Source: Somniosus microcephalus (taxonomy: Eukaryota). From it: DNA of 64,000 nucleotides. The translations under genes and the position numbers were made by a program. This document shows positions 1 through 64,000 of this stretch, one piece after another. The first letter of the stretch is position 1. Each line of letters starts with the position of its first letter. The stretch covers positions 67,890,001 to 67,954,000 of the forward strand of contig CM126219.1 in NCBI GenBank assembly GCA_052327205.1, written 5' to 3'. Below the pieces are notes generated by a model. The model did not search any database and was not told the origin of the DNA. It saw nothing but the letters and a program-made list of their open reading frames with translations.

Positions 1-40
1 GAGGTCGTTCCTCAGGCTGGTAAACTACTACCATAAGTTC

Positions 41-1882
41 TTGCCAAATTTGTCTACAATACTACACCCACTGAACACCCTACTGCAAACTGGGGTGCCA
101 TGGAAGTGGAGTGACGAATGTAGACGAGCTTTCCAGAAGAGCAAAACACTAATCACATCGAAAGAGGTATTGGCCCATTACAACCCGGCATTACCAATTC
201 GGTTGGCATGTGATGCGTCACCCTACAGCATTGGAGCGGTGCTGTCGCACAAATTCTCGGACGGCTCAGAGAGGCCAATAGCCTTCGCGTCACGATCACT
301 AACCTCAGCCGAGCGTAACTACGCCCAGATTGACAGGGAGGCCCTCAGCCTAGTGTGGGGAGTGAAAAAGTTCAATCACTATCTGCACAGGCAGAAATTC
401 ACCTTGCTGACTGATCACCAGCCTCTTGTCTCCATTTTTAATCCGAAGAAGGGTGTTCCGGTGATGACTGCGCAACGACTACAAAGATGGTCACTTTTTC
501 TAGTGGCGCACCACTATGAGATTGAATATAAGGGCACGAAACAGCATGGAAATGCTGATGGGCTATCACGCCTGCCACTGCCTACTGCGGAGGAAGCACT
601 CGAAATATTCCATTCGACTATAGTTGAATACCTACCGGTAACTAACGCTTGTATCGAAAAGGAAACCCGAAATGACCCGACACTGTCTCGGGTATATGAT
701 TTGACGGTGAAGGGATGGCCAGCACATGGCGACTCACTGTTGCCAGCATTCTCGACAAGGAGAGAACAGCTGTCAGTGTGCCGGGGGACCTTGATGTGTG
801 GATCCCGAGTGGTAATTCCACCCAAGTTAAGGGATAGAGTGCTCAATGAGCTTCATGAGGGTCATCTGGGAGGGGTAAAAATGAAAAGCCTAGCCAGGGC
901 TTGTGTGGTGGCCGGGAATCGATAAACAAATCGAGGACCTGACCAAGAGCTGCTCAGGATGCCAGAAAGTCCAAAATGCACCACAACAGGCCCCTCTACA
1001 CCCATGGGAGTGGCCCTCATCTCCATTGCAATGTTTTTAATAGCCGTGGATGCGCACTCGAAATGGCCTGAGGTCATCAAAATGTCCTCCACCACCACGG
1101 AGAAAACTATTGCAGTCCTATGGACCATTTTTGCCAGGAACGGCTTGCCGGAACAGATTTGCTCCGACAACGGACCACAGTTTGTGTCCAAAGAGTTCCG
1201 GAGGTTCTTGAAAAAGAATGGGGTAAGGCATTACACATCCGCCCCGTATCATCCAGCCACAAATGGATTGGCTGAGAGGTTCGTACAAACCTTTAAGAAG
1301 GCAATAAAGGCTATGTACAATGACAACATTCCGCTGAAGCACAAAGTGGACAATTTCCTGTTCGCCTACCGGAATGCGACACATGCAGTCACCAACCAGG
1401 CCCCAGCCATGATGTTCTTTAACCGAAGGTTAAGATCTCACCTGGATTTGCTCAGACCAAACGTACGAAGAGATGTTGAGAGTAAGCAATTCCAGCACAT
1501 CCATGAGAAGCCAACAAGGAGCTTCAATGTAGGGCAACCAGTCTTGGCCCGCGACTACCGAACAGAAAAATGGCAGCCAGGAACGATATGCACACGGCAG
1601 GGCCCACTAATGTACACAGTGGACGTTGGGGAGAGCATCGTGAGACGCTATGCTGACCAGATCCTAGAGTCACAGGAACAAGTCAACCCCATGCCTCGCC
1701 CATATGTACCTGGTGATGAACCCGACGTACAGGTCGCATCTACCCCAGAAACAGTAGCATCGGAAGCTGATGAACCAACCGACGACAGGGGGCCAGAATC
1801 ACCTCCGCACCAAGAGCAAGACACTCGGGAAAGGCGCTATCCAGAAAGGATCAGGAAGCCTCCCCAAAGACTGAATATATAA
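41..1882 (+). pseudogene. Disrupted pol (RNase H-integrase) of Gypsy copy 1
   Basis: Split over two frames. Relative to the sister copy (4240-4290, minus), a ~40-bp deletion near 1027 removes the RVHIDFAGPF segment containing the first integrase Asp. Confidence 0.85.
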
Positions 1883-1971
1883 ATAGACTATTTTCAGCTA
1901 ATGTTGCATGTTAAAAGTGTTAATTGTAATTAGTTTGATATTTAATTGTTAAATGAGTGTTATGGTACTGT

Positions 1972-2378
1972 TGTAGCGGTTCGAGTGGATCGCCACTAAA
2001 TAAGAGAGTTTGACTTCGACGAACTGTTAACAAGTTGTTTATTTACAGGAACAGGTTAAATACAACAGGTAAGGTAGCAGGTAAGATGGCTGACTGTAGG
2101 AGCACTGTGGTGTAGGTCTTGTCCCAGCGGGGACTCCACGAGGACTAACTAGAAGTTTCCCAGCTCAACTGCCAGCAGGTTCCGAGCTCAACTGCCAGCA
2201 GGCTCCGAGCCCAACTGCCAGCAGGTTCTGAGCTCTACTGTTGGAAGGTTCCGAGCTCTGATGTCATGACGTCAGAGTACAGGAGAGAAGCCTGAGTATA
2301 GTAACAGACACATACAGTAAGGTAAGTTAAAGGGAATTATGTATCTCAATGTAAGGGACAACCGGTGGTACCGCCACA
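1972..2378 (-). mobile_element. Solo LTR of an unrelated family, nested in the 3' UTR of Gypsy copy 1
   Basis: Termini tgtagcgg...ccgccaca; 4-bp TSD ctgt at 1968-1971 and 2379-2382; absent from the sister copy (3300-3395); AATAAA on the minus strand near 2040; internal 23-bp tandem repeat ~2162-2258. Confidence 0.85.
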
Positions 2379-2402
2379 CTGTTTATCTAAAAGGGGAGGA
2401 AT

Positions 2403-2594
2403 TGTAATGTATATACCTTTAAGGGGGGGAACTATGTTTTACAGCTCATGTATACTGCAGTACCAGCAGTGACCACACCTGTATATAACACCGAGTAGTA
2501 ATCTGTACAGTTCAGTTACAGTGTGAGCCACGTTGAGTAAAGACCTGTTGTACCGTTCTCCGCAGTCTGTGTCTGATTATACACGGACACAACA
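2403..2594 (+). repeat. 3' LTR of Gypsy copy 1
   Basis: TG...CA ends, follows the PPT, homologous to LTRs 3074-3285 and 7995-8210; TATA-like gtatataa. Confidence 0.9.
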
Positions 2595-3073
2595 CTTTTC
2601 CCTCAAGTAACAAAAAAGTTATTCTCTCCTACTCTCAGTCCTCACTGTTGCACACCTCTCCCTGATCAATAGTAGGCAGGCCATCTATTCTCAGGCATCT
2701 GACAGTTCCATATTTGAGACACCTACTATATGATCTCCCAGACAGCCTTGTTTCATCCTCCACCATTCAAATTTCCCTTTGAAAAGCTCCTCGTTTCCAT
2801 CCGGTGCCTTCCCTGCAATCAGGAGTCACTGTGTCCGAAATCCTGATCAAGAACCATTGCCGTACTATTCTGTGACACAGCGATAATGTACATAAAAGTG
2901 TCCTACTATCTGCACTGAGTGTTTTGTTTTCTAGGTTTTACAACTTCAACCTCATCTCATTGTGAAATTTTGTTATTAAAATTGGACAGTCAGAAGCACA
3001 CAGGCCGTAATGGAAATAATTAGATTGAGGGGGGCTAGATATACAGATCCGGGTAAAGTTTCTGCTTTGGGCG

Positions 3074-6000
3074 TGTTAGATCCATGTATCTTGATGTTGT
3101 GTCCTTCAATAATTAGACAAGACTGCAGGGAACGATTCAACAGGTGTTTACTGAATGAGGGTTACTCTAGAACTAACTTTACAGATCACTACTCAGGGTT
3201 TATATACAGGTGTGGTCACTGCCGGTACTACAGTATACAGGAGCTGTAAAAAGTAGTTCTCCCCTTAAAAGGTACATACATTACAATTCCTCCCCTTTTA
3301 GATTAACAGTACCATAACACTCATTTAACAATTAAATATCAAACTAATTACAATTAACACTTTTAACATGCAACATTAACTGAAAATAGTCTATTTATAA
3401 ATTCAGTCTTTGGGGAGGTTTCCTGATTCTTTCTGGATAACGCCTTTCCCGAGTGTCTCGCTCTTGGTGTGGAGGCGATTCTAACACGCTGTCATCAGTT
3501 GATTCATCAGCTTCCAATGCTATTGTTTCTGAGGTAGATGCGACCTGTATGTCGGGTTCCTCACCAGGTACGTATGGGCGAGACATGGGGTTCACTTGTT
3601 CCTGCGACTCTAGGATCTGGTCAGCATGGCGTCTCACAATGTTCTCCCCAACATCCACTGTGTACATTAGTGGCCCCTGCCGTGTGCATATCGTTCCTGG
3701 TTGCCATTTCTCTGTTCGGTAGTCACGGGCCAAGACTGGTTGCCCTACATTGAAGCTCCTTGTCGGCTTCTCATTGATGTGCTGGAATTGCTTACTCTCA
3801 ACATCTCTTCGTACATTTGGTCTGAGGAAATCCAGACGAGATCTCAACCTTCGGTTAAAGAACATCATGGCCGGGGCCTGGTTGGTGACTGCATGTGTCG
3901 CATTCCGGTAGGCGAACAGGAAATTGTCCACCTTGTGCTGCAACAGAATGTTGTCATTGTACATAGCCTTTATTGCCTTCTTAAAGGTTCGTACGAACCG
4001 CTCAGCCAATCCATTTGTGGCTGGATGATACGGGGCGGATGTGTAATGCCTTACCCCATTCCTTTTCATAAATCTTCGAAACCCTTAGTACACAAACTGT
4101 GGTCCGTTATCAGAGCAAATCTGCTCTGGCAAGCCGTTCCTGGCAAAAATGGTCCGTAGGACTGCAATAGTTTTCTCCGTGGTGGTGGAGGACACTTTGA
4201 TCACCTCAGGCCATTTCAGTGCGCATCCACAGCTATTAAAAACATTGAGTCCATGAATGGACCAGCAAAATCAATATGCACCCGTTGCCATGGAGATGAG
4301 GGCCACTCCCATGGGTGTAGAGGGGCATGTGGTGGTGCATTTTGGACCTTCTGGCATCCTGAGCAGCTCTTTGTCAGGTCCTCGATTTGCTGATCGATCC
4401 CCGGCCATCACACATAAGCCCTAGCAAGGCTTTTCATTTTCACCCCTCCCAGATGACCTTCGTGAAGCTCATTGAGCACTCTCTCCCTTAACTTGGGTAG
4501 AATTACCACTCGGGATCCACACATCAAGGTCCCCTGGCATACTGACAGCTGTTCTCTTCTGGATGAGAATGCTGGCAACAGTGAGTCGCCATGTGCTGGC
4601 CGTCCCTTCACCGTCAAATCATATACCCGAGACAGTGTTGGGTCATTTCGGGTCTCTTTCTCTATACCAGCGTTAGTTACTGGCAAGCATTCAATTATAG
4701 TCGAATGAAATATTTCGACAGGATCCACTGCTGGTGCTTCCTCCGCAGTAGGCAGTGGCAGGCGTGATAGCCCATCAGCGTTTCCATGCTGTTTCGTGCC
4801 CTTATACTCGATTTCATATTGGTGCGCCCCTAGAAAAAGGGACCATCTTTGTAGCCGTTGCGCAGTCATCACCGGAACGCCCTTCTTTGGATTAAAGATG
4901 GAGACAAGTGGTTGGTGGTCAGTCAACAAGGTGAACTTCTGCCCGTGCAGATAGTGATTGAACTTTTTCACTCCCCACACTAGGCTGAGGGCCTCCCTGT
5001 CAATCTGGGCGTAGTTACGCTCGGCTGAGGTTAGTGACCGAGACGCAAAGGCTACTGGCCTCTCCGAGCCGTCCGGGAATTTGTGCGACAGCACCGCTCC
5101 AATGCCATAGGGTGATGCATCACACGCCAACCGAATTGGTAGTGCTGGGTTGAAATGAGCCAACACCTCTTTTGATGTGATCAATGCTTTGCTCTTCTGG
5201 AAAGCTCGTTTACATTCATCACTCCACTTCCATGGTACCCTCGTTTGCAGTAGGGTGTTCAGTGGGTGTTGTACAGTAGACAAATTAGGTAAGAACTTAT
5301 GGTAGTAGTTCACCAGCCCGAGGAACGACCTCAGTTGTGACACATTTTCCGGTGCTAGAGCCTTGACTACTGCCTCAATCTTTTCAGGGGACTTATGTAA
5401 CCCCTCTTCATCAATAACGTGGCCACAATATGAGATCTGCTTCTGGAAAAACTCGCATTTGTGGCGATTAGCTCGGAGCCCATATTCCTTCAATCTAGTG
5501 AGCACCTGCTCCAGGTTGGCGAGGTGATCACTGTAATTTTTGCCCGTGACCAGGATGTCGTCCAAATAACACTGGGTCCCTGGAATCCCTTGCAGGACTT
5601 GTTCCATTGCCCTTTGCCAACTAGCCGGAGCTGATGCTACCCCGAACACCAGCCCGTTGTATTGGCAGAGACCTTTATGAGTGTTGATCGTGAGGTACTG
5701 TTTCGAGGCTTCTTCTACCTCCATTTGCAGGTACGCCTGGACCAGATCAATCTTAGTGAAGCGTTTCCCTCCAGATAGCGAGGCGAAAATATCTTCAATC
5801 CGCGGAAGCGGATATTGTACAGTGTGAAGGACTGGGTTCACTGTCACCTTAAAGTCCCCAAAGATGCGAACCTTCTTTGGTTCCCCAGGCGTATTACTCA
5901 ACAACCTCTTCATTACAGGAATGATAGGTGTAGCCCACTCGCTCCAGTCCACTTTGGACAGTACTCCTGAATGTTCCAAACGTTCCAGCTCTGCTTCGAC

Positions 6001-8210
6001 GGCTGGGCGGATTGCATAAGGTACCGGTCTGGCCTTAAAAAACTTTGGGCTTGCATTTTCCTCTATTTTGATCGTCGCTGTTATGCCTTTTAGTGTTCGA
6101 GTCCCTGCTGGAACACTTCTTGTGCATCAGTTAGCATTTTTTGACAGTCGTCCAGGTGTGACGTCATCATCCTTTTTGGCATCTACAGTCAGTGCTTGCA
6201 TGGAATGGCAATCTAGCTGTATCTTCCGGATCCATTCATGTCCTAGTAGTGGTGGTCCTCCATCTGGCAATACATATAGGTCCATTTTTGGTGTTTCCTT
6301 GCCGTTATATATAACGTTCACCCTTATTTTTCCTTTGGGGTAGACTTTTTGCCCTGTGTACGTCTTCAAGACAATCTTTGTATCTCTCAAGGGTATATGT
6401 GAGAATAGCCACTTGTAGTCCCTTCGGTTTATGACTGTTAGGGCTGATCCTGTGTCCAATTCCATTTTCACTTGGACTCCTGCTATCTTGAGCGTGACCC
6501 AGATAGTTTGGTGATCCTCCGTTTTGATCACATTATGTAGTTTCAGACAACCCAGCTCCTTGCTTCCGGAGTCTGTATCACTCTTCTGTTCGTCTGAACT
6601 ACTCTCCGTCACCTTATGTACCTTTTTGTACTTCTCCTATGGAGATTTCTTGCTGCTGGTTTTCTTTCCTGACCTGCAGACTCTTGCTATGTGTCCTACT
6701 TTTCCACACTGTCTGCACACTTTGTCCTTGAACCAGCAATCATTATGGTCGTGTGTTGTTCTGCCGCAGCGATAGCACTTCACTGTTCCGTATGACATTT
6801 CATTTGTGCCATATTCTTGCGGTCTCCGTTGTATCTCTGCCGCGCCCCGTGCTGCTGCTTCGTGTGATACTGCAATGCTGAAAGCCTTGTCCAGCGGAAG
6901 ATCCTTTTCTGATAGGAACCCAGAAACGGCTTCTTCACTTTGAAGCCCACACACAAACTTGTCCCTTAAAGTATCTGCTCGTCCCGTTCCAAACTGGCAG
7001 TGTTTCGATAGCTTGCGCAGTTCCGTTAAATACTCAGCATTACTTTCATCTTTATGCTGGTTCCTTTTGTGAAACTTAAATCTTTCTATCAGCAGCGGTG
7101 TGGGGTTTAAGTGGTCCTGTAGGATTGACACTATGTTTTCAAAATCCTTTTCTACTGGCTTCTCTGGGGTTACTAGATTTCGTAGTAAGCCATACGTTTT
7201 TGCACCCATTGAATTCAACAATACCAGCGCTTTCTTGTCATCTGGCACTTCATTCGCCTTGCAGTATACTTCTATGCGTTCGACATATGTCGTCCAATCT
7301 TCGACTTCATTGTCGAACGCTGTGATACTGCCACTCTTCGGCATTTTTGGGTGTGGTTAGACTGGCGTCTCCCGCGCTTTCCTTTCTTCCCCGCTGCGGC
7401 TTATAATGGCGTCTCCCGCGCTGCTGCCAACGCCGCTCTCGGCGGTCCTCGTGGCAAATGGCGACACCCTGTGGGTTTCATGTGCTGCTCCTGCACTGCT
7501 GCCAATGCCGCTTTCTGCGGTCCTCGTGGCAATGGCAGCGCCTCGCATTTTCCTGCGCGCCTCTCTCCCCCATTAACGCTTCTCGGCCCTTGAACACCGG
7601 CTGCGCTCTGCTCTCTCTCGCCTCTCTCCCCCGTTGACGCCGCTCGGTCCTGAACACCGGCTGCGCCCTGTGCACTCTACCCTCTCTCTCTCTCCCCCGT
7701 CAATGCTGCTCGGCCTTTTTCTGTGCCGACCGGTCGGCTCTAGCCGCCGCTGTCCGGGAAGGGTCTGCGCAGTACCTGTTGCCAGCCTGTTGTGCTGGAC
7801 CACCGTGGCTGCAAAGCCAAGCCTGGCTCTTGACAGCCTCCCCTGCGATGCTCAAATCTCTGCTGGATGACTGGGGGGCTGCCCGTGGTTGACGCCCGTG
7901 CTTCTGGACTCGGCCTTCTTCCACTGTTCTCCAGGAGCGAATCCCGGGGAGGTGATGCAGAGTTGCAGGTAGGTTCGAATCTGCTCGTCGCCAATGTTAG
8001 ATCCGTGTATCTTGATGTTGTGTCCTTCAATAATTAGACAACAAGACTGCAGGGAACGATTCAACAGGTGTTTACTGAATGAGGGTTACTCTAGAACTAA
8101 CTATACAGATCACTACTCAGGGTTTATATACAGGTGTGGTCACTGCCGGTACTACAGTATGCATGAGCTGTAAAAAGTAGTTCTCCCCTTAAAAAGGTAC
8201 ATACATTACA
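3074..8210 (-). mobile_element. Full-length Gypsy LTR retrotransposon (copy 2; two CCHC knuckles, Mag-like)
   Basis: 5' LTR 7995-8210 and 3' LTR 3074-3285 differ at only a few positions; 5-bp TSD gggcg at 3069-3073 and 8211-8215; PBS tggcgacgag beside the 5' LTR; PPT 3286-3299. Confidence 0.97.
3395..7344 (-). pseudogene. Frameshifted gag-pro-pol of Gypsy copy 2
   Basis: gag 6637-7344 (CYRCGRTTHDHNDC, CRQCGKVGHIARVC); protease 6127-6612 (LDTGS); RT/RNase H 4408-5979 (YLDD, CDAS); integrase 3395-4400, broken by stops and frameshifts. Confidence 0.92.
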
Positions 8211-9089
8211 GGGCGCAATCGGTAATCCGGGAGCAAATTGCCCTCGAAATTGTGCCAGTTTTCTGAGGTCAGGCTGTGGTTCAAGTTTCTGCTCAAACTC
8301 ATTTGCATTACCACAAACAGGAAATCCTCCATGAACCAGTGCAATCGGGCAGCGTTTTAGAACATTATCGTTTATTGTTTTCCCCTTCCATTAAAAAAAA
8401 TCCTTGATATATTTAAAGAGTGGTAACCTGGTGCAGTTTGATTAATATGGCTGAAAATGGATGATCACAAAAAATAAGCATTTTTAATCAGTGTCTAGTC
8501 CACCACCTGTTTTTAGCCCGATTTTAAATAACTGAAAATGGATTTTACAAAAACTATACGGAACCATTTACTAGTTACATTGGCATTTACTGGTCAGGTT
8601 CTTAGTAAATTAATTTTTTAAAATATTTAAAAGCTTTTAAAAGGTGATTAGTGCCCTCGTGCGTTAAAAAACCAGCTAAATTTAAGAGCCTCCTCGAAGG
8701 CCCGCAAACGGGTGCAATTAGCGGAAACTCGCCATGGTGATTAATTCGATCTAGGGGCGTGGCCAGTTTTGTGGGTGGGGCAGCTATCTTGCCTTTTCTC
8801 TTTATTGGTGCTGACTGACCTGCTATGTATTTCCAGCATTTCATTTTCTGTTTTTAAATTTAGTGCATTATTTTTATCTGGACATCACAGTGAGGCTTGC
8901 AGCTGTTATTGAATTAATGGCCACCACCGAACATTTGTCAACAGCCAAGTGGATTAGAGGATCAGAAAGTATCCAGAGAGAGAAAGGCTGCAGCACTTTA
9001 GTCAGCAGGACGCGGTTTGTATTCATGTAGCGGGAACAGGAAAATGCTCAGTTCCCCTTTCAACTCAGTGCCTGCTGCCACTGTAATTA

Positions 9090-9421
9090 GTCTTTTGGAT
9101 GAGACGTTAAACCGAGGCCCCGTCTGCTCTCTCAAGTGGACGTAAAAGATCCCATGGCACTATTTCGAAGAGGAGCAGGGGAGTTATCCCCGGTGTCCTG
9201 GCCAATATTTATCCCCCAACCAACTTCACCAAAAACAGATTATCTGGTCATGATCACATTGCTGTTTGTGGGAACTTGCTGTGCGCCAATTGGCTGCCGC
9301 GTTTCCTACATTACAACAGTGATTACACTTCAAAAGTACTTCAGTGGCTGTAAAGCGCTTTGAGACGTCCAGTGGTCATGAAAGGCGCTATAGAAATGCA
9401 AGTCTTTCTTTTTTCTTTCTT
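9090..9421 (+). mobile_element. 5'-truncated Deu-domain SINE (SacSINE1/AmnSINE-like)
   Basis: Deu-core-like gagacgttaaaccgagg...aaagatcccatggcact...ccggtgtcctggccaa; LINE-type tail aaaggcgctatagaaatgcaagtc followed by (tttc)n. Confidence 0.75.
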
Positions 9422-9920
9422 TAATCTGCTAGTCAGACGCATGGAATTAGGACTGATCCCGAGTACACAGCTTTCCAACAAATCCTGGTCACTAAAATCA
9501 CTAGTCCAGCTTAAACTTTAATTGCGAGGCAAGAATCTCCTCGCTTTGCCTATTTTAGTTTGAATACTTGAGAAAAGGAATACCTGCTTTTAAGTCGGAA
9601 GCTAGCCAGACTCTGATTTGACGGCCAAATCAGAATTAGCCTAGTTTCTACCAGATTTGCAAGTGATGTAAAACCTGACACATTTTAATACTGCGGATGC
9701 TGGAAGTCTGAAAGAAAAACAGAAAACGCTGCAAACACTTAGCGGGTCAAGTAGCATCTGTGGAGCGAGAAACAGAGTTAACATGTCAGGTCAATAACCT
9801 ATCAGAACTTGATGATTCAATAGTTTATAAGAAAGTACAGAGCCAGAGAAAATTTGGGGTGGGGGGGGGGGGGGGGGAGAAGAACAAAGGGAAAGGTCTG
9901 TGGTAGGGTGGAGCAGGAGT

Positions 9921-11892
9921 AGTTGTCTTCTTTCGTATGGTAGTAGCAAAGCATAACAAATGCCAATATCCAAGTCAGATATCCAGGCCAAAGCTTCCGG
10001 TGTAACAGCGAGGATATATTGTAGCCTGTGAATTTCCTCTGAGGGCAGAGCTCAATGATATGCTCCAGGGTCTGATCAGGAGCTCCACAGTCGCATGGTG
10101 GGGATGCTTTAATTTTCCATCTATGGAGAAGGTGGCAGCATCTACCATGATGGCATAGTGGTTAGCACTGTTGCCTCACAGCGCCAGGGACCCGGGTTCA
10201 AATCCGGCCTCGGGTGACTGTCTGTGTGGAGTTTGCACATTCTCCCCGTGTTTGCGTGGGTTTTCTCCAGGTGCTCCGGTTTCCTCCCACAGTCCAAAGA
10301 TGTGCGGGTTAGGTTGATTGGCCATGATAAAAAAATTGGCCCTTAGTGTTAGGGGGGATTAAATACGTGGGATTACGGGGATAGGGCTTGGGTGGGATGG
10401 CTGTCGGTGTAGGGACCGGGTGCTAGGGTTTGGATGATCAGCCATGATCTCGTTGAATGGCGGAGCAGGCTCGAAGGGCCGAATGGCCTACTCCTGCTCC
10501 TATCTTCTATGTTTCTATGACCGGTTCTGAAGTGGTTGAAGGTTGTCCACTGTTTGCGAGGAAGGTTTGATCTTTCAGTTTGTACTGTGGGGTCCTCTAT
10601 AAGGAATCCATTTCATATGTCGCAGTTCTTCCAAGCATTTTGCCATCGGTCATCAAGGCTGAGGGGAGATCTCTGAAGGGCTTCGGTCACAGTCCAAAAT
10701 GGCCTTCTATATTTGAGACGGGTTGGTGGTAAGTTGTTCAAGTCGGCCTGGATCGGCATGTCTTTGCTGGTGTAGCGGTTGTATTCTCTGGAGACTGCAT
10801 ATTCTCGGCGTAGGTGTGGTGGTGCGATGTTTGCAAGCACGGGCAGCCAAGGTGTTGGTGTCGATAAAAGCGTACCGGAGATAATTTTCATAGTAGAATT
10901 CAGCTGGACATCAACAGATTTGACATGCGGACTTGTTAGCCATGCCAGAGAGCAGTACTCCGCTGTAGAGTACACCAGAGCGAGTGCTGCCATACGGAGG
11001 GTTTGAGCATTTGCTCCCCATGTGGATCTGGTGAGTTTCTGGATCAAGTTGACCCTACTCTTTAGTTTCTTCCCAAGGTTCTGGAGATGTTGTCTATATG
11101 ACAGGGTGTGATCAAGCGTGAATCCTAAATCAGAGTTTTTGGCATGGTTTACCTCTGCGTCGCAAAAGGAGACTTTCAAAGCTTGGTTGGCTTGATGGGT
11201 GTTGAGGTGATGGTCTTTTGCGGGTTTGGCCGAAGTGGGCCTCCATCCTCTGTAAATCACTGGTAAGGGTCTCTTAGGTGATGGACAGATTCATGACATT
11301 GCCTTGGCCAAGGCAATGTCATGAGCGTATAAGAATTTGTGAGACTCTGTTTCGGGCTGGTCACTGGTGTAAACGTTGAACAACATGGGTGCCAGGACAG
11401 AACCCTGTGGGAGTCCGTTGTTCAATGTCCTATATCTGCTCTTCTGGGTGCCAGAGTACACATGGAAGCGTCGGTTGCTAAGCATGGAGTTGAGAAGATG
11501 GATCGTTGTTCTGCAGAGTAAAATAGTGGAGCGCTTGGAAAAGCAGTCCATGCTTCCGTACTGTGTCATATGCCACTGACAGGTCCACGAGTGCTACAGT
11601 GGTCTTGAGCTGGCGCTGGGAGCCTGCTTCGATGTGCGTTGTTAAAGCTACCACTTGTTCACTGCAGTTATGGCCGCTCTGGAAGCCTGCTTGCTCCTTA
11701 GGAATGGTTGGCTCGATGATGGGGGCTAGTCTGTGGAGTAGTCGCCTCTCCAGCACTTTGGCGGTAGCTGGAGGCTTCAAACATTCTTCCCCTGCTTCAG
11801 GAGGGCAATTATTTTACTTTCCCTCCAAATAGGTGGAATTTTACCAGTTGCCAGTACCTCAGAAGAAGGAAGTCAACCATCTCACTAGCAAA
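9921..11892 (-). mobile_element. 5'-truncated Vingi/Ingi-like LINE
   Basis: RT motifs QAGF, VDLSVAYDTV, GLPQGSVLAPMLFNVY; TWGANAQTLR, PTPWLPVLANIAPPHLRR; C-terminal CDCG-x7-H-x4-C; 3' end ccatacgaaagaag; 10-bp TSD gagcaggagt at 9911-9920 and 11893-11902. Confidence 0.85.
10151..10519 (+). mobile_element. HE1-type V-SINE (tRNA head, V-domain, CR1/HER1 tail) inside the Vingi element
   Basis: A box tggcatagtgg and B box ggttcaaatcc; V-domain tgtgtggagtttgcacattctccccgtg; CR1 tail gatcagccatgatc...ctatgtttctatg; interrupts the Vingi LRTGHGRCC codons. Confidence 0.9.
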
Positions 11893-12221
11893 GAGCAGGA
11901 GTGATGATGGTGCAAGGCAAAAGGGGATGGTAATGGGACAAGTAAAAGATGGGTCGAGAGGAGCTGTAAATGGCAACAGCAGAATCAGTACCAGCACCTG
12001 CTGTCTGGAAAAATGGGAGAAGTGGTTATGATTTAAAGTTGCTGAAAGATGAGGTGCTGTTCCTTAAGCTTCCGTTGAACAGTGTAGGAGGTTGAAGACA
12101 GAGAGGTCAGAGTGGAAGTGGGACAGAGAATTAAACTGTCAAGCAACTGGACGCTCGGTCACGTTTTCAGACTGAATGAAGCTGATAAGCAAAGCGAGCA
12201 CCCAATCTGCGTTTGTCTCCC

Positions 12222-12882
12222 TGTTGGACATTGTGGAGAGTTAAAGAATTAGCAGTCAAACTTCTTTGTATCATGGAGCAATAGACTTTACAATATAAAG
12301 AGGATGGCTTTGAAGTATCGTGAGAGGAATGCATAGCTTATCTTCTGATACAAGAAGTGCTTGTGTAAGGAGATAAGTGACAGTAATGACGTCAGCCATG
12401 AGTAATTAAAATGCAATTTTATGGGCTAGGGTAATAAACGTAGGTAGAGCTATCCATTGACTATAGTATAGAAAGATGACAGTTGATAAAGCCTGTTCTT
12501 CAAAGAGGTTGGGGACAGTTAGGTCAAGAAGTCTTGTTTAAGGGAAGTAGCTTTAGAGTAAACAATTACAACTGTTTACATGAATAGACTGTCTTCAAAG
12601 GATTCAGGAACAGATAGGTCATTAAGTCTTATCTATGATACATACCTTTGATATCGGCAAAATATATATATGGTGTATAAAGGAGCATGGTTTTCAACAG
12701 TTCTTCGGAGAACTCGAAAGATAGAACTTGCAGCCAAAAAGCCACTCTCCGATCTGGGTTGGGTTGATTGCTCATCCTAGGTATCAATAAAGTCTGTTCC
12801 GTTTACTTTACCATCAAGTGTCTCATGCTTACTCAAAACATGTTGTTTTGAACCATACAAGGAAGGAGGTTGACTGCTAACA
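12222..12882 (+). mobile_element. Solo LTR (661 bp; ERV- or Gypsy-type)
   Basis: tgttgg...ctaaca termini; 5-bp TSD ctccc at 12217-12221 and 12883-12887; TATA gtataaa near 12675; AATAAA near 12786; tgacgtca near 12388. Confidence 0.88.
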
Positions 12883-13764
12883 CTCCCCAATGTAGAGGAG
12901 ACCGCATTGAGCGCAGCAAATACAGTATATTAAATTGAAAGAAGTACAAATAAATCTCTGTTTCACCTGAAAGGAGTGTTTGGGGCCCTGGACGGTGGGA
13001 AGAGAAGAGATGAAAAGACAGATGTTGCATCTCCTGCATTTGCACGGGAAGGGGAGGGGGATTTGGGGCTGATTGAAGAGTGGTCCAGGGTGTCGCGGAG
13101 GGAATGGTTGCTTCTGAATGCTGAAAGCGGAGTGGCAGATGTATTTGGCATTGGCATTGCGCTGGAGGTGGGGGAAATGGTGGAGGGTGATCTGTTGCAT
13201 GTGAAGGCTGGTGTGGTGGAAGGCGAGGACAAGGGGAACCCTATCATGGTTCTCGGAGAGGTGTGAAGGGTTGAAGGTAGAAATGCGGGAAATGGGAAGG
13301 ACACAGTCGAGGCCCTGTCAACCACAGTGGAGGGGAATCCTCGGTTGACGATAAAGGAATATTTTAATACATTTTAAAAAGGAATGTATTTTAATATATA
13401 TATGTCGTCATGTGAAGATTAATCATTCTCTGTAGTTTGGAGATTTTTACTGTTAAAGTGAGAGAGTCTCCACAGGGCTTCTAACACTTGATAGAATGCA
13501 AAACTTTGGCCTTACTTTGGGTAGCACAGGTGAGATACAAAGTAAAGTATCCGACCCAGAGGTGTTCAAACTGGGGCCCCTGAAACCATTCTATTTAGGC
13601 TTATATTTCTTATACGCTGGTTTCTCTTGTTTTTGAATTTCGTGGATCTAAAGGTTTAGAAAGGGTTGTTCTTAGCAATATTGCCTCATTGCTGGGTGAA
13701 TCCTAAATCAGAACACCAAGGTGCATTAGTATCTGGAGGTTCAGATATATGCAACTTAATGGGA

Positions 13765-13850
13765 ACAAAAATAGAAAATGCTGAAAACACTCAGCAGGTC
13801 AGGCAGCATCTGTGGAGAGAACAGACAAGTTAACCAGTCAGGTGTGGAGC
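13765..13850 (-). mobile_element. Short Penelope pLTR remnant
   Basis: Similar to 9715-9795 (aaaatgctgaaaacactcagcaggtcaggcagcatctgtggagaga). Confidence 0.6.
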
Positions 13851-14782
13851 CTTTACTTTGTATTCAATCCATGCTGTACCTGATCTGGGAGTGCTGGACA
13901 CTAACACTGGGTGCCTGAAATGGAAAGTGTTCCATTCCCAAGCACTCTAATCACCTACCTTGATGAGCACAAAGAAAGCAGAGTAAATTATTACTGCATC
14001 TCCAATTTTCATTGAAATCAAATTAAACTGCAGAAAATGGACAGAATTTGAAAGTAAACCTAGATATGATGGTGATCCTATCTTGCATAGATCAAGACAT
14101 CAGCCTTCAGAAAAATGTGGCAAATTCATAGTGGGCCTTGAACCCACGACATTCTGGCTCAGCCAAACTGACAAAGAGACACTGCCTGAGAGACACTTTA
14201 GACTCTGGGTTTAAAACCACTGCAGCAGCCTCAAATGCAAGGAGCGGTACATACATTGCCTGAAGGCGACTGCAAACAACCAATAGTCGCTGTGATGGTT
14301 CCATAAGGGCTGCAGTGATTGATCTGGGCAAATGATAACAGCAAATATTGGCTAGCCATATACTGCACTGATAACTGTTATTGATAGAACTTTATATAAA
14401 AGAGAAATTAACCCCATCACAAAAAATAATCAGGACAATACTGGTGGGTATTCAGAAATGCTTATTAAGCTGTGGTCTTGATTTCAATCATACCATGGGT
14501 CAGGGTAGTAATACAAAGGCCATCAGGGCAGGTTCTTCCATTCTGCTCTCATCTACTTACCAGTGGCCATAGCAAAAGCAGCATTGAATGAAGGCTGGCA
14601 GCAGGTTGGCCAGTATATGGATCAGGGATACACAGGATGGGAAAGCATATAAAAATACCTAAAAACAGAAATTAGACTAAGCACATGGCAAATAAAGTGG
14701 GATATAAATAAATCCTACTTATTTTATACATCAGTCACAATAACTGCGATAGCGTAGAATGAAGTTTTCCCACTTTGTATCT

Positions 14783-17700
14783 ACATCGGATATACGGCAC
14801 AGAAACAGGCCATTCGGTCCAACCAGTCCATGCCGGCGTTTATGCTCCACACGAACTCCTCCCGTCTTTCCTCATCTAAATCTATCAGTGTAACCCTCTA
14901 TTCCCTTCGCCCTCATATGCTTGTCCAGCCTCCCCTTAAATGCATGTATACCATTCGCTTCAACCACTCCCTGTGGTAGCGAGTTCCACATTCTCACCAC
15001 TCTCTGGGTAAAGAAGTTTCTTCTGAATTCCCCATTGGATTTCTTGGTGATTATCTTATATTGATGGCCTCTAGTTATGCTCTTCCCCACAAGTGGAAAC
15101 ATTCTCTCTGTATCCACTCCATCAAAACCTTTCATAATTTTAAGATCTCTATTAGGTCACCCCTCAGCCTTCTTTTTCGAGAGAAGAGAGAGCCAGCCTG
15201 TTCGTCCTTTCCTGATAGGTATACCCTCACATTTCTGGTATCATCCTTGTAAATCTTCTCGGCACCCTCTCCAGTGCCTTTTTATAATACTACACCTTTT
15301 TCTAATGAATTATTAAATATGCGTAGTAATGCCTCTGCTATCTCTTCCCTAGATTCTTTTAAAATGCGTGGACACAATCCATCCAGACAAGGGGTTTAAT
15401 CTTTTTTGAGTTTGATTAGTTTATTTAACATGTCTCCTTTTTTTTAAATTTTAAATGCAGTTATCTCATGACTTATCGCATCATCCAACGTCATGTCCAC
15501 CTGTTCTGTCTCCCTGGTAAATACTGAAGCAAAATAATGTAATATTTCTGCCATCTCGCTATCATTACCTGTGGTATTATCCTGTCTATCCCTTAATAAC
15601 CCTATTCCCATCCCAACCTCCCTTTTTTTATTGCAGTGACTAAAAAATATTTTACTATTTTGTTTTATGTTCCTTGATAATTTAATTTCTTAGTTCCTCT
15701 TTGTCTCCCTAATTGTTTTTTATTACTTCTCTCCTAATCTTTTCATATTCTCCCTTATCATGCACTCCCCTGCTGTCTATGTACTTAATGTATGCCTCTT
15801 TCTTTACCCTCGATTGTTCCCTTATGGCTTTATTCATTCATGGAGTCTCATTATTGTTTAGTTTGTTCTTTCCTTTTAGCGGAATATATTTTTCCGGCAT
15901 GCTGTTGAACACATTTTAAAATGTTTTTGCTGTTCTATATCGTTGTTTAACAATATTGTTGCCCATTTCCACCACCCCCCCCAGTTCTATTCTCAGCCCC
16001 TCAAATTCAGCTGCTCTCCAATCTATTAACCTGGTTTTCCCCATACTTATGTCCTTTTCAATTATCATCTTAAAGCGTATTATATTATGGTCACTATTGC
16101 CTATATGTTCCCCTACTTTTACTTCTCTTATCTGCTCTGGTTCAGTCCCCATTACTAGATCCAATAGCGAATCCTCCCTTGTTGGGCTTTTCACATATTG
16201 GGTTAGAAAGGAGTCCTGTACACATTGTAGGAACTCTATTCCCTTATCCCCTTTACCTACCTTTGCTGCCCAATTAAGATCAGGGTAGTTGAAATCCCTC
16301 ATGATTATTATTCTATGTTTTTTACTCATTTCCCTAATCTGTCTGCATATTTCTTCCTCCACCTCCCTTCCACTATTAGGTGGTTTGCAGACTACGCCTA
16401 TTAGTGTGATTAATCCTTTATCTTTTATCCCTATCCATATGGATTCTATTTTTGTCTTGCTGATATCTCCGTCACTTTTTTCTACTACCATTATGTTATC
16501 CCTTAAGTGTACAGCTACTCCACCTCCCCTTTTTCCCTCCCTATCTTTTCTAAATATGTTATACCCTGCAATGTTTAATTTCTAGTCCTGATTTTTCTAT
16601 AGCCATGTCTCAATAATCCCTACTTTGTCTGGTTCCTCTAGCTCCCCTGTTTTATTACGGACACTGTGTGCATCGATGTACAGTTAAACTCATTTTTAAG
16701 AGCAGTTTCTTGCACTTTATTTTTAACCACCTTTTTACACTCCCATTCTATAACTCTATTTATTCCCTTGCCATCAATGTCCTCCTTTACTTTATTCTTT
16801 CCTATGCTCTCCTTTCCTGTTTTGTTTGTATTTAGGCTGGTTACGTTTCTTGTAGATCCCTCCCCCATCTTACTAGTTTAAAGCCTTTGCCACCTCCCTA
16901 TTTCCCCTTTCTGCTAGGACACGGGTCCCATCCTGGTTCAGGTGGAGCCCATCCCATCGGTACAGCTCCTTCCTGTCCCAGAACTGGTGCCAGTGTCCCA
17001 TGAAAAGGAACCCCTCTTTCCCACACCAGCCCTTTAGCCATGTGTTAATTCTCTTGATCTGTCGGCTTCTAATTCAATTTGCACGTGGCTCAGGCAATAA
17101 TCCAGAGATTATTACCCTCGAGGTACTGCTTTTTAATTTAGATCCTAACTCCCATAACTCCCAATACTCTTTCAGCAGGACCTCCTCCCTGTTCTATGTC
17201 GTTTGTTCCAAAATAGACCATGACAACTGGATTTACCCTCGCCCTTTCCAAGTTCCTCTCCAGCCGCCGTGAGATCTCCCTTACCCTGGCACCGGGTACG
17301 CAACACACCCTTCGGGATTCTCGTTCTTGGCTGCAGAGGATGCTATCTATTCCCCTAATTATATAGAGTCCCCTATCACTACCACATTTCTATTTGGCTC
17401 TTCCCCCCCGCCTTGGACAGCCTTCTGAGCCACGATGCCTTGGTCTGCATTGTGGCTGTCCTCCCTGCAGTATTTCTCCTTGTCTTCACAGGTAGCGAGT
17501 ACATTGTACTTGTTGGACAGGACCAGTGTCTGTGGGACCTCCTTCTCAACCTCTCCTAAATCCCTGCTACCTGGCTCCCGAACAATCATACCCTCCCCTT
17601 CCTGAACCTGTGCTTTCCTCTGGGGTGTGACTGTATTGTGGATAAAACTGTCCAGAAATTCCTCTCCCTTATGTGTCTCCAACTCGCACTCCAGCTCAAT

Positions 17701-18912
17701 GACTCTGAGCCAGAGAGATTCGAGATGGAGACATCTCCTGCAGACGGGACAGTCTCACCATCCACAAACTCCCACATATTGCAGTCCAGACACCCAACCT
17801 GCCCTGCCATATCTTCGTTTAACCTTATTTTATTTATTCAATTAGTTAAAGTCTTTATTCAATGATTATTTATAGTCATATTAATTAGTTTTAACTAGTT
17901 AAGTTATAAATTTAATACAGTATGTTATTATTTCCCACTCCTAGTTTAAACCACTGTCTTAGTTTAGAGAGAAAAAAAAACCTTAATACTCACCAACCAA
18001 TCACCTACCTGCTGTCCTGTGACGTCACACCTTGTTTTTTTTTTGGAAATCGTGGAAGGTTCAGCCGCCGCCGCCCCCGATTAGGACCGCGCTGTTCCTC
18101 CGCTCTCTCATGTTCCACCGCTCCCTCCGATTAGATCGGCGCTGTTCCTCCGCTCTCTCCTTTATGTCCCGCTGCCACCTCCGATTAGGTCGGCGCTGTT
18201 CCTCCGCTCTCTCCTTTACGTCCCGCTGCCTCCGATTAGGTCAGCGCTGTTCCTCCGCTCTCTCCTTTATGTCCCACCGCCGCTCCCTCCGATTAGATCA
18301 GCGCTGTTCCTCCGCTCCCTCCGATTAGATCCGCGCTGTTCCTCCGCTTTCTCCTTTATGTGCCACCGCCGCGCTCTCCGATTAGATCGGCGCTGTTCCT
18401 CCGCTTTCTCCTTTATGTCCCGCTGCCGCCTCCAATTAGATTGGCGCTGTTCCTCCGCTCTCTCCTTTATGTCCCACCGCTCCCTCCGATTAGGTCAGCG
18501 CTGTTCCTCCGCTCTCTCCTTTATGTCCCACCGCCGCTCCCTCCGATTAGATCAGCGCTGTTCCTCCGCTCCCTCCGATTAGATCCGCGCTGTTCCTCTG
18601 CTTTCTCCTTTATGTGCCACCGCCGCGCTCTCCGATTAGATCGGCGCTGTTCCTCCGCTTTCTCCTTTATGTCCCGCTGCCGCCTCCAATTAGATTGGCG
18701 CTGTTCCTCCGCTCTCTCCTTTATGTCCCACCGCTCCCTCCGATTAGGACCGCGCTGTTCCTCCGCTTTTCCTTTATGTCCCGCTGCCGCCTCCGATTCG
18801 GACCGCGCTGTTCCTCCGCTTTCTCCTTTATGTCCCGCTGCCGCCTCCAATTAGATCCGCGCTGTTCCTCCACTCTCTCCTTTATATCCCACTGCCGCTG
18901 CCTCCGATTAGG
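14783..18912 (-). mobile_element. CR1 LINE with 5' UTR, ORF1, APE and 3' end; most of RT missing (internal deletion or two abutting copies)
   Basis: ORF1 fragments MAGQVGCLDCNMWEF and NVVVIGDSI; APE fragments (IMRDFNYP, LDLV, GNSDHN); ORF2 C-terminus RRNFFTQRVVRMWNSLP (14872-15135). Confidence 0.8.
18065..18912. repeat. Minisatellite of ~54-bp monomers with a 254-bp higher-order duplication, at the CR1 5' end
   Basis: Unit ccgattagatcggcgctgttcctccgctctctcctttatgtcccgctgccgcct, roughly 16-17 full or partial copies; identical translated blocks begin at 18360 and 18614. Confidence 0.93.
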
Positions 18913-20020
18913 ATGAACATTCTGAGGTACCCAAACCCTGTACTGTTGAAGCAGAAGGCTGCTTGACAAAATCTCACCCAGCCAAGCACCCACCCTCCCA
19001 TTCACATCAACCTGTTTCCAGAATACCACTACTGGTGCTTTGGCTTCCTAGAGGGAAGTGTATGTAATCCTATGGAGATTCTGATCCAATTTCCACTCCA
19101 CAAGTCTGTGTTTATCCACTCCATGACACATCATGTTATAGAACTACTTTTTATTTTAATAAAGAGACATGTTTAGCAAGGTGAAGGATTTACCTAGTTT
19201 GGATATTTGCCACCTTGGTGATGAGGTACTAGATTCAGCTAAATCGTCACCTCTTTGCATAAACCACCTCATACCAGTACAGCTGAAACATCCCCAGTGA
19301 CATTTCATTCCCCTACTGTTCAGTTTGTATCAAGCTTGGGCAAGTGGAATCATAGGAACCAGGTTGTAGTCGGAAGAAGGTTATACAGAGGCAAAGAATA
19401 CAAAGTTCAGGCAGAGTTCTCTGACAGAGCAGTGCAGGGCTTGTGACACACATTCTACTTATTAAAACAAAATGAAATACAGCAAAGTCCAAATCCCCAA
19501 TTAGTCATGTAAAGCCTCATCTGGTGACTGACTGAAGCAGTACGAGAGCTCTCATTACTGCGAACGGTAACCAGGTTTTTTGTAGCAATCTGTTCAATTG
19601 TTTCTTAAAAGACATTTTTACAACCGTTCTTCTTTTCCCCTCTTCATAGCATGAATAAAAGGACAAAAACTGTAAGCATTGTATCACAGAATGGTCAACT
19701 CCAATTTTAATTGCCCCAGCCCAGCTGCTCCAGTTATTAAAATTGCTGCAATGCAGATGACATAAGGTATCACTTCATAAAAGGTATGAATTTAATTACA
19801 CTGAAACAAGCCGGATGAATTGGTTTGGGACACTAATACAGACAGAGTAACCTTTAATGCACTACTAAAATTAGAATCGATATTTAAAATGAAACTCAAT
19901 ATACATTCGTTTTTAGCATCCTGCTGGAGACGACATTAAATCATTCAAAAACATGTGATTCACCAGATTTTAATGACGCATGAAAAATGAGTTATTAAAT
20001 CAACGTGACTGTCAAGAGTG

Positions 20021-23000
20021 AACATAAGAAATAGGAGCAGGAGTTGGCCATTCAGCCCATCGAGCCTGCTCCACCATTCAATAAGATCGTGGCTGATCTT
20101 CTACCTCATCCCCATATCCCTTGATTCCCTTAATAGCCAAAAATCTATCGATCTCTGTCTTGAATATACTCAACGACTGAGCCTCCAGAGCCCTCTGGGG
20201 TAGAGGATTCCAAAAGATTCACCACCCTGAGTGAAGAAATTTCTCCTCATCTCAGTCCTAAATGGCTGACCCCTTATTCTTAGACTGTGACCCCTGGTTC
20301 CAGACTCCCCAGCCAGGGAAAACATCCTCCCTGCATCTACCCTGTCAAGTCCTGTAAGAATTTTGTATGTTTCAATGAGATCACCTCTCATTCTTCTAAA
20401 CTCTAGAGAATATATGCCTAGTCTACTCAATCTGTCCTCATAGGACAATCCCCCCATCCCAGGAACCAGTCTGGTGAACCTTCGTTGCACTCCCTCTATG
20501 GCAAGTATATCCTTCCTTAGGTAAGGAGACCAAAACTGTACACAATACTCCAGGTGTGGTCTTACCAGGGCTCTTTATAATTGCAGTCAGACATCTTTAC
20601 TCTTATACTCAAATCCTCTTGTAATAAAGGCCAACCTACCATTTGCTTTTTTACTTGCTTGCTGTACCTGCATGTTAACTTTCAGTGATTCGTGTACAAG
20701 GACACCCAGGTCCCTCTGAACACCAACATTTCCCAATCTCTCACCATTTAGAAAATACACGGCTTTTCTATTTTTCCTACCAAAGTGGATAACTTCACAT
20801 TTCTCCACATTATATTCCATTTGCCATGTTCTTGCCCACTCACTTAGCCTGTTTATATCCCCTTGAAGCCTCTTTGCATCCTCCTCACAACATACATTCC
20901 CACCCAGCTTTGTATCATCAGTAAACTTGGATATATTACATTTGGTCCCCTCATCCAAATCATTGATGTACATTGTGAATAGCTGAGGCCCAAGCACTGA
21001 TCCTTGCGGTACCCCACTAGTTACAGCCTGCCAACCTGAAAATTACCCATTTATTCCTACTCTCTATTTTCTTTCTGTTAACCAATCCTCAATCCATGCT
21101 AGTATATTACCCCCAGTTCTATGAACCCTAATTTTGTTTAATAACCTCTTGTGTGGCACCTTATCGAATGCCTTCTGACAATACAAATACACCACATCCA
21201 CTGGTTCCCCCTTATCTATTCTGCTAGTTACAACCTCAAAAAACTAACAGATTTGTCAAACATGATTTCCCTTTCATAAATCCGTGTTGACTCTGCCCAA
21301 TCCTATTATTATTTTCGAAGTGCCCTGTTACCACGTCCTTAATAATAGATTCTAGCATTTTCCCTACTACTGATGTCAGGCTAACTGGTCTGTAGTTCCC
21401 CATTTGCTCTCTCCCTCCTTTCTTAAAGAGCGGGGTTACATTTGCTACCTTCCAATCCACGGGAACCGTTCTAGAATCAATGGAATTTTGGAAGATAACA
21501 ACCAATGCATCCACTATCTCTATAGCCACCTCTTTCAAAACCTTAGGATGTAGGCCATCAGGTCCAGAGGATTGAACGGCTTTCAGTCCCATTAATTTCT
21601 CCAGTACTATTTTTTACTAATATCTTTCAGTTCCTCATTAGACCCTTGGTTCTCCACTATTTCCTGAAGGTTTTTTGCGTCTTCTTCCGTGAAGACAGAC
21701 ACAAAGTATTTGTTTAAATTCTCTGCCATTTCCTTATTCACCATTATAATTTCTCCTGTCTCAGCCTGTAAGGGACCCACATTTACTTTCGCTAATCTTT
21801 TTTACATACCTATAGAAGCTTTTACAATCTGTTATGTCTCTCACTAGTTTACTCTCATATTCTACTTTCCCTTTCCTTATCAATTTCTTGGTCCTCCTTT
21901 GCTGAATTCTAAAATCCTCCCAATCCTCAGGCTTACTGCTCTTTTTAGCAACATTATAAGCCTCTCCCTTTGATCTAATACTATCTTTAACTTCTCGTTA
22001 GCCACGGTTGGACCATTTTCCTGTGGGGTTTTTGTGCCTTAATTATATATTAATTCTTTGAATGCTAGCCATTGCTTGTCTACTGTCATACCTTTTAATG
22101 TAGTTTCCCAATATAACTTAGCCAACTCGCCCCTCATACCTATGTAGTTTGCTTTGTTTAGATTTAAGACTCTAGGTTCAGATTTAACTAATTCACTTTC
22201 AAACTTAATATAAAATTCTATCATATTATGGTCACTCTTCCCCAAGGGCCCCTTTACTACAAGGTTATTAATTACTATCTTGTATACATTCCATGAATTC
22301 GTCCTCCACACTATTACTGCAAATTTGGTTTGCCCAGTCTATATGTGTTTTAAAGTCCACCATGATTACTGTATTATCCTTGTTACATGCGCCTCTAATT
22401 TCCTGATTTATACTCTGCCCTACATTACAACTACTGTTTGGGGGCCTATAAACAACTCCCACCAATGTTTTCTGCCCCTTGCTGTTTCTTAGCTCCACCC
22501 AAACTGATTCTACTTGTTGATTTTCGGAGCCAAGATCCTTTTTCTCTACAGTCTTTATCCCATCCTTTATTATCAGGGCTACCCCTCAACCTTTTCCATT
22601 TTGCCTATCTCATCTAAAAGTTAAGTATCCTGGAATATTTAATTTCCAACCCTGGTCACTTTGCAACCTCGTCTCCATAAAGGCTATTTGATCAAACCTA
22701 TTAATTTCTATCTCTGCTATTAAATCATCTATTTTGTTGCGAATGCTTCTCGCAGATATAGTGCCTTTAGCTTTGATTTTTCTATTTTTCCCAGATGTCA
22801 CCGTAATCACTGATGGCCTATTATCTTTGTTACTTTCTGTCCCTTCCTGACCCACTCTGCTTATTTTTACCCAAAACTCTACTCTGCTCTAGAGCCTTGA
22901 CATTCCTCTTGCTGCTTTAAAATTTACTCTTTTCTGAATCCTCCCACCCCCCTTCATTAGTTTAAAGCCCTGTCTACTGCCCTAGTTATTCGATTAACAA

Positions 23001-23833
23001 GGACACTGGTTCCAGCCCAGTTTAAGTGGAGCCCGTACCAACAGAACAGCTCCCTCTTTCCCCAGTACAGGTGCCAGTGCCCCATGAAGCAAAACCCCTG
23101 CCTCCCACACCACTCAGCCACGCATTAAAACCTCTAATCTGCTTATCCCTATGCCAATTGGCGCGTGCTCAGGTAACAATCCAGAGATTATTACCTTTGA
23201 GGTTCTGCTTTTTAATTTGGACCCCAACCCCTCCCTCTCTCAGCAGAACCTCATTCCTCGTTCTACCTATGACGTTGGTTCCTACGTGGACCACGACAAC
23301 TGGATCCTCTCCTTCCTACTCTAAGTTTTTCTCCAGCCGCGAGATGTCGTCTTTAACCCTGGCACCGGGCAGGCAACACAACCTTCGGAACTCCCGGTCG
23401 TGGCTGCAGAGAATAGTATCTATCCCTCTGACTATACTGTCCCCTACAACTACATTCCCTTTCACTCCCCCCACTTGAATGATCTCCTGCACCATGGTGC
23501 CGTGGTCAGCTTGCTCATCCATCCTGCAGGCTTTTCCCTCATTCACACAGGCAACAAGAACCTCATACCCGTTGGATAAGGGCAAATGCCGAGGCTCCTC
23601 CAGCACTGCACCTGGGGTCCCCTTACCTGCCTGAGTTGTAGTCACACCCTCCTGTCCCTGACCACTAACCAGACCTGTACCACTACCTAACCTAAGGGGT
23701 GTGACTGCCTCCTGGATCAAAGTGTCCAGGTAACTCTCCCATCCCTAATGCCCCACAATGTTTTCACCTTAGACTCCAGCTCAAAAACTCTGAGCTGAAG
23801 TTCCTCAAGATGCAAGCACTTACTGCAAACGTT
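20021..23833 (-). mobile_element. CR1 LINE (HER1-like), 5'-truncated within ORF1, degenerate
   Basis: 3' tail (aacataagaa on the + strand) at 20021; ORF2 fragments (SKFTDDTK, NYRPVSLTSVVGK, GKSDHN); ORF1 SGNH-esterase GDSI (23316-23720). Confidence 0.95.
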
Positions 23834-24139
23834 GTCAACTCAAGATGGGCAGACACCTGCGATTCCACACATGGCGAGTTCCCAATCCCAGCCAGTGTCG
23901 GGAGGAGGTACTGAGAAGAGCACCATCACCCTGTGGGGGGGGGGGGGAGATGAGTGGCAACAGGGGACAAGGGGAAAGGATGGCAAGTCTCCAGGTCACT
24001 TGTGCACCTTGCTGTGATCTGCCAGCTAGCATAAGAGAGTGAAAGGGAGACAAAATACAAGGGGAAAAATGTCTTCAAATTAGTGTATCAGGATTGCTCC
24101 CATATCCCATCATTTCACGATAAATTTAAACTCGCACAA

Positions 24140-24262
24140 AAGCAAAATACTGTGCATGCTGGAAATCTGAAATAAAAACCCTTCTGATGAAAAGTCATCG
24201 ACCTGAAACGTTAACACCGTTTCTCGCTCCACAGACGCTGCCTGACTGGCTGAGTGTTTGAC
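24140..24262. mobile_element. Penelope pLTR remnant with a minimal hammerhead motif
   Basis: ctgatga-aaagtc-atc-gacct-gaaa-cgtt at 24184-24212 (+), joined to a short pLTR piece in the opposite orientation. Confidence 0.65.
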
Positions 24263-25589
24263 AAATTTAAATTCACTCCCGGTCCTACAAATGATCAGCT
24301 GGGGAGAGGATATCCAGTCAGTGCTCTGTGTTGGCAACATTAGAAACAGTGGGAAATTTTCATACCTTCACTATCTCTAACTAAATCATTAAAAAAAAAA
24401 CTTTCTTTTAGACAATATTCATGATTGTTGCAAATACAGAGGAAATGTTTCCACTGAACACCAATGATATCACATTATGGATGCACTTCAAATTCTGTGT
24501 GGCCAACAAGAGCTTGCCAAGTCACGGTGAAATGACAGTACAAAGAAAGCAGAACAAAGTACTGTACTTCCTAAACCAAAAAATATATACACATTTTGGT
24601 AAGAACAGAATGTAATTTTTGCACAGGACTTTTCTTAGGGAGACCAACTTTTTTCAGATTACTCTATTCTTCCCCTTTTATTGTACCAATTGTCATCGCT
24701 TCCCCTGAATGTGCTAACTCCAGGGTGCAGTCCTGTTCCAGAAGCACCCACTCCCACATCACATCCAGCTGCCCATTAATCATGTCTGAGCCTTGACAGT
24801 CTTTTCAATTGTGGGGGGGGGAGGGGTCATGTCCTCATCCCACATGCACATACATCCACATTCCAGCAGGGGTCACTGGATAGCAATCGAGTGTGGTAAT
24901 CTTGGCTGGTTTTCCCCTCTGGAACACAAATTACACTGACCCTAGTTGTAACAGCTCTACAGCTAATGCAACAAAGACCAGGATAAACCCTGCAACATTC
25001 CCGATCTGGACGGTTTAAATACTCACTGAATAAGTTCACTGAGCATCGGGGGAGTCGGATAACAAATCTTTAATTGACTGGTTTTGTTTGGGGTGAACCT
25101 TTTTGCTCCGCTATAAAAGGATGTCTGGATCACTTAAGGGAACAAACGCTATTTTTTTCCCCTGTGTCAGCATCATGCAGATCTGGTATAATCCCAGACA
25201 GCTCCCTCGAAATTGACCATACATGATGTCTGAATCCCAATCATGTTACATTTCCATCCCGACACCAGCTATGCTCATGTACCGAGAGTGTTCATTTGTA
25301 CTGAATTCCAGGTGTGGGTGCAAACCCATTAGGACCTGGGCCAGTCGCCAGTCATTTCACTTTGGACCATTATGGTTGGCAGAAGGAAGACACCCATCAG
25401 TCGGGGCTACATTCAAAATGAGGTTTTAAGAGGTGAGTTTTTAAAAATCCTCAGATGCTGCCCTAAGAAGCAACAATATAAAAACATATTAATGCACAGA
25501 ACCATCCAGTTCCTCAGCAGCAAGTCTATGGTCATTAGGACATTTTCCTCTGTACTAACAAGATGCATTTCAATCAATGGCAGGGTGAC

Positions 25590-25880
25590 AAACAACAACA
25601 ACAACTTGCATTTATATAGCACTTTTAACATCTCAAGGCACTTCACAAGAGCGTTATCAAAAATAATTCAACACCGAGTCTCTCAAGGAGATATCAGGAC
25701 AGATGACCAAAAGCTTGGCCCAAGAGATAGGTTTTAATGAGCATCTTAAAAGAGAGAGAGAGAGAGAGAAGTTTCGGGTAGGAATTCCAGAGCTTAGGGC
25801 CTAGGCAGCTGAAGGCACGGACAATGATGCAGTGCTTAAAACTGGGGAGTGCAAGAGGCCAGGACTGAACCAGTGGGTTG
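25590..25880 (-). mobile_element. L2-type LINE 3' fragment
   Basis: RAFSCLGPKLWNSYP...KTYL (ORF 25694-26110); (aac)n tail at 25590. Confidence 0.75.
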
Positions 25881-27779
25881 TAAGACACAGAAAAACATGT
25901 TGCAAAAAAAAACTCAATTGGACCTTCATCACTGGAGTTATGGGTCCTTTCACGCTTACAACTCTCCACTGATAACAGTTCTAAATATAGTTTTAATCGA
26001 AATAAGAGTGATAGTTTTGTGTTGTGGGTTTTTAAACCAGTCCTTTCTGACCATTTTCTGTGACTTACTTGTACATTTGTGATTCTGTAGACAACATCTG
26101 GTACAAACACTCAAATAAACTGGTTCTGTATCTTGAAACATTTGTTAAAAAATACATTAAGAAAATTTATTTGGGCATTTACAAACTGTAGGCCTTGGCT
26201 GAGCAAGTGAAAGGGATCCAACGTTAGTTCCACAGTCTTCTAAATATTGAGATGCAACATGCGCAGAGCGTCCATTACTCAAACCCCAGGCTGGCTATCA
26301 ATGTACAGAAATGTGCAGGACAGGCAAAGCTGCCTCCAATTGCCCCAGCAGACTCTCCCATTTCAATCTGGATAAAATATTCTTGTACTAACCATCTACA
26401 TTTTCATCAACAGCAACATTTTCCAAAATATTTTTTATCAGTGCATAATAAGAAATGTTCAGAATTTAATGATGTGATCCTTCTGGCCACAATCACACAC
26501 CTGTACAAGTGGGGGAGGAAGGGTAGGAAAGAAAACAAGGAAAACAAAATAAAGCAGCAGGATTGGCTCGTGTGGAGCAGAAACACCAGTTGGGCCGAAT
26601 GTCCAGTTGGGCCGAATGTCCTGTAAATCCTATGTAAATTCTAAGTGATTAGCCGGCGGAGAGCAGGGATAGAGCCTTTACAGTTCAGATCCACTCGAGT
26701 CTCCATCGTAACCATACTCGGGCTGAAAGAGGACAACACAAGCACAAGTCTGTTGAGTATTTGTTCCCCTCAGTTTTTCCCACCCCCATCTCTTCTGAAG
26801 GTGCTACCCCATGTTAGAGTGAGATGTTAACAGCACCAGCAGTCCTTCAGTGCCTTATCCAGGTGGCCATTCATCCTGTGCAAGCCTGGGACAGTGGGCT
26901 ATTGCACGGTGTGGGGCATCACAGCCAAGTCCGATCTATCCTCACCCGAGGTCAGCACACATACTTTCCTGCAGGAGTCAAGGAATCTGGAACAAGATTC
27001 CTGGCGGATTTTTTTTTCCTTTTAGGCTGGAACACGAGTAATGCGGCCTTGGCAGAGATCAAGTAACTGAGCAAGGATTAAGCTCGGGGCTTTCTGGTCT
27101 CTAGAGCTGGACCGAGGGAAATTCCAACCACTTAAAAAAAATATATACATGCAGATCAAGATTTCTCCCTCGTCATTCCCCCATTAGGTTCTCCATGGCT
27201 TTCCTTTCATCACACTCAAGTCAGAAGTTTGAAAGTCAGAGCTGCCGAGCCACAGGCGAGTTTTCTTTTTGTTTCTCAATTGGCTCATTGCGCAGTGTAC
27301 TAAAGGTCATGAGGCGTTCTTTCTCGAGAGGCAGAACTGGACTTGCCAAGTCGGAGCTGCTTGGTGGATTATGGAGCAGTGTCCAGGGTGGGAAGAGATC
27401 CACAGGCCCAGTTCAACATGTCTTCTTACCAGAAACAGATTGCGTGGAGACGAGCGACAGTCATGGTGGGGCATAAATGCCAATGTGTGAAAAAGGAAAT
27501 GTGTTTTTGAGAGGGGGTTGTAGTGGGGAAAGGACACCTGTAAAATTCAAACCTTTTATGCTTCGCTAATATTTCCCCAAAGCCAATGAAAGCACCTTAA
27601 CAAGAACTCTATTCAAATTTAACATGGAGTTGCACTTGTTTCTAGTTGAAACTTTGACCTTTGTTCCAGCCTCAGTAATATCTGTAGTAACACAGCCAGC
27701 TGTGAATTGGAGGCATTGTTCGAGTGGTTGCGAGGCAGGGCAGGAACCTGATTTGGGGATTGTCCAGCACAGCAAGCAG

Positions 27780-27872
27780 TTACTTTCCAGAGTGAGGAGG
27801 CTGGTCAACAGTCTCTTGAAGCGATAGTTCCTTACTGAATGACACAAGCTCCCGTAATTCTTTATTTTCAAG
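27780..27872 (-). CDS. SIKE1: SIKE1 coding exon 5 (LENKELRELVSFSKELSLQETVDQPPHSGK*)
   Basis: Polypyrimidine tract plus AG acceptor at 27873-27874; phase 0; LENKELREL motif; TAA at 27782-27780. Confidence 0.9.
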   Translation of the reverse strand, partial: LENKELRELVSFSKELSLQETVDQPPHSGK

Positions 27873-28511
27873 CTTGAAAACAAAATGAAAAAAAAAATAA
27901 ACGCCATGAGACGGTGCAGTTTAAGACATGTTAATGAACAATCCATTTTCAGATCTTGCTTATGTCCTTCCCCTTCTTTCTCCTCCCTGTCGCTTCTGAA
28001 GGTGCGACTCTCACTGATCTGTAGGTGTCAACGACGTTCCAATATGGCGAAGTGTCAGCCCTAGATAGTGAGTTGGCAGGTATTCAACAACAGTGGCATT
28101 ATAGCCAAACCGCATCCTCCACAGATGGAGATGCAGTGGATAAAAGAATCCGGGGGTTATCTTTGTTCTCCAGGATGGTTCGGGAATAGTGGGTGGTTTT
28201 GGCAGAGGAAAGTGAGGCCCAGTAGCACTTGATGTGGTCTGATTTTCTCCCCCCTCCCCACTGTTTCTTTTTCCCACCTGGTAAATCATCCACCACCACC
28301 TCCAGGGCCACCCCAGGACTGAAACCCAACACTTACTGTGCAAGAAGTCAACCAGCAGGTTACTGGAACCCAGTAAATGATCAGTGAAGGACAATGAAAT
28401 GGAAACCGAGGATATACTGACAGCAAATAGGTTTTACAGATGTTGATGTATTGTGTCAGCACAGCACCTGTACTGACACGATACATCAACATCTGTAAAA
28501 CCTATTTTGAT

Positions 28512-28590
28512 CAGCCATGATCTCATTAAATGGTGGAACAGGCTCGAGGGGCCGAATGGCCTACTCCTGCTCCTATCGTCTATGTTTCAG
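28512..28590 (+). mobile_element. Short CR1/HER1 3'-tail fragment in SIKE1 intron 4
   Basis: gatcagccatgatctcattaaatggtggaacaggctcgaggggccgaatggcctactcctgctcctat. Confidence 0.75.
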
Positions 28591-28631
28591 TGGCTATGTG
28601 AAATACTGCGGCACCCACTCAAAACTCCTAC

Positions 28632-28745
28632 CTCCAGCTGGGCTATTTTCTCTTGAATTTGACAGTATTCTTGATCATCCACTTGAACGGCTTTCCTCAT
28701 TACTGTGGCCATGTCACAGATCTGTTCCACCTGGGTTTGCAGCTC
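28632..28745 (-). CDS. SIKE1: SIKE1 coding exon 4 (ELQTQVEQICDMATVMRKAVQVDDQEYCQIQEKIAQLE)
   Basis: ttccag acceptor and gtagga donor; 114 bp, phase 0-0; VMRKAVQVDD motif. Confidence 0.95.
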
Positions 28746-28911
28746 CTGGAAGTACAAGAATAAGCAACAAGGATCATCCAGGTCCACTGGACCCAGCAAT
28801 GAGCAGAATCTGGGTCTACACAATGAACAATGATGGTCAGCCCTGGAACATCTGAACCCAAAAGGATAGGTCTTTGAAAGAGCCAGCTGAAAGACTGCAA
28901 CTCTCAATGAG

Positions 28912-29123
28912 TGCAAGAAGTCACACAACACCAGGTTATAGTCCAACAGCTTTATTTGAAATCACAAGCTTTCGGAGCGCTGCTCCTTCGTCAGGTGAAG
29001 TGGCTGGCGAAGGAGCAGCGCTCCGAAAGCTTGTGATTTCAAATAAAGCTGTTGGACTATAACCTGGTGTTGTGTGACTTCTTACATTTGTCCACCCCAG
29101 TCCAACTCCGGCATCTCCACACC
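28912..29123. mobile_element. Fold-back Penelope pLTR mini-insertion
   Basis: 83-bp arms 28912-28994 and 29004-29086, 9-nt loop, 37-bp tail; 12-bp TSD actctcaatgag at 28900-28911 and 29124-29135; matches the end of the element at 45490-45620. Confidence 0.92.
28963..28997 (-). ncRNA. Minimal type I hammerhead ribozyme motif (Penelope-derived)
   Basis: cac-CTGACGA-a-ggagc-agc-gctcc-GAAA-gc-tt-gtg: core CUGANGA/GAAA, helix II, palindromic AAGCTT helix III. Confidence 0.75.
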
Positions 29124-29920
29124 ACTCTCAATGAGGACTGTGGTTGGATGCTTTGGGCCCGAGAGACCTTGAGCTCAGAGTGGGGAGGGCGAGGGCGGGG
29201 GCGGGGGGAGAAAATCAGACTGTACTCCCAATTCTCACCAATCCCGTTACAAAGTGTGTACTTGTGGACACTGGGCGAGAACATGTTCAGACTCTCATTT
29301 GTAATCCGCCAGTCAAATAGCTCGTTAACAACAGTGTTGTACGGCAACCCAGGAGATCCCCAATTTAACATTTTATGAAGACTTCACGGCACATCCTTCA
29401 ATTGTGATTACAGGAAGTTCAAACTGGCACTCAGTTCTTTGAAATAATCTAGAGTGGTGAATCAACCATACACTACAAAGAGCCTAGTTAAACAAAACTT
29501 CAGCATACAATATCTACAGTAGCTTTCTTTACAAACGCAAGTTTAGATTACACAAAGCAGAAATATGCCATAAAATCTCAGTGCTTGAAAACATAACATT
29601 TAAGGTCAAACTTAATGCAGCGTAACACTGCCGGAACCCTACAAGAGACATCATTTACACTGCTTATATAAATTGCCCCCTAACCCCAAACAATGCAGAG
29701 CACAGAACATTATGTAACAGGGACGGTAAGGAGGGCCAGCGTGGTTAAGGACCTTTGCCGCAACCTTTTCCAAAGTTACTTACCTCTCACTTTAAGTGTA
29801 AACTGAGACAAATTTGCAAGTCCAACCTCTTAAAAGAAGAATTCTCCTGGTTTAAACTGGGATCAATTTGGGAGTAAATTGCCTGTAAATTGGAATACAT
29901 TTGGGAATGCAGCTTATTAC

Positions 29921-30063
29921 CTGGGAATGCTCCTGGTGTAAATTGGTAATCGGTGTGCTATCCAGCTTCTTCTTTGATGCTAGAAGTCGTAACATCTGCT
30001 TCCTGTATTTACTCATGATGAGTTCTAAGGCATAGCGGTGCTCCTCCAGGGAAAGCCACAACT
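29921..30063 (-). CDS. SIKE1: SIKE1 coding exon 3 ([48 protein letters not shown])
   Basis: tgtcag acceptor and gtaata donor; 143 bp, phase 1-0; [10 protein letters not shown] motif. Confidence 0.96.
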
Positions 30064-30480
30064 CTGACAGAAACAAGACAAGCCACCAGCAAGTTAAGAG
30101 ACAACCACACTAGTCTCAGACCATACAGGTAATAAAAATGCTCAAGATAATCCTTGCTGTATTCTTAAGAAAATGAAGTCCTACGTCCTGTATTACCATA
30201 CAGCACTGGATGAAACAGGAAGCATCTAGTTTGCCTTCTACCATCCTGGTAGTCGCATGATACAACGATAATGGAGTTGTTGACTAATTATAGTAATCAA
30301 TTGCTATTAATTAGTCTACAACAGACCCTGATATGGTGTGAGGAAAACCCCAGTGGCGGAGAGCTTTGGAAATCATAGGTCCAAAGTCACCTGTTTCTCT
30401 CAAGCATGCTACACTCGAGTCATGGCTCAAACTACTCATACTCTATCCCAAAATGTTATCTTCAGAAAAAACTCTATCTA

Positions 30481-30806
30481 CAGGAAACTTTCTGGTATCC
30501 AGCACTGACGGGACCGAGCTGGTGCCGTCCCATCAAAACTGCCGTAGAAACCAGCGCCAATGTTAAAACATACGGAGCTTCTGAGCTCCGTCTGAAGCAA
30601 CAAACCCTGTTGCTAGCTTCAAAACAGTCAGCGCAGCTTGCAAGTGTCTCTGTAGCTAAGCAACAGCTTCAGCTAGACGCTTGCAGAGCCTGACTGGAGA
30701 AAAAAGTGACGAAAAGTAAAAAAAACTTATCTGCACCGACTCCTGAATTTTGCCGGTGGATAGAGCTTTCCGGACATTTAACCTCCGGTTAAACAAAAGT
30801 TTCCTG
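30481..30806. mobile_element. Tc1/mariner-pogo (Tigger-like) MITE
   Basis: TIR caggaaacttt...aaagtttcctg, flanked by TA at 30479-30480 and 30807-30808. Confidence 0.8.
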
Positions 30807-31351
30807 TAACTTGCATCTAAATGGATCAATACTAATTGCCTTCAGTCTATTTCACATTTATGATTACTCAGGTGAATGTCTCGCTTATCTAGTGAGTTCC
30901 CAATGATAAACCCATTCCTACAAAAGCCAGTTGGGTTACTGCACAATCTTCATCCTTTCAGACAGTTTAAAAAAATAAGTTTTCCTGCTAATTTTCTGCC
31001 CTTTCCCCCCTCCACTCAAAGCCTCGACTCCTGCTGGGGCGGTTTTACAGGTTCTGATAACTCATCCAAAAGTATCAATTCTTCATGCTAGAGTCTAGAC
31101 AGTGATCCTCTGCCCACAATTTTCACCAGGAGTTACTGGATTGTGATCGGGAGCAGGAAGCACTGCTTGCTTTCCCCTCAAGCCCTGGGTAGAGGCAAAT
31201 TGAATCACCGCTACCCCAATGGAGATCAGTCAACATACCAGACCTGTGGTGGCAAGTGTCAGCAGGCTATTTAACCACAGGGACCATCACAGCCAAGCCT
31301 AATCCTTCCTTCACCCACATATCTGCACCTTCCAGAAAGGAGCACTAACCA

Positions 31352-31553
31352 GTGACCCAGGAGTGGGAACCCTGGCTGACTTTCCTCTCCTTGGCGCAGG
31401 GCGGGGGGAATGAAGACCGGTGACCCAGGAGTGGGAACCCTGGCTGACTTTCCTCTCCTTGGCTCGGGGCGGGGGGAATGAAGACCGGTGACCCAGGAGT
31501 GGGAACCCTGGCTGACTTTCCTCTCCTTGGCTCGGGGCGGGGGGAATGAAGAC
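31352..31553. repeat. Three near-identical 68-bp tandem units inside an old SINE-like repeat
   Basis: gtgacccaggagtgggaaccctggctgac... starts at 31352, 31420 and 31488. Confidence 0.93.
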
Positions 31554-32664
31554 AACTGTGATGCCATTACTGCCACCCTGGCCGAGATTAGCTAACACCG
31601 CACAGACCTGCGACAGTTTGAAGCTGGGACCCTCCTGGTCCCTAATGCTCAGGACTACATCATGTAATGCTTCTACCCGTCTACAGAAAATCATCTACTT
31701 TAACAAAAAATCTTTTCAAACCAACTATTGAAGATTAAAAAGCAGAATATGGTAGTTACAGTAACCAGACGCCAGCCATGCAAATGAGTAGAAGTGAGAA
31801 TGGAGAGTGTGCAGCACAAAATTATACAGTACACGAACGTTCCCATGTATCTTTGGATAGGACAGCCTTCCATAGAAATGAGTGACAAGGACATTCAAAA
31901 GGTAGACATGCTCAGTGAATGTACCAATTGGGCTGTTTGATGCACTCTTAACGATGTAAAGAAGTTCTGTGATGACTCACACTCCTTGTTAAATGTCTAC
32001 GCAAATTTATTTGGCAGCTGGACATTTTCAAACTTCCAGAAATAAGCAAGGCTCATTTCAGAGTGCTGGGGATCGGGGTTTAATTCCAGCCTAGACAAAG
32101 GGAATAAAGTGTTTTTTTCTTTCATTCTCTTGCAAAGAGGGTTTTTCAGGCTGCCTCTCCTCAGCTGCCACACACCAAGAAACAGATCATAAATTGGGAA
32201 TGATTTGGCATCAATTGGACAATCCCACTCATGCTATAAAATAGCAGGAATGACATGATGTTAGCAGCTCAGAGTCTATTCTTTCCACAGACTGTGTGAA
32301 ATTGCTCTCATGGACACTGCCCATTTAATCTCCCGAGAGATCTGAATAACCATATATAAAACTCTTGGTTAAGGAGGAATGGCGGAAGAAATAGTAAAGA
32401 TATACTGGTGCAGTCAGGAATGCTCCTCTACGCTCGGGCTTGTTTGGTTAGTGTAGAGGGAGCTCGAAACCAGGCAAGTCCCTTACTGGATCTTTAAGGG
32501 CTTGATGTGATCACTGAAGACAAGGAAAAAATACATTGAATTTTCCCAGCATGAAATTCTCCAGCTTTGATAAGCATGAGATATACCAAAAATTCCCGTC
32601 AATATCAGATTTCGATTGTGTCTGGACTGAACAACCAGCCACTGGTTCACCATATGCAGGCATC

Positions 32665-35030
32665 GTACAACAACAACTTCTTTTATACAGCACCTTTAAT
32701 GTAGTAAAACATCCCAAGGCGCTGCACAGGAGTATTATAAGACAAAATAATTTGACACTGAGCCACATAAGGAGAAATTAGGGCAGGTGACCAAAGGCTT
32801 GGTCAAAGAGGTAGGTTTTAAGGAGCGTCTTAAAGGAGAAAAGAGAGGTAGCGAGGCGGAGAGGTTTAGGGAGGGAATTCCAGAGCTTAGGGCCTAGGCA
32901 ACAGAAGGCACGGCCACCAATGGTGGAGCAATTATAATCAGGGATGGTCAAGAGAGCAGAATTAGAGGAGCGCAGATATCTGTGGGGCTGCAGGAGATTA
33001 CAGAGATAGGGAGGGGTGAGGCCATGGAGGTATGTGAAACATAGAAGATAGGAGCAGGAGTAGGCCATTTGGCCCCTCGAGCCTGCTCCGCCATTCAATG
33101 CGATCATGGCTGATCATCCAAATTCAGTACCCTGTTCCTGCCTTCTCTCCATATCCCTTGATCCCTTTAGCCTTAAGAAATATATCCAACTCCTTCTTGA
33201 ATATATTTAATGAATTGGCCTCTACTGCCTTCTTTGGCAGAGAATTCCACAGGTTCACCACTCTCTGGGTGAAGAAATTCCTCCTCATCTCTGTCCTAAA
33301 TGGCTTACCCCTTATCCTTGGACTGTGACCCCTGGTTCTGGACTCCCCAACCATCGGGAACATCCTTCCAGCATCTAGTCTGTCTAGTCCTGTTAGAATT
33401 TTATAAGTTTCGATGAGATCCCCTCTCATTCTTCTAAACTCCAGCGAGTACAAGCCCAATCAACCCAATCTCTCCTCATACGTCATTCCTGCCATCCCAG
33501 GTATCAGCCTGGTGATTCTTCGCTGCACTCCTTCCATGGCAAGAACATTCTTCCTCAGATAATGCGACCAAAACTGCACACAATACTCAAGATGTGGTCT
33601 CACCAAGGCCCTATACAACTGCAGCAAGACATCCTTGTTCCTGTACTCAAACCCTTTCGCTACGAAGGCCAACATACCATTTGCCTTCTTAACCGCCTGC
33701 TGCACCTGCATGCTTACTTTCAGCGACTGGTGCACAAGGACACCCAGGTCTCATTGCACTTCCCCTTCTCCCAATCTATTGCCATTCAGATAATAATCTG
33801 CCTTCCTGTTTTTGACACCAAAGTGGATAACCTCACATTTATCCACGTTATATTGCATCTGCCATGCTTCTGCCCAATCACCCAACCTGTCCAAATCATA
33901 CTGGAGTTTCTCGGCATCCTCCTCACAGCACACACGCCCACCCAGCTTTGTGTCGTCTGCAAACTTGGAGATATTACATCTAGTTCCCTCGTCCAGATCA
34001 TTAATATATATTGTGAATAGCTGGGGTCCAAGGACCGATCCCTGCGGTACCCCACTAGTCACTGCCTGCCACTCGGAAAAAGACCCGTTTATTCCAACTC
34101 TTTGCTTTCAGTCTGCCAACCAGTTCTCTATCCAAGTCAATACCTTGCCCCCAATCCCACGTGCCTTAATTTTACACGCTAATCTCTTATGCGGGACCTT
34201 ATCGAAAGCCTTTTGAAAATCCAAATACACCACTGGTTCTCCCTTATCTATTTTACCAGTTACATCCTCAAAAAATTCCAGTAGATTAGTCAAGCACGAT
34301 TTACCTTTTGTAAATCCATGTTGACTTGTCCGATCCGGTCACTTTTTTTCCAAGTGCTCTGCTATTACATCCTTTATAATGGACTCTAGCATTTTCCCCA
34401 CTACCGATGTCAGGCTTACCGGTCTGTAATTCCCTGTTTTCTCTCTACCACCCTTTTTGAACAGTGGGGTAACATTCGCTACCTGCCAATCCATGGGTAC
34501 TGTTCCAGAGTCTATCGAATTTTGGAAGATGACCTGTAATGCATCTACTATTTCTAGGGCCACTTCCTTAAGTACCCTAGGATGTAGATTATCAGGCCCT
34601 GGGGATTTATTGGCCCTCAATCCCATCAATTTCCCTAACACCATTTCCCTACAAATACTGATTTCTATCAGTTCCTCCCTTTCATTAGACCCTATGTTCC
34701 CTGACATCTTTGGGAGGTTATTTGTGTCCTCCTTTGTGAAGACAGAACCAAAGTATGTATTTAATTGGTCTGCCATTTCTTTGTTCCCCATTATAAATTC
34801 CCCTGATTCTGACTGCAAGGGACCTACGCTTGACTTCACCAATCTTTTTCTCTTCACATATCTATAAAAGCTTTTACAGTCAGTTTATATGTTCCCTGCA
34901 GTGATGAGAATTTTTAAATCGAGGTGTTGCTTAACCGGGAGCCAATGTAGGTCAGCAAGCACTGGGGTGATGGGCGAACGGGACTTGGTGAGAGTTAGGA
35001 CATGGGCAGCCGAGTTTTGGATGACCAGAG
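32665..35030 (-). mobile_element. L2-type LINE 3' portion split by a CR1 insertion (SIKE1 intron 2)
   Basis: LHGLTPPYLCNLL...GGRAFCCLGPKLWNSLP...FKTLLKTYLF (32778-33030); resumes at 34901-35030; (aac)n tail at 32667. Confidence 0.8.
33038..34900 (-). mobile_element. 5'-truncated CR1 LINE (RT region)
   Basis: SGVPQGSVLGP, SKFADDTK, YLDFQKAFDKVPH, NYRPVSLTS fragments; CR1 3' tail at 33038. Confidence 0.95.
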
Positions 35031-35056
35031 GTCTTAATTAGTAAGGAAAGAAAAAC

Positions 35057-35162
35057 CTTTATTTTCCTGCTGCAGATCCCGGATCTGTGTGTTCTCCTGA
35101 GAGAGGACAGCGTGAGGTTTGTGATTGGCCAGCTTCTTCAGCGCAGCAAAATCTTCCTGGTT
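35057..35162 (-). CDS. SIKE1: SIKE1 coding exon 2 ([35 protein letters not shown])
   Basis: tattttcag acceptor and gttttt donor; 106 bp, phase 0-1; [15 protein letters not shown] motif; translated by hand (absent from the ORF track). Confidence 0.93.
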
Positions 35163-35842
35163 CTGAAAATAAAGCAGAGTGAAATTACAGCACAATTCGC
35201 AGTTCAAACTTTGCCGTTTTGCCCTATTCTTTGCTGAGCTAGTGGTCTGCTGCTGCTATTGTCCACTTCACTAATGAAATAGGTCCAGGATCACAGAACA
35301 CACATTCATATGATGGTGCTTGTTCTTTTAATTAGACACATGGAGTAATTAACAAGTAGGTTTTAATTCGCACAAAGCTATTTTGTTCATGCAGCTCCGT
35401 GCCTGTCTGCCTCCGCTCCCCGCCCCCAGGCTGCCCCTCCGCTCTTAAGGGCTCCAGAACTAGTATATGGTGTCAGTGTAACCCTATGATCTGGATCACC
35501 AGAGGGCCCCACTGCTGCTGTGAAGTACATGGTCAGCAACAGGGTCTTGTTCAATGACTGAATCCTGGAAGTCCCATGAAAAATACCACACTGGCGAGTG
35601 TCAAATTGAACAGAGGGGGGGGACTGCAGAAAGGGACTGTAGTAACCAACCTACTAGTGTGAATTCAATATAAAAACAAGGCATTTCACAATTAGGAGTT
35701 TGGGAAAAGAACACCAAGCTGGAAAAGACGAGATTAAGGAGACCTGACCAAAACTTGGTCAAAGAGATTATTTTTTTAAAGAAGGTTTTTAAAGAAGTGG
35801 GAGAGGAGGAAATTCCAGAGAGTTCTTCTTAGGCAGGTGGCT

Positions 35843-35892
35843 GAATTTATAATGGGGAACAAAGAAATGGCAGACCAATTAAATACATACTT
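35843..35892 (+). repeat. 50-bp exact inverted copy of CR1 segment 34751-34800, flanked by a 12-bp duplication
   Basis: gaatttataatggggaacaaagaaatggcagaccaattaaatacatactt; caggtggctgaa at 35834-35845 and 35896-35907. Confidence 0.9.
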
Positions 35893-35944
35893 AACCAGGT
35901 GGCTGAAGCCTCTGCTGCCAATAGTGGGGTAAAGGGGGAAGTGA

Positions 35945-36085
35945 TACCCAATAGCACTGTGGGAGTACCTTCACCACACGGACTGCAGCAATTCAAGGCG
36001 GCGGCTCACCGCCACCTTCTCAAGGGCATCTAGGATGGGCAATAAATGTCAGCCTTGCCAGCGACACCCAAGAATTAATTTTTTT
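35945..36085 (+). mobile_element. LINE (CR1/L2-group) 3'-end fragment
   Basis: ggactgcagcaattcaaggcggcggctcaccgccaccttctcaagggc...gggcaataaatg. Confidence 0.6.
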
Positions 36086-36343
36086 AAATGCACAAAAGAC
36101 TGTAGTCAGAGCAATGGAGGGGCACATGGTGGAAGAGATTGCAGACAGAGTGGGGCGAGGCCATGGAGGGACGAAAAGATGAGGACAAAACGAACAGGGA
36201 CACTGTCACACAGGGAAAGCTATATGGACTAAGATGCACTGGCACATGGCAGCATAGATGCATGGAACAGGGCATCCACTCCATGGGAGGAACAGTACAA
36301 GTTAAGCGTTCAAGACTTATTTGGCAGCTGGTCTTCGCCTTAC

Positions 36344-36502
36344 CTGGTCTGGGATTCCTGTCCCAACTTCCTTCATACTCTCCACCCGTTTGTTGAGTGT
36401 GGTGGTCTGTTCGATTAGAGACTCGGCTGCATTGTCGTGATCCTTCAGTCGCTCCACCAAGGCCTTTGCATCAGCCAACACCTTCTCTATTGTGCATGCC
36501 AT
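36344..36502 (-). CDS. SIKE1: SIKE1 (suppressor of IKBKE 1; SIKE/FGFR1OP2 coiled-coil family) first coding exon
   Basis: [53 protein letters not shown]; 159 bp; gtaagg donor; AG acceptor 2 nt before the ATG. Exons sum to 159+106+143+114+93=615 nt (204 aa plus stop). The GTGIPDQ extension and ELWLSLEEH favour SIKE1 over FGFR1OP2. Confidence 0.93.
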
Positions 36503-37668
36503 CACTAGGGAATAGAAATAGAATAAACTGTTGGGTTTGAGATTGACAGAGAGCTGGGTTGGAGAATCTGCTGGTCTAGTCTGACTTTTATTTCCCACTC
36601 TCATCATTAGAAGTTTTTGTTTTGCAATAATAGTTTTTTTTTCCCATTTCATTTTTCTCTCCTGAAGCAGTCAATTCCTTGCTGGGATCAGGTTCCATGG
36701 GAACGGGGGGTTCCAAATCATTACCCAATTCTTCATAATCTATCACGGTTCATTCTTCATAAGTGAGTCTGAACAGTGATAGTCAGCAGGTTATCCATCC
36801 AAGGAGAGCATCATAGCTATGCCCGACCCTATTCTCAGTCAACATGTATCCTTCCCCCTCTACAACAGGAATCACTTGATAGTGACTAGGATTGGGAACT
36901 CTGACTGATTGTTCCCCATCTCTGACCCAAGACTGTTGGAAGCAATAGCAATGCTCCTACTGTCACTCCAGCTCAGATCAGAGAACTCAACACAGACCAG
37001 GAACTGAACCCAGAATCTTGCTGGTCTCTATGGCTCAGTTCCACATTGGGCATTACATTTACAAAAAGGAGAGCCTGGGTAAAATGGTCTTTATCACCAC
37101 ATCACCAACCATCTTCTTCTAGAAGCATTCCCAGGTGACAAAGTGGATTTAAATTGGGATAGTCTGAATGAAAATGGGAAAACTGTCCTCACCAGTCAAC
37201 ATTGTAGAGAAAATAGGAAAACCATGTGTCTGTACACCAAACTAGTGATAGGAAAAAGTGAGAAACGCATGCACACCTTCTAACCCGAGGAAAATTTTGT
37301 AAGCGTGAAGACTCAGTCAAGTGCTGAGGGTGTGAGGTAAAACCAAATCTGCTGGAGAAGGTGCAGAAGTTTTTGATTGTCACAAACCTTTAATTTATTC
37401 TGTTTGATAATATACTAGCAAACTGAAAATGCATGTGCATATAAAGGATGCAGGTGATTCACCTTCATTTGTGAACAAAGTCTGCATTTGGGCCAGAATT
37501 AAGAACTGCTCTCAGTTACAAACAATAATAGCAGCATTTTGCTATTCACCATCTACAACACAATCCCACCCATCTCCCAGCTCAGCCCTGGCTTCAGCTC
37601 AGAAACAAACTCCTCGCCTCTCACTTCCCATCCACAACCAGCTGCTGTGCCTTTAACTCTCTCAGTAC

Positions 37669-37872
37669 CTGCTGCCGTGGCTGCAGCTCTCACTCTCCCA
37701 CCCTGAAAGATTTCCTGCTACTTATTCAACACTTTTCAAACCCTTGACTTGTTCTTCACCTCTCCCTGCAGATTGTTCCACTTCCTGCTCCACACCAACA
37801 TGCGTCACTTCCTCATCAGCCCCACTCGCCCAGGTCCGAGCGCGTCATCTTTCAGGGCGGGGCGGGGCGGAG
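37669..37872 (-). promoter_or_regulatory. Probable SIKE1 promoter and non-coding first exon
   Basis: Three overlapping GC boxes gggcggggcggggcgg 37855-37870; ETS-CRE composite ggaagtgacgca (minus, 37812-37801); candidate donor cag|gtactg at 37669/37668. Confidence 0.6.
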
Positions 37873-38125
37873 CGAGGGGTGGCTCACTGAGTGTCTCCCA
37901 GGTCCTAGCGCTCCCTGATATCAACCCAATCATTCAATGTTTGCCAAGTCTTCAAGCCTGTGGACCATGCCTGCTGAGTTACGTGCCAAAGAAATACCTT
38001 GGGGTTTACACTCTGAATTCAAAGCTCCTTTATTCAAATTGCCTGTTAATTTGAAACAGAACAATGCAAGGCAGGAATAAAAGCAGAAAATGCTGGAAAG
38101 CACTCGGCAGGTCAGGCAGCCCAGA

Positions 38126-39275
38126 ATCATAGAATGGTTACAGCACAGAAGGAGGCCATTCGGCCCGTCGAGCCCGTGCCGGTTCTCTGCAAAAGCACTT
38201 CAGCTAGTCCCACTCCCCTGCCCTTTCCCCATAGCCCTGCAAATTTTTTTTCGTTCAGGTACTTATCCAATTCCCTTTTGAAAGCCACGATTGAATCTGC
38301 CTCCTCCACCCTTTCAGTCAGTGCATTCCAGATACTAACCACTCGCTGCGTAAAAAAGTTTCCCCCCATATCGCCTTTGGTTCTTCTGCCAATCACCTTA
38401 AATCTGTGTCCTCTGGTTCTCGACCCTTCTGCCAATGGGAACAGTTTCTCTCTATCTACTCTGTCTAGACCCCTCTTGATTTTGAACACCTCTACCAAAT
38501 CTCCTCTGCTCTAAGGTTGTTCTCCTTCTCTGCTCTAAGGAGAACAACCCCAGCTTCTCCAGTCTATCCACGTAACTGAAGTCCCTCATCCTTGGAACCA
38601 TTTTTGTAAATCTTTTCTGCCCCTCTCTAAGGCCTTCACATCCTTCCTAAAGTGCGGTGCCCAGAATTGGAAACAATACTCCAGTTGAGGCTGAACCAGT
38701 GTTTTATAAAGGTTCATCATAACTTCCTTGCTTTTGTACTCTATACCTTTACTTATGAAGCCTAGGATCCCATGTGCTTTTTTAACTGGTTTCTCAACTT
38801 GCCCTGCCACCTTCAACGATTTGTGCACATATACCCCCAGGTCTCTCTGTTCATACACCCCATTTAGAATTGTACCCTTTATTTTATATTGCCTCTCCTC
38901 GTTCTTCTTACCAAAATGTATCACTTTGCACTTTTCTGAATTAACTTTTCATCTGCCATGTGTCTGCCCATTCCACCAGCCTGTCTGTGTCCTCTTGAAG
39001 TCTATCACTATCCTCCTCATTGTTCACTGTACTTCCAAGTTTTGTGTCATCTGCAAATTTTGAAATTGTGCCCTGTACACCCAAGTCCAGGTCATTCATA
39101 TATATCAAGAAAAGCAGTGGTCCTAGTAACGACCCCGGGGAATACCACTGTATACCTTCCTCCAGTCCAATAAACAACCGTTCACCACTACTCTCTATTT
39201 CTTATCACTTAGCCAATTTCATATCCATGCTGCCACTGTCCCTTTTATTCCATGGGCTTGAACTTTGCTGGCAGC
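38126..39275 (-). mobile_element. 5'-truncated CR1 LINE
   Basis: SKFADDTKLG, QLEYCFQFWAPH, NFFTQRVVSIWNAL; tail at 38126; preceded by a Penelope pLTR scrap at ~38060-38125. Confidence 0.92.
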
Positions 39276-39304
39276 TGTGGAGAGAGAAACACACAAAGGC
39301 ACAC

Positions 39305-39930
39305 TAATCTCTCCCTTTGTTCCTTTGGTGATGATCTTAAATTTATGCCCACTAATTACTGGCTCATTGACCAGTGGAAATAACTTTTCCTGATTAACGT
39401 TATCAAATCATAATTTTGAACATCTTTATTAGATCTCCTCTTAAACTTCGCTGTTCGAATAAAAAGAGCTCCAGTTCTTCCTTATAACGAAATCCTCTCA
39501 GCCATGGTGTCATATTAGTGAGTCTCTTCTGCACGGCCTTGACATCCTTCCTAAAGTAAAGCGCCCAAAGCTAGACACAATATTCGAAATGTGGCCTAAT
39601 AAATGACTTGTATTGGTTTAGCTTTACATCTTTGCTTTTGTGCTGTACGCCCATATTTATAAAGCTGAGGATCTTACACAGCCTTCCGTAAACTTTAAAA
39701 CATTTATATATCTGAATGCCAAATCTAAAATTTTACCATTTTGTATATATGTCATTTCCTCATTCTTTCCCCCCAAAATATATCGCCTTACTTTTCTCCA
39801 CATTAAATTTCATCTGACATCTATCTCTCCAATCTACAAACCTGTCTATATCCTCCTGAAATTACTTACAGTCCTCTTCACAGGTAATCATGTTTTTGTC
39901 TTGTCTGCAAATTTTGACTTTGTACCTCCA
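39305..39930 (-). mobile_element. Older, decayed CR1 fragment
   Basis: Degenerate similarity to 38380-39080 (gacatccttcctaaag, tctgcaaattttga). Confidence 0.6.
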
Positions 39931-40220
39931 CACACACAGAGCACAGAGCGGTCTGCACAGAGCGGGATTAAACGGAGTGGACTTGAATAGAGTGCTTTGG
40001 TTGGGAATTTGGAAAGAGTGGGAATTCAGAGACGAGGGGGAAGGAGTTGTTGCTTTTTGCCTACACTACTTGTAATGCTTTGTGTTACAGGTAGATATTT
40101 AATTGCAGTTCCCTTAACTTAATCTAGATCAAGTAAATAGTCAGGAAACTACACTGTAAACTAAGTTACCTAATTACAAATTTAATTAAATGTAATTAAA
40201 TAAATCAAGGTCATATAGGG

Positions 40221-41015
40221 ATGGCAGTGCAGGCGGTGTGCCACAACTGCAGCATGTGGGAGTTTGTGGAGAGCGTTGTGATCCCGGACAACCACGTTTG
40301 CAGTAAGTGCTTGCATCTTGAGGAACTTCAACTCAGAGTTTTTGAGCTGGAGCCTGAGGTGCAGACATTGTGGGGCATCAGGGATGGGGAGAGTTACCTG
40401 GACACTTTGATCCAGGAGGCAGTCACACCCCTTAGGTTAGGTAGGGGTACAGGTCTGGTTAGTGGTCAGGGACAGGAGGGTGTGACTGCAACTCAGGCAG
40501 GTAAGGGGACCCCAGGTGCAGTGCTGGAGGAGCCTCAGCCTTTGCCCTTGTCCAACAGGTATGAGGTTCTTGTTGCCTGTGTGGATGAGGGAAAAGCCTG
40601 CAGGATGGATGAGCAAGCTGACCATGGCACCATGGTGCAGGTGGCCATTCAAGTGGGGGGAGTGAAAGGGAATGTAGTTGTGGTAGGGGACAGTATAGTC
40701 AGGGAGATAGATACTGTTCTCTGCAGCCGCGACGGAGAGTTCCGAAGGTTGTGTTGCCTGCCCGGTGCCAGGATTAAAGACATCTCCTCATGGCTGGAGA
40801 AGAACTTGGAGTGGGAGGGGGAGGATCCAGTTGTCGTGGTCCACGTAGGAACCAATGACATCGGTAGAACTAGGAATGAGGTTCTGCTGAGGGAGTTTGC
40901 GGAGCTAGGATCTAAATTAAAAAGCAGAACCTCAAACGTAATAATCTCTAGATTGTTACCTGAGCCACGCGCAAATTGGCATAGGGACAAACAGATTAGA
41001 GGTTTAAATGTGTGA
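40221..41015 (+). pseudogene. CR1 ORF1: zinc finger/leucine zipper plus SGNH esterase, with premature stop
   Basis: CHNC...CSKC, heptad leucines, VVGDSI, HVGTND; TGA at 41013; the remainder is interrupted by the solo LTR. Confidence 0.88.
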
Positions 41016-41041
41016 CTCAAAAGAGTGGTGTGGAAGGAAGG

Positions 41042-41322
41042 TGTCTTGTTTTACACATTTTGTATAAAAATAATAAATTGCAGGACAACGGAGTATTACA
41101 GTTTAACTCTTTTATTAAGCATTAGGTCTGTGATCTTACTCCTAGCTGGTCAGTGGGGAAAAGCCTGGCATTAGGACCCCTAGCCTGTGTCTCCCAAACA
41201 ATAGTAGTCCTTACAGATGCCTGCAGGCCAATGACAACTCAGCATGTGATCACATGTGAATATAATAGGTATTCCTTACAGATGCCTGTGGGCCAATGAT
41301 AATTCAATATGCAAATGTTACA
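41042..41322 (-). mobile_element. Solo LTR (281 bp) inside CR1 ORF1
   Basis: TG...CA termini; 5-bp TSD gaagg at 41037-41041 and 41323-41327; minus-strand AATAAA near 41112; duplicated ccttacagatgcctg..ggccaatga. Confidence 0.85.
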
Positions 41323-42610
41323 GAAGGGGTTTCGATTCATGGGGCACTGGCACCAGTACTGGGGAAAGAGGGAGCTGTTCTGTTGGGACGGGCTCCACTT
41401 AACCCGGGCTAGGACCAGTGTCCTGGCAAATCAAATAACTAGGGCAGTAGACAGGGCTTTAAACGAATGAAGGGGGGAGCGGGGGGCGGGATGATTCGGG
41501 AAAGAGTAAATTTAAAAGCAGCAAGAGAAATGTCAAGGCTCTAGAGCAGATTGGAGTTTTGGGTAAAAATAAGCAGCGGGTCAGGAAGGGACAGAGCGAG
41601 GAACAAAGATAATAAGGCATCAGTGACTATGGTGACATCAGGTAAAAAGAGAAATAAGTCAAAGCTAAAGGCACTATATCTGAGTGCGCGAAGCATTCGC
41701 AACAAAATGGATGAATTAATAGCGCAGATAGAAATGAACAGGTTTGATCTAATAGCCATAATGGAGACGTGGTTGCAAAGTGGCCAAGGTTGGGAACTAA
41801 ATATTCCAGGATACATAACTTTTAGAAGAAATAGGCAAAGTGGAAAAGGAGGAGGGGTAGCCCTGATAATAAAGGATGGGATAAAGACAGTAGAGAGAAA
41901 GGATCTTAGCTCCGAAAATCAAGAAGTAGAATCAGTTTGGGTGGAGCTAAGAAACAGCAAGGGGCAGAAAACATTGGTGGGAGTTGTTTATAGGCCCCCA
42001 AACAGTAGTTGTAATGTAGGGCAGAGTATAAATCAGGAAATTAGAGGCGCATGTTACAAGGGTAATACATTAATCATGGGGGACTTTAAAACACATATAG
42101 ACTGAGCAAACCAATTTGCAGTAATAATGTGGAGGACGAATTCATGGAATGAATACAAGATAGTTTTCGAGATCAGTTTTTTGAGGAACCAACGAGGGAA
42201 CAGGCTATTTTAGATCTAGAATTGTGCAATGAGAAATTAATAACCTTGTAGTAAAGGGACCCTTAGGGAAGAGTAACCATAATATGATAGAATTTTATAT
42301 TGAGTTTGAAAGTGACTTCGTTAAATCCGAAACTAGGGTCTTAAATCTAAACAAAGCAAACTACGTAGGTATGAGGGGCGAGTTGGCTAAGGTAGATTGG
42401 GAAACGACATTAAAGGGTATGGCGGTGGAAGAGCAATGGCTAGCATTTAAAGAATTAATACATAATTTACAACAAATATGCATTCCTTTAAGGCACAAAA
42501 ACTCTACAGGAAAAGTGGTCCAACTGTGGCTAACAAGAGAAGTTAAAGGTAGTATTAGATTAAATGAAGAGGTTTAGAATAAGGAAATGGCAGAGAAATT
42601 AAACAAATAC

Positions 42611-43325
42611 ATGGAGGGGGGGGTGGGTTTCCCAGCCCTGAGGAGGTGGATTTGGAGGCGGGACTGCTGAGAAAATGGCAGAAACTGGGAGCGGGTTTTG
42701 GGACTTATCCCCATTTTGCCCCTGCAAGTGCAGGCTCCCCGACGGCTGCGAACCTTGCCAGGGTCAGCGAGGTGAGCAGTGGGTCTGCGGGGGTGAGAGG
42801 GATCAAAAAGTGCGCTGTGGAGGTGAGTGATGGGTGCAAGTGTGGAGAGGTAAGTGTGAGAGGTGAGTGTAAAGTGTTAGGAAAAGTTTACTTACCTTTG
42901 TTTCATCCTGCAGGCTTCAACCCTTGGGGATCCGGAGGTGCCTCATCTCAACAGCAGAGATGACAGAATGGTTGCTGATTTCTCAGATGCAGCAGCCATC
43001 TGATTTCTGCGGAGGAAAGAGGTTTTGGTGAGCCTTTGTGCAAGGACTCACTATAGAACAGAGATTATCAGTGTTTGACAGCTTCTCTAAGCTGTCAAAT
43101 GCTGACAATTCATCTGTCAAAAATTTTCGAGAGATGAATTGTCATACACTGATGTCCTCTGTCACCGGCCTTCCCGTAATTGGCCGAATAAATCCGCAGG
43201 GCGGGCTTAACAAGGTCAATCAAGGGAAAAGAGCGTGGGTTGGCCAGACGTTGTTGGAGGCGGAACTAAAACCCGACAACCAGCAGTCCCGCCCCCAACG
43301 CACCCCCGTTGATAAAATCCAGCCC
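42611..43325. mobile_element. Harbinger-type MITE (left end damaged) inside CR1
   Basis: Interrupts CR1 aaacaaatac|tttgtgtctg; right end aaaatccagccc; shares ggcgggcttaacaaggtcaat with ~52350-52370. Confidence 0.6.
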
Positions 43326-43720
43326 TTTGTGTCTGTCTTCACGGAAGACGCAAAAAACTTCCCAGAAATAGTGGGCCTAGCGAAAATGAGGAACGGAAAG
43401 ATATTAGTATTAGTAAAAAAGTAGTACTGGAGAAATTAATGGGACTGAAAGCCGGTAAATCCCCTGGACCTGATGGCCTACATCCTAGGGTTTTGAAAGA
43501 GTTGGCTTTAGAGATAGTGGATGCATTGGTTGTCATTTTCCAAAATTCCATAGATTCTAGAACGGTTCCCACAGATTGGAAGGTAGCAAATGTAACCCTA
43601 CTATTTAAGAAAGGAGGGAGAGGAAAACGGGGAACTACAGACCAGTTAGCCTGACATCAGTAGTAGGGAAAATGCTAGAATCTATTATTAAGGACGTGGT
43701 AACAGGGCACTTAGAAAATA

Positions 43721-45622
43721 CACAACACCAGGTTATAGTCCAACAGCTTTATTTGAAATCACAAGCTTTCGGAGCGCTGCTCCTTCTTCAGGTGAAGTGG
43801 AGAAATGCATAAAGACACAGCTTATATAGTCAGAGAATCATGTCAGATGTTTACAGGTAACCTTTCCAACTGCCATTTGTCACACCTCGGCAGAGAGATA
43901 ATCACAGCAGTCAAAGGTGTGAATGGTGTCCAAACAGGTCAGTCAGGGAAACATTACATCAAAGAACAATGAGGTGGGGTCACAAGGGGTCAAATATTGC
44001 AGATGCTGGGGTCTGTATGAAAAACACGAGCAAGACTTCTTCGCTGCACAGGACCTCCAACCAACGCTATACACCAGATACATCGACGACATTTTCTTCC
44101 TATGGACCTACGGCGAAGAATCACTGAAAAGACTACACGATAACATCAACAAGTTCCATCCCACCATCAAACTCACCATGGACTACTCCTCAGAATCAGT
44201 CTCATTCCTGGACACACGAATCTCCATCAAAGACGGACACCTCAGCACTTCACTCTACCGCAAGCCCACGGACAACCTCACGATGCTTCACTTCTCCAGC
44301 TTCCACCCTAACCACGTTAAAGAAGCCATCCCCTATGGACAAGCCCTGCGAATACACAGGATCTGCTCAGACGAGGAGGAACGCAATGGACACCTACAGA
44401 CACTGAAAGACGCCCTTGTAAGAACGGGATATGACGCTCGACTCGTCGATCGACAGTTCCGACGGGCCACAGCGAAAAATCGCATAGACCTCCTCAGAAG
44501 ACAAACACGGGACACAACCAACAGAGTACCCTTCGTCGTCCAGTACTTCCCCGGAGCGGAGAAACTACGCCATGTTCTTCGCAGCCTTCAACATGTCATC
44601 GATGACGACGAACACCTCGCTAAGGCCATCCCCATGCCGCCACTACTCGCTTTCAAACAGCCGCCTAACCTCAAACAGACCATCGTTCGCAGCAAATTAC
44701 CCAGCTTCCAGGAGAACAGCGACCACGACACCACACAACCCTGCCAAGACATGCCAGATCATCAACACAGATACCATCATCACACGTGAGGACACCACCC
44801 ACCAGGTACATGGTACATACTCATGTGACTCGGCCAACATTGTCTACCTCATACGTTGCAGGAAAGGATGCCCCGGAGCATGGTACATCGGCGAGACCAT
44901 GCAGACACTGCGACAACGGATGAACGGACACCGCGCAACAATCACCAGGCAGGAGTGTTCCCTCCCAGTCGGGGAACACTTCAGCAGTCAAGGACATTCA
45001 GCCTCCGATCTTCGGGTAAGCATTCTCCAAGGTGGCCTTCGAGACACACGACAACGCAAAATCGTCGAGCAGAAACTGATAGCCAAGTTCCGCACCCATG
45101 AGGACGGCCTTAACCGAGATCTTGGGTTCATGTCACGCTACATGTAACCCCACCTGATGCAGGGTCATCCAGACTCGAGTCGACATTGGCTTGTTCTCTC
45201 TACACAGATGCGGCCGGACCTGCTGTGATTTCCAGCCAAAAAAAATGTTTTTTGTCTGTTTTTTTGTTTTTCATACAGGCCCCAGCATCTGCAATATTTG
45301 ACCCCTTGTGACCCCACCTCATTGTTCTTTGATGTAATGTTTCCCTGACTGACCTGTTTGGACACCATTCACACCTTTGACTGCTGTGATTATCTCTCTG
45401 CCGAGGTGTGACAAATGGCAGTTGGAAAGGTTACCTGTAAACATCTGACATGATTCTCTGACTATATAAGCTGTGTCTTTATGCATTTCTCCACTTCACC
45501 TGAAGAAGGAGCAGCGCTCCGAAAGCTTGTGATTTCAAATAAAGCTGTTGGACTATAACCTGGTGTTGTGTGATTTCTTACATTTGTCCACCCCAGTCCA
45601 ACTCCGGCATCTCCACACCATG
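43721..45622 (+). mobile_element. Penelope-like element, 5'-truncated, with inverted pLTR
   Basis: RT RYIDDIFF and SFLD; GIY-YIG NIVYLIRC...WYIGET...GLNRD (to 45147); 307-bp inverted arms 43720-44026 and 45265-45571; 12-bp TSD acttagaaaata at 43709-43720 and 45623-45634. Confidence 0.96.
45497..45531 (+). ncRNA. Minimal hammerhead ribozyme motif in the pLTR (mirror copy on the minus strand at ~43760-43794)
   Basis: cac-CTGAAGA-a-ggagc-agc-gctcc-GAAA-gc-tt-gtg. Confidence 0.75.
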
Positions 45623-47230
45623 ACTTAGAAAATAATAATAGGATTGGGCAGAGTCAACATGGATTTATGAAAGGGGAACCATGTTTGACAAATCTGTTGG
45701 AGTTTTTTGAGGTTGTAACCAGCAGAATAGATAAGGGGGAACCAGTGGATGTGGTGTATTTGGGTTTTCAGAAGGCATTCGATAAGGTGCCACAAAAGAG
45801 GTTATTAAACAAAATTAGGGCTCATGAGATTGGGGATAATAGCATGGATTGAGGATTGGTTAACAGACAAAAAAAACAGAGAGTAGGAATAAACGGGTCA
45901 TTTTTGGGTTGGCAGGCTGTAACTAGTGGGGTACCGCAAGGATCAGTGCTTGGGCCTCAGCTATTCACAATCTACATCAGTGATTTAGATGAGGGGACCA
46001 AATGTAATATATCCAAGTTTGCTGATGATACAAAGCTGGGTGGGAATGTAAGTTGTGAGGAGGATGCAAGGAGGCTTCAAGGGGATATAGACAGCCTAAG
46101 TGAGTGGGCAAGAACATGGCAAATGGAATATAATGTGGAGAAATGTGAAGTTATCCACTTTGGTAGGAAAAATAGAAAAGCAGAGTTTTTTTTAAATGGT
46201 GAGAGATTGGGAAATGTTGGTGTTCAGAGGGACCTGGGTGTCCTTGTACATGAATCATTGCAAGTTAACATGCAGGTACAGCAAGCAATTAGGAAAGCAA
46301 ATGGTATGTTGGCCTTTATTACAAGAGGACTTGAGTATAAGAGTAAAGATGTCTGACTGCAATTATATAGGGCCCTGGTGAGACCACACCTGGAGTATTG
46401 TGTACAGTTTTGGTCTCCTTACCTAAGGAAGGATATACTTGCCATAGAGGGAGTGCAACAAAGGTTCACCAGACTGGTTCCTGGGATGGGGGGATTGTCC
46501 TATGAGGACAGATTGAGTAGACTAGGCCTATAATCTCTAGAGTTTAGAAGAATGAGAGGTGATCTCATTGAAACATACAACATTTTTACAGGGCTTGACA
46601 GGGTAGATGCAGGGAGAATGTTTCCCCAGGCTGGGAAGTCTAGAACCAGGGGTCACAGTCTCAGAATAAGGGGTCGGCCATTTAGGACTGAGATGGGGAG
46701 AAATTTCTTCACTCAGAGGGTGGTGAATCTTTGGAATTCTCTACCCTAGAGGGCTGTGGAGGCTCAGTCGTTGAGTATATTCAAGACAGAGATTGATAGA
46801 TTTTTGAATATTAAGGGAATCAAGGGATATGGGGATAGTGCAGGAAAGTGGAGATGGGGTTGAAGATCAGCCATGATCTTATTGAATGGTGGAGCAGGCT
46901 CGAGCGGCCGAATTGCCTATTCCTGCTCCTATTTCTTATGTTCTTATGTTCTTATGTAATGTCAGGGTAGGGGAATATCTAGGAAACACCGACCAGATCA
47001 TAATTAGTTTCAATATAAAAATTGAAAAGAGAGGGAACAGTCAAAGATAAAAAGTGAACCTTCGTTGAATTGCTTCTAAGGTAAGTATATCCTTCCTTAG
47101 ATAAGGAGACCAAAATTGTATACCGTACTCCAGGTGTGGTCACACCAAAGCTCTGTACAATTGTAGCAAGGCTTCCTTACTCTTGTACTCCAACCCCCTA
47201 GTAATAAAGGCCAACATGCCATTTGCCTTC

Positions 47231-50200
47231 TGTGGTGATTATTCTTTATGTTTAGTAAGAAGTATTGTGATTGGTTGTTTGTTTCCTGCCTTGGGATATA
47301 TGCTGTAATCTCATTGGTAGTTGATGTCATGTGATTTGTGGTGGCCATCTTAAATTCAGTTCTTTCCAGCCTTTAGTTGGGACTGGGTGTTGAAAGATGT
47401 GCTACAGGATTTTTAAGTTAATAAAGCCTAGATTAGAAAGGCAAATCTATTCTTTATTTCAATTTATTAACTTAATGTCAGAATGGAGCGATATCTTCAA
47501 CCAGAACGATTCAATGCTGACCCTAATTCTGCAGGAGTGGATGATAAATGGAAACATTGGTATTGTACATTTAAAAACTTTTTGGGCGTGTTGGATCAAG
47601 AGTCTCTAAATAAGCTGAATATGCTGATCAACTACATTGCTCCGGATGTGTATAAGTATATTTTGGACTGTAAAACTTACGAAGTGGCTATTTCTACATT
47701 GGAAAAGATTTTTGTTAAACCAAAGAATGAGGTATTTGCACGTCACCTTCTATCTGCCCGTAGGCAGCAGGTGGGAGAATCTTTGGATACTTATTTACAA
47801 GCACTTCGGTGCCTTAGTGTTAACTGTAATTATAAGGCCGTGACGGCTGAAGAATATAAGGAAGAATCGGTACGGGATGCTTTTATTAATGGATTACTGT
47901 CTAGATCAATTCGTCAGCGGTTGTTAGAAAATAAGACTTTGGATCTTAAGCGTGCTTTTGAGCAAGCTTCTACATTGGATGTGGCTCAGAGAAGTTCGGA
48001 TTCTTATGCTCTTTTTAATCGGCCTGTGACTGTGGTTTCAGCAGTTCTGGATGAAAAGGAATTATGTGGACTTAATAGGAGTGGTTTACTAGATTCTGAA
48101 ACAGTTTCTACTTCAGCGGCTGTTGCCTCTAGGATTCAGAAGTGTTATTTTTGTGGGAACGTCCGGCACCCTCGTCTGAAGTGTCCTGCTCAGGAGGCTG
48201 TGTGTAGTAAATGCGGCAAGAGAGGTCATTACGCACGTGTGTGTAAATCATCAGGCTCAATTACCTCCTCTGTGACTATTCAGCCTTTAGATAGGGCGTT
48301 TATTGCATCAATTTCTGCTGCATTTGCTCATGGCCTAAACAAAGCTATAGTTACGGCCCAAGTTAATGGGTTGGAAGTGAAGGCCCTTATAGATACGGGC
48401 AGTACCGAGAGTTTTATAAGTCTTCAGTTTGCAAAGGAGAAGCATTTGAAAATTTTGCCTGTTTCCTATCAGGTGTGTATGGCTCAGACGACTCTCACTT
48501 CACAAGTAGCTGGTTGTTGCCTTGTGAAATTGATTCTTCTAGGTAATACGTATACTGATATACGCCTATCTGTTTTGCCTAATCTCTGTGCGGATATTTT
48601 GATTGGTCATGATGTGCTTCAGTTACACGAGTCTCTCAGTCTTTCATTTGGCGGGACTAAGCCACCTTTATCTATTTGTGGATTAACCTCTTTATCCATT
48701 TCTCCATTATCACTTTTTTCCAATTTGATGCCGGATTGTAAGCCAATTGCTACCAAGTCAAGAAGGTATAGCAGTCAGGATAGAGAATTTATTAATTCTG
48801 AAGTTCAACGTCTCTTATTGGAAGGAATCATTGAACCTAGTTGTTCGCCTTGGCGGGCACAGGTAGTTGTCACGACTAACGAGAGACATAAGAAACGAAT
48901 GGTGATAGACTATTCCCAAACTATTAATAGGTATACTCAATTAGATGCGTACCCTTTGCCTAAGATTGATGAGCTTATCAATAAAGTATCTCAGTATAAG
49001 GTTTTTAGCACTATTGACCTAAAGAGTGCTTATCATCAGATTCCTATTGTTAAGAAGGATCAACCATATACGGTCTTTGAGGCTGGTGGAAAGCTGTATC
49101 AGTTTTGCCGAATACCATTTGGTGTTACTAATGGTGTTGCTTGTTTTCAACAGGCAATGGATGCTTTTATAAGTGATAACTCTCTCTCTGACACCTTTTC
49201 ATACTTAGATGACATCACGGTGTGTGGCAAATCAAGGGTGGAGCATGATTCTAATTTAGAAAGATTCCTTCAAGCTGTGGAAAAAGTTGGTTTAACTTTC
49301 AATAAAGAGAAGTGTACCTTTTCGACCACTGAGGTAAATCTACTGGGGTACATTATCTTGGGAAACAAGATTAAACCAGACCCAGAACGTCTGCGACCAT
49401 TGATTGATTTACCTTGTCCTACTAATTCTAAGGCTTTGCAACGAGTTGTTGGACTGTTTTCTTACTATTCTAATTGGATTGCAAATTTTTCACAGAAGAT
49501 CCGGCCTCTTATTCGGGTTACGACATATCCTCTATCATGGGAGGCCAGGACGTGTTTTGATAATTTTAAAAAGGATATCCTTGGAGCAGTTGTGCATTCT
49601 ATTGATGAGCAGGTTCCTTTTGTGATTGAGACGGACGCTTCTGATTTTGCAATTGGGGCTACTCTGAACCAAAATGGAAGACCTGTGGCCTTTTTCTCAC
49701 GTACCTTGAACAATAGTGAAAAAAGGCATTCTTCAATAGAGAAAGAGGCGTATGCAATAGTAGAAGCACTGCGTAAGTGTAGACATTATTTATCGGGGCG
49801 ACATTTTACGTTGGTAACTGATCAAAAGTCTGTGTCCTTTATGTTTGATGTCAAACATTTTGGAAAGATTAAGAATGACAAAATAATGAGGTGGAGGATT
49901 GAGTTGGCATGTTACCATTTTGATATAGTTTATCGTCCGGGGAAGGATAATGTTGCTGCTGATGCGCTGTCGAGGGCTTATTGTTCTGTGATTCACGGAG
50001 ATACACTTATTAATCTTCACAATGCCTTATGCCATCCTGGGGTTACGAGGATGATACACTTCGTACGCAGTAAGAATTTGCCCTTTTCAGTTGAAGACAT
50101 CAAGCGGATGACTTCATCATGTTCTATCTGTGCTCGGTGTAAACCGAATTTCTTTAAGCCTCAACGAGCTCATCTTATAAAGGCTACTTCTCCTTTTGAA

Positions 50201-51638
50201 CGTTTGAGCGTCGATTTCAAGGGGCCTCTTCCTTCAATTACTCAAAACCGATATATATTTACTGTTGTGGATGAGTTTTCAAGGTTCCCTTTTGCTTTTC
50301 CTTGCGCAGATGTATCAGCTGCTACAGTTATCAAATGTCTGACTCAACTTTTTGTCATCTTTGGGATGCCTGCGTATATCCATTCGGATCAGGGAAGTTC
50401 TTTTATGTCTTCCCAGTTGAAGGAATACCTTCAGAGTCGGGGAATTTCTACTAGCAGAACTACCCCGTATAATCCCCAGGGTAATGAACAGTGCGAACGA
50501 TACAATGGGGTGATCTGGAAGGCAGTTATGTTGGCTTTGACATCCCGGAACCTTAAGAATACACAGTGGGAAATGGTACTGCCTGATGCCCTGCATTCCA
50601 TTAGATCATTGCTTTCAACGGCTACTAATGTGACCCCCCATGAAAGGCTCTTTAACTATCCGCGGAGATCTACTACGGGATATTCGGTACCTTCATGGCT
50701 TACTAAGCAGGGACCTGTGCTGCTTCGACGCCATGTTAGATTGTCAAAATATGATCCTTTAGTGGAGGAGGTGGAGCTGTTGGGGGCAAATTCCCAATAT
50801 GCTCATATTCGATTCCAAGATGGGAAAGAAAGTACCGTTTCAATTAAAGACTTGGCTGCTTGTGGTGGCCAGCCCTCTTCTGAGGATATTAACAATAGTC
50901 ATGATTCAGATAATGTGGATGCTGTTACAGATACTACGAATATTTCCAATCCGACTGCAGATAATTATACTTCTATTAGTCAGCCCTCGATGGATGTTCA
51001 TGACCATCCCAGTTTACCTCCTGATGGGATTTCTAATCCGGAAACCGTTGAAAATCGGAATATGGATAGCCTTCCTGCAGAAGATACTTCTGTGTCTCCT
51101 GGTGTGGGAGGGCAAGGAATTTCACCAAGGTTGAGAAGGTCGACACGAACAAGATATCCGGTCGACCGATTGAAAATGGACTTTTAAATTGATAGTAATG
51201 TTTTAAAATTGTTGAAATATTATATTATATTGTTTTAGTTGAGAGATACTTAATACTTATGTGCAATGTTACTATTTGTTGTTGCTCACTTAGTATTGTG
51301 TCATGTTGAATAGTTTTATTTTGTCTGTGCATAGTTTTACTTGTAAATAATTAATTATAAATTGTAAAGGTTATTTAGGTTGGAGTATATTTTAAAAGAA
51401 GGGGTGAATGTGGTGATTATTCTTTATGTTTAGTAAGAAGTATTGTGATTGGTTGTTTGTTTCCTGCCTTGGGACATATGCTGTAATCTCATTGGTAGTT
51501 GATGTCATGTGATTTGTGGTGGCCATCTTAAATTCAGTTCTTTCCAGCCTTTAGTTGGGACTGGGTGTTGAAGATGTGCTACAGGATTTTTAAGTTAATA
51601 AAGCCTAGGTTAGAAAGGCAAATCTATTCTTTATTTCA
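47231..51638 (+). mobile_element. Young full-length Gypsy LTR retrotransposon with a single intact ORF
   Basis: LTRs 47231-47461 and 51409-51638 (3 differences seen); 5-bp TSD ccttc at 47226-47230 and 51639-51643; PPT aaaagaaggggtgaa before 51409. Confidence 0.98.
47483..51187 (+). CDS. Gag-Pol polyprotein, 1234 aa (Gag 2xCCHC, protease, RT, RNase H, integrase)
   Basis: CYFCGNVRHPRLKC, CSKCGKRGHYARVC, LIDTGS, YLDD, ETDASD, ADALSR, H-x4-H...CSIC, VDFKG/SDQG/CERYN; no stops. Confidence 0.97.
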   Translation: MERYLQPERFNADPNSAGVDDKWKHWYCTFKNFLGVLDQESLNKLNMLINYIAPDVYKYILDCKTYEVAISTLEKIFVKPKNEVFARHLLSARRQQVGESLDTYLQALRCLSVNCNYKAVTAEEYKEESVRDAFINGLLSRSIRQRLLENKTLDLKRAFEQASTLDVAQRSSDSYALFNRPVTVVSAVLDEKELCGLNRSGLLDSETVSTSAAVASRIQKCYFCGNVRHPRLKCPAQEAVCSKCGKRGHYARVCKSSGSITSSVTIQPLDRAFIASISAAFAHGLNKAIVTAQVNGLEVKALIDTGSTESFISLQFAKEKHLKILPVSYQVCMAQTTLTSQVAGCCLVKLILLGNTYTDIRLSVLPNLCADILIGHDVLQLHESLSLSFGGTKPPLSICGLTSLSISPLSLFSNLMPDCKPIATKSRRYSSQDREFINSEVQRLLLEGIIEPSCSPWRAQVVVTTNERHKKRMVIDYSQTINRYTQLDAYPLPKIDELINKVSQYKVFSTIDLKSAYHQIPIVKKDQPYTVFEAGGKLYQFCRIPFGVTNGVACFQQAMDAFISDNSLSDTFSYLDDITVCGKSRVEHDSNLERFLQAVEKVGLTFNKEKCTFSTTEVNLLGYIILGNKIKPDPERLRPLIDLPCPTNSKALQRVVGLFSYYSNWIANFSQKIRPLIRVTTYPLSWEARTCFDNFKKDILGAVVHSIDEQVPFVIETDASDFAIGATLNQNGRPVAFFSRTLNNSEKRHSSIEKEAYAIVEALRKCRHYLSGRHFTLVTDQKSVSFMFDVKHFGKIKNDKIMRWRIELACYHFDIVYRPGKDNVAADALSRAYCSVIHGDTLINLHNALCHPGVTRMIHFVRSKNLPFSVEDIKRMTSSCSICARCKPNFFKPQRAHLIKATSPFERLSVDFKGPLPSITQNRYIFTVVDEFSRFPFAFPCADVSAATVIKCLTQLFVIFGMPAYIHSDQGSSFMSSQLKEYLQSRGISTSRTTPYNPQGNEQCERYNGVIWKAVMLALTSRNLKNTQWEMVLPDALHSIRSLLSTATNVTPHERLFNYPRRSTTGYSVPSWLTKQGPVLLRRHVRLSKYDPLVEEVELLGANSQYAHIRFQDGKESTVSIKDLAACGGQPSSEDINNSHDSDNVDAVTDTTNISNPTADNYTSISQPSMDVHDHPSLPPDGISNPETVENRNMDSLPAEDTSVSPGVGGQGISPRLRRSTRTRYPVDRLKMDF

Positions 51639-51677
51639 CCTTCCTACTTGCTTGCTGCACCTGCATGCTAACTCTCT

Positions 51678-52468
51678 GGCCAGAAGGGGGTGGGTTTGGA
51701 GGCAGGACATCTGGCAAAATCGCAAAGATTGATAGCGGGCAGGAAACCCGCTGTCAACCCGCCTCCAATCAATTTTCCCAAGTGTCGGGTCCCCGATTTG
51801 CACATGGACCCGACACCTAGCGGCGGGAAGAGGATTATAGCCACTTAACTGCCTGTTAAAGGTTATTAATAAGCAGTTAACAGGCTCTTTTTCAATTTTG
51901 CTGCTTCTGCCTCAGGGTTCCCGACGTCCGGACACCACGCCAGGTAAGTGTGGCGTGTTGTGAATCTGCTGTAATGTTTTTGCATTGATGACAGCTGCAG
52001 AAGTGGTGTGAAGGATCCAGTGGTGCACTGTTGAGTTTCAGAGGTAAGAAAATGTTGGGAAATTCATTTTTAATGCATTTAGACTTTTCTGTAGTTAACA
52101 AATTTTGAATTGTACGTGTAGTCCCACCACATTGGGAGAACCACTCTCACCAGTGACAGATCACTTCTGTAACCTCACCTGCAGCTGCCATCTGTTCTAG
52201 CCTAAAGAGGGAGTCACTGGAGAGCCTGGGTGCAAGGGTTCACCTTTGTACAGTGATTGGCAGTGTTTGCAGCACCTCAATGCTGTCAAACACTGAGAAA
52301 TCATCTGTCAAACAAAAATTGTGTGTGGCCCCTTTAAGAAAACGGCAAGGCGGGCTTAACAAGGTCAATTGACGTAAAATCACATCTATGGGCTGGATTT
52401 AGTTGGGGGTGGGACTGGAACTTGGGAGCCACCTGACCCGCTCCCAAGCGATCGAGAAAATCGCGGCC
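51678..52468. mobile_element. Harbinger-type MITE or compound MITE (GGCC/GGGC termini)
   Basis: Interrupts CR1 with 3-bp TSD tct at 51675-51677 and 52469-52471; ends aaaatcgcggcc; internal second terminus gggctggattt at ~52390. Confidence 0.7.
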
Positions 52469-54725
52469 TCTGTGTTTCCTGTATGAGGACACATAAATTT
52501 CTCTGAACACCAACATTTAATAATTTCTCACCATTTAAAAAATATTCTGTTTTTATATTCTTCCTACCAAAGTGAATAATCTCACATTTCCCCACATTAT
52601 ACTCCATTATACTGATTGCCCACTCATTTAAATTGTCTATAACCCTTTGCAGGCTCTTTGTGTCCTCCTCACAGCTTACTTTTCCACCTTGCTTTGTATC
52701 ATCAGCAAACTTGGATACATTACTCTCTGTCCCTTCATCTAAGTCATTAATATACATTGTAAATAGTTGAGGCCCAAGCACTGATCCTTGCGGCACCCCA
52801 CTAGTTATAGTCTACCAATCTGAATATGACCCGTTTATCCCAACTTTCTGTCCATTAACCAATCCTCTATCCATGCTAATACATTACCTCCAATCCCATG
52901 AGCCCGTATCTTGTGTAACAACCTTTTATGTGGCACCTTATCGAATGCCTTTTGGAAATCCAAATATACTACATCCACTAGTTCCCCTTTATCTACCCTG
53001 CTAGTTACATCCTCAAAAAACTCTAATAAATTTGTCAAACACGATTTCCCTTTCATAAAACCATGTTGACTCTGCCTAATCATATTATGATTTTCTAAGT
53101 GCCCTGTTACCACTTCCTTAACAATGGATTCCAGCATTTTCCCGATGACTGATGTCAGGCTAACTGGCCTGTAGTTCCCTGTTTTCTTTCACCCTCATTT
53201 CTTGAATAACCGGGTTACATTAGCTACCTTCCAATCCACTAGGACCTTTCCAGAATCTAGGGAATTTTGGAAGATCACAACCAACACATCCACTATCTCT
53301 GCAGCCACCTCTTTTAGAAACCTAGAATGTAGTCCATCAGGTCCAGGGGATTTCTCGACTTTTAGTCCCATTAGTTTCCCAAGTACTTTTTCGCTACTGA
53401 TATTAATTACTTTAAGTTCCTCATTCTCATAAGCCCCTTGGTTCCCCATTATTTTTGGTATACATTTTGTGCCTTCTACTGTGAAGACAGATACAAAATA
53501 TTTATTTAAGGTCACTGCCATTTCCTTGTTTCCCAATATAAGTTCTCCTGTCTCAGCCTCTAAGGGACCAATGTTTGCTTTTGCTACTCTCTTCCTTTTT
53601 ACATACTTGTAGAAGCTCTTACAATAAGTTCTTATATTTCTTGCTAATTTCTATTTTCTCCCTTTTAATCAATTTTTTGTTCATCCTTTGCTGGTTTCTA
53701 AAGCTCTCCCAATCACCAGTCTTATTACTATTCTTTGCAACATTATAAGCCTCTTCTTTTAATCTAATATTATACTTAACTTCTTTAGTTAGCCACGGTA
53801 GGATCACTTTTCCTGTGGATTTTTAAAAATTTCTCAATGGAATGTATATTCGTTTAGAATATTGGAATATTTCTTCAAATGTTTTCTACTGTTATACCTT
53901 TTAGTCTAGTTTCCCAATCTACCTTAGCCAACTCGCCCTTCATACCTACGTAATTGGCTTTATTTAAGTTTAAGACTCTAGTTTCGGACTTAAGAATGTC
54001 ACTCTCAAATTTAACGTGAAATTCTATCATATTATGATCACTCCTCCCCAGAGGATTCTTTACTATGAGATTACTAATTAACCCTGTCTCATTACACAAG
54101 AATAAATTTAAAATAACTTGTTCCCTGATTGGTTCCATGACATATTATTCTAGGAAATTGTCTCGAATGCATTCTATGAACTCATCCTCCAGACTACCCT
54201 TGCCAATTTAATTTGTCAAATCTATATGAAGATTAAAGTCCCCCATGATTATTGCATTACCTTTGTTACAAGCCCCTATTATTTCTTGATTAATATTCTG
54301 TCCAGTGGTATAGCTACTGTTAGGGGGCCAATAACTACTCCCACCGCTGTTTCCTGCCCCTTGTTATTCCTTATCTCCATCCATACTGAATCTACTTCCT
54401 GATCTTCTGAGCCATGATCCTTTCTCGCTACTGTCCTTAAGTCATCCTTAATTATCAGGGCTACCCCACCTCCTGTTCTAGCCTGCCTGTCTTTTTGAAA
54501 CGTCAAGTACCCTGGAATATTTAATTCCCAACCTTGGTCACCTTGCAGCCATGTCTCTGCAATTGCTATTATATCAAAGCCATTTATTTCTATTTGTGCC
54601 ACTAATTCATCTATCTTGCTACAGATGCTTCATGCATTCAGATAAAGGGCCTTTAATTTTAACTTTTTACCAGTATTCTCTGCTTTGACCTTATTCGCTG
54701 ATGCACAATTACCTTTAAACTCTCT

Positions 54726-55480
54726 GGAGGAGAAATTCAGTATTGCCCCATTTGGGGCGCAATTATTGGCCGGGCGCAAAGATTAGCTGCTGGTGCTAAT
54801 TATCGCCTCCGACTGCAAACTTGGCACACTGGCGCCAGCCAGTTCTTAAAGGGGAGGATCAATCTTGCTCTCCATCCACACCCTGCTCATTGCAGCCTTG
54901 AATCTCGGCCTGGAGAGACCTGTACATCAAATCTGTTGGAAAGAACAATGGAGAGACCCAGGGAAAGAGCTCAGAGTGCAGCCCCCATATTCTCTTCTAA
55001 ATCGATGCAAGGAAGATCAAATCAAAATGAACCTGCAAAGTGCTGCTCAGTACCCAAAACTCCTCAACACAGCTTTGAATATCTCCTGCAGTCTCTCTCT
55101 CTCTCTCTCAGAATGCGTGGTGCAAAAATTTCGCCAACAAAAAAAGGCAGGAAGTGGTCGCCTTTAAATAGCGCTCCCCCAGTCCCTTCCCGACTGCAAA
55201 ACGCTCCCTTCAACCCGTCGTTGCTAATGGCAGGCGGTAAGACAGGGGGCGGCACTCAATATCTGGTCTGGGGCACTACCGGGGTGTTACACTCTTGACT
55301 GACGTCACGATCTGCGGGCGTAGGAGATCGTGGCGGTAGTGTTTAGCGCCGCCGCAAAATGTCTAGTTAATTTCGTGAGCGGCGCAAACATCGCCGCGCA
55401 TGGGCACTAGTTGCTTTGCACCCCATTAGCACCCTCTTAAGGCGCTAACAGGAGGCGCAAATCAACCGAATTTTTCTCCC
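54726..55480 (+). mobile_element. Non-autonomous derivative (MITE) of the 58789-62975 Harbinger family
   Basis: TIRs ggaggagaaattcagt / accgaatttttctccc; TSD tct at 54723-54725 and 55481-55483; colinear with 62987-63874 apart from a ~130-bp deletion. Confidence 0.92.
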
Positions 55481-55825
55481 TCTGTCCCTTCCTGTTCCAC
55501 ACTGCTTATTTTTACCCAATTCACTGCACTGCTCTGTTTCCTTGACTGTTGTCTTTAGATTACTAAATATCCCCTCACCTGCTCCCTCCCCCACCTTTAT
55601 AGTTTAAAGCCCTATCTACAGCCCTTTGCCTCACTCCATTTTTAAAAACTAAGTCATACACTGCCTCTTTCCTGCTTGGACTATTTATTCAGAACATTCC
55701 TGGACATTTTGTAGAATTTCCTCTTCTTCTTTGTCATTTAATTTACCTATAGCTCAGTCTCTCTTTGTTAATTAAAGTCACCCATTCTTATAGTCCTTTT
55801 GTTGCTGCACTTTTCCAGTGTTATT

Positions 55826-56280
55826 GTCTTCCATTCCCACCACAAACTTCATTCCCTAACCATTGACTCCATCTCTCTCCCTGGCCACTGTTTAAGGATG
55901 AACCAGACTGTTCGCAATTTTGCCATCCTATTTGACCCTGAGCTGAGCTTCTGATCCATATCCTCTACATCACCAAGACGGCCAACTTCAACCTCTGTAA
56001 TATCTCCCGTCTCCGCCCTGCCTCAGCTCATCTGCTGCTGACATCCTCATCCATGCCTTTGTGCCTCTAGTCTAGACTGTTGCAATGCTCTCCAGGCTGG
56101 CCTCCAACCTTGTACCCTCTGTAAACTTGAGCTTTTCGAAAACTCTGCTACCTGTACACTAACTCGCACCAAGTCCCGTTCACCCAGCACCCCTGTGCTC
56201 GCAGACCTACATTGGCTTCCTGTCCAACAACGCCTCAATTTTAAAATTCTCATCCTTGTTTTCAAATCCCTCCATGGCCC
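55826..56280 (+). mobile_element. L2-type LINE fragment
   Basis: ctcatccatgcctttgtgcctctagtctagactgttgcaatgctctc...ctacattggcttcctgtc...ttttaaaattctc (LIHAF, LHWLPV, FKIL-type motifs). Confidence 0.75.
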
Positions 56281-56555
56281 TTAAATGGATACAACTCTAT
56301 CTTAGCAACAGTCAGTGTGTAGCACTCCTGGCTTTGCAAAACAGCGCATTAACTAATTTACCAGGGGACATACACTAGCATATAGCTTTGAGACAGGTAC
56401 ATTTTCCTTCAGATATCACACTTTGTATAAAACACCAACAAATCACCGCTGAATGTTGTTTTTTAAGAAAGTGTAAAAAAGAGGACAGCTAGCTTCTAAG
56501 TGACCTCAGCAATTAAACCTTGTGGCCTTAGAGAGACAGGCTAGATAATCGCAGC

Positions 56556-57003
56556 TCATAGAATCTTACAGCACAGAAGGAGGCCATTCGGCCCATCGTG
56601 CCTGTGCTGGCTTTTTGAAAAATCTATCCAATTAGTCCCAGCACCCCGCTCTTTCCCCAAAGCCCTGCAATTTTTTTCTTTTAAAATATATATCCAATTC
56701 CTTTTTGAAAGTTACTATTGAATCTGCTTCCACCACCCTTCTCCTCATCTCCCTTCTGGTTATTTTGCCAGTTATCTTAAATCTGTGTCTTCTGGTTACC
56801 AATCCACCTGCCAGTGGAAGCAGTTTCTCCTTAATTTACTCTATGAAACCCCTTCTTGATTTTGAACATCTCTATTAAGTCTCCCCTTAACCTTCTCTGC
56901 TCTGAGGAGAACAATCTCAGCTTCTCCAGTCTCTCCACATAACTGAAGTCTCTCATCCCTGGTACCATTCTAGTAAATCTCCTCTGCACCCTCTCCAAGG
57001 CCT
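56556..57003 (-). mobile_element. CR1 3' fragment
   Basis: Similar to 38126-38640. Confidence 0.85.
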
Positions 57004-57374
57004 ACCTTATCAACGGAATAACACATTGTGAGTTACATCATATGTTACATCCACCCTGTTATAAACCTGCACGTCCTCCAGCAAAGCCATAGGAGATCTG
57101 TTAGCATCAACATAAAAAGGCTTCTGCTGATAAGATGATTAGAATGGATGAGTTGTTGGGTTATTAGTGAAAAAAAATTAAAATTTGATTACAGTTAGTT
57201 TGCCGGATGATTGTGTGTTAATGTGAAGTTATGAGGTAAGAATAGTTGGGCAGGTATCTGGGTAGTCCCTCGTGTGGAAATATTTCTTGTTCAATACATG
57301 GCAGCTGCTGTAATTGTTATTCCTTGGTAATGGCGTAATTTGTTACAGCAATGATGTCATAGAGGCAAATTCAC

Positions 57375-57720
57375 AGAATCACAGAAACCCCACAGTGCAG
57401 ATAGAGGCCATTTCGGCCCATCGAGCCTGCACCGACACATATCCCACCCGATCCCTGTAACCCCTACACATATCCCACCCTATCCCCGTAACCCCACGTA
57501 TTTAATCCCCCTAACACTAAGGGTCAATTTATCATAGCCAATCAACCTAACCTGCACATCTTTGGACTGTGGGAGGAAACCGGAGCACCCGGAGTAAACC
57601 CACGCAAACACGGGGAGAATGTGCAAACTCCACACAGACAGTTGCCCGAGGCTGGATTCGAACCCGGGTCCCTGGCGCTGTGAGGCAACAGTGCTAACCA
57701 CTATGCCACCGTGCTGCCCC
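57375..57720 (-). mobile_element. HE1-type V-SINE
   Basis: Reverse complement of the 10151-10390 head and V-domain (ggcagcacggtggcatagtggttagcactg...ggttcgaatcc) with a CR1-type tail. Confidence 0.9.
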
Positions 57721-57889
57721 CTGGGATAGATTTTCCAATCAGGCCTTATTTGAGCAGTGAGTTATTGGCACCCCCGCGACAGTTACAAGTGCTGACCTCA
57801 CCGTTATCCACTATCTGAGATAGTGAGGTGAGTGGCTCTGTTTGCCATCCCAGTAGAACTGACTTTGTAGGTATCGTACTGCCAGTGGC

Positions 57890-58660
57890 TGTGAAAGGCA
57901 CAACTGCCCTGAATTGCTTGTTTTACTAAGTGGACATTCCAGGCTGCCACTGGGACCATCAGTAATATTATCAATCACCTGTGCACGAATGCATAAAGCA
58001 GGTCACAGATGCATTGTTCGCTCGGGCGAGCTCGTTCATCCAGCTCCCCATGGACAACAATTTTACACAGTGGCAGGATTCCCCAAGGTCGGCAAAATCA
58101 TACCCTTGTGTGGCCATAAGTGCGCCCTTGATCAATCCCATCATCAGTCAACGGGACAGGATTCTACTCTCTCAATCGCAGTGTGTATTTGACCAGCAGC
58201 ACTGCATCATGTAAATCAATGCCCACTTTCCACTCACTGCCATGTTGCCTTAATTTTAAGGCAGTCCACTGTGCCCACTCTATTTCATCCAGAAAGACCA
58301 ATTTTTGGGTGGATTGTGTAGATCAAGGCTACATTCTACCCCATAGCTGATGACACCTGTGTGCCTTCCCAGGAGACCAGCTGAGCACGGCTATTCTTCC
58401 ACCAGAGTTATCACCAGAGCACACAATTGGAAAGGTGAAGGTGCATTTCAGGTTCCTGGAATAGTCTAGGGGAGCTCTGCAAATAAGTCCAACTAGAATC
58501 TCAAGCAGCACAGTGATCTGCTTACAAAGAGGCTTCCCGATGGAACTCCTGGAGGAGGAGAGCACTCAAGGACAGCAGTGGGATCAACCAGAGGAGTGAC
58601 AGCCTAAGAGGACACAGAGGACAACTCATTGCTGATTGCAAGAGATATTCATGTCCATCT
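57890..58660 (+). pseudogene. Highly decayed Harbinger (HARBI1-like) transposase relic
   Basis: Fragments in shifting frames: CIKQVTDALFAR, VAGFPKV, DQGY, EHTIGKVKVHFRFLE*SRGALQ; same order as the transposase at 61319-62462. Confidence 0.75.
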
Positions 58661-59148
58661 GATACAGGAGAGCTTCCCCTGAGTACCTGAATACACTGCA
58701 TGAACAGTCCTGTATAAATCTTCCCCAACACAAAAATGTCGCCATCTACAGACAGGTCTTTACACACATCAACTCACATAGGGTCATAGGGGGAAAAATT
58801 CAGTATCGCCCCGTTTGGGGCGCCATTATCGGCCGTGCGCAATGTTTAGCGCCTGGCGCTAATTATCGCCTCCGACTGCAAACTTGGCTTTTATCGCCCC
58901 GGAGGTGATTGGAGCGCTAAATCAGGCGCTACACACCTGCCTTAAGGCGCAAAGGCTGAGGAGTGAGGTGCTAACTCAGAGCGCGGGTGCAGCGCAGGTG
59001 CTGTCAGTTAGCGATGGAACACAGACACACTGGCACCGGGCAGTTCATAAAGGGGAGGGTCGATCTTGCTCTCCAGCCACACCCTGCTCATTGCAGCCTT
59101 GAATCTCGGCCTGGAGAGACCTGTGCCTAAATCTCCCAGCCAAGGACT

Positions 59149-59384
59149 ATGGAGAGGGTGAGAGAACGAGCTCAGCGCTTCAGCGAGCGGGCCTTGGAGG
59201 CTCTGGTTTGTGCGGTGGAGCGCAGAAGATCAATACTGTATCCAGAGAGTGGCAGGAGGCCTTTGCCACGCGAGTACAGAAGAGCGTGGAGGGAGGTGCT
59301 CAGAGCGTCTTCTCATGGAGCATGGTGCCCAGGACCCATACTCAATGCCGAAAAAAGGTCAACGACCTCACTCGGGTCGTCAGG
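59149..59384 (+). pseudogene. Harbinger Myb/SANT-like gene exon 1 (one frameshift)
   Basis: MERVRERAQRFSERALEALV...RRAWREV, then shifted frame RTHTQCRKKVNDL; agg|gtgagt donor; 236 bp. Confidence 0.85.
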
Positions 59385-59525
59385 GTGAGTGGCTTTTTTT
59401 CAATACCTCTCCATCCCTCCATCTCAACCTCACTCTATGGCCAGAGGGTCTTAAAACCCCAATGCCCAACACTCATCCAACACCTATGGCCCTCTCATGA
59501 AACACACACGCACTTTCCACACTTT

Positions 59526-59688
59526 GCATACAATAAGGGCTATTCAATTATGGGAGGCACATCAGGCAAGACCATGGCTGCATACAGTAAGGGCTATTCA
59601 ATTATGGGAGGCACATCAGGCAAGGCCATGGCTGCATACAGTAAGGGCTATTCAATTATGGGAGGCACATCAGGCAAGACCATGGCTG
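59526..59688. repeat. 3 x 54-bp tandem repeat in Myb gene intron 1
   Basis: gcatacagtaagggctattcaattatgggaggcacatcaggcaagaccatggct at 59526, 59580 and 59634. Confidence 0.95.
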
Positions 59689-59722
59689 TATATTTACTCA
59701 GACGCCGTCCTTTTTCTTGCAG

Positions 59723-59885
59723 GCCAAGCTATCTCATAATAGGAGACAGCAGCAACGGACGGGTGGAGGGCGGCCTCAGCTGCAACCCCTCAGCGATCTT
59801 GAGGCGCGCGTCCATAGGATTGTGGCAAGCCGGGTGATCGGTCCCGTCGCCCCTGGAGAGGCCGACCCCATTCTGGACAGCAATG
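59723..59885 (+). CDS. Harbinger Myb/SANT-like gene exon 2
   Basis: tttttcttgcag acceptor; AKLSHNRRQQQRTGGGRP (TGGG motif); g|gtaag donor; 163 bp, phase 0-1. Confidence 0.85.
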
Positions 59886-60044
59886 GTAAGGTCATCACCT
59901 TTTTGTCCTCTCTCGTTCCACTTGTCCCTCACAACACCAGCCTTTGACACTTTCAATCCAACTTACTAAATCGCTGCACTCATTCCTCCCTTACTGCCCC
60001 CCTGTCCTCACACTAAAGCCACTCTTGTACCTCCCTGCTTTCAG

Positions 60045-61021
60045 ATGGTGATTCACCAGCTGAGGAGACGGGCCCTCATGATGCCAGTGGGAGTGAAGCT
60101 GCAGGCGAGGAGGAAGATGAAGCCGGAGCATCAGCACCACCCTCTCCCGAGGAAGCCCATGCCCACACTGGGAACACGCCTTCCCTGGAGGGGAGCAGGG
60201 GAGAAGGGTCTGATGAGGGTGAAGCTCCAGGATCCAGCGGGCTGCAGCAACGCGATGGGGGTAGGGAAGCTCGGGGGCCTTCTCCCTGGAGGAAGAGTAG
60301 GCCAACGAGTCCTGCTGCACTGGATGCAGAGGAGAAGCGGCTCATCGCTGAAATGAACACCCAGGCGGTGGACATGTACACTCAGCTCATGGGTGCAGTG
60401 GGAAGGGTGCCCGAATCCATTGAATCACCGGCAAGGAGTGGGGAGCACTACGCTGTAGCACAGGCGGATGCCACACTAAAGTTTAGCGCTGCAATTCAGT
60501 CACTGGCTGCCATGACCCCATCTCAGACTGCTCTCATGCAGACTCAGATTGAGGCCATGCAAGCACTGACTGCTGCCATCCTCGCTGGTTCAGACACATT
60601 TCCCCGGGGCTCTCACCGCACCGCAGCAGGCCAGCAATCTGTGCTCCAGCAGATTGCTCCGGATGCTGAAGTGCTGCCCCGTGGGAGTGCCAGTGTGTTG
60701 GTCGAGCAGGGAGTTGCTGTCCTTTCTCAAGATGACAACATTCCTGCTGCCACCACTGCCACTTCTCCATTGCACTTGCCACCGCCTGTAAACCAGACTG
60801 CTGCCGCCCATGCAGAGTTGGTGCAGTCTGCAGCTGGGCCCTCCAGGCCCAGAGCTGGTCGAGGCCATCCTTCAAGGACATCTGTAGTCTCAGGTTCTGA
60901 CAATCAGCAGCCTTCCACCAGCCTTGCTGCAGCCACTGGGGTCCCATTACGGAGGAGCAGTAGGGTGGGAAGGGGGGAAGTGCGCAAGGGAAGGAGATCA
61001 CCCTCGAAGGGCAAAAAGTAG
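60045..61021 (+). CDS. Harbinger Myb/SANT-like gene exon 3 (acidic/disordered region, helical region, basic NLS-like tail)
   Basis: ctgctttcag acceptor; phase-1 frame is open by hand translation and joins ORF 60353-61021, ending RKGRRSPSKGKK*. Confidence 0.82.
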
Positions 61022-61047
61022 GAGGTGTGACAAAATGTTGTTCATTT

Positions 61048-61056
61048 TTTATTAAA
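61048..61056. terminator. Overlapping bidirectional polyadenylation signal candidate
   Basis: tttattaaa gives ATTAAA on + and AATAAA on -, between the two convergent stop codons. Confidence 0.5.
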
Positions 61057-61318
61057 GGCCGAGGTTCGTGGTCAAACTTTTGTTTAGTGTTTTGCACATT
61101 ATCTCCAGGTTGTGAGAACCAGTTATGTTAATGACTTTTTTCATGTTTCTTTCTATTAGTTTGTCATGAGGAAATGACACACACAGAGTTTGTAAAATAA
61201 TTAAGTTTTTGTATTCAAAATGTACATGTTTGATCTTTGGAATCATTGCTGCCTTGGCCGGCTTAGGGGTTGTGGGTTGGTTTCATTCATGTTGTTCTCA
61301 ATGGCAGAAGCCATTTCC

Positions 61319-62462
61319 TCAGCAGGGGCCTAGAAGCGGCTTGCTATCAGCTTCAACATTGTGGGCTTCCCTCCCGCCTTGGTGCTGCTGACGATCATCC
61401 TCCTCCTCTTCCTCCTCCTCTTCCTCCTCCTCCTCTGGTGGTGCTCCAAGGCCTGGTGGCATTGGCTGGGTCCTGAGGATTGCCAGGTTATGCAGCATGC
61501 AGCACACAACAACGAAGTGGGAGACTCGCTCAGGTGAGTACTGCAGGGCTCCTCCTGAGTGGTCCAGACAGCGGAACCGTTGCTTGAGCACGCCGATTGT
61601 GTGCTCAACGATGTTCCTGGTAGTGAGATGGCTCTCGTTGTATCGTTGCTCAGCAGGGGTGTTGGAGTTATGGAGCAGTGTCATCAGCCAGGTGCACAGT
61701 GGATATCCCTTGTCCCTGAGAAGCCAACCACTTGGGTGATGCGGTGCCTGGAAAAGTTCTGCCACAGTAGTCTGACGCAGGATGAATGCATCGTGGCTGC
61801 TGCCAGGATAGCAGGCATTGACAGCGAGTATCAGCTGTCTGTGGTCACAGGCCAACTGGACGTTTAAGGAGTGGAACCCCTTTCGGTTGCGGAAATCCTC
61901 TGCATTCTCATGCGGTGCCCGCAATGCCACATGTGTGCAGTCAATGGCGCCCTGCACCATGGGGAAGCCCGCTATCCTCGCAAAGCCCATTGCGCATTCA
62001 TGCTGTTTGGCCCGGGTTATTGGGAAAGAGATGTACTCTCGTCTCCTTTTATAGAGGGCATTTGTGACCTGACGGATGCAGCAATGGACCGTGAACTGGG
62101 AGATATTGCCGATGTCCCCAGTAGCTGCTTGAAAGGAGCCGGTGGCATAAAAGTTCAGAGCCACTGTTATCTTCACTGCCACCGACAGAGATGTCCTGCT
62201 CCTCAGTTGAGGCTGCAGATCTGGCTGCAGCAGGTGGCAGAGCTCAGTGACCACCTTCTTGCTGAAGCGCAGCCTTCGCAAACAGTGCTCCTCAGACGTA
62301 GGAGAATTGTTGGCGAAATACCCTGGGAGGGTAAGGTCTCCTGTACAGAGGCCTGTTGGCCCTTCTCCCCCGTCTGGCCATGATTGCCACTCTCTCTCTG
62401 CGTCTCTGTGCCCTCCGAATCTGCAGGCACAGGACAACGGCCCCAATCAGTGCAGCCCCCAT
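61319..62462 (-). pseudogene. Harbinger DDE transposase (HARBI1-like); frameshift near 62300 and probably near 61360
   Basis: ATG 62462 MGAALIG...RRPYPPRVFR; then LRRLRFSK, FYATGSFQ, GAIDCTHV, GSSHDAFIL, DKGY, IVEHTIGVLKQRFRCLD, CCMLHN, poly-E. Confidence 0.93.
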
Positions 62463-62986
62463 AGTATCTTGGCAATCAAAGTAATGAAGGTCAAAAACCA
62501 AAGCACCTGCAAAGTGATGCTCAGTAGCCAAAACTACTTCACATAGCAAAGACTCTATGCAGAAGTCTCTCTTCTCTCTCAGAATCTCTCTCTCTGTCAG
62601 AACGAGTGGTGCAAAAATGTCTACGACAGGAAAAGCCAGGAAGAGGCCGCCTTTAAATAGTCCCCCCCCCCACCGCCCCAGCCCCACAGCGACTGGGAAG
62701 CGTTCCAGTCTACCTGTCGTTGCTTGCGCCAGGCGGAAAGGAGGGGGGTGCCACTCAATATCCATTCTGGGGCGCCACAAGGGCGCTGCACGCTCGAATG
62801 ACGTCAAGATCTGCGGGCGCAGGAGATCAAGGCGGTATTATTTATTGCCGCCGCAAAATGTCTGGTCAATTTTGCGAGAGGCGCAGATATCGCCGCGCCC
62901 GGGCACAAGTTTGCGCCCCATTAGCGCCCTCTTAAGGCGCTAACGGGAGGCGCAAACCAACTGAATTTTTCCCCCATAGAGTCATA

Positions 62987-63874
62987 GGGGGAAAAATTCA
63001 GTATCGTCCCGTTTGGGGCGCGATTATCGGCCGTGCGTAAAGTTTAGTGCCTGGCGCTAATTATCGCCTCCAACTGCAAACTTGGCTTTTATCGCCCCTG
63101 GAGTTGATTGGAGCGCTAAATCAGGCGCTACACACCTCTCTTAAGGTGCAAAGGCCGAGGAGCGAGGCGCTAACTCAGAGCGCTGGCGAAGGTCATGTGA
63201 TATCAGTCAGCAATGGAACACAGACACAATGGCGCTGGCCAGTTCTTAAAGGGGAGGGTCGATCTTGCTCTCCATCCACACCCTGCTCATTGCCGCCTTG
63301 AATCTCGGCCTGGAGAGACCTGTACATCAAATCTTTGGAAAGAACAATGGAGAGGCCCAGGGAAAGAGCTCAGAGTGCAGCCCCATAGTCTCTTCTAAAT
63401 CGATGCAAGGAAGGTCAAAGCAAAATGAACCTGCAAAGTGCTGCTCTGTGCCCAGAACTCCTTCACACAGCGTTGAATCTCTCCAGAAGTCTCTCTCTCT
63501 CTCAGAATGCGTGGTGCAAAAATGTCACCAACAAAAAAAGGCAGAAAGCGGTCACCTTTAAATAGCGCTCTCCCAGTCCCTTCCCAACTGCAAAACGCTC
63601 CCCTCAACCTGTCGTTGCTAGTGGCAGGCGGTAAGGCAGGGGGTGCCACTCAATATCCGGTCCGGGGCGCTACCGGGGCGTTGCACGCTCGATTGACGTC
63701 ACGATCTGCGGGTGCAGAAGACCGTGGCAGTAGTGTTTAGCGCCGCCACAAAATGTCTCGTTAATTTCATGAGCGGCGCAAACATCGCCGTGCACGGGCG
63801 CTGGTTGCTTTGCGCCCCATTAGCGCCCTCTTAAGGTGCTAATAGGAGGCGCAAACCAACTGAATTTTTCCTCC
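62987..63874 (+). mobile_element. 888-bp non-autonomous Harbinger derivative
   Basis: TIR gggggaaaaattcagt / actgaatttttcctcc; TSD ata at 62984-62986 and 63875-63877; both ends homologous to 58789-62975. Confidence 0.96.
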
Positions 63875-64000
63875 ATAGAGTTATACAGCACAGAAAGAGG
63901 CCCTTCGGCCCATCGTGCCTGCGCCGGTCATCAAGTCCTATTTATTCTAATCCCATTTTCCAGCACTTGGTCCGTAGCCTTGTATGCTATGGCGTTTCAA
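63875..64000 (-). mobile_element. CR1 3' end; its (catagagt)n tail continues at 62976-62986 and 58777-58788
   Basis: atagagttatacagcacagaaagaggcccttcggcccatc is the reverse of a CR1 3' terminus, as at 38128 and 56557. Confidence 0.85.

Follow-up and report, generated by a model that had tools for sequence, protein, structure and literature searches.

Some DNA transposons, among them Dada and Pokey, are target-specific; they gather in multicopy genomic sequence and are largely confined to it. In the PIF/Harbinger superfamily, an extended target preference of 9-15 bp is a known trait, whereas the division of site recognition between the transposase and the Myb protein was left open (PMC2836001). 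Plant PIF/Pong elements and Tourist MITEs (mPIF, mPing) combine two ORFs, MITE derivatives and a 3-bp A/T-rich TSD with an extended preference, which spans 9 bp and has a TTA/TAA core (PMC2836001). The zebrafish PIF/Harbinger element Harbinger3_DR has the target consensus AAACACCWGGTCTTT, with the flanks AAACAC-CWG-GTCTTT (PMC3016246); the passages on target preference in that report mention no CR1-tail hotspot. CR1 LINEs of birds carry one to four copies of a 3' octamer (ATTCTRTG/TTCTGTGA) after the 3' UTR (PMC2612034). In this study, we analysed Harbinger-type insertions in a 64,000-nucleotide stretch of DNA (the window) and the corresponding target sites genome-wide.

A first-pass annotation of the window had reconstructed four empty sites with 3-bp TSDs in CR1 sequence. 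All four were confirmed (58789-62975, ATA; 62987-63874, ATA; 54726-55480, TCT; 51678-52468, TCT), and their location in CR1 is shown by alignment, tail and 3'-end identity. The insertion E1 (58789..62975, + strand) is a full-length but defective Harbinger of TIR family A. Its TIR (GGGGGAAAAATTCAGT) is perfect over 16 bp and thus of the short PIF/Harbinger type, and its ATA TSD copies lie at 58786-58788 and 62976-62978; the element interrupts a CR1 tail in its outer unit. The transposase frame (61319..62446, - strand; Pfam DDE_Tnp_4, PF13359, E=2.4e-37) is of the HARBI1/DDE_Tnp_4 type, as in PIF/Harbinger, and a sequence search of the PDB gave no match to it. In this copy the gene is broken by frameshifts, with the N-terminal part in a different frame and the C-terminus shifted too. 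A putative Myb/SANT-like ORF1 is represented by a short, interrupted first part (59146..59388, + strand), whose match to Myb_DNA-bind_5 (PF13873, E=0.0013) scores 19.1 bits, under the cut-off of 21.7, and covers the N-terminal half only. Potentially, a low-complexity frame of 334 aa without a Pfam hit (60017..61021, + strand) belongs to the same gene, likely as a later exon of ORF1.

E1 is stacked with M2, an 888-bp family-A MITE (62987..63874, + strand, TSD ATA), and one 8-bp tail unit lies between them; the spacer (62976..62986) reads ATA-GAGTC-ATA, i.e., TSD, tail sequence and TSD. M2 is 88% identical to E1 in its 5' part. A local hop or direct copying of E1 was rejected, since the 3' part is merely 76% identical. 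The 3' end of the host LINE and its inner tail unit follow at 63875..64000 (- strand), while outer tail and flank are found at 58780-58788. This 3' end is 89% identical to the one behind a 980-aa EN/RT ORF at another locus (L153); that ORF contains RVT_1 and Exo_endo_phos, and 72 nt separate its stop from the end of the stretch that matches. The arrangement is that of a CR1, with APE endonuclease and RT in ORF2, then a short 3' UTR and an octamer tail, and by its octamer tail and known motifs the host LINE is tentatively assigned to CR1. The tail is (GAYTCTAT)n, with the octamers GACTCTAT, GATTCTAT or GTTTCTAT. As in birds, the octamer follows the CR1 3' UTR, however here the tail is targeted by elements of another class.

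Most element ends escaped strict 3'-end patterns, and an anchored search was used instead. Among 137 two-ended copies, 105 have an exact 3-bp TSD, as in PIF/Harbinger, no more than 1 base off the expected position (in a set of 88 copies, 64 had one, versus 6.3 on average and 16 at most with random pairing). The family-A set comprises 102 unique genome-wide sites with exact TSD, distributed over ATA/TAT (33), TAA/TTA (14), CAT/ATG (12), AAA/TTT (10), CAA/TTG (9), AAT/ATT (7), AAG/CTT (6), AGA/TCT (3) and others (8). The TSD core is HWD, with A/T as middle base in 96/102. Thus, ATA/AGA, previously put forward as the TSD of the family, was rejected. Beyond the TSD, the flanks carry a preference of 6.9 bits across 19 columns, and the target is a soft 15-bp palindrome, A-R-A-N-W-C-[HWD]-G-W-N-T-Y-T (~7 bits), which corresponds to the 15-bp extended preference of vertebrate PIF/Harbinger elements. 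The asymmetric motif C-A[T/G]A-GAGT[C/T], claimed as the general target, occurs exactly at 4/102 sites and was abandoned; the preferred site is palindromic and not the asymmetric sequence of the tail. At non-tail sites, the commonest letters are AAACAC-TAA-GTGTTT (n=88) and the leave-one-out score averages 6.5 bits. Among 91 non-tail sites in element orientation, 72 have A four bases before the TSD, 54 C directly before it, 81 G or A directly after it and 70 T four bases after it. Family B (14 TSD sites) shows the same pattern, as do 11 TIR pairs found de novo in 600 kb of background (0 pairs in the shuffle). The target preference is common to many TIR families and is not a property of one special lineage.

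The suggestion that these elements have a long target preference like Harbinger3 was borne out. Scored with the non-tail matrix, the Harbinger3_DR flanks reported in PMC3016246 attain 12.34 of 12.49 bits, a value reached by 0 of 200,000 random 15-mers. Compared with the commonest letters here, the left flank AAACAC agrees at 6/6 and the right flank GTCTTT at 5/6 positions. Both systems have a 3-bp TSD within a 15-bp palindromic site and a transposase plus a Myb-like ORF (here putative, with a Myb match below cut-off). In contrast to Harbinger3_DR, the core is HWD, with CWG at 1/102 sites, and the preference is soft. With the plant elements described in PMC2836001, the Harbingers analysed here share the two-ORF superfamily, the MITE derivatives and the A/T-rich 3-bp TSD with extended preference, however TWA is found at 14/102 sites and the span is 15 bp.

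Since the palindrome matches the zebrafish Harbinger3_DR flanks, it is not a trait of a CR1-tuned lineage. We consider it probable that Harbingers in this genome insert into a soft 15-bp palindrome with Harbinger3_DR-like flanks and that this preference has, likely as a mere by-product, turned the CR1 octamer tail into a hotspot which they share. This is an ordinary Harbinger target preference that yields a real communal hotspot, and not a new targeting mechanism. Under the non-tail matrix, the tail is a good but sub-optimal target: GACTC units score 7.05-7.15 bits, GATTC 5.19 and GTTTC 2.75, with a maximum of ~12.5. The genome-wide logo and the test of tail enrichment, which had been proposed as checks, revealed both a preference beyond the TSD and an enrichment in tails, which hold 11/102 family-A sites versus 0.39% of background DNA (~27-fold, p=4e-13). 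Including tails that had escaped annotation (L030, L071, L083), the count is ~14/102, or ~13 without the doubtful L004; about 11-13% of family-A copies (about one in eight) are in tails. In 180 loci, ~23 are tail-associated, 19 by the 3' motif and 4 by stacking in tail repeats.

The first-pass annotation had proposed a sequence-specific lineage whose preferred site coincides with the CR1 tail, so that the LINE serves it as a safe harbour. Read as an adaptation of target specificity to the tail, this view would account for the ~27-fold enrichment, for the 10/100 tails of one CR1 subfamily that carry a Harbinger, and for a core which is unlike the CWG of Harbinger3 and most commonly ATA/TAT, the core of the tail. 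However, 79/102 sites are outside both the tail zones and any CR1 body that could be detected, the optimum AAACAC-nnn-GTGTTT has the flanks of zebrafish Harbinger3 and is not the tail (7.1 of 12.5 bits), the preference is shared by many families, and CR1 bodies are not enriched. An adaptation of this kind is not supported and appears very unlikely. Like Dada and Pokey, the elements accumulate in multicopy sequence, but nearly nine in ten copies are outside the tail.

On the motif alone, 4.4% of sites (CI 1.5-8.2%) would be expected in tails instead of 0.39%, whereas 10.8% was observed. In score bins, 11 tail hits were counted versus 3.3 expected (p=0.005 with the point estimate and 0.22 with the upper bootstrap bound). 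This residual excess (2.5-3x) might suggest an extra boost in addition to the motif, in which the transpososome is attracted by the 8-bp periodicity of the array or by the end of an adjacent Harbinger, and occupied tails reinforce themselves. Stacking fits such a boost: the stacked-pair pattern occurs 857 times (control 0), 28 of 30 loci checked have a TIR on each side, and elements of many TIR families are stacked at a spacing of one 8-bp unit. In the unbiased set of 180 loci, five neighbouring TIRs were seen, of which four lie in tail repeats. Yet the residual is non-significant at the upper background bound, and tail density near insertions (146/Mb versus 78/Mb in systematic background) shows that regional co-occurrence by itself gives ~1.9x. 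Furthermore, 12/70 copies with a tail half-site are stacked versus 10/100 occupied tails (p=0.25; 117/140 sides seen), and the same clustering is expected if older tails met more waves. We regard a boost as unlikely. A bolder version, in which tails are self-reinforcing landing pads for unrelated families, with MITEs piled up head to tail in hundreds of stacks where LINEs end, and in which the reading of the flanks (retained) evolves independently of the reading of the core (CWG to HWD), is similarly doubtful. When the far ends of 10 tails were scored, two were visible and neither was stacked. Insertions at TAT between GANTC units were found in both orientations (96 and 77 of 3,796). For GAYTCTAT halves, 96 were observed versus 23 predicted (9-40), and a non-tail half-site control was likewise under-predicted (7 versus 1.2); matrix half-site predictions are too noisy to decide the residual excess. 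The remaining 2-3x over the motif model is likely explained by regional co-occurrence, decay-flattened matrices and column dependence.

Under the preferred reading of an ordinary preference meeting a common tail, the transposase/Myb complex likely retained an old Harbinger3-type preference, which would explain the Harbinger3_DR-like flanks. A symmetric transpososome may read both half-sites, and each tail would supply two or three tandem sites (GANTC-TAT-GANTC). An insertion would leave the next tail site intact, and successive waves of different families could then occupy adjacent units. The octamer tail is both an adequate match and common, which would make it a shared hotspot.

A chance sequence match can thus funnel one transposon class into another. 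In one CR1 subfamily, roughly one tail in ten holds a Harbinger, and several hundred tails hold two, 8 bp apart, which affects repeat annotation by creating composite false families. The stacks form nested series from which the succession of CR1 and Harbinger activity can be worked out, and shared Harbinger3_DR flanks with a changed 3-bp core offer natural variants with which to assign the parts of the site to transposase or Myb. Harbingers were reported absent from elephant shark (PMC9179366); if the host is a cartilaginous fish, the present elements bear on that report.

It is extremely unlikely that the order was reversed or that tail insertions merely survive better. CR1 was reported to favour octamer-like sites (PMC2612034) and might have landed beside existing MITEs, but tail units and the identical TSD flank the MITE on both sides, so the tail was there first and later insertion of CR1 was rejected. 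Better survival would favour CR1 bodies equally, and these hold 12/102 sites versus 174/1,500 controls (11.6%), both shares being lower bounds with a library of window CR1 copies only, which was used in the same way for sites and controls; a body preference was rejected. The proposed coincidence with CR1 thus holds for the tail and fails for the body, although the four window sites are divided equally between them. M3, a 755-bp family-A MITE (54726..55480, + strand; TSD TCT, AGA on the - strand), lies immediately upstream of the ORF2 endonuclease region. M4, a 791-bp MITE (51678..52468, - strand; TSD AGA, TCT on the + strand), lies in ORF2; as noted earlier its TIR (GGCCGCGATTTT) differs, representing the second family, B, and its other end (left TIR) carries an internal deletion. 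Their host CR1 body (51639..55620, - strand; tblastn, blastn) is truncated at ~51638 by an LTR element, a boundary read from the sequence, and both empty sites align unbroken to other CR1 copies. A fifth Harbinger-type MITE, overlooked before (42610..43325, - strand; TIR GGGCTGGATTTT, other end lost), is inserted in CR1 ORF2 at AAATAC-TTT-GTGTCT, which departs from the asymmetric motif and fits the palindrome.

Harbinger-type elements in this genome insert at a symmetrical target site shared among families, and the CR1 tail, the octamer repeat (GAYTCTAT)n closing the 3' end of these LINEs, serves them as a communal hotspot. The phenomenon is real; its mechanism is ordinary and of a known kind, and the hotspot is likely a striking by-product. 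In the window, the four element positions of the first-pass annotation hold, with 3-bp target-site duplications (TSDs) ATA, ATA, TCT and TCT, and all four quoted empty sites were reproduced on rebuilding. Element E1 (58789-62975), of TIR family A, has a DDE_Tnp_4 transposase gene broken by frameshift, along with a weak match to Myb/SANT; a 57-bp unit is present three times (59520-59690) between the two parts of its ORF1. MITEs M2 (62987-63874) and M3 (54726-55480) share the family A TIRs, and MITE M4 (51678-52468), one end of which is internally deleted, belongs to a second TIR family, B. E1 and M2 occupy consecutive 8-bp units of one CR1 tail, at a CR1 3' end sharing 89% identity with one at another genomic locus, where it closes an endonuclease/RT ORF of 980 aa. 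M3 and M4 break a CR1 body, and for each of them the empty site forms a continuous alignment with other CR1 copies. A fifth Harbinger-type MITE, of a third TIR type and with one end lost, lies in CR1 ORF2 (~42610-43325).

The family A 5' 20-mer has 3,796 exact copies in the 6.45-Gb genome. By TIR only, 180 loci were picked (the first 90 of 100 listed 20-mer copies, plus 30 loci for each of three TIR variants), nearly all on a single contig (C1). Both ends were located in 137 of the 180, and an exact 3-bp TSD was found in 105 of these (at the expected end in 92, shifted by one base in 13); in the first 88 loci, 64 TSDs were observed versus a mean of 6.3 under random pairing. Removal of three duplicates left 102 family A sites; the matrices exclude 43 copies whose far end was not located and 32 that lacked an exact TSD. 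The motif C-A[T/G]A-GAGT[C/T], previously proposed as the target, matches just 4 of the 102 sites and does not describe them in general. TSDs were ATA/TAT (33), TAA/TTA (14), CAT/ATG (12), AAA/TTT (10), CAA/TTG (9), AAT/ATT (7), AAG/CTT (6), AGA/TCT (3) and other (8), with A or T as middle base in 96. At the 91 non-tail sites, read in element orientation and hence unsymmetrised, the pattern is visible in both halves: A at four bases before the TSD (72/91) and C immediately before it (54/91), G or A immediately after it (81/91) and T at four bases after (70/91). The symmetrised matrix holds 6.9 bits of information. The commonest letters at non-tail sites read AAACAC-TAA-GTGTTT (n=88). The site of the fifth MITE, AAATAC-TTT-GTGTCT, fits this palindrome and not the earlier motif. 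Family B has the same flanks (30 of 42 loci taken; both ends in 20, TSD in 14), as do 11 TIR pairs (10 elements, one in a tail) detected de novo in the background of 60 evenly spaced 10-kb stretches from five contigs, where shuffling gave no pairs. In the locus pairs L132/L147 and L011/L060, distinct insertions hit the same or an adjacent position of a repeated host sequence; this suggests that repeat bodies have fixed hotspots wherever they contain the palindrome.

Tail zones (no more than 50 nt from a CR1-type 3' end) contain 11 of the 102 sites versus 0.39% of the background (p=4e-13); one of the 11 (L004) is doubtful, tail-like L030, L071 and L083 were missed, and the annotator lumps LINE tails with SINEs that may share them. 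On the motif alone, a tail share of 4.4% is expected (bootstrap 1.5-8.2%), and the excess over this is 2.5-fold (p=0.005 for the point estimate, rising to 0.22 for the upper bound); the score-binned expectation is 3.3 tail sites versus 11 observed. None of the 39 sites from the last two TIR-variant sets lies in a tail zone. Tail density beside insertions is 1.9 times that of the systematic background (146 versus 78 per Mb). Genome-wide, the exact tail half-site precedes 96 and 77 of the 3,796 copies in its two orientations, and two control half-sites precede 7 and 5. The matrix prediction is too low for one tail half (23, range 9-40, versus 96 observed) and also for one control half-site (1.2); the other two half-sites are within range. 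An additional effect of the tail or of a neighbour on insertion is possible. CR1 bodies contain 12 of the 102 sites, about the share of random positions (174/1,500; motif-weighted, 199/1,500), and therefore the two body insertions in the CR1-rich window need no special cause. The proposal of a sequence-specific lineage with CR1 as safe harbour fails in two respects: most copies lie elsewhere, and the tail falls short of the optimum, GACTC-type tail sites scoring 7.05-7.15 of a possible 12.49 flank bits.

The layout of E1 and M2 is common: the genome has 857 instances of the pattern TIR end-ATA-GARTC-ATA-TIR start (reversed control, 0), and in 28 of the first 30 loci, judged by eye, Harbinger-type TIRs of many families stand on both sides. 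Each tail copy would offer GANTC-TAT-GANTC two or three times, and an insertion duplicating TAT alone would leave the next site usable. One CR1 subfamily has 12,821 tails; in the first 100 of these, a TIR was present at the first unit in 7 and at the second in 3, the two units counted (nine scored together, the tenth being the stacked-pair locus L278). In the background, 1 of 47 tails (all subfamilies) was occupied; tail dimers that are still empty number 21,641. Seventy of the 173 copies bearing a tail half-site were examined, with 117 of their 140 sides visible; the CR1 3' motif stands within 80 nt in 47 of them, and 12 are accompanied by a second TIR at a distance of 9-13 nt. The unbiased 180 loci include five with a neighbour TIR, four of them in tail repeats. 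Stacking (12/70) versus occupancy (10/100) is not significantly different (p=0.25); thus, stacking may simply arise because the occupancy shared among families is high and tails differ in age. Two stacked-pair patterns lie ~700 bp apart at C1:110782909/110783612 and again at C1:284212454/284213159 of this genome (G000), each likely representing three MITEs in one tail.

The target consensus given for Harbinger3_DR, AAACACCWGGTCTTT (PMC3016246), scores 12.34 of the possible 12.49 flank bits here, a value reached by none of 200,000 random 15-mers. Extended target preference is described as a superfamily trait (9 bp in plants, 15 bp in vertebrates; PMC2836001). The two half-sites are probably both recognised by a symmetric complex of transposase and Myb protein, with a preference that was retained from, or is convergent with, Harbinger3_DR. 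Harbingers were reported absent from elephant shark, with a call to check other cartilaginous fish (PMC9179366); in contrast, the present genome contains many different Harbinger TIR families in abundance. No paper linking Harbingers to the CR1 tail was found among titles and abstract openings, a coverage outside which most subscription journals and Repbase reports fall, and this is weak evidence of novelty.

Other repeats in the window include an LTR retroelement (47471-51638) with an uninterrupted gag-pol-like frame of 1,238 aa, whose LTR ends ~40 bp from M4 within the same CR1. An insertion in CR1 at 43713-45578, which looks Penelope-like, is flanked by inverted repeats 314 bp long with 99% complementarity and has RT-like frames (43923-45147). 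Two related LTR-retroelement copies in opposite orientation (1-7356) form long inverted repeats of 90-93%, and tandem repeats with a ~54-bp period form a GC-rich array at 18065-18965.

Follow-up and report, generated by a model that had tools for sequence, protein, structure and literature searches.

Near the right-hand end of the window, the whole 64,000-nucleotide stretch of Somniosus microcephalus contig CM126219.1 that was analysed, two Harbinger-type elements lie head-to-tail and occupy consecutive CATAGAGT units of the tail of a CR1-type retrotransposon. This arrangement is probably the product of a double insertion driven by target preference, in which a CR1-type element with three tail units was entered by a miniature inverted-repeat element (MITE; element B) and, separately, by a full-length element (element A).

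Structure of the locus

Element A has perfect 16-bp terminal inverted repeats (TIRs) at 58789-58804 and 62960-62975, and the right TIR of B carries one mismatch (Table 1). Each element has the duplication ATA on both sides, and the spacer is made up of the right duplication of A, five host bases and the left duplication of B, that is, the octamer period plus 3 bp. Excising A and B, each with one duplication, leaves catagggt-catagagt-catagagt-tatacagc. The coordinates, orientation, spacer and duplications given in the initial annotation are thus borne out, as is its claim that removing both elements restores the tail. What it called a microsatellite amounts to three octamer units only, one of them imperfect, with no poly(A).

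Table 1. Features at and near the paired insertion (positions in the window)
Feature	Position	Strand	Remarks
Element A, full-length defective Harbinger/PHIS transposon	58789-62975	.	4,187 bp
Element B, MITE	62987-63874	.	888 bp
Spacer between A and B	62976-62986	.	11 bp
Outermost octamer of CR1-type tail, imperfect	58777..58788	-	includes left ATA of A, 58786-58788
Right duplication of B, last octamer and CR1-type 3' UTR	63875..64000	-	runs past window end
Myb/SANT gene of A	59149..61021	+	inferred exons 59149-59384, 59723-59885, 60045-61021
54-bp unit, 3.1 copies	59525..59692	.	intron 1 of Myb gene
DDE transposase gene of A	61330..62462	-	Pfam DDE_Tnp_4, E 2.4e-37, above cut-off
Element C, MITE of the family of B	54726-55480	.	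755 bp; duplication TCT; adjoins LINE endonuclease domain, just upstream
Decayed Harbinger transposase relic, much older	57822..58593	+	tblastn 25-29% identity, many stops, E down to 3e-13

When the entire window was scanned for paired TIRs flanked by a 3-bp duplication, nine pairs had at least 11 of 13 matches, and 12 or 13 were reached by three only: those of A, of B, and of the outer ends of A and B together. The TIR motif at up to three mismatches gave nine matches where 1.14 are expected, and six of the nine are ends of A, B and a further element, C. TIR-like matches at 14758, 28238 and 29204 (three mismatches each) were dismissed as lying in the chance range; those at 28238 and 29204 also face outwards, with no element in between. 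Because the TIR begins with G after a C..G site, a 5-bp duplication (CATAG) is as good a reading as the 3-bp ATA; the pattern C-NNN-G is found at all three insertion sites, and the duplications of A, B and C are ATA, ATA and TCT. Rfam gave no matches over 54000-64000. The left flank of A is the much older transposase relic, which has single-copy read depth.

The sequence to the right of B resembles a second tail at 56558 (87% over 53 bp), which is preceded by what we take to be a LINE ORF2-like C-terminus; a Pfam search with the 55-aa ORF2-like piece at that place returned no LINE family. From the 126 bp visible, the bearer of the tail could also be a SINE with a CR1-derived tail. In the sense of the LINE the unit reads ACTCTATG, one base off the published ATTCTRTG. 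The CR1 literature describes this octamer in 2-4 copies at the CR1 3' end (PMC2817409; PMC4316615), and the three 8-bp units here are alike in number and position; unlike the amniote unit, the one here has a base change that completes an AGAGT half-site.

Element A combines features of the PHIS/Harbinger superfamily: a DDE_Tnp_4 transposase, a Myb/SANT second gene, short TIRs and a 3-bp duplication. Its transposase is 71% identical to a Pristiophorus HARBI1-like protein, and the best of its 502 homologues, among the matches listed, are elasmobranch HARBI1-like proteins. The exons of the Myb/SANT gene are predicted from GT/AG sites and reading frames. The two pieces flanking a frameshift near 59299 match Pfam PF13873 (E 0.0014) and PF13837 (E 0.13), both short of the curated cut-offs, and tblastn with query P0011 gave E 6e-8. 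The transposase gene has frameshifts near 62295 and near 61355-61380. The description of A as a full-length Harbinger holds for its length, but with three frameshifts the element is, to judge from its reading frames, dead.

Relationship between the elements

Element B consists of 387 bp resembling the left of A joined to 501 bp resembling its right, and it retains both start codons without the coding body. It is about 90% identical to C, which is inserted in the body of a LINE, and the internal junction is identical in the two. In the right arm B and C agree at 448 of 501 positions, A and B at 397 of 497 (about 80%), and informative sites group B with C 73 times, A with B 26 times and A with C 20 times. 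B thus comes from the MITE family of C, and is not derived from A or its subfamily.

A tandem duplication of one element with its tail unit, followed by internal deletion of one copy or its conversion to the MITE form, would account for the identical orientation and the spacing of one period. It would also suit the first 100 bp, where A and B (94/100) are closer than either is to C (87/99 and 84/99). However, B follows C past the ends, exact internal junction included, and the similarity of the ends fits conserved termini together with greater decay of C: over 169 columns of the common ends the private changes number 6 in A, 7 in B and 15 in C, and C has 10 in 99 columns. Such a duplication is therefore very unlikely, as the initial annotation had already concluded from the differences between the two elements. 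Private changes were also tried for dating A against B, and the counts of 6 and 7 gave no order. For C, two paralogous empty sites (about 41600 and about 22835, only 70-76% alike) left the length of its duplication unfixed.

Target preference and the shared register

The site of C shares 10 of its 13 bases with the two tail sites. Of about 58,100 element-free positions of the window, 37 agree with the 13-mer of the C site in at least 10 bases; the sites of A and B are among these, and are the top two within 160 positions around the tail. The reverse test, with the tail sites as queries, gave 17 and 22 of 58,084 positions. The background for agreement at 10 of 13 is thus 3-6 in 10,000, for a comparison of two independent sites only. 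The half-site AGAGT is common to all three insertion sites, and the best guess at the target, drawn from the two independent sites, would be the roughly palindromic ACTC-NNN-GAGT. Preference for an extended target of 9-15 bp is reported for all characterised PIF/Harbinger elements (PMC2836001; PMC3016246), and a study of transposon dimers gives target preference as their chief source (PMC5932611).

The shared register can be attributed to such an extended preference, the tail offering its target once per 8-bp unit, so that the coincidence is to be expected rather than surprising. The initial annotation had proposed two independent hits at the same register and gave no cause for the register. 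The independence is supported, since B goes with the dispersed element C, each element has its own duplications, and paralogous tails have multiple units.

The proposed history would begin with insertion of a CR1-type element whose tail had three 8-bp units. In the shark lineage, a Harbinger family present in very many copies would recognise an extended palindrome-like target, for which one good half-site may be enough, making each CATAGAGT unit a candidate site. In two separate cut-and-paste events a MITE of the B/C family would have entered one unit and a full-length element the neighbouring one. Neither insertion would spoil the target of the other, because 3 bp are duplicated and the five bases between the sites could serve as the right arm for one and the left arm for the other. 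With both targets preserved, either order would work, and the spacer would necessarily be 8 + 3 = 11 bp. We infer separate events, in an order that could have been either, with A decaying later through its frameshifts.

The pair might instead have formed in another tail and arrived as one 5,086-bp composite through its outer TIRs, spacer included. The outer ends do form a TIR pair of 12/13 with ATA on both sides, and no joint of an empty or one-element allele was seen among the 15 read-contig joints listed (314 more exist). But this scheme, which is unlikely, still requires a double hit at the donor. In addition, the three units here agree with the published 2-4 per CR1 tail and with paralogous tails, no second copy is known, and the left flank is single-copy. 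The suggestion that the pair could be mobilised as a composite of about 5.1 kb is only formally possible, as both genes of A are broken. Alternatively, A and B could have inserted into different alleles of the tail and been joined by out-of-register recombination among the octamers, which would give an identical spacer and is compatible with the sequence. This is quite unlikely: two target-driven insertions are needed anyway, and the crossover would presumably have to occur within 8-11 bp of homology at most.

Evidence from read contigs

Read contigs were examined in 4 of 24 runs; 16 runs with shares of 0.10-0.14 were left out. The left junction of A is bridged by contigs in two close samples, X22 and X23, of which X23 may be the source sample, and these contigs extend 24 bases into A (to 58812), below the 31-base rule. 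A reading of this end point as a hint of common flanks among other copies was dropped, because a very large family will match 6-7 flank bases by chance. In X22, 220 contigs diverge from the reference before 63874 and their consensus ends with two further octamer units; paralogous tails carry these extra units. In X1, a more distant organism (40 differences in 1,057 bp), the match of the orthologous contig ends at 58786 and its final 19 letters do not align to the TIR of A. A is absent at 58786 in that organism, which fits an empty site and a site with B only equally well. The left flank of A is single-copy in all four runs. Depth over the elements is 4.5e4 to 2.9e6, against 14-29 in the flank contigs, which marks the elements as highly repetitive and gives no copy number.

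The read-contig tables of the four runs hold no resolved instance of the A/B junction, as would be found if the assembly had falsely joined two loci through a repeat. Such an artefact is highly improbable, since A and B are each bounded by a matching duplication of their own, excision gives a normal tail, and the longest exact match between A and B is 33 bp; moreover, a false join via homologous ends would be expected to collapse the pair rather than lengthen it.

In metagenome contigs, an exact scan for the left end gave no matches. A transposase scan kept 80 of 383 confirmed loci, with best segments 25-52% identical, and the ends of A are absent from these 80. A scan of 53 metagenome loci of at least 2.5 kb for TIRs with a duplication found only AT-rich, chance-like pairs.

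Comparison with known systems

Element A is most readily set beside NuwaII of PHIS (Han et al. 2015, PMC4482050), with which it shares DDE_Tnp_4 and Myb/SANT genes, a length of about 4.2 kb, TIRs starting with GG (16 bp, within the 13-46 bp of NuwaII) and a conserved C and G beside the 3-bp duplication; the ambiguity between 3 and 5 bp is common to both because of these flanking bases. Unlike NuwaII, however, none of the three duplications here is TNA, each fitting it at one of the two fixed bases, and none is the TWA of the narrow-sense PIF/Harbinger group in the same study. The Table S7 rows listed include no shark member of NuwaII. Zebrafish Harbinger3_DR (PMC3016246; PMC2836001) is likewise a vertebrate element that needs two proteins, has MITE derivatives and enters an extended palindrome, but its target is AAACACCWGGTCTTT and its duplication CWG.

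As an arrangement, the locus resembles the P-element dimers of McGurk and Barbash (2018, PMC5932611), in which head-to-tail relatives, an insertion-site preference and a spacer of host target are also found. Those dimers occupy one common site with one 8-nt duplication between the partners, whereas here the sites are neighbouring, two duplications and five host bases intervene, and the partners belong to different subfamilies. The zebrafish tandems of Dada-U1A_DR and Dada-U1B_DR in U1 genes (Kojima and Jurka 2013, PMC3706591) similarly join different members of one group in a multicopy host sequence. Dada inserts strictly into small RNA genes, its copies sharing one site, whereas the elements here are Harbingers and only loosely specific, C lying in a LINE body.

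Implications for the Harbinger family of sharks

Taken singly, the locus neatly illustrates rules already known, the target preference of Harbingers and double insertion. It yields a tentative first target motif for an abundant elasmobranch Harbinger family. The duplication of this family is no exact fit to any of the six published PHIS groups, and the locus places Harbinger-type elements at high copy in sharks. Such elements were reported absent in two surveys with few cartilaginous fish (PMC4482050; PMC9179366), and a later shark genome paper gives Harbinger as the commonest type of DNA transposon (PMC12498223). A search for reports of Harbinger insertion into CR1 tails or neighbouring repeat units found none, a weak negative, since most subscription papers and Repbase lay outside the search.

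A bolder and rather doubtful proposal is that a shark Harbinger lineage has specialised on CATAGAGT CR1 tails through an ACTC-NNN-GAGT-like target, with a still-spreading LINE supplying harmless landing arrays. If so, much of the family would be located in these tails, and head-to-tail multimers in phase, with spacers of 11 bp, would arise regularly and could seed composites or satellites. Were tails the main target, this would amount to specialisation of a DNA transposon on the tail of another transposon, a new ‘host-within-host’ strategy.

Structure of the pair and of its host repeat

The pair consists of element A, a full-length, defective Harbinger/PHIS transposon, and element B, a MITE, which share a terminal inverted repeat (TIR) of 16 bp within 58789-63874. 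The initial annotation described two elements 11 bp apart, each with its own target duplication, and this is borne out by the coordinates, by the TIRs and by the 11-base spacer, with ATA on both sides of A and likewise of B. Excision of both elements, each with one ATA, gives catagggt-catagagt-catagagt-tatacagc, the octamer tail that had been proposed. The TIR motif has nine matches in the window at up to three mismatches, against 1.14 expected; six of them mark the termini of A, B and C, a third family member. The remaining three, all at the three-mismatch limit, were dropped.

Features of the window
Feature	Position	Length	Remarks
Element A	58789-62975	4,187 bp	perfect TIRs
Element B	62987-63874	888 bp	right TIR with one mismatch
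Element C (MITE)	54726-55480		138-bp deletion relative to B; within an antisense LINE, just upstream of its endonuclease domain
Older Harbinger transposase	57822-58593 (+)		heavily decayed; the CR1 tail starts ~180 bp past it
SINE	57371-57720		tail akin to the CR1 end, unit TCACAGAA; taken to resemble the elasmobranch HE1 SINE
Intron 1 repeats of the Myb gene of A	59525-59692		three 54-bp units, 96%
CG-rich tandem array	18065-18911		54-bp unit, ~15 copies; higher-order periodicity at 107, 161 and 254 bp
Repeat of 68-bp units	31348-31553		three units, 97% identity
Seven LINE/SINE 3' ends akin to the host tail	10489, 14791, 20046, 28562, 38139, 46925, 56558		terminal units differ: CATAGAAT, CATAAGAA, CATAGAAA

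The final 126 bp of the window match the tail at 56558 (87% over 53 bp), which presumably follows a LINE ORF2-like C-terminus; Pfam returned no LINE family for the short C-terminal piece ahead of that tail. The host tail unit, in the LINE sense, is ACTCTATG. CR1 3' ends are described as two to four copies of ATTCTRTG, the target duplication being absent (PMC2817409), and the octamer motif is given likewise in PMC4316615. An old Harbinger relic, a LINE tail and two younger Harbingers stand side by side, and the TIR-motif scan of the window found no Harbinger TIR at any of the seven related 3' ends.

Reads from four of 24 runs (X1, X3, X22 and X23) were compared; A and B proved highly repetitive in every one of the four. 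In X22, 220 contigs diverge from the reference just ahead of 63874 and their consensus ends with two more units, so that tails at paralogous loci resemble the empty site as reconstructed. Over 57730-58812, X22 (organism I) and X23 (organism J; perhaps the source sample of the assembly) provide one contig each, with 1 and 0 differences respectively; these reach 24 bases into A, including the base that separates A from B, which is below the 31-base bridge rule. In X1 (organism A), a contig of 1,506 bases matches the reference across 57730-58786 apart from 40 differences, and its last 19 letters are unaligned, so element A is absent from this point in that organism; an empty tail and a tail with B only both fit. 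The X3 contig stops at 58785, short of A, and is uninformative on its presence. Among the 15 joints listed, none corresponds to an empty or one-element allele.

Genes, decay and kinship

The minus strand of A carries a DDE_Tnp_4 transposase (Pfam, E 2.4e-37) whose best listed relatives, HARBI1-like proteins, come from sawshark, sevengill shark, rays and white shark (top 71%), which makes an elasmobranch the most probable host. On the plus strand lies a Myb/SANT gene. Its domain is broken by a frameshift into pieces that each fall below the Pfam cut-off, and a tblastn search with a fused shark protein matches it at E 6e-8. With this frameshift and the frame changes of the transposase, near 62295 and again close to the gene end, A is complete in outline but unable to mobilise itself. 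At seven or more positions, among the 40 rows listed in the read tables, A differs from almost every other copy, as would fit an element that decayed once inserted. One X3 contig skips 144 bp of the 54-bp units in intron 1, so the number of units may vary among copies.

B is made up of 387 bp resembling the left end of A (87.9%) and 501 bp resembling its right end (75.7%), with an internal junction identical to that of C. In both MITEs the arms are joined at a short TCAG microhomology, and the start codons of both genes are retained with the sequence upstream of each; other contigs have further internal deletions around 63168-63407. For the right arm, 448 of 501 bases are the same in B and C, compared with 397 of 497 in A and B, and 73 informative sites are common to B and C versus 26 common to A and B. 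B is therefore not derived from A itself. The first 100 bp, however, give a contrary signal, since A and B are alike at 94 positions, and with C at only 87/99 and 84/99. This likeness is explained by conserved ends together with a greater age of C, which has 10 private changes in this region compared with 1 and 4 in the others; gene conversion acting locally on A and B is another possible source.

Relation to known systems

The family is a member of PHIS/Harbinger, as that superfamily is defined in PMC4122938, and its duplications lack the TWA of the narrow PIF/Harbinger group. It is like NuwaII (PMC4482050) in its C/NNN/G site, 3-or-5-bp ambiguity, GG ends, size and gene content, but none of the three duplications of A, B and C is TNA, and it is therefore not assigned to NuwaII. 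Two surveys (PMC4482050, PMC9179366) give such elements as absent from sharks or elephant shark; the grey reef shark genome paper (PMC12498223) places Harbinger among the commonest DNA transposons. A search of literature that takes in few subscription journals, and not Repbase, yielded no publication describing Harbingers in CR1 tails.

Dimers of transposable elements are reported to be common in Drosophila, mostly from site preference, with one duplication between the copies of P-element dimers (PMC5932611), and two different Dada families occur in tandem in U1 genes (PMC3706591). The A/B pair is alike in its working, but uses neighbouring sites. Between its outer ends 12 of 13 positions are identical, with ATA on both sides, so that the 5,086-bp pair could in principle be moved by transposase acting in trans; the same holds for any head-to-tail dimer.

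Probable target preference and the shared register

C provides an independent target site, in a different context and with the duplication TCT. On the opposite strand, 10 of its 13 bases match the A and B sites. When the 13-mer is derived solely from C, that score is reached at 37 of ~58,100 positions of the window stripped of its elements, the A and B sites included, and these two rank first and second among 160 positions around the tail. They were counted as a single test because both are units of one repeat. The reverse test gave 17 and 22 of 58,084 positions. The result is stable for lengths of 9 to 19 (0.03-0.3%) and weak at length 7 (2.8%). All three sites have C-N-N-A-G-A-G-T on one strand; as a description, the motif having been picked post hoc, 3 of its 30 sites are occupied, against 0/42 for an AGAAT variant and 0/196 for CTNAG. 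From these sites we infer a palindromic target near ACTC-NNN-GAGT, of which a single good half may be enough. Every PIF/Harbinger element characterised so far is reported to have an extended target, 9-15 bp long (PMC2836001), an example from zebrafish Harbinger being AAACACCWGGTCTTT (PMC3016246).

As the period is 8 bp and the duplication 3 bp, the five bases between sites would serve one target as its right arm and the following target as its left arm, and both arms would survive in either order of insertion. The two independent hits of the initial annotation are the most likely origin of the pair, its elements probably having inserted into adjacent copies of a target that the family prefers. 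That the family is a Harbinger specialised on CR1 tails, regularly making phased multimers, is unlikely; the location of C in the body of a LINE argues against strict specialisation. Since 2/37 or 3/30 of the preferred sites in the window are occupied, the chance of a second hit beside a first can be put roughly at ~5-10% from this one window and, by the same rough estimate, pairs of the A-B type should be common for a family with three copies per 64 kb.
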